Part shown: piece by piece, positions 1 through 64,000 of the stretch
Layout of the letters: each line of letters starts with the position of its first letter
Numbering within the stretch: the stretch's first letter is position 1
Source: Squalus acanthias
Lineage: Eukaryota
Assembly (NCBI GenBank): GCA_030390025.1
Contig: CM059430.1
Span: forward strand, 67,394,001-67,458,000
Direction: 5' to 3'
Length of the DNA stretch: 64,000 bases
The notes under the pieces: generated by a model
What the model was told of the DNA's origin: nothing
Database searches by the model: none
Seen by the model: the letters and a program-made list of their open reading frames with translations, nothing else
Translations under genes and position numbers: made by a program

Positions 1-3000
1 GTGTGTGCGGGCTGGAGATTACACTACCCGCCCAACACAGTGAGTGCGGGCTGGAGATTACACTACCCACCCAACACTGTGAGTGTGGGGTGGTGATTAC
101 ACTACCCACCCGACACAGTGAGTGTGGGCTGGAGATTCCACTATCCACCCAACACAGTGAGTGTAGGCTGGAGATTACACTACCCACCCAACACAGTGAG
201 TGTGGGCTGGTGATTTCACTACCCACCCAACACAGTGAGTGAGAGCGGGTTGGCGATTACACTACCGATCCAACACAGTGAGTGAGTGTGGGCTGGTGAT
301 TAAACTACCCACCCAACACATTGAGCGAGTGTGGGCTGGAGATTACACTACCCACCCAACACAGTGAGTGAGTGCGGGCTGGAGATTCCACTACCCAACC
401 AACACAGTGAGTGCGTGTGGGCTGGAGATTACACTACCCACCCAACACAGTGAGTGCGTGTGGGCTGGAGATTACGCTACCCACGAAACACAGTGAGCGC
501 GGGCTGGAGATTACACGACCCACCCAACACAGTGAGTGAGTGTGGGCTGGAGATCACACTACCCACCCAACACAGTAAGTGAGTGCGGGCTGGTGATTAG
601 ACTACCGACCCAACACAGTGAGTGTGGGCTGGAGATTACACTACCCACCCAACACAGTGAGTGTGGTCTGGAGATTACACTAAGCACCCAAAAGATTCAG
701 TTCGTACGGGCTGGAGATTACACTACCCACACAAAACAGTGAGTGATTGTGGGCTGGAGATTACACTAACCACCCAACACAGTGAGTGAGTGCGGGCTGG
801 AGATTACAAAACCCACCCAACACAGTGAGCGTGTGGTGGTGATTACACTACCCACCCAACATAGTGAATGTGGGCTGTAGATTACACTACCCACCCGACA
901 CAGTGAGTGTGGGCTGGAGATTACTCTATCCACACAACACATTGAGTGAGTGCGGGCTGGAGATTACACTCCCCACCCAACACAGTGAGTGAGTGCGGGC
1001 TGGTGATTACACTACCCACCCAACACAACGAGTGAGTGCGGGCTGGAGATTACACTGCCCACACAACAGACTCAGTGTGGGCTGGAGATTACACAACCCA
1101 CCCAACCCGGTGAGTGAAGGCTGGTGATTATACTACACACACAACACAGTGAGTGAGTGCGGGCTGGTGATTACACTACCCACCCAACACAACGAGTGAG
1201 TGCGGGCTGGAGATTACACTACCCACCCAACACAGTGAGTGCGGGCTGGAGATTACACTACCCACCCAACACAGTGAGTGAGTGTGGGCTGGAGATTACA
1301 CTACACACCCAATACAGTGCGTGAGTGTGGGCTGGAGATTACACTACCCACCCAACACACTGAGTGTGGGCTGGAGTTTACACAACCCACCCAACACAGT
1401 GCGTGAGTGCGGGCTGGTGATTACACTACCTGCCCAACACAGCGAGTGAGTGCGGGCTGGAGATTACACTACCCACCCAACACAGTGAGCGTGGGTTGGT
1501 GATTACACTACCCACCCAACACAGTGAGTGTAGGCTGGAGATTACACTACCCACGCAACACAATGAGTGTGGGCTGAAGATTACACTACCGACCCAGCAC
1601 AGTGAGTGTGGGCTGGAGATTACACTACCCACAAAACACATTCAGTCAGTGCGGGCTTTAGATTACACTACCCACACAAAACAGTGAGTGAGTGCGGGCT
1701 GGAGATTACACTACCCACCCAACACAGTGAGTGTGGGCTGGTGATTACACTACCCACCCAACAGAGTGAGTGAGAGCGGGTTGGAGATTACACTACCGAT
1801 CCAACACAGTGAGTGAGTGTGGGCTGGAGAATACACTACCCACCCAACACAGTGAGTGAGTGCGGGCTGGAGATTAGACTACCCACAAAACACAGTGAGC
1901 GCGGGCTGGAGATTACACTACCCACCAAACGCAGTGAGTGAGTGTGGGCTGGAGATTACAGTACCCACCCAACACAGTGAGTGAGTGCGGGCTGGAGATT
2001 ACACTACCCACCCAACACAGTAAGTGAGTGCGGGCTGGTGATTACACTACCGACCCACCACAGTGAGTGTGGGCTGGAGATCACACTACCCACACAACAC
2101 ATTCAGTCAGTGCGGGCTGGAGATTACACTACCGACCCAACACAGTGAATGTGGGCTGGAGATTTCACTACCCACCCAACACAGTGAGTGAGTGTGAGCT
2201 GGAGATCACACTACCCACCCAACACAGTAAGTGAGTGCGGGCTGGTGATTAGACTACCGACCCAACACAGTGAGTGTGGGCTGGAGATTACACTACCCAC
2301 CCAACACAGTGAGTGTGGTCTGGAGATTACACTAAGCACCCAAAAGATTCAGTTCGTGCGGGCTGGAGATTACACTACCCACACAAAACAGTGAGTGATT
2401 GTGGGCTGGAGATTACACTAACCACCCAACACAGTGAGTGAGTGCGGGCTGGAGATTACAAAACCCACCCAACACAGTGAGCGAGGGGTGGTGATTACAC
2501 TACCCACCCAACACAGTAAGTGTGGGCTGGAGATTACATTACCCACACATCACAGTGAGTGTGGGCTGGAGATTACACTACCCACCCAACACAGTGAGTG
2601 AGTGCGGGCTGGTGATTACACTACCTACCCAAAACAGTGAGTGAGTGCGGGCTGAACATAACACTACCTACCCAAGACAGTGAGTGAGTGCGGGCTGAAC
2701 ATTACACTACCGACCCAAAACAGTGAGAGCGGGCTGAAGATTACACTACCCGCCCAACACAGTGACTGTGGGCTGTAGATTACCCTACCCACCCGACACA
2801 GTGAGTGTGGGCTGGAGATTACTCTATCCACACAACACAGTGAGTGAGTGCGGGCTGGAGATTACACTCCCCACCCAAAACAGTGAGTGTGGGCTGGAGA
2901 TTACACTACCCACCCAACACAGTGAGTGAGTGTGGGCTGGAGATTACACTACCAACCCAACACAGTGAGTGTGGGCTGGAGATGACACTACCCGCCCAAC

Positions 3001-6000
3001 AAACTCAGTGTGGGCTGGAGATTACACTACCCACCCGACACAGTGAGTGTGGGCTGGAGATTACACTAACCAACCAACACAGTGAGTGAGTGCGGGCTGG
3101 AGATTACACTACCCACCCAACACAGTGAGTGAGTGCGGGCTGGAGATTACACTAAGCACCCAACAGATTCAGTTAGTGCGGGCTGGAGATTACACTACCC
3201 ACACAAAACAGTGAGTGAGTGCGGGCTGGAGATTACACTACTCACCCAACACAGTGAGTGATTGTGGGCTGGTGATTACACTACCCACCCAACACAGTGA
3301 GTGTGGGCTGGAGATTACACTACCCACCCAACACAGTGAGTGTGGGCTGGAGATTACACTACCCACCCGACACAGTGAGTGTGGGCTGGAGATTACACTA
3401 ACCAACCAACACAGTGAGTGAGTGCGGGCTGGAGATTACACTACCCACCCAACACAGTGAGTGAGTGCGGGCTGGAGATTACACTAAGCACCCAACAGAT
3501 TCAGTTAGTGCGGGCTGGAGATTACACTAACCACCCAACACAGTGAGTGATTGTGGGTTGGAGATTACACTACCCACCCAACACAGTGACTAAGTGCGGG
3601 CTGATGATTACACTACCTACCCAACACAGTGAGTGAGTGCGGGCTGAACATTACACTACCGACCCAACACAGTGAGTGCGGGCTGAAGATTACACTACCC
3701 ACCCAACACAGTGAGTGTGGGCTGGAGATTACACTACCCACCCAACACAGTGAGTGTGGGCTGGAGATTACACTACCCACCCAACACAGTGAGTGAGTGT
3801 GGGTTGGAGATTACACTACCAAACCAACACAGTGAGTGTGGGCTGGAGATTACACTACCCGCCCAACAAACTCAGTGTGGGCTGGAGATTACACTACCCA
3901 CCCGACACAGTGAGTGTGGGCTGGAGATTACACTAACCAACCAACACAGTGAGTGAGTGCGGGCTGGAGATTACACTACCCACCCAACACAGTGAGTGAG
4001 TGCGGGCTGGAGATTACGCTAAGCACCCAACAGATTCAGTTAGTGCGGGCTGGAGATTACACTACCCACACAAAACAGTGAGTGAGTGCGGGCTGGAGAT
4101 TACACTACTCACCCAACACAGTGAGTGATTGTGGGCTGATGATTACACTACCCACCCAACACAGTGAGTGTGGGCTGGAGATTACACTACCCACCCAACA
4201 CAGTGAGTGTGGGCTGGAGATTACACTACCCACCCAACAAAGTGAGTGAGTGTGGGCTGGAGATTACACTACCAACCCAACACAGTGAGTGTGGGCTGGA
4301 GATTACACTACCCGCCCAACAAACTCAGTGTGGGCTGGAGATTACACTACCCACCCGACACAGTGAGTGTGGGCTGGAGATTACACTATCCACCCAACAC
4401 AGTGAGTGATTGCGGGCTGGAGATTACACTACCCACCCAACACAGTGAGTGAGTGCGGGCTGGAGATTACACTCCCCACCCAACACAGTGAGTGTGTGCG
4501 GGCTGGAGATTACACTACCCGCCCAACACAGTGAGTGCGGGCTGGAGATTACACTACCCACCCAACACTGTGAGTGTGGGGTGGTGATTACACTACCCAC
4601 CCGACACAGTGAGTGTGGGCTGGAGATTCCACTATCCACCCAACACAGTGAGTGTAGGCTGGAGATTACACTACCCACCCAACACAGTGAGTGTGGGCTG
4701 GTGATTTCACTACCCACCCAACACAGTGAGTGAGAGCGGGTTGGAGATTACACTACCGATCCAACACAGTGAGTGAGTGTGGGCTGGTGATTAAACTACC
4801 CACCCAACACACTGAGCGAGTGTGGGCTGGAGATTACACTACCCACCCAACACAGTGAGTGAGTGCGGGCTGGAGATTCCACTACCCAACCAACACAGTG
4901 AGTGCGTGTGGGCTGGAGATTACACTACCCACCCAACACAGTGAGTGCGTGTGGGCTGGAGATTACGCTACCCACGTAACACAGTGAGCGCGGGCTGGAG
5001 ATTACACGACCCACCCAACACAGTGAGTGAGTGTGGGCTGGAGATCACACTACCCACCCAACACAGTAAGTGAGTGCGGGCTGGTGATTAGACTACCGAC
5101 CCAACACAGTGAGTGTGGGCTGGAGATTACACTACCCACCCAACACAGTGAGTGTGGTCTGGAGATTACACTAAGCACCCAAAAGATTCAGTTCGTACGG
5201 GCTGGAGATTACACTACCCACACAAAACAGTGAGTGATTGTGGGCTGGAGATTGCACTAACCACCCAACACAGTGAGTGAGTGCGGGCTGGAGATTACAA
5301 AACCCACCCAACACAGTGAGTGTGTGGTGGTGATTACACTACCCACCCAACATAGTGAATGTGGGCTGTAGATTACACTACCCACCCGACACAGTGAGTG
5401 TGGGCTGGAGATTACTCTATCCACACAACACATTGAGTGAGTGCGGGCTGGAGATTACACTCCCCACCCAACACAGTGAGTGAGTGCGGGCTGGTGATTA
5501 CACTACCCACCCAACACAACGAGTGAGTGCGGGCTGGAGATTACACTGCCCACACAACAGACTCAGTGTGGGCTGGAGATTACACAACCCACCCAACACG
5601 GTGAGTGAAGGCTGGTGATTATACTACACACACAACACAGTGAGTGAGTGCGGGCTGGTGATTACACTACCCACCCAACACAACGAGTGAGTGCGGGCTG
5701 GAGATTACACTACCCACCCAACACAGTGAGTGCGGGCTGGAGATTACACTACCCACCCAACACAGTGAGTGAGTGTGGGCTGGAGATTACACTACACACC
5801 CAATACAGTGAGTGAGTGTGGGCTGGAGATTACACTACCCACCCAACACACTGAGTGTGGGCTGGAGTTTACACAACCCACCCAACACAGTGCGTGAGTG
5901 CGGGCTGGTGATTACACTACCTGCCCAACACAGCGAGTGAGTGCGGGCTGGAGATTACACTACCCACCCAACACAGTGAGCGTGGGTTGGTGATTACACT

Positions 6001-9000
6001 ACCCACCCAACACAGTGAGTGTAGGCTGGAGATTACACTACCCACGCAACACAATGAGTGTGGGCTGAAGATTACACTACCGACCCAGCACAGTGAGTGT
6101 GGGCTGGAGATTACACTACCCACAAAACACATTCAGTCAGTGCGGGCTTTAGATTACACTACCCACACAAAACAGTGAGTGAGTGCGGGCTGGAGATTAC
6201 ACTACCCACCCAAAACAGTGAGTGTGGGCTGGTGATTACACTACCCACCCAACAGAGTGAGTGAGAGCGGGTTGGAGATTACACTACCGATCCAACACAG
6301 TGAGTGAGTGTGGGCTGGAGAATACACTACCCACCCAACACAGTGAGTGAGTGCGGGCTGGAGATTAGACTACCCACAAAACACAGTGAGCGCGGGCTGG
6401 AGATTACACTACCCACCAAACGCAGTGAGTGAGTGTGGGCTGGAGATTACAGTACCCACCCAACACAGTGAGTGAGTGCGGGCTGGAGATTACACTACCC
6501 ACCCAACACAGTAAGTGAGTGCGGGCTGGTGATTACACTACCGACCCACCACAGTGAGTGTGGGCTGGAGATCACACTACCCACACAACACATTCAGTCA
6601 GTGCGGGCTGGAGATTACACTACCGACCCAACACAGTGAATGTGGGCTGGAGATTTCACTACCCACCCAACACAGTGAGTGAGTGTGAGCTGGAGATCAC
6701 ACTACCCACCCAACACAGTAAGTGAGTGCGGGCTGGTGATTAGACTACCGACCCAACACAGTGAGTGTGGGCTGGAGATTACACTACCCACCCAACACAG
6801 TGAGTGTGGTCTGGAGATTACACTAAGCACCCAAAAGATTCAGTTCGTGCGGGCTGGAGATTACACTACCCACACAAAGCAGTGAGTGATTGTGGGCTGG
6901 AGATTACACTAACCACCCAACACAGTGAGTGAGTGCGGGCTGGAGATTACAAAACCCACCCAACACAGTGAGCGTGGGGTGGTGATTACACTACCCACCC
7001 AACACAGTAAGTGTGGGCTGGAGATTACATTACCCACACATCACAGTGAGTGTGGGCTGGAGATTACACTACCCACCCAACACAGTGAGTGAGTGCGGGC
7101 TGGTGATTACACTACCTACCCAAAACAGTGAGTGAGTGCGGGCTGAACATAACACTACCTACCCAAGACAGTGAGTGAGGGCGGGCTGAACATTACACTA
7201 CCGACCCAAAACAGTGAGAGCGGGCTGAAGATTACACTACCCGCCCAACACAGTGACTGTGGGCTGTAGATTACCCTACCCACCCGACACAGTGAGTGTG
7301 GGCTGGAGATTACTCTATCCACACAACACAGTGAGTGAGTGCGGGCTGGAGATTACACTCCCCACCCAAAACAGTGAGTGAGTGCGGGCTGGTGACTACA
7401 CTACCCACCCAACACAACGAGTGAGTGCGGGCTGGAGATTACACTGCCCACACAACACGGTGAGTGAAGGTTGGTGATTATACTACACACCCAACACAGT
7501 GAGTGAGTGCGGGCTGGTGATTACACTACCCACCCAACACAACGAGTGAGTGCGGGCTGGAGATTACACTAACCGCCCAACACAGTGAGTGCGGGCTGGA
7601 GATTACACTACCCACCCAACACAGTGAGTGAGTGTGGGCTGGAGATTACACTACAATCCCAACACAGTGAGTGAGTGTGGGCTGGAGATTACACTACCCA
7701 CCCAACACACTGAGTGTGGGCTGGAGTTTACACTACCCACCCAACACAGTGCGTGAGTGCGGTCTGGTGATTACACTACCTGCCCAACACAGCGAGTGAG
7801 TGCGTGCTGGAGATTACACTACCCACCCAACACAGTGAGCGTGGGTTGGTGATTACACTACCCACCCAACACAGTGAGTGTAGGCTGGAGATTACACTAC
7901 CCACGCAACACAATGAGGTTGGGCTGAAGATTACACTACCGACCCAGCACAGTGAGTGTGGGCTGGAGATTACACTACCCACAAAACACATTCAGTCAGT
8001 GCGGGCTGTAGATTACACTACCCACACAAAACAGTGAGTGAGTGCGGGCTGGAGATTACACTACCCACCCAACACAGTGAGTGTGGGCTGGTGATTACAC
8101 TACACACCCAACAGAGTGAGTGAGAGCGGGTTGGAGATTTCACTACCGATCCAACACAGTGAGTGAGTGTGGGCTGGAGATTACACTACCCACCCAACAC
8201 AGTGAGTGAGTGCGGGCTGGAGATTAGACTACCCACAAAACACAGTGAGCGCGGGCTGGAGATTACACTACCCACCAAACGCAGTGAGTGAGTGTGGGCT
8301 GGAGATTACACTACCCACCAAACGCAGTGAGTGAGTGTGGGCTGGAGATCACACTACCCACCCAACACATTCAGTCAGTGCGGGCTGGAGATTACACTAC
8401 CGACCCAACACAGTGAATGTGGGCTGGAGATTTCACTACCCACCCAACACAGGGAGAGAGTGCGTGCTGGAGATTACACAAACCACCCAACACACTTGAG
8501 TGACTGTGGGCTGGAGATTACACTACCCTCCCAACACACTGAGTGTGGGCTAGAGATTACACTACCAATCCAACACAGTGAGTGAGTGCGGGCTGGGGAT
8601 TACACTACCCACCCAACACAGTGCGCGTGGGGTGGTGATTACACTACCCACCCAACACAGTGAGTGTGGGCTGGAGATTACACTACCCACCCAACACAGT
8701 GAGTGTGTGCGGGCTGGTGATTACACTACCTACCCAAAACAGTGAGTGAGTGCGGGCTGAACATAACACTACCTACCCAACACAGTGAGTGAGCGCGGGC
8801 TGAACATTACACTACCGACCCAAAACAGTGAGTGCGGGCTGAAGATTACACTACCCGCCCAACACAGTGACTGTGGGCTGTAGATTACTCTATCCACACA
8901 ACACAGTGAGTGAGTGCGGGCTGGAGATTACACTCCCCACGCAAAACAGTAAGTGAGTACGGGCTGGTGATTACACTACCGACCCACCACAGTGAGTGTG

Positions 9001-12000
9001 GGCTGGAGATCACACTACCCACCCAACACATTCCGTCAGTGCGGGCTGGAGATTACACTACCGACCCAACACAGTGAATGTGGGCTGGAGATTTCACTAC
9101 CCACCCAACACAGGGAGAGAGTGCGTGCTGGAGATTACACAACCCACCCAACACACTTGAGTGACTGTGGGCTGGAGATTACACTACCCTCCCAACACAC
9201 TGAGTGTGGGCTGGAGATTACACTACCGATCCAACACAGTGAGTGAGTGCGGGCTGGGGATTACACTACCCACCCAACACAGTGAGCGTGGGGTGGTGAG
9301 TATACTACCCACCCAACACAGTGAGTGTGGGCTGGAGATTACACTACCCACCCAACACAGTGAGTGCGTGCGGTCTGGTGATTACACTACCCACCCAACA
9401 CAGCGAGTGAGTGCGTGCTGGAGATTACACTACCCACCCAACACAGTGAGCGTGGGTTGGTGATTACACTACCCACCCAACACAGTGAGTGTAGGCTGGA
9501 GATTACACTACCCACGCAACACAATGAGTTTGGGCTGAAGATTACACTACCGACCCAGCACCGTGAGTGTGGGCTGGAGATTACACTACCCACAAAACAC
9601 ATTCAGTCAGTGCGGGCTGTAGATTACACTACCCACACAAAACAGTGAGTGAGTGCGGGCTGGAGATTACACTACCCACCCAACACAGTGAGTGTGGTCT
9701 GGAGATTACACTACCCACACAACACAGTGAGTGATTGCGGGCTGGAGATTAAACTACCCACCCAACGCAGTGAGTGAGTGCGGGCTGGAGATTACACTAC
9801 CCACCCAACACAGTGAGCGTGGGGTGGTGATTACACTACCCACCCAATACAGTGAGTGCAGGCTGGAGATTACACTACCCACGCAACACAGTGAGTGTGG
9901 GCTGGAGATTACACTACCCACCCAACACAGTGCATGAGTGCGGACTGGTGATTACAATACCTGCCCAACACAGTGAGTGAGTGCGGGCTGAAAATTACAC
10001 TACCGACCCAACACAGTGAGTGTGGGTTGGAGATTACACTACACACAAAACACATTCAGTCAGTGCGGGCTGGTGATTACACTACCCACACAACACAGTG
10101 AGTGAGTGTGGGCTGGAGATTACACTACCCACCCAACACAGTGAGTGTGGGCTGGAGATTACACTACCCACCCAACAAAGTGAGTGAGTGTGGGCTGGAG
10201 ATTATTCTACCAACCCAACACAGTGAGTGTGGGCTGGAGATTACACTACCCGCCCAACAAACTCAGTGTGGGCTGGAGATTACACTACCCACCCGACACA
10301 CTGAGTGTGGGCTGGAGATTACACTATCCACCCAACACAGTGAGTGATTGCGGGCTGGAGATTACACTACCCACCCAACACAGTGAGTGAGTGCGGGCTG
10401 GAGATTACACTCCCCACCCAACACAGTGAGTGTGTGCGGGCTGGAGATTACACTACCCGCCCAACACAGTGAGTGCGGGCTGGAGATTACACTACCCACC
10501 CAACACTGTGAGTGTGGGGTGGTGATTACACTACCCACCCGACACAGTGAGTGTGGGCTGGTGATTCCACTATCCACCCAACACAGTGAGTGTAGGCTGG
10601 AGATTACACTACCCACCCAACACAGTGAGTGTGGGCTGGTGATTTCACTACCCACCCAACACAGTGAGTGAGAGCGGGTTGGAGATTACACTACCGATCC
10701 AACACAGTGAGTGAGTGTGGGCTGGTGATTAAACTACCCACCCAACACACTGAGCGAGTGTGGGCTGGAGATTACACTACCCACCCAACACAGTGAGTGA
10801 GTGCGGGCTGGAGATTCCACTACCCAACCAACACAGTGAGTGCGTGTGGGCTGGAGATTACACTACCCACCCAACACAGTGAGTGCGTGTGGGCTGGAGA
10901 TTACGCTACCCACGTAACACAGTGAGCGCGGGCTGGAGATTACACGACCCACCCAACACAGTGAGTGAGTGTGGGCTGGAGATCACACTACCCACCCAAC
11001 ACAGTAAGTGAGTGCGGGCTGGTGATTAGACTACCGACCCAACACAGTGAGTGTGGGCTGGAGATTACACTACCCACCCAACACAGTGAGTGTGGTCTGG
11101 AGATTACACTAAGCACCCAAAAGATTCAGTTCGTACGGGCTGGAGATTACACTACCCACACAAAACAGTGAGTGATTGTGGGCTGGAGATTACACTAACC
11201 ACCCAACACAGTGAGTGAGTGCGGGCTGGAGATTACAAAACCCACCCAACACAGTGAGCGTGTGGTGGTGATTACACTACCCACCCAACATAGTGAATGT
11301 GGGCTGTAGATTACACTACCCACCCGACACAGTGAGTGTGGGCTGGAGATTACTCTATCCACACAACACATTGAGTGAGTGCGGGCTGGAGATTACACTC
11401 CCCACCCAACACAGTGAGTGAGTGCGGGCTGGTGATTACACTACCCACCCAACACAACGAGTGAGTGCGGGCTGGAGATTACACTGCCCACACAACAGAC
11501 TCAGTGTGGGCTGGAGATTACACAACCCACCCAACACGGTGAGTGAAGGCTGGTGATTATACTACACACACAACACAGTGAGTGAGTGCGGGCTGGTGAT
11601 TACACTACCCACCCAACACAACGAGTGAGTGCGGGCTGGAGATTACACTACCCACCCAACACAGTGAGTGCGGGCTGGAGATTACACTACCCACCCAACA
11701 CACTGAGTGAGTGTGGGCTGGAGATTACACTACACACCCAATACAGTGAGTGAGTGTGGGCTGGAGATTACACTACCCACCCAACACACTGAGTGTGGGC
11801 TGGAGTTTACACAACCCACCCAACACAGTGCGTGAGTGCGGGCTGGTGATTACACTACCTGCCCAACACAGCGAGTGAGTGCGGGCTGGAGATTACACTA
11901 CCCACCCAACACAGTGAGCGTGGGTTGGTGATTACACTACCCACCCAACACAGTGAGTGTAGGCTGGAGATTACACTACCCACGCAACACAATGAGTGTG

Positions 12001-15000
12001 GGCTGAAGATTACACTACCGACCCAGCACAGTGAGTGTGGGCTGGAGATTACACTACCCACAAAACACATTCAGTCAGTGCGGGCTTTAGATTACACTAC
12101 CCACACAAAACAGTGAGTGAGTGCGGGCTGGAGATTACACTACCCACCCAAAACAGTGAGTGTGGGCTGGTGATTACACTACCCACCCAACAGAGTGAGT
12201 GAGAGCGGGTTGGAGATTACACTACCGATCCAACACAGTGAGTGAGTGTGGGCTGGAGAATACACTACCCACCCAACACAGTGAGTGAGTGCGGGCTGGA
12301 GATTAGACTACCCACAAAACACAGTGAGCGCGGGCTGGAGATTACACTACCCACCAAACGCAGTGAGTGAGTGTGGGCTGGAGATTACAGTACCCACCCA
12401 ACACAGTGAGTGAGTGCGGGCTGGAGATTACACTACCCACCCAACACAGTAAGTGAGTGCGGGCTGGTGATTACACTACCGACCCACCACAGTGAGTGTG
12501 GGCTGGAGATCACACTACCCACACAACACATTCAGTCAGTGCGGGCTGGAGATTACACTACCGACCCAACACAGTGAATGTGGGCTGGAGATTTCACTAC
12601 CCACCCAACACAGTGAGTGAGTGTGAGCTGGAGATCACACTACCCACCCAACACAGTAAGTGAGTGCGGGCTGGTGATTAGACTACCGACCCAACACAGT
12701 GAGTGTGGGCTGGAGATTACACTACCCACCCAACACAGTGAGTGTGGTCTGGAGATTACACTAAGCACCCAAAAGATTCAGTTCGTGCGGGCTGGAGATT
12801 ACACTACCCACACAAAGCAGTGAGTGATTGTGGGCTGGAGATTACACTAACCACCCAACACAGTGAGTGAGTGCGGGCTGGAGATTACAAAACCCACCCA
12901 ACACAGTGAGCGTGGGGTGGTGATTACACTACCCACCCAACACAGTAAGTGTGGGCTGGAGATTACATTACCCACACATCACAGTGAGTGTGGGCTGGAG
13001 ATTACACTACCCACCCAACACAGTGAGTGAGTGCGGGCTGGTGATTACACTACCTACCCAAAACAGTGAGTGAGTGCGGGCTGAACATAACACTACCTAC
13101 CCAAGACAGTGAGTGAGTGCGGGCTGAACATTACACTACCGACCCAAAACAGTGAGAGCGGGCTGAAGATTACACTACCCGCCCAACACAGTGACTGTGG
13201 GCTGTAGATTACCCTACCCACCCGACACAGTGAGTGTGGGCTGGAGATTACTCTATCCAAACAACACAGTGAGTGAGTGCGGGCTGGAGATTACACTCCC
13301 CACCCAAAACAGTGAGTGAGTGCGGGCTGGTGACTACACTACCCACCCAACACAACGAGTGAGTGCGGGCTGGAGATTACACTGCCCACACAACACGGTG
13401 AGTGAAGGTTGGTGATTATACTACACACCCAACACAGTGAGTGAGTGCGGGCTGGTGATTACACTACCCACCCAACACAACGAGTGAGTGCGGGCTGGAG
13501 ATTACACTAACCGCCCAACACAGTGAGTGCGGGCTGGAGATTACACTACCCACCCAACACAGTGAGTGAGTGTGGGCTGGAGATTACACTACAATCCCAA
13601 CACAGTGAGTGAGTGTGGGCTGGAGATTACACTACCCACCCAACACACTGAGTGTGGGCTGGAGTTTACACTACCCACCCAACACAGTGCGTGAGTGCGG
13701 TCTGGTGATTACACTACCTGCCCAACACAGCGAGTGAGTGCGTGCTGGAGATTACACTACCCACCCAACACAGTGAGCGTGGGTTGGTGATTACACTACC
13801 CACCCAACACAGTGAGTGTAGGCTGGAGATTACACTACCCACGCAACACAATGAGTTTGGGCTGAAGATTACACTACCGACCCAGCACAGTGAGTGTGGG
13901 CTGGAGATTACACTACCCACAAAACACATTCAGTCAGTGCGGGCTGTAGATTACACTACCCACACAAAATAGTGAGTGAGTGCGGGCTGGAGATTACACT
14001 ACCCACCCAACACAGTGAGTGTGGGCTGGTGATTACACTACACACCCAACAGAGTGAGTGAGAGCGGGTTGGAGATTACACTACCGATCCAACACAGTGA
14101 GTGAGTGTGGGCTGGAGATTACACTACCCACCCAACACAGTGAGTGAGTGCGGGCTGGAGATTAGACTACCCACAAAACACAGTGAGCGCGGGCTGGAGA
14201 TTACACTACCCACCAAACGCAGTGAGTGAGTGTGGGCTGGAGATTACACTACCCACCAAACGCAGTGAGTGAGTGTGGGCTGGAGATCACACTACCCACC
14301 CAACACATTCAGTCAGTGCGGGCTGGAGATTACACTACCGACCCAACACAGTGAATGTGGGCTGGAGATTTCACTACCCACCCAACACAGGGAGAGAGTG
14401 CGTGCTGGAGATTACACAAACCACCCAACACACTTGAGTGACTGTGGGCTGGAGATTACACTACCCTCCCAACACACTGAGTGTGGGCTGGAGATTACAC
14501 TACCGATCCAACACAGTGAGTGAGTGCGGGCTGGGGATTACACTACCCACCCAACACAGTGCGCGTGGGGTGGTGATTACACTACCCACCCAACACAGTG
14601 AGTGTGGGCTGGAGATTACACTACCCACCCAACACAGTGAGTGTGTGCGGGCTGGTGATTACACTACCTACCCAAAACAGTGAGTGAGTGCGGGCTGAAC
14701 ATAACACTACCTACCCAACACAGTGAGTGAGCGCGGGCTGAACATTACACTACCGACCCAAAACAGTGAGTGCGGGCTGAAGATTCCACTACCCGCCCAA
14801 CACAGTGACTGTGGGCTGTAGATTACTCTATCCACACAACACAGTGAGTGAGTGCGGGCTGGAGATTACACTCCCCACGCAAAACAGTAAGTGAGTACGG
14901 GCTGGTGATTACACTACCGACCCACCACAGTGAGTGTGGGCTGGAGATCACACTACCCACCCAACACATTCCGTCAGTGCGGGCTGGAGATTACACTACC

Positions 15001-16085
15001 GACCCAACACAGTGAATGTGGGCTGGAGATTTCACTACCCACCCAACACAGGGAGAGAGTGCGTGCTGGAGATTACACAACCCACCCAACACACTTGAGT
15101 GACTGTGGGCTGGAGATTACACTACCCTCCCAACACACTGAGTGTGGGCTGGAGATTACACTACCGATCCAACACAGTGAGTGAGTGCGGGCTGGGGATT
15201 ACACTACCCACCCAACACAGTGAGCGTGGGGTGGTGAGTATACTACCCACCCAACACAGTGAGTGTGGGCTGGAGATTACACTACCCACCCAACACAGTG
15301 AGTGCGTGCGGTCTGGTGATTACACTACCCACCCAACACAGCGAGTGAGTGCGTGCTGGAGATTACACTACCCACCCAACACAGTGAGCGTGGGTTGGTG
15401 ATTACACTACCCACCCAACACAGTGAGTGTAGGCTGGAGATTACACTACCCACGCAACACAATGAGTTTGGGCTGAAGATTACACTACCGACCCAGCACA
15501 GTGAGTGTGGGCTGGAGATTACACTACCCACAAAACACATTCAGTCAGTGCGGGCTGTAGATTACACTACCCACACAAAACAGTGAGTGAGTGCGGGCTG
15601 GAGATTACACCACCCACCCAACACAGTGAGTGTGGTCTGGAGATTACACTACCCACACAACACAGTGAGTGAGTGTGGGCTGGAGATTACACTACCAACC
15701 CAACACAGTGAGTGTGGGCTGGAGATTACACTACCCACCCAACAAAGTGAGTGAGTGTGGGCTGGAGATTACACTACCAACCCAACACAGTGAGTGTGGG
15801 CTGGAGATTACACTACCCGCCCAACAAACTCAGTGTGGGCTGGAGATTACACTACCCACCCGACACACTGAGTGTGGGCTGGAGATTACACTATCCACCC
15901 AACACAGTGAGTGATTGCGGGCTGGAGATTACACTACCCACCCAACACAGTGAGTGAGTGCGGGCTGGAGATTACACTCCCCACCCAACACAGTGAGTGT
16001 GTGCGGGCTGGAGATTACACTACCCGCCCAACACAGTGAGTGCGGGCTGGAGATTACACTACCCACCCAACACTGTGAGTGTGGG
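1..16085. repeat. Tandem satellite, 39/43-bp monomer, left block with higher-order repeats
   Basis: Continuous copies of GTGGGCTGGAGATTACACTACCCACCCAACACAGTGAGT(+GAGT). The 13-codon monomer yields the repetitive pseudo-peptides CGLEITLPTQHSE and VGWRLHYPPNTVS. A distinctive monomer series restarts at 1, 4492, 10430 and 15997. Confidence 0.99.
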
Positions 16086-16285
16086 NNNNNNNNNNNNNNN
16101 NNNNNNNNNNNNNNNNNNNNNNNNNNNNNNNNNNNNNNNNNNNNNNNNNNNNNNNNNNNNNNNNNNNNNNNNNNNNNNNNNNNNNNNNNNNNNNNNNNNN
16201 NNNNNNNNNNNNNNNNNNNNNNNNNNNNNNNNNNNNNNNNNNNNNNNNNNNNNNNNNNNNNNNNNNNNNNNNNNNNNNNNNNNNN
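16086..16285. other. Assembly gap (200 N)
   Basis: Run of exactly 200 N with satellite in the same orientation on both sides; the round number suggests a placeholder of unknown true size. Confidence 0.99.
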
Positions 16286-19200
16286 CTGGAGATTACACTA
16301 CCCACCCAACACAGTGAGTGAAGGCTGGAGATTACACTACCCACCCAACACAGTGAGTGAGTGCGGGCTGGAGATTACACTACCCACCCAACACTGTGAG
16401 TGAGTTCGGGCTGGTGATTACACTACACACCCAACACAACGAGTGAGTGCGGGCTGGAGATTACACTACCCGCCCAACACAGTGAGTGTGGGCTGGAGAT
16501 TACACTAGCCACCCAACACAGTGAGTGTTTGTGGGCTGCAGATTACACTACCCACCCAACACAGAGAGTGAGTGTGGGCTGGAGATTACACTACCCACCC
16601 AACACAGTGCGTGAGTGCGGGCTGTTGATTACACTACCTGCCCAACACAGTGAATGAGTGCGGGCTGGAGATTACACTACCGACCCAGCACAGTGAGTGT
16701 GGACTGGAGATTACACTACCCACAAAACACAGTGAGTGAGCGCAGGCTGGAGATAACACTACCCACCAAACACAGTGAGTGAATGCGGGCTGGAGATTAC
16801 ACGACCCACCCAACACAGTGAGTGAGTGCGGGCTGGAGATTACACTACCCACCCAACACAGTAAGTGATTGTGGGCTGGTGATTAGACTACCGACTCAAC
16901 ACAGTGAATGTGGGCTGGAGATTACACTACCCACCCAACACAGTGAGTACGGGCTGGTGATTACACTACCCACGCAACACAGTGAATGTGGGCTGCAGAT
17001 TACACTACCCACCCAACACAGTGAGTGAGTGTGGGCTGGAGATTACACTATCCACCCAACACAGTGAGTGAGTGTGGGCTGGAGATTACACTGCCCACAC
17101 AACACAGTGCGTGAGTGCGGGGCTGGTGATTACACTACCTAACCAACACAGTGAGTGAGTGCGGGCTGAACATTACACTACCGACCCAACACAGTGAGTG
17201 CGGGCTGAAGATTACACTACCCACCCAACACACTGAGTGTGGGCTGGAGATTACACTACCCGCCCAACACAGTGATTGTGGGCTGGAGATTACACTATCC
17301 ACCCAACACAGTGAGTGAGTGCGGGATGGAGATTACACTACCCACCCAACACAGTGAGTGAGTGCGGGCTGGAGATTACGCTACCCACAAAACACAGTGA
17401 GTGTGGGCTGGAGATTACACTACCCACCCAACACAGTAAGTGAGTGCGGGCTGGTGATTAGACTACCGACCCAACACAGTGAGTGTGGGCTGGAGATTAC
17501 ACTACCCACCCAACACAGTGAGTGTCGGCTGGAGATTACACTAAGCACCCAAAAGATTCAGTTCGTGCGGGCTGGAATTACACTACCCACACAAAACAGT
17601 GAGTGATTGTGGGCTGGAGATTACAAAACCCACCCAACACAGTGAGCGTGGGCTGGAGATTACACTACCCACCCAAAACAGTGCGTGAGTGCGGGCTGGT
17701 GATTACACTACCTACCCAAAACAGTGAATGAGTGCGGGCTGAACATTACACTACCTACCCAAGACAGTGAGTGAGTGCGGGCTGAACATTACACTACCGA
17801 CCCAAAACAGTGAGTGCGGGCTGAAGATTACACTACCCGCCCAACACAGTGACTGTGGGCTGGAGATTACACTACCCGCCCAACACAGTGACTGTGGGCT
17901 GGAGATTACACTACCCACCCGACACAGTGCGTGTGGGCTGGAGATTACACTATCCACCAAAACACAGTGAGTGAGTGCGGGCTGGAGATTACACTCCCCA
18001 CCCAACACAGTGAGTGAGTGCGGGCTGGTGATTACACTACCCACCCAACACAACGAGTGAGTGCGGGCTGGAGATTACACTAAACGCCCAACACAGTGAT
18101 TGCGGGCTGGAGATTACACTACCCACCCAACACAGTGAGTCAGTGTGGGCTGGAGATTACACTACACACCCAACACAGTGAGTGAGTGTGGGCTGGAGAT
18201 TACACTACCCACCCAACACACTGAGTGTGGGCTGGAGTTTACACTACCCACCCAACACAGTGCGTGAGTGCGGGCTGGTGATTACACTAACTTCCCAACA
18301 CAGTGAGTGAGTGCGGGCTGGAGATTACACTACCCACCCAACACAGTGAGCGTGGGTTGGTGATTACACTACCCACCCAACACAGTGAGTGATTGTGGGC
18401 TGGACATTACACTACCCACCCAACACACTGAGTGTGGGCTGGAGATTACACTACCCACCCAACACAGATGTGTAGGCTGGAGATTACACTACCCACGCAA
18501 CACAATGAGTGTGGGCTGGAGATTTCACTACCCACAAAACACATTCAGTCAGTGCGGGCTGGAGATTACACTACCCACACAAAACAGTGAGTGAGTGCGG
18601 GCTGGAGATTACACTACCCACCCAACACAGTGAGTGTGGGCAGGTGATTACACTACCCACCCAACAGAGTGAGTGAGAGCGGGTTGGAGATTACACTACC
18701 GATCTAACACAGTGAGTGAGTGCGGGCTGGGGATTACACAACCCACCCAACACAGTGAGTGAGTGCGGGCTGGAGATTACACTACCCACCCAACACAGTG
18801 AGTGTGGGCTGGTGATTACACTACCCACCCAACACAGTGAGTGTGGGCTGGAGATTCCACTACCCACCCAACACAGTGAGTGAGTGTGGGCTGGAGATTT
18901 CACTACCCACCCAACTCAACGAGTGAGTGCGGCTGGAGATTACACTACCCACCCAACACAGTGAGTGTGAGCTGGAGATTACACTACCCACCCAGCACAG
19001 TGAGTGATTGTGGGCTGGAGATTACACTACCCACCCAACACACTGAGTGTGGGCTGGAGATTACACTACCCACCCAACACAGTGACTGTGGGCTGGAGGT
19101 TACACTACCCACACAAAACAGTGAGTGTGGGCTGGAGATTACACTATCCACCCAACACACTGAGTGTGGGCTGGAGATTACACTGCACACACAAAACCGT

Positions 19201-22200
19201 GAGTGAGTGCGGGCTGGAGATTGCACTACCCACCCAACACAGTGAGTGAGTGCGGGCTGGAGATTACACTACCCACCCAACACAGTAAGCGTGGGGTGGT
19301 GATTACACTACCCATCCAACAGAGTGAGTGTGGGCTGGAGATTACACTACACACCCCACACAGTGCGTGAGTGCGGGCTGGTGATTACACTACCGACCCA
19401 ACACAGTGAGTGAGTGCGGGATGAAAAGATTACACTACCGACCCAACACAGTGAGTGTGGGCCGGAGATTACACTACCCACCCAACACAGTGAGTGAGTG
19501 CGGGCTGGAGATTACACTACCCGCCCAACACAGTGACTGTGGGCTGGAGATTACACTACCCACCCGACACAGTGAGTGTGGGCTGGAGATTACACTATCC
19601 ACCCAACACAGTGAGTGTAGGCTGGAGATTACACTACCCACGCAAAACATTGAGTGCGGGCTGGTGATTACACTACCGACCCAACTCAGTGAGTGTGGGC
19701 TGGAGATTACACTACCCACCCAACACAGTGAGTGTGGGCTGGTGATTTCACTACCCACCCAACACAGTGAGTGAGAGCGGGTTGGAGATTACACTACCGA
19801 TCCAACACAGTGAGTGAGTGTGGGCTGGTGATTAAACTACCCACCCAACACAGTGAGTGCGTGTGGGCTGGAGATTACACTACCCACCCAACACAGTGAG
19901 TGCGTGTGAGCTGGAGATTACGCTACCCACGAAACACAGTGAGCGCGGGCTGGAGATTACACGACCCACCCAACACAGTGAGTGAGTGTGGGCTGGAGAT
20001 CACACTACCCACCCAACACAGTAAGTGAGTGCGGGCTGGAGATTACACTGCCCACACAACAGACTCAGTTTGGGCTGGAGATTACACTACCCACCCAACA
20101 CGGTGAGTGAAGGCTGATGATTATACTACACACCCAACACAGTGAGTGAGTGCGGGCTGGTAATTACACTACCCACCCAACACAACGAGTGAGTGCGGGC
20201 TGGAGATTACACTAACCGCCCAACACAGTGAGTGCGGGCTGGAGATTACACTACCCACCCAACACAGTGAGTGAGTGTGGGCTGGAGATTACACTACACA
20301 CCCAACACAGTGAGTGAGTGCGGGCTGGAGATTACACTACCCACCCAACACACTGAGTGTGGGCTGGAGTTTACACTAACCACCCAACACAGTGCGTGAG
20401 TGCGGGCTGGTGATTACACAACCTGCCCAACACAGTGAGTGAGTGCGGGCTGGAGATTACACTACCCACCCAACACAGTGAGCGTGGGTTGGTGATTACA
20501 CTACCCACCCAACACAGTGAGTGTAGGCTGGAGATTACACTAGACACGCAACACAATGAGTGTGGGCTGAAGATTACACTACCGACCCAGCACAGTGAGT
20601 GTGGGCTGGAGATTACACTACCCACAAAACACATTCAGTCAGTGCGAGCTGTAGATTACACTACCCACACAAAACAGTGAGTGAGTGCGGGCTGGAGATT
20701 ACACTACCCACCCAACACAGTGAGTGTGGGCTGGTGATTACACTACCCACCCAACAGAGTGAGTGAGAGCGGGTTGGAGATTACTCTACCGATCTAACAC
20801 AGTGAGTGAGTGTGGGCTGGAGATTACACTACCCACCCGACAGAGTGAGTGAGTGCGGGCTGGAGATTACACTACCCACAAAACACAGTGAGCGCGGGCT
20901 GGAGATTACACTACCCACCAAACGCAGTGAGTGAGTGTGGGCTGGAGATTACAGTACCCACCCAACACAGTGAGTGAGTGCGGGCTGGAGATTACACTAC
21001 CCACCCAACACAGTAAGTGAGTGCGGGCTGGTGATTACACTACCGACCCACCACAGTGAGTGTGGGCTGGAGATAACACTACCCACCCAAGACATTCAGT
21101 CAGTGTGGGCTGGAGATTACACTACCGATCCAACACAGTGAGTGAGTGCGGGCTGGGGATTACACAACCCACCCAACACAGTGAGTGTGGGCTGGTGATT
21201 ACACTACCCACCCAACACAGTGTGTGTGGGCTGGAGATTCCACAACCCACCCAACACAGTGAGTGAGTGCGGGCTGGAGATTAGACTACCCACAAAACAC
21301 AGTGAGCGCGGGCTGGAGATTACACTACCCTCCAAACGCAGTGAGTGAATGTGGGCTGGAGATCACAGTACCCACCCAACACAGTAAGTGAGTGCGGGCT
21401 GGTGATTACACTACCGACCCACCACAGTGAGTGTGGGCTGGAGATTACACAACCCACCCAACACACTGAGTGTGGGCTGGAGATTACACTACCCACCCAA
21501 CACAGTGAGCGTGGTGTGGTGAGTACAATACCAACCCAACACAGTGCGTGTGGGCTGGAGATTACACTACCCACCCAACACAATGAGTGCGTGCGGGCTG
21601 GTGATTACACTACCCACCCAACGCAACGAGTAAGTGCAGGCTGGAGATTACACTACCCATCCAACACGGTGAGTGAAAGCTGGAGATTACACTACCCACC
21701 CAACACAGTGAATGAGTGTAGGCTGGAGATTACACTACCCACCCAACACAGTGAGTGAGTGCGGGCTGGTGATTAAACTACCCACCCAACGCAGTGAGTT
21801 AGTGCGGCTGGAGATTACACTACCCACCCAAAACAGTGAGCGTGGGGTGGTGATTACACTACCCACCCAACACAGTGAGTGTAGGCTGGAAAATTACATT
21901 ACCCACGCAACACAGTGAGTGAGTGTGGGCTGGAGATTACACGACCCACACAAAACAGTGAGTGAGTGCGGGCTGGAGATTACACTACCCACGCGACACA
22001 GTGAGTGTGGGCTGGAGATTACACTATCCACCCAACACAGTGAGTGAGTGTAGGCTGGAGATTACACTACCCACGCAAAACAGTGAGTGTGGTCTGGAGA
22101 TTACACTACCCACCCAACACAGTGAGTGATTGCGGGCTGGAAATTAAACTACCCACCCAACGCAGTGAGTGAGTGCGGTCTGGAGATTACACTCCCCACC

Positions 22201-25200
22201 CAACACAGTGAGCGTGGGGTGGTGATTACACTACCCACCCAACACAGTGAGTGTAGGCTGAAGTTTACACTCCCCACACAACACAGTGAGTGTGGGCTGG
22301 AGATTACACTACCCACCCAACACAGTGAGTGAGTGTGGGCTGGAGATTACACTACCCACCCAAAACAGTGCATGAGTGCGGGCTGGTGATTACAATACCT
22401 GCCCAACACAGTGAGTGAGTGCGGGCTGAAGATTACACTACCGACCCAACACAGTGAGTATGGGTTGGTGATTACACTACCCACAAAACACATTCAGTCA
22501 GTGCGGGCTGGAGATTACACTACCCACCCAACACAGTGAGCGTGGGGTGGTGATTACACTACCCACCCAACACAGTGAGTGCAGGCTGGAGATTACACTA
22601 CCCACGCAACACAGTGAGTGAGTGTGGGCTGGAGATTACACTACCCACCCAACACAGTGCGTGAGTGCGGGCTGATGATTACACTACCTGCCCAACACAG
22701 TGAGTGAGTGCGGGCTGAGGATTACACTACCGACCCAACACAGTGAGTGTGGGCTGGAGATTACACTACCCACAAAACACATTCAGTCAGTGCGGGCTGG
22801 AGATTACACCAGCCACACAAAACAGTGAGTGAGTGCAGGCTGGAGATTACACTACCCGCCCAACACAGTGAGTGTAGGCTGGAGATTACACTACCCACGC
22901 AAAACAGTGAGTGCGGGCTGGTGATTACACTACCGACCCAACACAGTGAGTGTAGGCTGGAGATTACACTACCCACGCAAAACAGTGAGTGCGGGCTGGT
23001 GATTACACTACCGACCCAACACAGTGAGTGCGGGCTGGTGATTACACTACCCACCCAACACGCTGAGTGTGGGCTGGAGATTACACTACCCACACAACAC
23101 AGTGAGTGTGGGCTGGTGATTTCACTACCCACCCAACACAGTGAGTGATTGCGGGCTGGAGATTCCACTACCCACCCAACACAGTGAGTGTGGGCTGGTG
23201 ATTACACTATCCACCCAACAGAGTGAATGAGAGCGGGTTGGAGATTACACTACCGATCCAACACAGTGAGTGAGTGTGGGCTGGAGATTACACTACCCAC
23301 CCAACACAGTGATTGAGTGCGGGCTGGAGATTAGACTACCCACAAAACACAGTGAGCGCGGGCTGGAGATTACACTACCCACCAAACGCAGTGAGTGAGT
23401 GTGGGCTGGAGATTACAGTACCCACCCAACACAGTGAGTGTGGGCTGGAGATTACACTACCCACCCAAAACAGTGAGTGAGTGCGGGCTGGAGATTAAAG
23501 TACCCACCCAACACAGTGAGTGTGGGCTGGAGATTACACTACCCCCCCAACACAGTGAGCGTGGGGTGGTGAGTACACTACCCACCCAACACAGTGAGTG
23601 TGGGCTGGAGATTACACTACCCACCCAACACAGTGAGTGCGTGCGGGCTGGTGATTACACTACCCACCCAACGCAACGAGTAAGTGCAGGCTGGAGATTA
23701 CACTGCCCACACAACAGACTCAGTGTAGGCTGGAGATTACACTACCCACCCAACACGGTGAGTGAAAGCTGGAGATTACACTACCCACCCAACAGAGTGA
23801 GTGAGTGTAGGCTGGAGATTACACTACCCACCCAACACAGTGAGTGAGTGCGGGCTGGTGATTACACTACCCACCCAACACAACGAGTGAGTGCGGGTTG
23901 GAGATTACACTACCCGCCCAACACAGTGAGTGCGGGCTGGAGATTACACTACCCACCCAACACAGTGAGTGTGGTCTGGAGATTACACTACCCACACAAC
24001 ACAGTGAGTGATTGCGAGCTGGAGATTAAACTACCCACCCAACGCAGTGAGTGAGTGCGGGCTGGAGATTACACTACCCACCCAACACAGTGAGCGTGGG
24101 GTGGTGATTACACTCCCCACCCAACACAGTGAGTGCAGGCTGGAGATTACACTACCCACGCAACACAGTGAGTGTGGGCTGGAGATTACACTACCCACCC
24201 AACACAGTGAGTGAGTGTGGGCTGGAGATTACACTACCCACCCAACACAGTGCATGAGTGCGGGCTGGTGATTACAATACCTGCCCAACACTGTGAGTGA
24301 GTGCGGGCTGAAGATTACACTACCGACCCAACACAGTGAGTGTGGGTTGGAGATTACACTACACACAAAACACATTCAGTCAGTGCGGGCTGGTGATTAC
24401 ACTACCCACACAACACAGTGAGTGAGTGAAGGCTGGAGATTACACTACCCACCCAACACAGTGAGTGAGTGTAGGCTGGTGATTACACTACCCACCCAAC
24501 ACAGTGAGTGATTGCGGGCAGGAGATTAAACTACCCACCCAACGCAGTGAGTGAGTGCGGCTGGAGATTACACTACCCACCCAAAACAGTGAGCGTGGGG
24601 TGGTGATTACACTACCCACCAAACACAGTGAGTGTAGGCTGGAGATTACACTACCCACGCAACACAGTGAGTGAGTGTGGGCTGGAGATTACACTACCCA
24701 CCCAACACAGTGCGTGAGTGCGGACTGGTGATTACACTACCTGCCCAACACAGTGAGTGAGTGCGGGCTGAAGATTACAGTACCGACCCAACACAGTGAG
24801 TGAGTGTGGGCTGGAGATTACACTACCCACCCAACACAGTGATTGAGTGCGGGCTGGAGATTAGACTACCCACAAAACACAGTGAGCGCGGGCTGGAGAT
24901 TACACTACCCACCAAACGCAGTGAGTGAGTGTGGGCTGGAGATTACAGTACCCACCCAACACAGTGAGTGTGGGCTGGAGATTACACTACCCACCCAAAA
25001 CAGTGAGTGAGTGCGGGCTGGAGATTACACGACCCACCCAACACAGTGAGCGTGGGGTGGTGAGTACACTACCCACCCAACACAGTGAGTGTGGGCTGGA
25101 GATTACACTACCAACCCAACACAGTGAGTGCGTGCGGGCTGGTGATTACACTACCCACCCAACGCAACGAGTAAGTGCAGGCTGGAGATTACACTGCCCA

Positions 25201-28200
25201 CACAACAGACTCAGTGTAGGCTGGAGATTACACTACCCACCCAACACGGTGAGTGAAAGCTGGAGATTACACTACCCACCCAACACAGTGAGTGAGTGTA
25301 GGCTGGAGATTACACTACCCACCCAACACAGTGAGTGAGTGCGGGCCGGTGATTACACTACCCACCCAACACAACGAGTGAGTGCGGGTTGGAGATTACA
25401 CTACCCGCCCAACACAGTGAGTGCCGGCTGGAGATTACACTACCCACCCAACACAGTGAGTGTGGTCTGGAGATTACACTACCCACACAACACAGTGAGT
25501 GATTGCGGGCTGGAGATTAAACTACCCACCCAACGCAGTGAGTGGGTGCGGGCTGGAGATTACACTACCCACCCAAAACAGTGAGCGTGGGGTGGTGATT
25601 ACACTACCCACCCAACACAGTGAGTGTAGGCTGGAGATTACACTACCCACCCAACACAGTGAGTGAGTGTGGGCTGGAGATTACACTACCCACCCAACAC
25701 AGTGCATGAGTGCGGGCTGGTGATTACAATACCTGCCCAACACAGTGAGTGAGTGCGGGCTGAAGATTACACTACCGACCCAACACAGTGAGTGTGGGTT
25801 GGAGATTACACTACACACAAAACACATTCAGTCAGTGCGGGCTGGTGATTACACTACCCACACAACACAGTGAGTGAGTGTAGGCTGGTGATTACACTAC
25901 CCACCCAACACAGTGAGTGATTGCGGGCAGGAGATTAAACTACCCACCCAACGCAGTGAGTGAGTGCGGATGGAGATTACACTACCCACCCAAAACAGTG
26001 AGCGTGGGGTGGTGATTACACTACCCACCCAACACAGTGAGTGTAGACTGGAGATTACACTACCCACGCAACACAGTGAGTGAGTGTGGGCTGGAGATTA
26101 CACTACCCACCCAACACAGTGCGTGAGTGCGGGCTGGTGATTACACTACCTACCCAACACAGTGAGTGAGTGCGGGCTGAAGATTACAGTACCGACCCAA
26201 CACAGTGAGTGTGGGCTGGAGATTACACTACCCACAAAACACATTCAGTCAGTGCGCGCTGGAGATTACACTACCCACACAAAACAGTGAGTGAGTGCGG
26301 GCTGGAGATTACACTACCCGCCCAACACAGTGATGTGGGCTGGAGATTACACTATCCACCCAACACAGTGAGTTAGTGTAGGCTGGAGATTACACTACCC
26401 ACGCAAAACAGTGAGTGTGGTCAGGAGATTACACTACCCACCCAACACAGTGAGCGATTGCGGGCTGGAGATTAAACTACCCACCCAACGCAGTGAGTGA
26501 GTGCGAGCTGGAGATTACACTACCCACCCAACACAGTGAGCGTGGGGTGGTGATTACACTACCCACCCAACACAGTGAGTGTAGGCTGAAGTTTACACTA
26601 CCCACGCAACACAGTGAGTGTGGGCTGGAGATTACACTACCCACCCAACACAGTGAGTGAGTGTGGGCTGGAGATTACACTACCCACCCAAAACAGTGCA
26701 TGAGTGCGGGCTGGTGATTACAATACCTGCCCAACACAGTGAGTGAGTGCGGGCTGAAGATTGCACTACCGACCCAACACAGTGAGTGTGGGTTGGAGAT
26801 TACACTACCCACCCAACACAGTGCATGAGTGTGGGCTGGTGATTACAATACCTGCCCAACACAGTGAGTGAGTGCGGGCTGAAGATTACACTACCGACCC
26901 AACACAGTGAGTGTGGGTTGGAGATTACACTACCAACAAAACACATTCAGTCAGTGCGGGCTGGAGATTACACTACCCACCCAACACAGTGAGTGTGGGG
27001 TGGTGATTACACTACCCACCCAACACAGTGAGTGTAGGCTGGAGATTGCACTACCCACGCAACACAGTGAGTGAGTGTGGGCTGGAGATTACACTACCCA
27101 CCCAACACAGTGCGTGAGTGCGGGCTGAGGATTACACTACCGACCCAACACAGTGAGTGTGGGCTGGAGATTACACTACCCACAAAACACATTCAGTCAG
27201 TGCGGGCTGGAGATTACACTACCCACACAAAACAGTGAGTGAGTGCGGGCTGGAGATTACACTACCCGCCCAACACAGTGACTGTGGGCTGGAGATTACA
27301 CTACCCACCCGACACAGTGAGTGTGGGCTGGAGATTACACTATCCACCCAACACAGTGAGTGTAGGCTGGAGATTACACTACCCACGCAAAACAGTGAGT
27401 GCGGGCTGGTGATTACACTACCGACCCAACACAGTGAGTGTAGGCTGGAGATTACACTACCCAAGCAAAACAGTGAGTGCGGGCTGGTGATTACACTACC
27501 GATCCAACACAGTGAGTGCGGGCTGGTGATTACACTACCCACCCAACACACTGAGTGTGGGCTGGAGATTTCACTACCCACCCAACACAGTGAGTGTGGG
27601 CTGGTGATTTCACTACCCACCCAACACAGTGAGTGAGTGCGGGCTGGAGATTCCACTACCCACCCAACACAGTGAGTGCGTATGGGCTGGAGATTACACT
27701 ACCCACCCAACACAGTGAGCGAGTGCGGGCTGGAGATTACGCTACCCACAAAACACAGTGAGCGCGGGCTGGAGATTACACTACCCACCAAACACAGTTT
27801 GTGAGTGCGGGCTGGAGATTACACTACCCACCCAACACAGTGAGTGAGTGTGGGCTGGAGATCACACTACCCACCGAACACAGTAAGTGAGTGTGGGCTG
27901 GAGATTACACTACCCACCCAACACAGTGAGTGTGGGCTGGAGATTACACTACCCACCCAACACAGTGAGTGAGTGTAGGCTGGAGATTACACTACCCACC
28001 CAACACAGTGAGTGAGTGCGGGCTGGTGATTACACTACCCACCCAACACAACGAGTGAGTGCGGGCTGGTGATTACACTACCCACCCAACACAGTGAGTG
28101 AGTGTGGGCTGGAGATTACACTACCCACCCAACACAGTGCATGAGTGCGGGCTGGTGATTACAATACCTGCCCAACACAGTGAATGAGTGCGGGCTGAAG

Positions 28201-31200
28201 ATTACACTACCGACCCAACACAGTGAGTGTGGGTTGGAGATTACACTACACACAAAACACATTCAGTCAGTGCGGGCTGGTGATTACACTACCCACACAA
28301 CACAGTGAGTGAGTGAAGGCTGGAGATTACACTACCCACCCAACACAGTGAGTGAGTGTAGGCTGGTGATTAAACTACCCACCCAACACAGTGAGTGATT
28401 GCGGGCAGGAGATTAAACTACCCACCCAACGCAGTGAGTGAGTGCGGCTGGAGATTACACTACCCACCCAAAACAGTGAGCGTGGGGTGGTGATTACACT
28501 ACCCACCCAACACAGTGAGTGTAGGCTGGAGATTACACTACCCACGCAACACAGTGAGTGAGTGTGGGCTGGAGATTACACTACCCACCTAACACAGTGC
28601 GTGAGTGCGGGCTGGTGATTACACTACCTGCCCAACACAGTGAGTGAGTGCGGGCTGAAGATTACAGTACCGACCCAACACAGTGAGTGTGGGCTGGAGA
28701 TTACACTACCCACAAAACACATTCAGTCAGTGCGCGCTGGAGATTACACTACCCACACAAAACAGTGAGTGAGTGCGGGCTGGAGATTACACTACCCGCC
28801 CAACACAGTGATGTGGGCTGGAGATTACACTACCCACCCGACACAGTGAGTGTGGGCTGGAGATTACACTATCCACCCAACACAGTGAGTGAGTGTAGGC
28901 TGGAGATTACACTTCCCACGCAAAACAGTGAGTGTGGTCTTGAGATTACACTACCCAGCCAACACAGTGAGTGAGTGTGGGCTGGAGATTACACTACCCA
29001 CCCAAAACAGTGCATGAGTGCGGGCTGGAGATTACACTACCCAGCCAACACAGTGAGCGTGGGGTGGTGATTACACTACCCACCCAACACAGTGAGTGTA
29101 GGCTGAAGTTTACACTACCCACGCAACACAGTGAGTGTGGGCTGGAGATTACACTACCCACCCAACACAGTGAGTGAGTGTGGGCTGGAGATTACACTAC
29201 CCACCCAAAACAGTGCATGAGTGCGGGCTGGTGATTACAATACCTGCCCAACACAGTGAGTGAGTGCGGGCTGAAGATTGCACTACCGACCCAACACAGT
29301 GAGTGTGGGTTGGAGATTACACTACCCACCCAACACAGTGCATGAGTGTGGGCTGGTGATTACAATACCTGGCCAACACAGTGAGTGAGTGCGGGCTGAA
29401 GATTACACTACCGACCCAACACAGTGAGTGTGGGTTGGAGATTACACTACCCACAAAACACATTCAGTCAGTGCGGGCTGGAGATTACACTACCCACCCA
29501 ACACAGTGAGTGTGGGGTGGTGATTACACTACCCACCCAACACAGTGAGTGTAGGCTGGAGATTACACTACCCACGCAACACAGTGAGTGAGTGTGGGCT
29601 GGAGATTACACTACCCACCCAACACAGTGAGTGCGTGCGGGCTGGTGATTACACTACCCACCCAACGCAACGAGTAAGTGCAGGCTGGAGATTACATTGC
29701 CCACACAACAGACTCAGTGTAGGCTGGAGATTACACTACCCACCCAACACGGTGAGTGAAAGCTGGAGATTACACTACCCACCCAACACAGTGAGTGAGT
29801 GTAGGCTGGAGATTACACTGCCCACACAACACAGTGCATGAGTGCGGGCTGGTGATTACACTACCCACCCAACACAACGAGTGAGTGCGGGCTGGTGATT
29901 ACACTACCCGCCCAACACAGTGAGTGTGGTCTGGAGATTACACTACCCACACAACACAGTGAGTGATTGCGGGCTGGAGATTAGACTACCCACCCAACGC
30001 AGTGAGTGAGTGCGGGCTGGAGATTACACTACCCACCCAAAACAGTGAGTGCAGGCTGGAGATTACACTACCCACGCAACACAGTGAGTGTGGGCTGGAG
30101 ATTACACTACCCACCCAACACAGTGAGTGAGTGTGGGCTGGAGATTACACTACCCACCCAACACAGTGCATGAGTGCAGGCTTGTGATTACAATACCTGC
30201 CCAACACAGTGAGTGAGTGCGGGCTGAAGATTACACTACCGACCCAAAACAGTGAGTGTGGGTTGGAGATTACACTACCCACAAAACACATTCAGTCAGT
30301 GCTGGCTGGAGATTACACTACCCACACAAAACAGTGATTGAATGAAGGCTGGAGATTACACTACCCACCCAACACAGTGAGTGAGTGTAGGCTGGTGATT
30401 ACACTACCCAACCAACACAGTGAGTGAGTGCGGGCAGGAGATTAAACTACCCACCCAACGCAGTGAGTGAGTTCGGGCTGGAGATTACACTACCCACCCA
30501 AAACAGTGAGCGTGGGGTGGTGATTACACTACCCACCCAACACAGTGAGTGTAGGCTGGAGATTACACTACCCACGCAACACAGTGAGTGAGTGTGGGCT
30601 GCAGATTACACTACCCACCCAACACAGTGCGTGAGTGCGGGCTGGTGATTACACTACCCACAAAATACATTCAGTCAGTGCGGGCTGGAGATTACACTAC
30701 CCACACAAAACAGTGAGTGAGTGCGGGCTGGAGATTACACTACCCGCCCAACACAGTGACTGTGGGCTGGATATTACACTACCCACCCAACACAGTGAGT
30801 GTAGGCTGGAGATTACACTACCCACGCAAAACAGTGAGTGCGGGCTGTTGATTACACTACCGACCCAACACAGTGAGTGTGGGCTGGAGATTACACTACC
30901 CACCCAACACAGTGAGTGCGTGCGGGCTGGAGATGCCACTACCCACCCAACACAGTGAGTGCGTGTGGGCTGGAGATTACACTACCCACCCAACGCAACG
31001 AGTAAGTGCAGGCTGGAGATTACATTGCCCACACAACAGACTCAGTGTAGGCTGGAGATTACACTACCCACCCAACACGGTGAGTGAAAGCTGGAGATTA
31101 CACTACCCACCCAACACAGTGAGTGAGTGTAGGCTGGAGATTACACTGCCCACACAACACAGTGCATGAGTGCGGGCTGGGGATTACACTACCCGCCCAA

Positions 31201-34200
31201 CACAGTGAGTGTGGTCTGGAGATTACACTACCCACACAACACAGTGAGTGATTGCGGGCTGGAGATTAGACTACCCACCCAACGCAGTGAGTGAGTGCGG
31301 GCTGGAGATTACACTACCCACCCAACACAGTGAGTGCAGGCTGGAGATTACACTACCCACGCAACACAGTGAGTGTGGGCTGGAGATTACACTACCCACC
31401 CAACACAGTGAGTGAGTGTGGGCTGGAGATTACACTACCCACCCAACACAGTGCATGAGTGCGGGCTGGTGATTACAATACCTGCCCAACACAGTGATTG
31501 AGTGCGGGCTGAAGTTTACACTACCGACCCAACACAGTGAGTGTAGGTTGGAGATTACACTACCCACAAAACACATTCAGTCAGTGCTGGCTGGAGATTA
31601 CACTACCCACACAAAACAGTGAGTGAGTGAAGGCTGGAGATTACACTACCCACCCAACACAGTGAGTGAGTGTAGGCTGGTGATTACACTACCCACCCAA
31701 CACAGTGAGTGAGTGCGGGCAGGAGATTAAACTACCCACCCAACGCAGTGAGTGAGTGCGGGCTGGAGATTACACTACCCACCCAACACAGTGAGCGTGG
31801 GGTGGTGAATACACTACCCACCCAACACAGTGAGTGTAGGCTGGAGATTACACTACCCACGCAACACAGTGAGTGAGTGTGGGCTGCAGATTACACTACC
31901 CACCCAACACAGTGCGTGAGTGCGGGCTGGTGATTACACTACCCACAAAATACATTCAGTCAGTGCGGGCTGGAGATTACACTACCCACACAAAACAGTG
32001 AGTGAGTGCGGGCTGGAGATTACACTACCCGCCCAACACAGTGACTGTGGGCTGGAGATTACACTACCCACCCAACACAGTGAGTGTAGGCTGGAGATTA
32101 CACTACCCACGCAAAACAGTGAGTGCGGGCTGGTGATTACACTACCGACCCAACACAGTGAGTGTGGGCTGGAGATTACACTACCCACCCAACACAGTGA
32201 GTGTGTGCGGGCTGGAGATTCCACTACCCACCCAACACAGTGAGTGCGTGTGGGCTGGAGATTACACTACCCACCCAACACAGTGAGTGAGTGCGGGCTG
32301 GAGATTACGCTACCCACAAAACACAGTGAGCGCGGGCTGGAGATTACACTACCCACCCAACACAGTGAGGGTGGGCTGGAGATTACACTGAGCACCCAAC
32401 AGATTCAGTTCGTGCGGGCTGGATATTACACTACCACAGAAAACAGTGAGTGATTGTGGGCTGGAGATTACACTAACCACCCAACACAGTGAGTGTAGGC
32501 TGGAGATTACACTACCCACGCAACACAGTGAGTGTGGGCTGGAGATTACACTACCCACCCAACACAGTCAGTGAGTGTGGGCTGGAGATTACACTACCCA
32601 CCCAACACAGTGCATGAGTGCGGGCTGGTGATTACACTACCCACACAAAACAGTGAGTGAGTGCAGGCTGGAGATTACATTACCCACCCAACACAGTGAG
32701 TGTGGGCTGGTGATTACACTACCCACCCAACAGAGTGAGTGAGAGCGGGCTGGGGATTACACAACCCACCCAACACAGTGAGTGAGTGCTGGCTGGAGAT
32801 TACACTACCCACCCAACACAGTGAGTGAGTGCAGCTTGAGATTAGACTACCCACAAAACACAGTGAGCGCGGGCTGGAGATTACACTACCCACCAAACGC
32901 AGTGAGTGAGACTGGGCTGGAGAGTACACGACCCACCCAACACAGTGAGAGAGTGTGGGCTGGAGATTACAGTACCCACCCAACACAGTGAGTGAGTTTG
33001 GGCTGGAGATCACACTGCCCACCCAACACATTCAGTCAGTGCGGGCTGGAGATTACACTACCGACCCAACACAGTGAATGTGGGCTGGAGATTTCACTAC
33101 CCACCCAACACAGGGAGAGAGTGCGGTCTGGAGATTACACAACCCACCCAAAACAGTGAGTATGTGCTGGCTGGAGATTAAACTAACCACGCAACAGAGT
33201 GAGTCTGGACTGGAGATTACACTCCCCGCCCAACACAGTAAGTGCGGGCTGGAGATTACACTACCCACCCAACACAGTGAGTGAGTGCGGGCTGGAGATT
33301 ACACTACCCACCCAACACAGTGAGCGTGGGGTGGACATTACACTACCCACCCAACACAGTGAGTGTAGGCTGGAGATTACACTACTCACGCAACACAGTG
33401 AGTGTGGGCTGGAGATTACACTACCCACCCAACACAGTGATTGACTGCAGGTTGGAGATTCCACTACCCACAAAACACAGTGAGCGCGGGCTGGAGATTA
33501 CACTACCCACCAAACACAGTGAGTGAATGCGGGCTGGTGATTACACTACCCACACAAAACAATGAGCGAGTGCAGGCTGGAGATTACACAATCCACCCAA
33601 CACAGTGAGTGTGGGCTGGAGATTACACTGCCCACACAACAGACTCAGTGTGGGCTGGAGATTACACTACCCACCCAACACAGTCAGTGAGTGCGGGTTG
33701 GAGATAAAACTACCGACCCAACACAGCGAATGTGTGCTGGAGATTTCACTACCCACCCAACAGTGAGTGAGTGTGGTCTGGAGATTGCACTACCCACCCA
33801 ACACAGTGCGTGAGTGCAGGTTGGAGATTCCACTACCCACAAAACACAGTGAGCGCGGGCTGGAGATTACACTACCCACCAAACACAGTGAGTGATTGCG
33901 GGCTGGAGATTACACTACCCACCCAACACAGTGAGCGTGGGGTGGTGATTACACTACCCACCCAACACAGTGAGTGTAGGCTGGAGATTACACTACCCAC
34001 GCAACACAGTGAGTGAGTGTGGGCTGGAGATTACACTACCCACCCTTCACAGTGCGTGAATGCGGGCTGGTGATTACACTACCCACACAAAACAATGAGC
34101 GAGTGCAGGCTGGAGATTACACAATCCACCCAACACAGTGAGTGTGGGCTGGAGATTACACTGCCCACACAACAGACTCAGTGTGGGCTGGAGATTACGC

Positions 34201-35373
34201 TATCCACCCAACACAGTGAGTGTGGGCTGGAGATTACACTACCCACCCAACACAGTGAGTGAGTGAGTGCGGCCTGGAGATTACACTACCCAACCAACAC
34301 AGTGAGTGAGTGTGGGCTGGAGATTACACTACCCACCCAACACAGTGAGTGTGTGCGGGCTGGAGATTACACTAGCCACCCAACATAGTGATTGAGTGCG
34401 GGCTGGAGATTACACTACCCACCCAACACAGTGAGTGTGTGCGGGCTGGAGATTACACTAGCCACCCAACATAGTGATTGAGTGCGGGCTGGTGATTACA
34501 CTACCGACCCAACACAGTGAGTGTGGGCTGGAGATTGCACTACCCACCCGACACAGTGAGTGTGGGCTGGTGATCACACTACCCACCCGACACAGTGAGT
34601 GTGGGCTGGAGATTACGCTATCCACCCAACACACTGAGTGTGTGCTGGAGATTACACTGCCCACACAACAGACTCAGTGAGTGCGGGCTGGAGATTAGAC
34701 TACCCACCCAACACAGTGCGTGAGTGCGGGTTGGAGATTACACTACCCACCCAACACAGTGAGTGAGTGCGGCCTGGAGATTACACTACCCAACCAACAC
34801 AGTGAGTGAGTGTGGGCTGGAGATTACACTACCCACCCAACACAGTGAGTGTGTGCGGGCTGGAGATTACACTAGCCACCCAACATAGTGATTGAGTGCG
34901 GGCTGGTGATTACACTACCGGCCCAACACAGTGAGTGTGGGCTGGAGATTGCACTACCCACCCGAGACAGTGAGTGTGGGCTGGAGATTACACTACCCAC
35001 CCAACACATGCAGTCAGTGCGGGCTGGAGATTCCACTACCCACACAAAACAGTGAGCGAGTGCGGGCTGGAGATTACACAATCCACCTAACACAGTGAGT
35101 TTGGGCTGGTGATCACATTACCCACCCGACACAGTGAGTGTGGGCTGGAGATTACGCTATCCACCCAACACACTGACTGTGGGCTGGAGATTACACTGCC
35201 CACACAACAGACTCAGTGTGGGCTGAAGATTACACTACCCACCCAACACAGTGAGTGTGGGCTGGAGATGACACTGCCCACCCAACACAGTGAGTGTGGG
35301 CTGGAGATTGCACTACCCACCCAACACAGTGAGTGAGTGCGGGCTGGAGATTACACTACCCACCCAACACAGT
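16286..35373. repeat. Tandem satellite, 39/43-bp monomer, right block
   Basis: Same monomer, more heterogeneous, with local duplications (e.g. 23395/24925, 29545/30873, 30635/31920). It ends abruptly at ...CCCAACACAGT|CTACAGG. Confidence 0.98.
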
Positions 35374-35721
35374 CTACAGGATGCACTGCAGCAACTCACC
35401 AAGGCTTCTTCGGCAGCACCTCCCAAACCCGTGACCACCAACACCAAAAAAGGCAGCAGGTTTATGGGACACCATGATCTCCTAGTTCTGCTCCAAGTCA
35501 CATTCACTCCTGAATTGAAAATACATCTCTGTTCCTCAAGGTCGCTGTGTTAAATATCTTGAATTCCCTACCTAACAATATTGTGGAAGTACGTTCATCC
35601 CAATTCTGGACTACAATGCTTCAAGAAGAACGCCCATCCCCACCTACTCAAGTCCAACTAGGGATGGGCAAGAACTGCTGGCCTTCCTAACGAAGCCGAT
35701 ACCCCAAAGAATAATATAAAA
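35374..35721 (+). mobile_element. 3' end fragment of an old non-LTR retrotransposon (LINE)
   Basis: Degenerate ORF2 C-terminus (YRMHCSNSPRLLRQHLPNP) and a tail TAGGGATGGGCAA..TGCTGGCCTT..A-rich. The same tail recurs inverted at 46826-46928. Family assignment is from recall. Confidence 0.75.
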
Positions 35722-36639
35722 ATATGTAAAGATGGAACTGCACCTGAAGGTCGTGGTGCTTGTCAGTTTTGAAAAAGTGTAGCTTATTAAGAAGAAACAG
35801 AACTGTTGTAATATCCACAAGTCCAGCAGAAGTGAACTAATGAAAAGGACATTAAACATATTATGCGATCCATTCTGTTTCGAGAGATAAACACAATGTG
35901 AGCTTCAAATGTTTCCCCTGAACCATGCTGGTCTTAATAAATAATATTCTTGTTTCCTGATATCAAATATTGCACATTACAATAAAAGTGTTTTTGTATT
36001 GCTCATCTTGAATTTCTTTCAATGTTCAGTGAAATTTAGATAATGGTTAATTATTCAATGAGAGACTTTGTTGGGGCGGGGAATCACGTGCTGAGCGCCA
36101 TAAGTTGGATTTTTTACTCACTCTTCAGCTCCAAATATTTTTTGCACAGCACATTGCTGGAAGTGCAAGCTAATAACGACGGGCCAACTTTAACTGGAGA
36201 TCTGGGAATTTGGTGAACGACGGGGTCAATAGTCTAAATCCTTAATTAATGAGATTTAAGGCTAGAGAATGAAACAGAGGGACAACGGCAAATGAAATAG
36301 GATGAATTAGAGTCTTATATAGATAAATAAAATTCAAGAGAGGGAGATAAAGATTGGATTGAGAAAAAAGAGGGAAATGAAAAGTAAGAAAAAATACAAG
36401 AATTTATGTTTCAAAATCATCCAGGAACAATTTACTACCTGCGCCTTATTGTTGCTTGGAAAATTTACTAAAGCACACTTTTGTCAGATTGTATTTTAAA
36501 GTGATGTTAAAATAAGAGTAGTTTGAGCCCTTAGAGAATGTAATGACAACCGCAAAGTCCGGGCCAACTAGTTCAACAATTTCAGATTATAACCACTGCT
36601 CCCACTTTGTTGGACAGCAGCTGCTGGCAATCATTCTGC

Positions 36640-36984
36640 TTCTGTAATGTTCTGCTCCTCTCAACTCACCTTTTGTTTATTTACTTGTCCATTGCCACGC
36701 CCTTTTGCATTGCACCATCATCACTTTTGTTGTTTAATCCTTCCTGTCTTCCACCCTACTGCAGAACTTCCCTTTTGTTCATTTCTCCCACCCCCTTTTC
36801 CCTAAATCTGTACTTACTTAAGACCTGTTACATCTCCAAGTTTTTCCAGTTCTGATGAAAGGTCATCGACCGGAAACGTTAAATCTGTTTGTCTCTCCAA
36901 AGATGCTGCCTGACCTGCTGTGTATTTCCATCATTTTCTGTTTTTTTGTTCTAGATTTCCAGCATCAGCAGTATTTTGCTTTTG
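36640..36984 (+). mobile_element. Penelope-like element terminal (pLTR) fragment
   Basis: Pyrimidine-rich stretch followed by CTGATGAAAGGTC..GACC.GAAACGTTAA..AGATGCTGCCTGACCTGCTG..TTTCCAGCATC.GCAGTATTTTGCTTTT, the pattern I recall for elasmobranch Penelope ends. Confidence 0.7.
36848..36884 (+). ncRNA. Minimal type I hammerhead ribozyme motif (degenerate)
   Basis: CTGATGA (36852-58), stem II GGTC-atc-GACC (36861-71), GAAAC-GTT (36873-80). Stem I AGTT/AAAT has one mismatch. Confidence 0.55.
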
Positions 36985-36999
36985 AAGCTCTCTTGTTCC

Positions 37000-37394
37000 T
37001 ATTGACGTCAGTTTGCACCTAGTCGCAAATGCTTCTCCTGATGCGACCTCCCCTTTATTTTGCCACAGCAAATTAATTTCTGCAACAGCATCCAGTTTTC
37101 GTCCTCATATTCACTTCCGCCCAAAAGCTGAACGGCTGTCAGCGGAAGCGCACTAATTAGTAAATAACTGTTTCTTATCCCGTAAATTATTTGGTTGAGC
37201 TGCGGAGATACTGGGTCGTCGGAGTGGAATACGCGATGCACCTCCGACCGAATGGGGCTTCGGCAAACCTCACCCTACGCACTTCAATAAGCGCGTCATT
37301 TGACAGCTCCGATGCTGCCTTTTGATATTGCGTGTCATTTTATGACAGATTATGCACAAACCATTTTTTTTCAAATGACCGTGTTTATTCACAG
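37000..37394 (+). promoter_or_regulatory. Candidate promoter/5' region of the IgSF gene
   Basis: Locally CpG-rich relative to flanks, with opposed ETS cores ACTTCCG (37113-19) and CGGAAG (37143-48). A possible acceptor TTTATTCACAG ending at 37394 suggests an upstream non-coding exon. Confidence 0.3.
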
Positions 37395-37421
37395 CAAAGA
37401 CAGCGATCTGTATTGTTCAAT

Positions 37422-37476
37422 ATGTCTGTGCGCGCTGTAGTTCTGGTCATATGGGTCTTCGGGATTATTTACACAG
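37422..37476 (+). CDS. Exon 1: signal peptide MSVRAVVLVIWVFGIIYT
   Basis: ATG at 37422, hydrophobic core, phase-1 donor AG|GTATTT, in frame with the V exon. Confidence 0.85.
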
Positions 37477-40400
37477 GTATTTTCTGCTCTTTCTCTGTTT
37501 TTCTCTGCTCTCCCTCTTCTACTTTGTACATCCTGTTAATTGTATCTCCCTCATTCCAAGTTCGAGTTGTCTTTAAAATTATAGTTTTGTTTCCTGACAG
37601 TTGATATTGACGCTCAGTTCCGAGTCTCCCAAGCTCCTGAAAGCAGGAGCTTGCTCTTGGGTTCAAACATCACCTTCTATTGTACATTCCCCATTTTTCA
37701 AAATAACTCTGATGTGAGTGTTTATTGGTGGAAACTTGGCGAAAATAAATTTCTGCAAACAGCCTCCGACAACAGGAAAACATTTATCCTTTTTAAACAA
37801 GGGGGAGCCTCCTTTCATCTCCTGAATATCAGTGCGTGGGACTCTGGGGTCTATTACTGCGGAGTGAGAAACCTGGGAAGCAGGATTGTAAACGGAACAG
37901 GCTCAACGATCAAAGTCTCCGGTGAGTGAAACTGTGGAGCCGAATGAGTTGCAACACAGCGATGCGTGGTGTTCTTGTTAGAATATTAGACTAATGATGC
38001 TTCACCAAACTACACATTCAATCCATGCTACTTAATGTTAAAGCATAGTTTAACTGAAGCGGCCCCTTGAATTATATGTATTCCCTTTTTTACTGTGTTA
38101 TATACTCACTTGTATCACCGATTGATTGAGTAACTTTATTGATGCCAAAGTGTGAAAGAAGAAGTTTGCTCCAAACGCATGCTAACAGTGTTGCTACAAT
38201 AATTTTAAATCGTTTATCCAGCTCTTAGATCGATACGCCTTGATTTACTTTAATGCGCCCTATACAGTTCTAATATCTGCTCCTAATGTATCTTGAGCAC
38301 CAATAGTTTTCATATCTCTTTCCAAATTTATATAAGAATATAATATAAAATTGTTCGATTCTGCTTCTTCCCCCGTCAGTAAATATTTACTCAATTATTT
38401 GACTAAAAACGCGGGGGACAACATTTTGTAATGATAGTGCTGCGCTGTCTCGTTTGTTTCAATCTCTTATTCAAATATGAATTCTGCATACAAACACATT
38501 TTAAAAACACACCGAGCACTTTCAATTGCGAATTGTTAATGTGACTTCCAATACACCTTCCATATTATCAGTGCGCTATTCCCGTGTTATATTTCGGAAT
38601 TAACACAGCAGTATCCAGGTAACCCACATTTGCTCAGACTGAAATTTACTAAAACATAACATATGGTCTACAATGTTTTCTTTCAATATATTTATGTTCC
38701 CAAACTACAAATCAGCCGTCTTAGATGATGATCTGTTTCAAATTCTGCAAAACAAATCTCTTCGCTTTTTAAAAAAAAATGTTGCCGAATAAGAATTTGT
38801 GCATTTCACAAAACCTTTTTAACTGACACAAAACTAGAGTTGTTTAGCTTGAAATAAAAATAGTTTTTTTTGGAGGGGGACAGGATTAGATTTCAAGGTT
38901 CGCTCTGCAGTATGTTTTGTCCTATTAAATACTAACCTATTTTTCTGATGCTTTAAAATTTTGAATTGGCGGTTTATTGACAAAAATCTAACTTCAAAAG
39001 TTAAAGAATGATACAGCACAGAAGCAGAACATTTTGCCCATCGTGCCTGCGCCGGCTCTTTGAAAGAGCTATCTGAAGGCTCAATCCCCTGCTCTTTCCC
39101 CATAGCCCTGCAATATATTGCTAGAAACTGCCATAGAAGTAAAACAATCAATTATTTCCGAAATATTTGGGTTAATTAATTTTTAGATAACATTTCGCTG
39201 CAGTCATTCAAAACTAAGATACATTAATAACATCCTATTGAAGGGCTCCAAATAAAGAGAAAATAATTTATAAATTCACGAATAAAATAGAGCAAATGCT
39301 ATTTCTTACCCTTTTTTTCTACAGTTCCCCCAACTCCGCTGACGATTTTCTCCAAAGTACCTGAATTAAACTCCTCTGCTCTGAATCTCGTGTGTGAAAC
39401 GGGAGAGTTTTATCCGGGGACTCTCAACCTCACTTGGTATAAAGATGGAATTGCGATTGTAATCGGCATAGAGACAAGTACAAAGTTGAACATGAACGGA
39501 CTGTATGAAGCTTCCAGCCTGTTGAAGGAGGCACAGTCTGTCCGGAGCGGGGCTGTTTACACTTGTCAAGTGTCTCACCTGACACTGACGGATCCAGCTA
39601 GTGAGAGATTCATTGTTCCGACTTCTAACCGGGGTAAGGTGCCGACATTCTCACGAACACCATGAAATGTAGTTAAATAAGTGTACATTTACGGTGCAAG
39701 TTTAGCGTCGTTAGGAAGGCACTTCAATTAGCACCAGAGGCAAACATGTAGTGTAGATCCGCGTCAGGACCCGACTCCGAGCGAAGCGGAGTGAAACTCA
39801 TTGGAGCGGGTAGTCGCTCACTGCTTAATTTTGACTCCACACGGAGCATAAATACTGTATAATGTAATTAAGTATGTGGTATGTGGCAAATATACTTTCA
39901 ATGCAGAAACTGTAGGACATTTTTTTAAATAATTTATTTCCGGAAACTGCTAAAATATCTGCGATTCTCAATCTTCTGATGGCATGGAATGTGAAATTCA
40001 GCCTGGTGGCTGCGATAGGATGCTTGTCACTTCTCTAAATACATTTTATTATGTTTCGCCTCCACCTTAAGCGATCTTACTTTCTAACATTATTTAGTTT
40101 CTTTGCATCAACCTCGATTATCCCCGGGATTTATTCTTACTTTCTAATCCCAGGACTCTGCTAACATTGCAACTGACCATTGCGCCTTGCTGTGAAACCA
40201 GTTTAGAGGTGAATATTTGATCCTATGGCCAACTGTAGACAGGACTGAACATTATTACAGTTGCAAACTAAATGTTCTATGTACTTGACATTAATCAATA
40301 AATAGTAGGAGCTTGCAACAAAGGTAATGCAATTATCTTGGCGGACTTTAATCTTCATATAGACTGGACAAATTAAATTGGCAAAGGTAGTCTGGAGGAC

Positions 40401-43400
40401 GTGTTCATGGAATGCATACTGGACAGTTTGCTAGAACAATATGTCATGGAACGAATCAGGGAACAGGCTATTTTATATCATGTATTGTGAAATGAGACAG
40501 GGTTAATTAGCAATCTCACAGTAAAGGATCCTCTGGGGCAGTGTGATCATAATATGATAGAATTTTACATTAATTTTGAGAGTGACTTGCCCAAGTCCGA
40601 AACTAGAGTTTTAAACTTAAATAAAGCCAATTAGATAGTTATAAGGGGCGAGTTGGCTAAGGTAGATTGGAAAAATAGATTAAACGGTATGGCAGTAGAT
40701 TAGCAGTGGCTAGCATTTAAAGAAATATTTCACATTTCTCAACAAAAATACATTCCATTGAGAAACAAAAACTCCACGGGTAAAGTGATCCAACCGTGGT
40801 TAACTAAAGAAGTTAAGCTTTGCACTAGATTGAAAGAAGAAGCTTATAATGTTGCAAAGAATAATAGTAAACCTGATGATTGGGAGAGTTTCAGAAACCA
40901 GCAAAGGTTGACCAAAAAATAGATAAAAAGAGAAAAAAATAGAATGAGAGAAAACTAGCAAGAAATATAAAAACAGATTTTATGTGTTTCTACAAGTATG
41001 TAAAAAGGAAAAGAGTAGCAAAAGTAAACGTTGGTGCCTTAAAGGCTGAGACAGGATAAATTATTATGGGGAATAAGGAAATAGCAGAAATGTAAAACAA
41101 ATATTTTGTATCTGTCTTCACAGTAGAAGACACAAAATGCATACCAAAAATGGTGGGGAACTTAATGTAATTAATATAAGTAGAGAAAAGGTACTAGAGA
41201 AACTAATGGGACTAAAAGCCGACAAATCTGCAGGAGCGGATGGCCTACATCCTCGGGTTCTAAAAGATGTGGCTGAAGAGATAGTGGATGCATTGGATTT
41301 GATTTTCAAAATTCCCTAGATTCTGAAATGGTCCCAGCGGATTTGGAAGCTCGCAAATATAACACTGCTATTTAAGAAAGGAGGGAGAGAAAAAAGCAGG
41401 GTACTACAGACCAGTTAGCCTGATATCAGTAGTCGGGAAAATGCTGGAATCCATTGTTAATGAAGTGGTATCAAGTCACTTCGGAAATCATAAAATGATT
41501 AGACAGCTTCCACATGGTTTTATGAAAGGGAAATCGTGTTTGACAAATTTATCAGCGTTTTTTCAGGATGTAACTGGCAGGGTAGATAAAGGTGAACTAG
41601 TGGATGTAATATATTTGGAATTCCAAAAGGCATTCGATAAAGTGCTACATAAAAGTTTATTACACAAGATTAGGGCTCATGGGGTTGGGGTAATTTAGAA
41701 GCTTGGATAGAGGATTGATTAACGGACAGAAAACAGAGAGTAGGGATAAACGGATATTTTTCATGTTGGCAGCCTGTAACTAGTGGGGTGCCGCAAGGAT
41801 CAGTGTTGGGGCCTCATCTGTTTACAATCTATATTAATGACCTAGATGAAGGGACCGGGTGTAATGTATCCAAGTTTGCTGATAATCCAAAACTAGGTGG
41901 GAAAGTAAGCTGTGAGGAGAACACAAATAGTTTTCAAAGGGATATAGATAGCCTAAGTGAGTGGGCAGTAAGGTGGCAGATGGAGGATAATGTAGGGAAA
42001 TATGATGTAATTCACTTTGGTAGAAAGAATAGAAAAACAGAATATTGTTTAAATGGTGAGAAACTTTCAAATGTTTGTGTTCAGAGAGATTTGGGTGTCC
42101 TCGTGCGAGAAATGCAGAAAGCTGGCATGCCGGTGCAGCAAGCAATAAGGAAGGTAAATGGCATGTTGGCCTTTATTGCAAGGGGGTTGGAGTATAAGAG
42201 TAACGAAGTCTTGCTATAATTCTACAGGGCCTTGGTGAGACCACACCTGGGGTACTGTGCACAGTTTTGGTCTCCTTATTGAAGGAAGGATATACTTGCC
42301 TTGGAGGCGGTGCAACGAAGGTTCACTAGATTCATTCCTGGGATGAGAGGGCTGTCCTATGATCAGAGATTGTGTTGAATGGGCCTAGACTCTCTGGAGT
42401 TTAGAAGAACGAGAGGTGATCTCATTGAAACATACAAGATTCCGAAGGGGATTGACAAGGTAGATGCTGAGAGGTTGTTTCCCCTGGCTGGAGTGTCCAG
42501 AACTCGGGGCCATAGTCTCAGGATATTGGGTAGGCCATTTAAGACTGAGATGAGGAAAAATTTCTTCACGCAGCGGGTTGTTAATCTTTGCAATTCTCTG
42601 CCCCAGAGGGCTATGAATGCTGTGTCTTTGAGTATATTCTAGGCTGAGATAGATTGATTTTTGGACTCAAGGTGAATCAAGGGATATGGAGATCGGGCGG
42701 AAATTGGAGTAGATATCGATGATTAGCCCTGATCTTATTGAATGGCAAAACCGGCCTATTCCTGCTCTTATTTCTTATGTTCTTATGTTCACACCACGTC
42801 ATTGCAGCACTGTCGAAAAGTGTCGCTTTAGTCAATAAATCATTTGATTGAAGAACAATATCCACATCTTACTGTTTTTGTCGCTATTTTATTTTATCTA
42901 ACAGGAGATAACAATACTTCCAACCACTTTCTCATTTACGGTTGTCGGGGGGGTGGATTTATATTTCTGCTGCTGGTGATCATCATTGGAGTCGCCGACA
43001 CTGTAAGGCAAAGAGAGGTAAGAAATTAGCCATTTGGTCACGTTATTTTAGATAGAGAGTGGGCACGGATAAGTAGCAATACTATAATTTAGTTATAAGC
43101 TGACAGCAATATATTATCAGGATCGTGAACGTCTTGAAATCTAGTTCTTCATATAATTAATTAATTCACCTTTATATTTTGCATCGTGGTGACATGATTA
43201 CAGTCTAATCGCTTTGCTTGGAGCTGCAGTTTGAGAAATGTAACTCTGTGGGCTGCGAACGTCAAACACGAAGGAGTAGATTCTCAACTTGTCATCTGGG
43301 TGTAAAGCTGGCCGCCCTTTATTGAAACTGTCCGATTTTCAGCAGCATTCTTCTCAAATTGAAATTCCACGCGTTAGATTAAGATTACCGCTGGACTCCT

Positions 43401-44744
43401 CAAGAAACGTATAGCTTCTGCATACTGCAGGGTTTTGATTTTCCAAATAATGTATTGAAAGAAATGCTCAACTTTTAACATAATTAAACAAAATGCCTTT
43501 AAAACTTGATACATAAATTAAATGTATATTTTCATGAAGGATTTCTAATTTCATTCATTACTAGGAGCAGGGAGATCTGTGGAGATTTCAGACCATCATG
43601 AAGAGCGGGTAAGTTTACAACATTCACTCCGGGAGATATTTCAAATAATGAAGAGACAACTTCGACGCTCTATAATCAAGTCAATACACTCTAACACCAT
43701 TTCGTACAAATACCTTTCACGATTTATTATAATTTAGAGCATGTTCACAAAAATATTAAACCCTTGTTGTGATGATGGCAGAAGTAATGTAGGTTTTGCG
43801 AAAACTTTGCACGTTTCCTTGAAAATATATGCAATTGGCAGTTAACATCGACATTCCGAGGCCAGAAAGAGAAGTAATCAGTTCCTGCCAGCTAGAACTT
43901 CTGCGAGTCTGCATGGACTTTCCCTGAGGACATGCTCGGACTAAGCTGGGTTTTGTTCCCAGGTAGAAACTCCTACTTAGTCATTATCTGAGTTTACATA
44001 TAAAGAATGGCCAGTTGGTGAGGTATCAGAGGCGCCCAACAGCCAGATCTCAGCATGCATCAGCGCCTTGAACAATGACAGTGAGAAAATTGGTAAAACA
44101 AGTGGAATATACACAGACACGATTGAGGAATGTGAAGCAGTTTCACATGAGATCCAGTTATGACACAATTTTTCATGAACCTGGGAAAAATGAAACATCA
44201 GTATCATGCTCATTTTTCATTCAATTTTGTATTCTACTTAAAATATAACAGAAATAAACTGATGTTTTGCAGTTCATGAAGTGAGTAACGGATGAGTTAA
44301 TGCCTTATGCCCCATTAGATTTTACCAATTCCAACCTAACTGCAAGATTTATACGCCCAGAGGAAAGGACAGTTTACGCCCAGGTAAGGCTGAAAAACAC
44401 AGCAGAACCATGCATCGCCCTTGTAGAACTAAGATACAAGGGGCGCAACAATAAATGTGGTTGAGCTCACGTGTGTTACTTTAAATTAAGTCTTGTTTTA
44501 TATTGGGCCTTGCTGGTGCACACAGATAAAAACTATGAGCTAACGACTTTCCGAAACGTTGACCCCACAGACCAAGCAAGCGAGAGCTGAGAACAAGCTG
44601 ACGTATGCCGCTCTCGAACTGAGTGACGCCAAGAAAGCAGGAAAGCTCAAACCTAAGGACAAGAGCACAGAGTATGCTCAACTTAAGACAACAACCCAAA
44701 GAGGAGCAACACAGGATATCTACACAGAAGCCAGGGTCCCGTAA
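37422..44744 (+). CDS. Ig-superfamily membrane receptor, L-V(J)-C1-TM-ITIM/ITSM tail (SIRP-like / NKp30-PRARP-like); 7 coding exons, tail possibly disrupted
   Basis: Exons 37422-37476, 37601-37921, 39325-39633, 42905-43017, 43565-43608, 44273-44383, 44571-44744, all with GT-AG boundaries. L/V/C1/TM join through phase-1 introns into one open frame of 266 codons. Eight N-glycosylation sequons in the ectodomain. Confidence 0.88.
37601..37921 (+). CDS. Exon 2: V-set Ig domain with joined J-like G strand
   Basis: Acceptor TTTTGTTTCCTGACAG; RVSQAP..TFYC..VYWW..DSGVYYC..NGTGSTIKVS; donor G|GTGAGT. Confidence 0.95.
39003..39113 (-). mobile_element. CR1 LINE 3'-tail fragment in intron 2
   Basis: ACAGCACAGAAG..CCCATCGTGCC.GCGCCGG resembles the inverted CR1 3' end at 51695-51800. 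Confidence 0.7.
39325..39633 (+). CDS. Exon 3: C1-set Ig domain
   Basis: Acceptor CTTTTTTTCTACAG; LVCETGEFYP..LTWYKDG..YTCQVSH (C1 FYP and YxCxVxH signatures); donor G|GTAAGG. Confidence 0.95.
40288..42790 (+). mobile_element. 5'-truncated decayed CR1 LINE in intron 3
   Basis: Fragmented RT ORFs ([35 protein letters not shown]) with stops and frameshifts; 3' (TTCTTATG)n tail. Confidence 0.95.
42905..43017 (+). CDS. Exon 4: stalk and transmembrane segment
   Basis: Acceptor TTTTATCTAACAG; GDNNTSNH-FLIYGCRGGGFIFLLLVIIIG; donor GAG|GTAAGA. Confidence 0.85.
43565..43608 (+). CDS. Exon 5: short cytoplasmic exon (44 nt)
   Basis: TTCATTACTAG acceptor and CGG|GTAAGT donor; reads GAGRSVEISDHHEER if entered in phase 1. 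Confidence 0.6.
44273..44383 (+). pseudogene. Exon 6: tyrosine-motif tail exon containing an in-frame TGA
   Basis: TGTTTTGCAG acceptor, CAG|GTAAGG donor, 111 nt, phase 0-0: FMK*VTDELMPYAPLDFTNSNLTARFIRPEERTVYAQ. Its Tyr motifs parallel those of exon 7. Confidence 0.65.
44571..44744 (+). CDS. Exon 7: terminal cytoplasmic exon with ITIM (LTYAAL) and ITSM-like (TEYAQL) motifs
   Basis: CCCCACAG acceptor, phase 0: TKQARAENKLTYAALELSDAKKAGKLKPKDKSTEYAQLKTTTQRGATQDIYTEARVP*. Confidence 0.88.
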   Translation, partial: TKQARAENKLTYAALELSDAKKAGKLKPKDKSTEYAQLKTTTQRGATQDIYTEARVP

Positions 44745-45003
44745 TGTTAGTTATCAATGCGGCAGCCGTTTTACTGCTGTACATCGATCGCATTTTTCTA
44801 TGAAGTACGGTGCTTACACACATTTGTATACCTGTTACCCTGTAGTTACTCTATGTTTTTCACTTCAAGAAGCAACACAGATCTTAGGTTTCGAACGTAA
44901 TTATAGTTACGGGTACGGTGACGCTTTGTAGAATAATAATTCCTAAGTAAAAGTTAACATTTTTAAATTCTGGGTATCACAAACGTCAGCTGCACGCTTT
45001 CTT

Positions 45004-45009
45004 AATAAA
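45004..45009 (+). terminator. Candidate polyadenylation signal AATAAA
   Basis: AATAAA about 260 nt after the stop codon, followed by T/GT-rich sequence; others occur further downstream. Confidence 0.35.
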
Positions 45010-46825
45010 AATGATGTTTAAAACTTTGGTTTAACAAGGTAATGGCATTTCAGTTAGAAACTGCCACATTTACCACATTTTCGTTGAATAGTCCAGCCGA
45101 TTTTCATCCCTTTTTGATCTCAATGTATCTTGTTCTCTTCCACCTTGTCTCTGTTTATTACATGTTAAATTCCCATATTCCATTTTCTCAAACTGAGTTA
45201 TCTCCCGTTTTTAACTAATAGCTATAATTAAACGGTCACATTTGTACCGTGATAGATAGTGTTTTCGCAAGGCTGTCAGTTATTTAAAGCAAGGCTCTTA
45301 CAGTTAATTAAATATTGATTTCAATTATTGCGCCATCAGTTAATGAGGAACAATAGAGATAGAGACTGGCGGAAGTGACTAGCAATAACATAAGTGTTAG
45401 AATGATTTTTTACCGATCAACACTGAGTTCTGTCTATAAGTTTTGCTCTATGTTCTGCATTAATTCACTGAATTAATGCATTTACTTACATCTTCCCTAA
45501 AACATGCAAATAAATTAGTAACATTATACGAAATATGCAGCGACGTAAAGTACAGTGACAGCAGCCAATTATGTTAATCATTGTTGTACACAGTTATTCA
45601 CCTATTTTTAATCATTGTCACTTTCAATATGTATCTCGCAAAATCGATCCTAAAATCATTACTGATTATTTGGTGCGTATACCTTCAATCAGGTTTGAGA
45701 ATGAAGTTTATAAGTGATTTGAATATCAGAGAATCCCAAATTAAATATCTTCAAAAATGTGTTACCATTTCTCAACACTTACCCTATTACTTAAAGCTGC
45801 TGACATGATATAACACATCATGTGTGTTACGCTTTTTGCAGCCCAGCAGGGAAAACGTTATGAATAAATTCAAGCACTGATACATGTTGATTAGATGCCT
45901 GTTTTACTGAGACAATGCTAAATTTGTAAGGGAAAATCAGAACAGTTCGAATAAATTCTATTTCTATTTTTATATTTCCAATAGCAATGCTTTTAATACA
46001 TTTGACGCACGCTTCTTTCTGTACCTGACATGTATAATTAAAATATCTCGGAACATTTCCCCCACATTATTAACTTCGTTTTATTTCTGTTTTATAGCTG
46101 TGGTAACAGTTTCACTGGTATTCGATAGAAGTGTATAACTGTGAATACATTGCTCCAGTTCAGCCATAAAATAAAGAACTGCTCACAGCTCCATTTATTC
46201 AATAAAAATATATAACTGTGTACAAATATCTCTATTTCTGCAGCAATATTATATAACTGAGTTTCTATATTAAAAAAGCTTAGAAGTATGAAAAATTGCA
46301 ACTTTCTTGTGAACGCTTTTATTCTTTTTTTAATTTTCTCCACGGAAATATACATTCCCAAAATGTAGCTTCTCCCTATAATGGATATTGATTGAATAGT
46401 TTACAGTCTTATGATTTTAGGACCTGAAGTATTCCTTCGAAAGCAAAATGGAATTGGTCAGATTAATTTAACAGCGTTACATTACTGTATACTGTGGTAA
46501 AATATTACGTTCTCTGCCCACAGTCAGTTACGTTGATTTTCCGATTTTTCAGTCTTTTTATCAAGGGAGTTGAATCGAGTTGGTGATACTACGGAACGAG
46601 ATGGGGTAAGGGATTTGGTATAGTGCGTCGGTCCCATTGAGTGTGTTCATATTAGGGGTTGAGTGAGATGGAACGTCAGATCAGGGACTTGTCAAATTGT
46701 CGTTGGGCCATTTCGACTAAGTCTTTATCACTCTCCTGAGGAATTAAAAGTATTTTGTCTTCTCCTCAGATTTAGTTCAATTAAATCTCAAATGTCCAAC
46801 ATAAGTGGTCTTATTTCTTGTTTTG

Positions 46826-46928
46826 TATTCGTTTTATGAGATGTTGGCGTCGCTGGCAAGGCCAGCATTTATTGCCCATCCCTAATGGGCATTGAGATGA
46901 TGGTGGTGAGTCGCCCTCTTGAACCGCT
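46826..46928 (-). mobile_element. LINE 3' tail fragment, same family as 35374-35721
   Basis: Reverse complement TAGGGATGGGCAATAAATGCTGGCCTTGCCAGCGACGCC matches about 35659-35697. Confidence 0.75.
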
Positions 46929-48489
46929 ATCATGTGGCTATCTAATTCATCTTTCATGTATATTTATAACAGAAAAACGGCCAAACGTCGCTATTTTCAT
47001 TGTGGGGCGTTACTTTTTAATATTGTAGTAGAACTACAGTCTTTTCTTGTAGTATTTTTGGTTACCATCAGAACCGTTTTTCAGTAAACCGCTTATATAC
47101 GCCACATTCTGTGACATAAAATGCATAATTGATTATTGCAATTGATAATTCCCAACTCGGGTTAAAGGATGTATCACAGGCCTCTTAAACAAGTGCGATG
47201 ACGTGTTTTTAATTAGTAACATATAAATAACACTGAGGTCCTTTTATTGAGTGTAATCTAATAAATGTTATTAAAAATATAATATTCCTCCAAAGTACTG
47301 TGACACAGCATATGAATCTTAGGTTTTCCCCTGCATCTCTCAATAATCTAATCCCCGCACAAGTACGGAGAAGACACACAAGTGATATCAAAATACTCAG
47401 TGATAGTGAGAGAATTTTCATCAATGGAAGATTCTCGAATTGTTTCATCTTCTTACACTAAATGTCCAAAGAAATGCGTGCTATCTCACTATTACATCTG
47501 AAGTTTTTCATTCGGTTAAGTACAGCAGTCAATGAAATCTTGTATATTCAAGAGAAGCAGTGATATAGTTAAATTGATACTGTGTTATTCAAAATGATCG
47601 TTCCAGTAAAGTTTCCGAAAATAGAAGTCGCTCCACTTTCTGACGCAAGCACTCATTTAGCTACATTTACTCTCTTTACGAAGTTATTTTTGTACTTTCA
47701 AGATCTTCAGCGTCTGCACCGAAACCGCAGCATCTGGTGACTACATTCAGTCGTTCCAACGGTTGAGAATAAATAGCAAGCATGATTTTACTTAATATAA
47801 ATCATTGTGGTTACCCGAGTTCACGTACTCCACGTAATGGAACTTTTTTGGGGTTAATTGTTTCGTTCACGTTCTTGTCAAATACAGGCTAGTTCATTTC
47901 CTGGCTAAATTAGACATGTTAAATTTCCTCTAACTAATATGACACTGAAAAGAGTAAGGCACGACACCTTTAGGAGGGCCTAGTAGGAGATCCAATTGTG
48001 TAATTATTGCATGGTTGTATTTGTTGAAAATATAAATCAATAGTGAATGAGACTTTTCTAGTGGAGTCTAACATGGTTCAGTGTTCAGTCCAGTAGTGGG
48101 ATTCCTCTACATCAGGTATGAAATCAGTTGTCGGGGTTTGGGGGGCGTGGTGGGCGGCGATTGGAGCATTATTTTTCAAAAAATATAATTTTCATACTTT
48201 AAATACTGCGTTTTCAGTATTTGGAGCAATCCCTCCAGTCAGATATTCATCTCTGTGTTGCGCATAGGCCATGTTTAACGCCTCGGCGGTAAAGACGAAA
48301 AGAGGCCCAGAGAGATAAAACTGGACAGATCTCTAATTCGTCAGATGGATCCAGAATGTGCCAGGTGACTAGTTACTGACGAATAAGCTGAACACAGTTG
48401 GGCTCAAAACACTCCCTTGAGGTAATCCTACAGTAACGTCCTTAGATCTGCGATAATTAGTCTCCGACGAGTATCAACTTCTGCCACGT

Positions 48490-48713
48490 TAGAATTCAGC
48501 TAAGATTCTGGAATTCCCTTTCCAAATTTGTGCGCCTCTCCACCCCGTCTCCTCGTTTAAATCCCCGTTAATAGCTACCTCTTTGTAAAAATGTTAGTCA
48601 AGCCTCCTAATATCCTGTTCTTTGGGTCTCTGTCCTTTTTTTATATTACTCTGGGAAGTGTCTTCCGATGTTTTTTCTCATTAAAGTTGCTATATAGATA
48701 AAACATGTTGTTG
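48490..48713 (+). mobile_element. Old L2-like LINE 3' end
   Basis: TCTGGAATTCCCT..TACCTCTTTG..TTAAAG..GCTATATA.AT..TGTTGTTG terminal pattern, from recall; highly diverged. Confidence 0.5.
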
Positions 48714-49053
48714 AATACATTTACATACTTTCAGTCATGTATTTTGCAGTCACACGCTGGATTGCAGATGTTCACGAAACATTCTCGTCCCCCTGTTGGT
48801 TGTCAGGTTCTACATCACAATTCTCAGCTGAATTTGTTCAGGATGGAAAGCGTTATTCTGATCTGTTGTTTGTGAGGCCATTTAGTTCGGCCAATCGCCT
48901 ACTTCTATTGGTGTTTAGAAGTCAGGACACCGTGTCTTATGATGTCATATAGGTTTATGCCTCTTTATGCCTAGCGTTGCTTAAGGCATACCCTGCTACA
49001 CTCCTCATTGAACTCAGGTTGTGCTTCTGCCATATAATATGTTGCTGTTGATA

Positions 49054-51157
49054 TGAATGAATTGCAACTGTTATGCATTCCATTCTGGCGCAATATCACA
49101 AAAGGAAAAGCGGCACAACCATGGCTAACAAAATAAATTAAGGATAGTATTAGGTAAAAAGAGGAGTCATTTAAAGTTGCCAGAAAAAGTAGCAAGCCTG
49201 ATGATTGGGAGCATTTTAGAGTTCAGCAAAAAGGACCAAGAGATTGATTAAGAGGTGAAAAATATAGTATGAGAGTAAACCTGCAAGGAACATAAAAGCG
49301 GATTGTCAAAGTCTCTACAAGTATGTAAAAACAAATTTTTTAATGAAGGCAAATGTAGGTCCCTTACAGTCAGAAACAGGAGAATTTATAATGGGGAACA
49401 AGGAAATGGCTGAGAAATTAAACAAATACTTTATTTCTGTCTTCACGGAAGAGGACACAAATAACTTCCGAGAAATGCTGGCGAACCAAGGGTCTAGTGA
49501 GAAGGAGGAATTAAATGAAATTAGTATTAGTAAAAAAATAGTGCTCGAGAAATTAATGGGACTGAAAGCTGATAAATCTCCAGGGCCTGATAATCTGCAT
49601 CCCAGAGTACTAAAAGAGGTAGCCATGGAAATAGTGGACGCATTGGTTGTCATCTTCCAAAATTCTATAGATTATTGAACAGTTCCTGCAGATTGGAGGG
49701 TGGTAAATGTAACCCCACTATTTAAAAAAGGAGGGAGAGATAAAACAGGGAACTACAGACCGGTTAGCCTAACATCAGTATTAGGAAAAATGCTAGAGTC
49801 TATTATAAAGGATGTGCTAACAGGACACTTAGAAAATATCAACGGAATTAAACAAATTCAACAAGCATTTATGAAAGGGAAATCTTTTTTGACAAACCTA
49901 CTGGAGTTTTTTGAGGACGTAACTGGTAGAATAGATAAGGGAGAACCAGTGGATATGGTGTATTTGGATTTTAAGAAGACCTTTGATAAAGCCCAACGTA
50001 AGAGGTTAGTGTGCAAAATTAAAGGACATGGGATTGGTGTTAATATAATGGCACGGTTTGAAAATTGGTTAACAGACAGGAAACCGAGAGTAGGAACAAA
50101 TGAGTCTTTTTCAGGGTGGCAGGCGGTGACTCGTCGGGTACCGCAGGGATCAGTGCTTGGGCCCCAGCTATTCAGACTATATATCAATGATTTGGATGAG
50201 GGAACCAAATGTAATATTTCCAAGTTTGCTGACGACACGGAACTAGGTGGGATTGTGAGTTGTGAGGAGGATGCAAAGAGGCTTCAAGACGATTTAGACA
50301 AGTTGAGTGAGTGGGCAAATACATGGCAGATGCAGTATAACGTAGATAAATGTGATGTTATCAAGTTATGTAGGAAAAACAGGAAGGCAGAGTATTATTT
50401 AAATGGTGCTAGATTGGGAAATGCTGATGCACAAAAGGAACTCGGTGTCTTTGTACACCAGTCACTGAAAGCAAACATGCAGGTGCAGTAAGCAGCTGTG
50501 AGGCAAATGGTATGTTTGCCTTCTTTGCAAGAGGATTTGAGTACAAGAATAAGGATGTCTTACTACAGTCGTACAGGGCCTTGGTGAGACCACACCTTGA
50601 GCACTGTGTGCATTTTTGGTCTCCTTACCTAAGAAAGGATATACTTGCCATAGAGGGAGTGCAGCGGAGGTTCACCAGACTGATTCCTGGGATTGCAGGA
50701 CTGTCGTATGATGAGCGATTGGGTTGAAAAGGCCTATATTCCCCAGAGTTTAGAAGAATGAGAGGGGATCTCATTGATACTTAAAAAATTCTGAGATGGC
50801 TAGACAGACTGGCTGCAGGGAGGATGTTTCCCCTGACTGGGGGTCGGGTCCAGAACGAGGGGTCACACTCTCAGGATACTGGGTAGTATATTCTGGACTG
50901 AGGTGAGGAGAAATTTCTTCACTCAGAGGGTGGTGAACCTGTGGAATTCTCTACCACAGAAGGCTGTGGAGGCCAAGTCACTGAATATATTTCAGAAGGA
51001 GATAGATAGATTTCTAGACATAAAAGGCATCTAGGGGTATGGGGAGAGAGTTGGAATATGGTATTGAGATAATGGATCAGCCATGATCATATTGAATGGC
51101 GGAGCAGGCTCCAAGGTCCGAATGGCCTATTCCTGCTCCTATTTTTCTATGTTTCTA
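49054..51157 (+). mobile_element. 5'-truncated CR1 LINE
   Basis: RT ORF 49700-50491 (NYRPVSLTS, VPQGSVLGP, KFADDT); (TTTCTATG)n tail; flanked by TGATA at 49049-53 and 51158-62. Confidence 0.95.
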
Positions 51158-51686
51158 TGATAGCCCACAGCGCCTCACGGATATCCAGTTTTGGGCTGTA
51201 AGTCTTTCCGTAGCCTTTTCCAATTCTCACTGTGGCAATGACAGACTACATGGCTGACGTTTTCCTTTCTGTGATGATAAGGCACTGTCTTCACCAGGAA
51301 TGCTCAATGATCACGCCTACTAATGTTGTTGTGGACAGACAGTTAGTTTACTAAGGATGTGGTCAATTAGTTTGCTCCCTCGTGTAGATTCCTTTACCAT
51401 GTGTTGCAGATACAGTTAGGAAGTTATCTCCTGCAGGACTCTGCCTATGTTGAACTACCAGAAATCAATGGTGGTGGACATCGAGGTAACCCGATCTCAC
51501 TCTGAGTTTCATACAACTGATGCTTCAAAATTGAAGATGACTGATTGGTCCGTTCAGTAGGGCGGTAGGTGATTATCAGCAGGACATAACATTGCTCTTT
51601 CCTGAACATAATCCATGAGACTTTAGGTAGTCAGAGTCAATGTTGAGGACTCCTAGATCCACTCCCACCCGACTGTATACAACTGT

Positions 51687-54021
51687 TATATAATCATAGA
51701 AATTTATGGCACAGAAGGAGGCCATTCGACCCATCGTGCCAGTGCCGGTCGGAAAAGAGCTAACTATCCTAATCCCACTTTCCTGCTCTGGGACCTTAGC
51801 CTTGTAGGTTACAGCACTTCAAGTACATAACAAAGTATTCTTTAAATGTACTGAGGGATTCTGCCTCTTTCACCCTTTCAGGCAGTGAACTCTAGATCCC
51901 CAACACCCTCTGGGTGAAAAAAAAAATCACCTCATCTCCCCTCTTATCTTTCTATCAATTACTTTAAATGTATGCCCCCTTGTTATTGAAATCTTTGCTA
52001 AGGGAAATACGTCCTTCCTATCCATACTTTCTTGGCCCATCATAACTTTTACACCTCAATCAAGCCTCTCCTCAGCCTTCTGTGTTCCAAAGAAAACAAC
52101 TCCAGCTCGTCAAATCTCTCCTCATAGGTAAAATGCTTCAGTCCTGGCAACATCCTCGTAAATGTCCTCTGTACCCTCTCTTCTGCAATCACATCTGTCC
52201 TGAAAAGTGGTGACCAGAACTGTGAGCTGGGGCCTAACTCGTGTTTTATAGCGCTCTGGAATAAACTCTCTGCTCTTATATTCTATGCCTCGGCTAATAA
52301 AGGAAAGTATCCCCGATGCATTCTTAACCACCTTCTCTAAATGTCCTGCTACCTTCAGGAATTTGTGGACATGTATCCAAAGTCCCTCTGTTCCGCTGCA
52401 TTTCTGAGTATCCTACCATGTATTTCATATTCCCTTAATTTGCTAGCCCTCCCCAAATGCATTACCTTGCGCTTCTCCAGATTGAATTAAATTTGCAACT
52501 TTTCTGCCCACCTGACATTGATATCTACCTGCAGACTACAGCTAACTTACTCACTATCAACCACTTGGCCAATTTTTGTATCATCTGCAAACTTCTTAAT
52601 CATGACCACTACATTGAATTCTAAATCATTGATATGTACCACAAAAAGCAAAGACCTAGTTCTGAGCCCTGTGGAACCCCATTTGAAAAAGCCTTCCAGT
52701 CACAAAAACACCGGTCGAATATTAGCCTTTGCCCCGGCCACTGAACCAATTTTGTATCCAACTTGCCGTATTCCCTTGGATCCCATGGACTTTTACTTTT
52801 TTGCAACCAACCTTGTTAAAATCTATGTAGAATATATCAAATGAACTTCCCTGATTGATCCTCCTCGTTACCTCCTCAAAAAATTCAATCAAGTAAGCCA
52901 GACATGAACCTCCCTTAACAAATCCATACTGATTGTCCCAGATTAATCTGTGTCTTTCTAAATGAAGATTTATCGTGTCCCTCAGGTATGTTTCCAATAA
53001 TTTTCCCACCACCGAAGTTAGGCTGAGTGGACTGTAATTACTTAGTCTATCCCTTTCTCCCTTTTTAAACAATGGCACAACGTTGGCAATCCCCAGTCCA
53101 CTGGCACTACACCAGTAGCCAGAGAAGATTGGACAATGATGGTTAGAGCCTCCACTATTTACTCCCTTGCCTCGCTTAACAGCTTTGGGTACATTTAATC
53201 CGAGCCTGGCGGTTCATCCACAATCAAAGATGCTAAACCTCTTAATACTTCCTCTCTCTCTATGGTTATCCCACCTAATATTTCACACTCCTTCTCCTTA
53301 ACTACAATGTCTGCATCGCCACTTTCTTCTGTGAAGACAGACGCAAAGTATTGATTAAGAACCATGCCCACGTCTTCCGCCTCTACAGGTAGGTTATCAT
53401 TTTGGTCTCTAATCGGCCCTACTCTTTCCTTAGTTATTCTCTTGCTCGTTACGTATTTATAAAACGTTTTTGGATTTCCTTAATTTTACGTGCCAATATT
53501 TTTTCATGCCCTCTCTTTGCTTTCCATTTTCCTTTTTAAATTCACTGCTGCACTTTCTATACTCCTCGGGGCTTTCTGTGGTATTGAGCTCCTGGTATCT
53601 GACAAAAGTTTGCCTGGTTTAACTTAACCTACCCTGTATTCTCCTTAAAATTCAGGGGGCTCTATATTTTGGTGTCCCACCCTCTTGCTTTGTGAGAACA
53701 TATTGGCTTTGGGCCAACTCTATCTCCTCCTTGAATCCCTCTCACTGCTCTGACACTGATTTATCTTCCAGTAGCTGTTTCCAGTGCACTCTAGTTAAAT
53801 CACATCTCAGCTTAGTAAAATTGGCCTTTCCCGAATCGAAAACTTTTATGGCTTGTCAATCTTTGTCCTTTTCTATAACTACATAACTTTCTAACTGAAT
53901 TATGATCACTATCCCCAAAATGCTCCCCCACTGATACCACTTCCACCTGCTCAGTTTAATTCCCTGAAATTAAGTCCATAACTGCCCCTTCTCTTGTTGA
54001 GCCTGTTACGTACTGGTTAAA
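51687..54021 (-). mobile_element. 5'-truncated CR1 LINE (HER1-like tail)
   Basis: Minus-strand RT fragments (PLFKKGERD, YGFVKGGSCL, GVPQGS); inverted tail ATCATAGAAATTTATGGCACAGAAGGAGGCCATTCG; flanked by AACTGT at 51681-86 and 54022-27. Confidence 0.93.
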
Positions 54022-55096
54022 AACTGTGTCCCAAACTTCGGTAGGTCTATCCTGCCATTGAGGCACGACATAAGCAGAAATGTTTATGGAGCTCACTCGG
54101 ACGGTGGTTCGTAGATATGTGTCTACGAATATCATGTGACAGGCTTTTGCTTGAGGAGTCAGTGGAACGGCACTACCAGTTTAGGTAGCAGTCCTCTGAT
54201 AGCAGCGAGAAGGACTTTGCAGATTTAACTACGCCGAGAATGCACAAGTCTTTTCCTGATGGTACTGATACGTATATCCTTACACTTTTGAACTGTTTTA
54301 TCAATTTTACAACTCATGGCTTAAGAAACGACTTTTAAAGGGCCTTTCATACCGTGCTGGACGGGAATAATTTGTACGCCTGCACGCAGAAAGGGAGCAG
54401 GACATTGATGAACCAGTTTGCGGTTTACAGCAATCAGGCAGCTTCTGTGGTTAATGTTATGGCAGTGGCCCATATGTTACTTGATTTCTTGAATTCTACT
54501 TGACAACTTGACGTGTTGGGGTTTGAACATTTATTTCTGGATTGCTGATCCAGCAGCGAAATATCTACATTATTGTACCCTGTCTTCCAATACAAATCAT
54601 GAATCCGGCTGTGGCAGTTAATCGATGCTGCATTTATACATATTTAGCATAGATATTTTAATATATGGAGCCGAACGAAAATAAATTTGCATTTCCAATG
54701 TGTCTGATATGCAATGCATTAAGGACTTTCAGCGAAGATAATTCCACATAGTTAGAGGTTCAGTTTGCCCATTATGAAGCACTCACTTCCGCAACAGCCA
54801 CACAGACTGCTCACTTATGTCCAGAGAACGTGTAACATTGGTTGTCAGAGCCAAGGCCCAGAGACCCCCACGTTTGTTCGGGGAACTTTGGAGTTGAATC
54901 AATCACACCCTCGCAGCCAAACAGTACAGAACACAGCTAACCTCACTGTTGCTTGTCTGTCTTCTACTTTTAGTTGCCGGCGTTATCTGGAGCCAAGAGG
55001 GAATATTCTTGGCCTTAGTGCCCTACGCTCCTGAGGTACTGTTTGGCTCTGGGGGCAGATCACCAATTCTGCCTCGGAGGTTAACGGTTCTGAATT

Positions 55097-55130
55097 ATAG
55101 AATCATAGAATAGTACAGCACAGAAGGAGA
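55097..55130 (-). mobile_element. Very short CR1 3'-tail remnant
   Basis: ATAGAATCATAGAATAGTACAGCACAGAAGGAG is the inverted (TTCTATGA)n tail, as at 51693 and 60255-60283. Confidence 0.6.
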
Positions 55131-55556
55131 CCTCATCAGATACGTAACGTTGTCTCCCATTCAACATACATTTTCCTGCTTATTTCCCCTCTCCCCAAGA
55201 TTAAAATTCGTTAATTTATCTTCAACAAATTGTCAAGCACAGATTTGATCTCTTGTTTTACGAGCTAATCATCTATTACATAACGAAAAACATAACTCTG
55301 CATAAGGTATTTTTGAATGATTCTCCATCGATCACAGCATAGGTGAAAGCAATAGCCTAATGAACAATCGTTCCAGGATCTGGGCATGGAGCTGCTTCCA
55401 TTTCCCCCTCTTTATACCCAATAATAGTTGACAGGGAATCTTGTACGAGCCCATATTGCCGTACACGGTGTTAGAGTAATTTATTTATTCACCTTTCATC
55501 CCAAAGACTAACAGATTTCTCGTCATTTACAGAAGGTGAATAAATTAATTAGAGGT

Positions 55557-56505
55557 ATGGCAGGGCAGCTCACACCCGTGGAATGCACATCCTGTGCCAT
55601 GTGGGAAGTCCTGGACACCTCCCGTAGTCTGGACGACCACAAGTGCGGGAAGTGTCGTCAGCTACAGCTGCTCGAACACCGGGTTACGGAGCTTGAGTTG
55701 CGGCTGCAGTCACTGCTGTGCATCCGTGAAGCTGAGAGCTACGTGGATAGCATGTTTCGGGAGGCGATCACCCCGCAGCTTAAGAATGTGCAGGCAGAGA
55801 GGGCATGGGTGAGCGTCAGACAGAAGAGGAAGACCAGGCAGGTAGTGCAGGAGTCCCCTGAGCCCATCTTGCTCACCAACCAGTATTCGGTGTTGAGTAC
55901 TGGTGAGGTCGATGTTTCCTCTGGGGTGAGCAGCCAGGGCCAAGTCCACAGCACCATGGAAGGATCAGCTGCACATGCAGGGGGGAAGAGGAGAGGGGGA
56001 GAAATCGTGATAGGGGATTCAATAGTGGGGAGCAGACATGCATTTCTCCGGACGCAGACGTGACTCCAAGATGGTGTGTTGCCTCCCTGGTTCCAGGATC
56101 AAGGATGTCACTGAACGGCTGCAGGGCATTTTGTGGGGGGAGGGTGAACAGCCAGAGGTCGTGGTCCATATAGGTACCAACGACATAGGTAGGACGAGGG
56201 ATGAGGTCCTGCAGTCAGAGTTTAGGGAGCTAGGGAATAGGTTAAAAAGCAGGACCTCAAAGTTAGTAATCTCTGCATTACTAACAGTGCCACGTGCTAG
56301 TGAGTAGAGAAATAGGAAGATAGAGCAGATGAATGGGTGGCTGGGGAGATGGTGTAGGAGGGAGGGCTTTAGATTCCTGAGGAATTGGAACCGTATCTGT
56401 GGGAGGTGGGACTTCTACAAGCCAGACGGGGTGCACCTCAACGGGAACGGGACAAATATCATCGCGGGAGGGCTTGCTAGTGCTGTTGGGGAGGGTTTAA
56501 ACTAG
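55557..56505 (+). pseudogene. CR1 ORF1: Cys-rich/coiled-coil N-terminus plus SGNH esterase domain, disrupted
   Basis: CTSC..CGKC, leucine heptads, VIGDSIV, VVHIGTND, DGVHL; frameshift near 56030 and stop at 56305-07. Confidence 0.85.
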
Positions 56506-57166
56506 CTTGGCAGGGGGATGGGAACATAAGTATAGAGTCAATAGCGAGGGAAGAAAAACTGGAATTGGAAAACAAAAACGTAGTAAGTAAATTGGAAGGA
56601 CAGAGGAATCAGGGGCCAGATAGTAGTCAACAAGGAGGTTTGCCTGTACTAAATGGTATATACTTCAATGCAAGGAGTATACCGAACAAGGTAGGTGAGC
56701 TGAGGGCACAGGTAGATACTTGTGACTATGATATTATAGCTATTACAGAGACGTGGCTGAAAGGGGGGCAGGTATGACAGCTAAACATTCCTGGTTACAG
56801 GATTTTCAGACGGGATAGAGAGGGAGGTAAAAAGAAAGGGGCGTCATGGTATTGATTAAATAAACTTTTACAACTGTGAGGAGGGATGACATTTTGGGGG
56901 GATCATCAAACGAGGCCATATTGGTCGAATTGAAAAACAAAAAAGGGGCGGTGACACTGCTGGGAGTGTACTACAGACCCCCAAACATTGAGAGGGAGAT
57001 AGAAGCACAAATATGTAGACACATTTCTGAGAAGTGGAAAAGCTATAGGGCAGTAATAGTAGGGGATTTAAACTACCCCAATATTAATTGGGATAAAATT
57101 AGTGTGATCGATATCGTGGGTGCGGAATTCCTAAAATGCATCCAGGAGAACTTTTTTAGCCATTAT

Positions 57167-57912
57167 TGGCCCAGAAATTGATCTCGCTCTGTTCCCGCGG
57201 GGGTAAGCCTTCCCCGCGGTGTCTCACCTCGCTTGTGCTTTTTCAGATCCAGCTCGCACGAACTTGATGTTCCAGACATCAGCTATGCTGGGCTTGTGTA
57301 TCCCAGCGGCGTAGTGAATTCGTGCGAGCTGTGGGATCACGTGACTCAGTTAGAGCCAATGGCAGCACACCATCTTCCATTCATAAGTTTCACAGACCTG
57401 CTGTGAAATCTATGAATCTTACACCCCCCCAAAATAACAGATAAACCTCAATTAAATTTTTTAAAAAAACCATCACATTAATAAAATAAGTATAGTTAAT
57501 TAAATTAACCATTTTAAATAAAAAATTAAATTTTTGAAAACATTTAAAATCTTTTAAAAAGTTATAAAAATAAACTTACCTGTCTTTAAAGTCTCTAAAA
57601 AAGATATACCTGTAAAAAATTATTCAAAAAGATACTTAATTCACTACTTACCTTCTTAAAAGCGGGTCTTACTCCTCCTTTTTACATTTCCAAAATCTTC
57701 CCTACTTACCTGCGCGTCCAAAGCATGAAGTGGACAGCGTGCGCGCAGCCTGTAGCGCGCACGCGATGCACCCAGGACCCGCCCCCTTTTCAGAAGAGCA
57801 ATTGCCGGTTTTCAGCGCATGCGCAGGGCATGCAGAAAACCGGCAATTGGAGTGGGAATACGCGAGAGTACGCACTGCGTACTCTCGCGTCCCGGGATCA
57901 ATTTTCGGCCCA
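57167..57912. mobile_element. 746-bp non-autonomous DNA transposon (MITE-like)
   Basis: 20-bp TIRs matching 16/20 (TGGCCCAGAAATTGATCTCG vs reverse complement TGGGCCGAAAATTGATCCCG), flanked by TTAT. Removal restores CR1 ORF2 (FFSHYVASPTR). Confidence 0.88.
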
Positions 57913-60324
57913 TTATGTCGCAAGCCCAACAAGGGAGGGGGCGATTCTGAGCTTAGTTTTAGGGACTGAAGCTGGGCAGGTAGAAGACGTATCAGTGGAG
58001 GACCATTTTGGTGCTAATTACGATAATTCTGTTAGATTTAAGATAGTTATGGAAAAGGACAAGAATAGACCAGGAATAAAAATTCTAAATTGGGGAAAGC
58101 AAATTTTGCTTAGCTCAGAGGGGATTTATCCATAATGGACTGGAAACAGCTACTTGAAGGTAAATCAGTGTCAGAGCAGCGGGAGGCATTCAAGGATGAG
58201 ATCCGGAGGGTTCAGACCAAATATGTGCCCTTAAAAAAAAATGTGAGACTAACAAATCTAGAACCACCTGGATGTCTAGAGACATACAGGGTAGGATAAA
58301 GAAAAAAAGGGTGGCGAATGACAGATACCGAGGGCTAAATACTCCAGTATCCTTAGAGGAGTACAGAAAGTGCAGGGGTGCAATTAAAAAGGATATTAGG
58401 AAAGCAAAGAAGAGACCATGAAAAATTCTTGGCAAGTAAAATCAAGGAAAAACCCAAAGATGTTTTATAAATATGTTAAGAGTAAGAGGATAACTAAAGA
58501 GTGGGTAGGGCCTATTAGAAATCATGACGGTAATCTGTGTGTGGAGGCAGGAGACGTCGGTAAGGTTCTTAATGAATACTTTGTGTCTGCTTTCACAAGG
58601 AAGAGAGGTGAAGCAGACTTTGTTATCAGGGTCGGAGGAGTGTGAAATTTTAGATGAAATAAACATAGTGAGATAGTAAGTATTAAGGGGTTAAGCAGCT
58701 GTAAAAGTGGATAAATCCCCAGGCTCGGATGAAATGTATCCCAGGCTATTAAGAAAAGCAAAAGAGGAAATAGCAGAGGCCCTGACCTTCACTTTTCAAT
58801 CCTCTCTGGTTTCAGGTGTGGTGCTGGAGGACTGGAGGACTGCTAATGTGGTACACTTCTTTAAAAAGGGAGAAAAGGATGGACTGAGTAATTACAGGCC
58901 AGTCAGACTAATCTCGGTGGTGGGAAAATTATTGTAAAGAATTCTGAAGGACAGGATAAATCTTCATTTTGAAAGACACGGATTAATCAAGGATAGTCAG
59001 CACGGATCTGTTAAGGGAAGGTCCTGTCTGACAAACTTGATTGGATTTTTTGAGGAGGTAACAAGGAGGGTAGATGAGGGTAGTGCGTTTGATGTAATGT
59101 ATAGGGACTTTAGCAAGGCTTTTGATAAGGTTCCGCATGGCAGACTGGTCACAAAGTTAAAAGCCCATGGGATCCAGGGCAAAGTGGCAAGTTGGATTGA
59201 AAACTGGCTCGGAGACAGGAAGCAGAGGGTATTGGTTGATGGGTGTTTTTGAGAATGGAAGGCTGATTCCAGAAAGCTTCCGCAGGGCTCAGTATTAGTT
59301 CCCTTGCTTTTTGTGGTATATATCAATGATCTAGACTTGAATATAGGGGGTATGATTAAGAAGTTTGCAGATGATACTAAAATCGGCTGTGTGTTTGATA
59401 CTGAAGAAGGAAGCAGTAGACTGCAGGAAGATATCAGTAAATTCGTCAGGTGGGCAGAACAGTGGCCAATGGAATTCCATCCGGAGAATTGTAAGGTAAT
59501 GCATTTGGGTGGGGGGTAACAAGGAAAGGGAATACACATTAAATGGTAGGACACTGAGTAGTGTAGAGGAATAAAGGGACCTTGGAGTGCATGCCCACAG
59601 ATAACTGAAGGTAGCAGGCAAGGTAGATAAGGTGATTAAGAAGGCATAAGGAAAGCTTGAATTTATTAGCAATGGCATGGAGTGCAGGAGCAGGGGGGTT
59701 ATGCTTCAGCTGTATAAAACACTAGTTAGGCCTCAGCTAGGGTACTGCGTGCAGTTCTGATCACCACATTACAGGAAAGATGTGATTGCACTGGAGAGGG
59801 TCCAGAGCAGAGTTACAAGGATGTTGCTGGGAGTAGAGAATCTTAGCTATGAGGAAAGACTGGACAGGCTGAGTCTGCTTTCCTCGAAACAGAGGAGGCT
59901 GAGGGGAGACCTTATTGAGGTGTGTAAAATTATGAGGGGCATAGATAAAGTGGATAGAAAAGACCGGTTTCCATTAGCAGAAGGGTCAAACACCAGGGGG
60001 CACAGATTTAAAATAATTAGTGGAAGGTTTCGAGGAGAGTTGAGGGGAAATTTCTTCACCCAGAAGGTTGTGGGTGTCTGGAAAACACTGGCTGAAAGGG
60101 TGGTAGAGGCAGAAAACCTAATTACATTTAAAAGTACTTCGATGTGCACTTGGGATGCTCTAACCTGCAGGTCTACGGACCAAGAGCTGGGAAGTCGGAT
60201 TAGGCTGATAGCTCTTTGTTGGCCAGTGCGAACACGATTTGCCGAAATGGCCTCCTTCCGTGCTGTAACTTTCTATGATTCTAACTGATATATACTTACA
60301 TCATGTTAGAAATAAAAAATATTT

Positions 60325-63272
60325 TAATTTATACTGCGCTCTTAGCGACCTCAAGACTTCCCAAAGAGATTCACAGCCAATGATTTGCTTTCGAAGTATA
60401 GTTACTGTTGAGGCATTAAACGGGAAGTGAGAGACGCGTGCAATAAGGGCACAGCAGTTATCATGGGTGACTTTAATCGACATATAGATTGGGCTAACCG
60501 AAATAGTAACAAAACTGTGGAGGAGGAATTCCTAGAGTGCATACGGGATGGTTTCCTGGACCAATATGTCGAGGAACCAACTAGAGATCAGGCCATCTTA
60601 GACTTGGTATTATGGAATGAGAAAGGATTAATTAGCAATCTTGTTGTTCGAGGCCCCTTGGGGAGGAGCGATCATAATATGATAGAATTCTTCATTAAGA
60701 TGGAGAGTGAAGTAGTTGACTCAGAGACTAGGGATCTGAATTTAAATAAAGGAAACTACGATGGTATGAGGCGCAAATTGGCTAGGCTGGATTGGGGAAC
60801 GTTACTTAAAGGGTTGACGGTGGATAGGCAATGACAAACATTTAAAGATCACATGGATGAACTACAGAATTTGTTCATCCCTGTTTGGCATAAAAATGAA
60901 ACAAAAAAGGTGACTCAACCGTGGCTAACAAGGGAAATTAGGGATAGCATAAGATTCAAGGAGAGGACATATTAATTGGCCAGAAAAAGCAGCAAACCTG
61001 AGGATTGGGAGCAGTTTAGGATTCAGCAAAGGAGGAAAAGGAATTAATTAAGAGGGGGAAAATAAAATATGAGAGTAAGCTTTCAGGGAACATAAAAACT
61101 GAATGTAAAAGCTTCTATAGATATGTGAAGAGAAAAAGATTGGCGAAGTAAAGCGTAGGTCCCTTGCAGTCAGAATCAGGGGAATTTATAATGGGGAACA
61201 AAGAAATGGCTGAACAATTAAATACATACTTTGGTTCTGTCTTCACAAAGGAGGACACAAATAACCTCCCAGAGATGTCGGGGAACATAGGGTATAATGA
61301 GAGGGAAGAACTGAATGAAATCAGTATTTGTAGGGAAATGGTTTTTGGGAAATTGACTGGATTGAAGGCCGATAAATCCCAAGGGCCTGATAATCTACAT
61401 CCTAGGGTAATTAAGGAAGTGACCCTAGAAATAGTAGATGCATTGCTGGTCATCTTTCAAAATTCTATAGACTCTGGAACAGTTCCCATGGATTGGAGGG
61501 TAGCTAATGTAACCCCACTATTGAAAAAAGTTGGGAGAGAGAAAACGGGGAATTATAGCCTGACATCGGTAGTGGGGAAAATGCTAGAGTCCATTATAAA
61601 AGATGTAATAGCAGAGCACGTGGAAAACAGTGACAGGATCGGATAAAGTCAACATGGATTTACAAAAGGTAAATCATGCTTGACTAATCTACTGGAATTT
61701 TTTGAGGATGTAACTGGTAGAATAGATAAGGGAGAACCAGTGGATGTGGTGTATTTGGACTTTCAGTAGGCTTTAGATAAGGTCCCGCATAAGAGATTAG
61801 CTTGCAAAGTTAAAGCACATGGGATTGGGGGTAAGGTACTGAATTGGATAGAGAACTGGTTGGCAGACAGGAAGCAAAGAATTGGAACAAACGGGTCTTT
61901 TTCCGAGTGGCAGGCAGTGACTAGTGGGGTACCGCAGGGATCGGTGCTAGGACCTCAGTGATTTACAATATATATTAATGATCTAGACGAGGGATCTAGA
62001 TGTAAAATCTCCAAGTTTGAAGACGACACAAAGCTGGGTTGGCATGTGTGTTGTGAGGAGAATGCAGAGAAACTCCTGTATGATTTGGACAAGTTGGATG
62101 ATTGGGCAGATGCATGGCAGATGCAGTATAATGTGGATAAATGCGAGGTTATCCACTCTGGTGGCAAAAACAGGCAGGCAGATTATTACCTGAACGGCAA
62201 TAGATTGGAAAAGGGGAAGTTCAACAAGACCTGGGTGTCCTTGTGCACCAGTCGCTGAAGGTAAGCATGCAGGTGCAGCAGGTGGTTAAGAAGGCAAATG
62301 GTATGTTGGCCTTCATAGCGAGAGTTTTTGAGTACAGGAGCAAGGATGTCTTGCTGCAGTTGTACCGGGCCTTGGTGAGACCACACCTTGAGTATTGTGT
62401 GCAGTTTTCGGCGCCTTATCTGAGGAAGGATGTTCTTGCCATGGAGTGATTGCAGCGAAGGTTCACCAGACTGATACCTGGGATGGCAGGAATGACGTAT
62501 GAAGAGAGATTGGGATGATTGGGCTTTTCGCTAGAGTTTAGAAGAATGAGATTGGGTACTCATTGAAACTTATAAAATTCTAACAGGACTAGCCAGACTA
62601 GTTGCAGGAAGGATGTTCCCGATGGTGGGGGAGTCCAGAACCAGGAGTCACAGTCTAAGGATAAGGGGTAAGCCATTTAGGACTGAGATGAGGAGGAATT
62701 TCGTCACCCAGAGAGTGGTGAACCTGTGGAATTCTCTACCACAGAAGGCAGTTGTGGCCAATTCATTAAATATATTCAAGAAGGAGTTAGATATATTTCT
62801 TAAGGCAAAGGGATCAAGGGATATGGGGAGAAAGCAGGGAACGGGTACTGAATTTGGATGATCAGACATGATCTCATTAAATGGGGGAGCAACCTTGAGG
62901 GTACGAAAGGCCTACTCCTGCACCTATCTTCTATGTTTCTATGTTTCTATGTTGGACACCACTGCAGCCAATTTGCACACAGAGAGTTCACAAAAATAGC
63001 AAAGAGATAAATGACCAGATAATCTGTTTTAACGATGTTGGTTGAGGGATAAATTATGGCACCGGCGATATCTCGCCAGCTTAAATCATGTCATCTGATC
63101 TTTTACGTCCACTTGTTTAGGCAAATGGGGCCTCCCTTTAACATCTCATCAGTAGTATCGTACCCACGACATGCTGCACTCCCTCAGAACTACACTGACA
63201 CATCAGTCTAGATGATGTGCTCTAGTCTCTGAATTGGGCCTCGGACCCATTATCTTCTGATTCAGAGACGAG
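60325..63272 (-). mobile_element. DeuSINE-like (SacSINE1-like) SINE split into 60325-60410 and 62952-63272
   Basis: CCCAAAG..CACAGCCAATGA..ACTGTTG continues after the CR1 as GCAGCCAATTTGCACACAG..GACCAGATAATCTG..GATCTTTTACGTCCAC..GCACTCCCTCAG, matching the recalled consensus. Confidence 0.7.
60411..62951 (+). mobile_element. 5'-truncated decayed CR1 LINE
   Basis: MGDFNRHIDW..EPTRDQAILDLV..SDHN endonuclease end, RT fragments, (TTTCTATG)3 tail. Confidence 0.95.
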
Positions 63273-64000
63273 GTCATGTGCGAGGCAACTTGCAAACAAC
63301 ACTCACCTTAATGATACATTGAAGTCTGATGCTAGACACAAGGCTTGCTCATACACCAGCTAGTTAATATAACCGGTAATGTGATGGGTAATGCGATACA
63401 GAGTTTGACTGCCCTTCCAGTTACTCAAACACATGTCATTATAGGGCAGAGCCCTGACATGCCGCAGCCGTTTTCCCTTTTGTTTCAAAACTCATCTCAC
63501 GACATGGCCCTTGGTCAAGCATATTGGGCACACTAACATTTATTTGGCATGCCCATGAATTCTGAACAAGATGCATAATCATTTGAACACTTCTGCTTAC
63601 CAACATCCGGAGATTTTTGTGCAACCAGAATCAGTTAGCCCTCCGGACTCTAAGGAAATGGTTTAAGGCAATTGAACCGCGTACACCATATTTCCCCCCA
63701 ATAACCATATTGGGAGTCCTCTTTTGAGTCTTGCAAAGCCATCGTACTGCACCCTGTACAATGACCAACATATTACACTGCTTATTCTCTTGTTCTAGAC
63801 TACGTACAATATCCCTTGAGGTTCTCTTCAACTCCCACCAGAAAGTGTTGCACTCTCGGGATTACGCCGCAATTTGCTGCAATATCATTAACTGGGCAGC
63901 GATGTCAATGTCGCACCTAGAACCTTATTGACATCCTGCCCAGTTCGCCAACAACATGGCCCAATAAAAAGCTGAAAACAGTGAACAGTGGCCATAACTC

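Follow-up and report, generated by a model that had tools for sequence, protein, structure and literature searches.

A tail-less gene copy in a clustered germline VJ–C1 family of about 110 genes, probably paired inhibitory and activating receptors, in the shark Squalus acanthias

Which receptors let shark killer or myeloid cells distinguish self from non-self is, to our knowledge, an open question. A 64,000-nucleotide stretch of Squalus acanthias DNA (the window; contig CM059430.1, positions 67,394,001 to 67,458,000) contains a gene that the first-pass annotation read as a non-rearranging receptor with one V domain, one C1 domain and a five-tyrosine inhibitory tail. The gene has seven exons, all with GT/AG ends, and a decayed retroelement, presumably LINE/CR1, in the intron between the C1 and transmembrane (TM) exons (Table 1). 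The ectodomain holds as annotated. The V domain matches Pfam V-set at 32.9 bits (cut-off 26), and its final J-type strand, NGTGSTIKVS, is encoded within the same exon; no RSS heptamer or nonamer was found over 37.0–45.3 kb. It compares at 82% with Heptranchias perlo P0003, and its structure model (pLDDT 89.8) has a V-type fold. The single C1 domain matches Pfam C1-set at 44.2 bits (cut-off 21) and has FYP, 13 residues from Cys to Trp and CQVSH, C1 hallmarks according to a passage in PMC2785349. An Rfam scan of 35–64 kb gave no match.

Table 1 Features of the window gene, in window coordinates
Feature	Position	Strand	Remarks
Leader exon	37422..37476	+	ATG and signal peptide, phase 1; N-termini of P0003, P0005 and P0006 match
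V exon	37601..37921	+	Germline-joined VJ, GTG-type G strand, RSS-free
C1-set exon	39325..39633	+	Pfam C1-set match; RNA-type contig over 39429-39630, 1 difference
Decayed LINE-type retroelement, C1–TM intron	40266..42789	+	RT-like ORFs, alignment gap
TM exon	42905..43017	+	Thr-to-Arg at 42946-42948; 1-base deletion at 42986-42987 shifts the frame ahead of the tail
Short cytoplasmic exon	43565..43608	+	Out of frame in window copy; one contig shows the GT..AG joint 43017/43565
Internal tyrosine-pair tail exon (MPYAPL..TVYAQ)	44273..44383	+	Window-copy stop at 44282-44284; alternative acceptor 44319 in one contig
Terminal tail exon (LTYAAL, TEYAQL)	44571..44744	+	In-frame reading never arrives in window copy

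The tail does not hold. A paralogue 7.4 Mb away is 96.5% identical, intact and 375 amino acids long; compared with it, the window gene lacks one G in the TM exon and reads TGA for GGA in the internal tail exon. All three splice routes tried for the window gene yield 282–308 amino acids with none of the five named tyrosine motifs (MPYAPL, TVYAQ, LTYAAL, TEYAQL and DIYTEA) in frame, so that in the window copy as assembled a frame shift and a stop remove the proposed tail. Even the intact paralogue has just two motifs, LTYAAL and TEYAQL, that match common ITIM/ITSM-type patterns: splicing turns TVYAQ into TVYAQT, Met occupies position −2 of MPYAAL, and DIYTEA matches neither pattern. Between the two copies, V and C1 together differ at 5 of 630 bases, where the intron rate predicts 18, whereas the TM and tail exons differ at 15 of 442. 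From its sequence, the window gene is a tail-less copy derived from a putatively inhibitory gene. With its V and C1 exons conserved and its tail drifting, it is most likely a receptor that does not signal or activates weakly, or else a recent pseudogene. Its V is 95% identical to that of a paralogue with an Arg-bearing TM (Arg-TM). The retroelement is common to the window gene and the intact paralogue and missing in two other close paralogues; no target-site duplication was found at the insert.

Could both lesions have arisen in assembly, so that the window gene in fact encodes an intact inhibitory receptor, as its paralogue does? Splicing evidence comes from a single low-depth run (X1), taken as RNA by guess, none of the runs listed being labelled RNA; its contigs leave the V exon without cover, and the V–C1 joint is thus not among the joints seen. 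RNA-type contigs connect the C1 end to the TM exon. One contig continues from TM to tail; it carries the G missing from the window, leaving the deletion without read confirmation, and its TM exon matches the intact paralogue. It takes the alternative acceptor, from which even the intact frame terminates ahead of all the tail tyrosines. The deletion shortens a run of G, and the 67.4–67.8 Mb block, which is involved in the most similar locus pairs (96.5–97.2%), may be a second placement of a divergent haplotype. However, the lesions are two and independent, one of them a substitution, and the exons that carry them have changed elsewhere as well; over 5 kb, every locus pair stays below 99%; and a second contig has the window-type TM letters with the Arg codon, so that a window-type allele exists independently of the assembly. 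Runs X2–X4 gave nothing on the tail region. We consider a double assembly error very unlikely.

The window gene belongs to a large family. Matches to V number 128, of which 122 lie on C6 at 57.5–76.9 Mb, and the same interval holds 121 of the 150 scored C1 matches. A same-strand C1 lies within 25 kb of 113 of the 120 V matches used, with 111 distinct C1 exons. This is a cluster of about 110 V–C1 genes on one chromosome, at 57–77 Mb. The cluster itself was invisible from the window alone. V and C1 are both open in 72 of the 96 loci retrieved; in the other 24, V or C1 is broken or short. The ectodomain of the family is a joined VJ followed by a C1-set domain: a J-type GxG[S/T] strand is present in 65 of 77 intact V exons, and an RSS-like pattern, as splits V from J in rearranging Ig/TCR genes, in none of the 77. 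Relatives occur in sharks, rays and a chimaera, and 47 of 52 database proteins are V–C1, with one V–C1–C1. Automatic labels split this one family into SIRP-alpha-like (20 of 52), tapasin-like, Ig light-chain-like and B7H6-like, with some members named NCR3LG1-like or CD276-like. Scans of C6 55–80 Mb for homeobox, GPCR and Ras markers found none, and none of 50 MHC class I matches is on C6. The searchable literature, where key journals are absent, gave no account of the cluster. By database matches and trees, the window gene has no one-to-one orthologue among described genes, in keeping with the initial view of a poorly characterised chondrichthyan germline VJ–C1 family, intact members of which have SHP-type tail motifs.

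Two membrane and tail types recur within the cluster: one pairs a neutral TM with ITIM/ITSM-type tail exons, and the other has an Arg-TM and, within the scanned range, no tail of this kind. Among 103 loci with C1, 13 have an Arg-TM, 27 a neutral TM plus a tail exon, 7 a tail exon only and 33 a neutral-type TM only, and 23 are without a TM in 10 kb (a tail was scored as not seen after a 10 kb scan plus 44 terminal-exon matches). Where the TM core is charged, a tail exon was seen at 7 of 39 loci, versus 21 of 30 where it is neutral (Fisher p=2e-5, the loci being related and the cores cut by a crude rule that places some charges at the edge and mis-cuts L045). A V tree of 55 rows counts 10 switches of type, at least 8 of them forced by starred branches, and a single Arg clade is rejected (p-AU 4e-35). 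Locus L090 (Arg) and locus L107 (tail) have identical V and are 94.6% alike across 2.9 kb containing V and C1. At least eight switches, together with a pair of opposite type and identical V, are a signature of paired receptors. Among sharks in the database, both types occur as well (the 52 proteins include 20 tyrosine-pair tails and 8 Arg-TMs), and the tyrosine-pair tails are conserved from chimaera to rays. The Arg-TM of the family resembles that of FcR-gamma-coupled receptors, and the genome has two zeta/FcR-gamma-type adaptor genes. The layout is that of paired receptors: clustered genes, similar ectodomains, and either an ITIM tail or a charged TM with a short tail. We conclude that the window gene is probably a tail-less copy in a clustered germline VJ–C1 family of likely paired inhibitory and activating immune receptors.

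Alternatively, these genes might encode B7- or butyrophilin-like ligands or adhesion molecules with V–C1 ectodomains, the tail motifs being incidental. B7-H6 is the best match in a two-domain fold search (Z 15.5, r.m.s.d. 5.0, 193 aligned), a rank that it shares with unrelated Ig proteins, and the NCR3LG1-like and CD276-like names point the same way. The J-type strands, the anti-correlation of charged TM and tail, the persistence of the tyrosine pairs and the placement of B7H6-like sequences in a clade separate from the family all argue against such a role, which we find highly implausible. Fold searches returned generic V and C1 matches with no separation, among which, as listed, the absence of SIRP excludes nothing; in PDB profile searches with V or C1 alone, multidomain chains took up the results.

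The first-pass annotation further suggested a possible link here between VJ-C1 receptors and SIRP-type signalling. Passages in PMC11599192 and PMC2785349 already give SIRP a joined VJ domain and C1 domains with ITIMs, respectively, and such a link is therefore not established. SIRP (SIRP-alpha, PDB 2wng) shares with the family a joined VJ, a true C1 and an ITIM tail on the inhibitory member, and bat SIRP-alpha-like P0166 has similarly repeated tyrosine pairs. It differs in its V–C1–C1 ectodomain, with two C1 domains against one in the window gene, and the family forms a cluster of about 110 genes. SIRP-beta has a Lys in its TM and couples to DAP12, whereas the Arg of the family lies at the TM start. 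The cluster might nevertheless be the chondrichthyan SIRP locus, its genes true orthologues that lost one C1 and moved, and likely sensing a CD47-like self-marker. In this direction point the SIRP-alpha-like names, the top two Atlas feature matches (SIRP-alpha clusters, 0.97 and 0.96), the third rank of SIRP-alpha in a PDB profile search, with an alignment spanning the full V–C1, and the failure to find another clear SIRP gene in the genome. Grouping the family with SIRP is compatible with the larger V tree (p-AU 0.26), the C1 trees (0.24 and 0.49) and the concatenated trees (0.25 and 0.22); a borderline rejection in the smaller V tree (0.044) vanished with more rows, and in the best trees the family is never sister of tetrapod or lungfish SIRP. 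Against a SIRP locus, most database relatives have one C1, a lizard SIRP V query of the genome gave 112 matches with none on C6, and with a SIRP V profile the V domains of the family score lower (6–28 bits) than NCR3-like V of turtle and shark (29–41). PDYN-like and NSFL1C-like genes, neighbours of human SIRP at 20p13, lie on C11 (33.2 and 31.0 Mb; only two SEP loci were found), not C6. These comparisons found neither a specific V similarity nor shared synteny; orthology of the cluster to SIRP is unsupported by them and, in our judgement, unlikely.

In the V, C1 and concatenated trees, kinship with SIRP, UrIg, NCR3-like or PRARP-like genes is neither supported nor firmly rejected. The germline VJ–C1–TM layout is that of PRARP/VJC1 genes. 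A separate VJ–C1 gene pair at C5 145.2–145.4 Mb, with a CD3-zeta-like gene nearby at C5 143.2 Mb, is by its linkage a better candidate for the PRARP counterpart and served as the stand-in for PRARP; it falls outside the family as a separate clade, with sister status at 79/57 in one of two trees. The family also shares non-rearranging VJ exons with NKp30/NCR3 and UrIg/UrIg2. NCR3/NKp30 is a single V without C1 and MHC-linked, whereas the family has a C1 and a chromosome free of MHC class I matches, and NCR3-like V exons form their own cluster on C26 (a sister relation of the family to this clade is compatible with the data, p 0.19); UrIg has several C1 domains. Teleost NITRs are likewise a big clustered germline VJ family with inhibitory and activating forms, differing in a V or V–I ectodomain in place of V–C1 with its C1-set second domain. 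With KIR, Ly49, LILR and CD200R, the family has in common repeated activating/inhibitory pairs with near-identical ectodomains, although the ectodomains are unrelated. In the literature, PRARP/VJC1 genes are named in PMC10751288, non-rearranging VJ exons of shark NKp30/NCR3 and UrIg/UrIg2 in PMC12227049, and NITRs among joined-VJ genes in PMC11599192, and activating forms are described as recurring beside inhibitory ones with near-identical ectodomains in KIR, Ly49, LILR and CD200R in PMC9291319.

By analogy with these known paired families, the mode of action of the shark family likely resembles that of SIRP, NITR or KIR. The V domain would bind a cell-surface ligand. In members with a neutral TM, phosphorylation of the tyrosines in LTYAAL and TEYAQL would recruit SHP-1 or SHP-2, whereas Arg-TM members would associate with FcR-gamma or CD3-zeta and use the ITAMs of these adaptors for signalling. 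Inhibitory members may read self ligands, and activating members may counter pathogens that exploit the inhibitory ones. A bolder proposal, possible but doubtful to us, is that an independent ancient germline VJ–C1 lineage gave rise in cartilaginous fishes to a paired-receptor complex of more than 100 genes, functionally equivalent to KIR, Ly49 or NITR, with the window gene an inhibitory gene turning activating (TM Arg gained, ITIM tail lost, ectodomain constrained).

The family may be a cartilaginous-fish counterpart of natural-killer-cell receptor families, and a cluster of this size with matched inhibitory and activating forms would make the question of shark self/non-self receptors testable. 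Database names now scattered over one family would be corrected. The antigen-receptor V–C1 scaffold is diversified here by gene duplication and module swapping in place of RAG rearrangement, a point relevant to models of the pre-RAG ancestor.

The window gene is a genuine member of a genuine, large gene family and comprises seven exons. Its J-type strand is encoded within the V exon, and a search for RSS heptamers and nonamers at 37.0–45.3 kb of the window found none. The C1 domain carries FYP and CQVSH with a Cys-to-Trp spacing of 13 residues; FYP, the Cys–Trp spacing and the CQVSH type are given as C1 hallmarks in the accessible part of PMC2785349. The predicted structure of the V domain (pLDDT 89.8) resembles V-type folds; VNAR and NCAM share a Z of 14.6. 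The germline VJ exon without RSS, followed by a true C1 domain, that the first-pass annotation described is thus borne out by the V-set and C1-set scores and the RSS-free interval.

Exons of the VJ-C1 gene (positions in the window)
Feature	Position	Strand	Remark
Leader exon	37422–37476	+	GT/AG ends
V exon	37601–37921	+	GT/AG ends; Pfam V-set above cut-off
C1 exon	39325–39633	+	GT/AG ends; Pfam C1-set above cut-off
TM exon	42905–43017	+	GT/AG ends
Tail exon	43565–43608	+	GT/AG ends
Tail exon	44273–44383	+	GT/AG ends
Tail exon	44571–44744	+	GT/AG ends

Positions 1–35373 hold a 43-bp satellite (~857 copies, higher-order repeats of 5938 and 4491 bp), which extends upstream of the window (locus L154) and does not occur upstream of the intact paralogue described below. 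Positions 46000–64000 are largely decayed retroelement ORFs on both strands, with no more family exons.

The five-tyrosine tail proposed for this receptor is found in an intact paralogue at C6:74.83 Mb (C6 is the contig carrying the window). Aligned over 10.4 kb, this paralogue shares 96.5% identity with the window copy; its exons splice into an open 375-aa product whose tyrosines lie in MPYAAL, TVYAQT, LTYAAL, TEYAQL and DIYTEA. The window copy is without this tail as assembled: relative to the paralogue one G is missing at 42986–42987, a TGA lies at 44282–44284, and the three splice routes tried give products of 282–308 aa with all five tyrosine motifs out of frame. Over V and C1 the two copies differ at 5/630 bases, whereas the intron rate of 2.9% predicts 18 (Poisson p 2e-4), a deficit that either ectodomain selection or gene conversion would fit; the TM and tail exons differ at 15/442. 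In the TM of the window copy, an Arg replaces the Thr of the paralogue and lies 17 residues ahead of an Asp. As this spacing is that of the closest paralogues with an arginine-bearing membrane exon (Arg-TM), the window copy may be converting into an activating form, a possible but speculative reading.

None of the sequencing runs listed is on record as RNA; the low-depth run X1 is presumed to be RNA, and its contigs are called RNA-type here. Two of them link the end of C1 to the TM exon. One has paralogue-type letters plus the extra G; GT..AG joints carry it on to 43565 and from there to the acceptor 44319, a route with a stop after six residues; the other has window-type letters and the Arg codon, and ends at 42953, short of the deletion site. 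Since run X1 gives no cover of the V exon, the evidence for the V–C1 joint comes from splice phases and from gene models in databases.

The window lies at C6:67.39–67.46 Mb in a genome of 3.7 Gb. Searching this genome gave at least 128 V exon matches (122 on C6 at 57.5–76.9 Mb) and at least 150 C1 exon matches (121 in the same interval), lower bounds because each count came from 150 scored candidates. With two second pieces of split V exons removed, 120 C6 V matches were left, and for 113 of these a C1 lies on the same strand no more than 25 kb away (111 distinct C1 exons used). A further 100 stretches of 10 kb were examined, omitting 13 V matches (fragments, broken or without nearby C1). V and C1 are both open in 72 of the 96 loci having both domains. 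The 77 cleanly cut V exons have a median identity of 39%; GxG[S/T] is retained in 65, and an RSS-like pattern was found in 0/77. None of the locus pairs compared reaches 99% over 5 kb. The most alike pairs (96.5–97.2%) include a block at 67.4–67.8 Mb, which may have been duplicated recently or may be a divergent haplotype.

The cluster genes have a two-type layout. Among 103 loci with C1, 13 have an Arg-TM with the pattern R..L.FLVIL..T.I.VDH, and no tail exon was seen at these, while 27 have a neutral-type TM plus a tyrosine-tail exon; the others have a neutral-type TM alone (33), a tail exon alone (7) or no TM within 10 kb (23). A tail was seen at 7/39 loci with a charged core versus 21/30 with an uncharged one (69 loci with a TM match, p 2e-5), under a crude core rule, for loci related to one another and with limited reach for tail exons. 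On a 55-row V tree (loci and proteins of clear type, three rows skipped in domain cutting), the type changes 10 times, 8 of them forced by starred branches. A single Arg-TM clade on this tree was rejected (p-AU 4e-35). The V domains of loci L090 (Arg) and L107 (tail) are identical, and the closest V relatives of the window gene after the intact paralogue are Arg-TM genes (95%, 89% and 82%).

At the Arg-TM loci L024 and L026 (C6:68.15 and 75.47 Mb), the post-C1 junction leads into a duplicated 5' region; beyond it come a broken second C1 and then the Arg-TM exon, a trace of the module swap. In loci L045, L051, L053, L059–L062 and L120–L131, a TM that is otherwise of the neutral type contains Arg, in some cases together with Asp; no intact tail was seen, and these loci may be independent conversions. 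The genome also has genes similar to CD3-zeta and FcR-gamma.

With a Heptranchias homologue as query, 52 proteins were retrieved; wherever a species is given, it is a shark, ray or chimaera, which upholds the suggestion of a chondrichthyan family. The V–C1 layout occurs in 47, tyrosine-pair tails in 20 and an Arg-TM in 8; 20 are auto-named SIRP-alpha-like, and other names include tapasin-related, Ig lambda-like, NCR3LG1-like and CD276-like. In an index-free search, among the best 150 matches, family proteins scored 79–152 bits with the C1 profile (outsiders ≤54) and complete family V domains 83–139 bits with the V profile (outsiders ≤58). As only these 150 were considered, 20 of them given names, moderately related bony-vertebrate V-C1 families may exist. 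The top-scoring V outside the shark family among these matches belongs to a turtle multi-VJ receptor family (proteins P0084, P0121, P0124 and P0172) with both ITIM-tail and Arg-TM forms. Another turtle protein, P0221, a single database model, fuses a V to a CC-chemokine domain and is possibly a gene-model artefact.

The family is monophyletic (V 98/97, C1 100/100, concatenated 100/100) in trees where its branching relative to SIRP, UrIg, IgH, B7H6-like sequences and a VJ-C1 pair on contig C5 lacks firm support; these trees have no rows for NITR, named PRARP, NKp30, tapasin or TCR. Kinship with SIRP, favoured by Atlas feature matches and by the third rank of SIRP in a PDB profile search (scores there summed over domains), fares unevenly: the p-AU of the grouping was 0.044 in a single V tree, against 0.22–0.49 in the other five tests. 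However, a SIRP V query of the genome hit 112 places, 0 on C6, a SIRP V profile scored family V below NCR3-like V, and PDYN-like and NSFL1C-like genes sit on C11 and the cluster on C6. None of the 50 MHC class I matches obtained is on C6, and no C6 marker gene found is close to the cluster; those at 89–122 Mb are similar to genes of the human X chromosome, and a pair at 46.6 Mb is similar to LTB4R. The germline VJ-C1 pair on contig C5 (L143 and L145, 145.18–145.38 Mb) has an EIPPP motif, lies ~2 Mb from a CD3-zeta-like gene and may represent the shark PRARP-type genes. On C26, a distinct cluster (L162–L165 and L171–L179, 13.5–17.1 Mb) has tandem NCR3-like VJ exons, and the contig has many MHC class I matches at 30–38 Mb.

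SIRP, NITR, NKp30 and PRARP are counted among joined-VJ genes in the accessible part of PMC11599192, and NITRs are reported from ray-finned fish in that of PMC6795676. No description of the cluster was found in the literature searched; work on VJC1, PRARP and shark NCR3 published in J Immunol and Immunogenetics lay outside its scope and may mention these genes. The main texts of PMC10751288 and PMC12227049, as far as accessible, leave SIRP unmentioned. In the accessible supplement of PMC10751288, SIRP-alpha-like labels are confined to reedfish gene tables; nine are on chr12, eight of them within 8.3–11.7 Mb, possibly a bony-fish cluster.

We propose that the cluster is probably a paired receptor system, a reading modelled, for signalling and ligand, on SIRP (PMC2785349) and on paired-receptor theory (PMC9291319), as set out in the accessible parts of both. 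The V domain would bind ligand, ITIM/ITSM-type tails would recruit SHP-1/2, and Arg-TM members would couple to ITAM adaptors, with ectodomains exchanged between the inhibitory-type and Arg-TM modules. Such a paired cluster would be more notable than the single receptor of the first-pass annotation.
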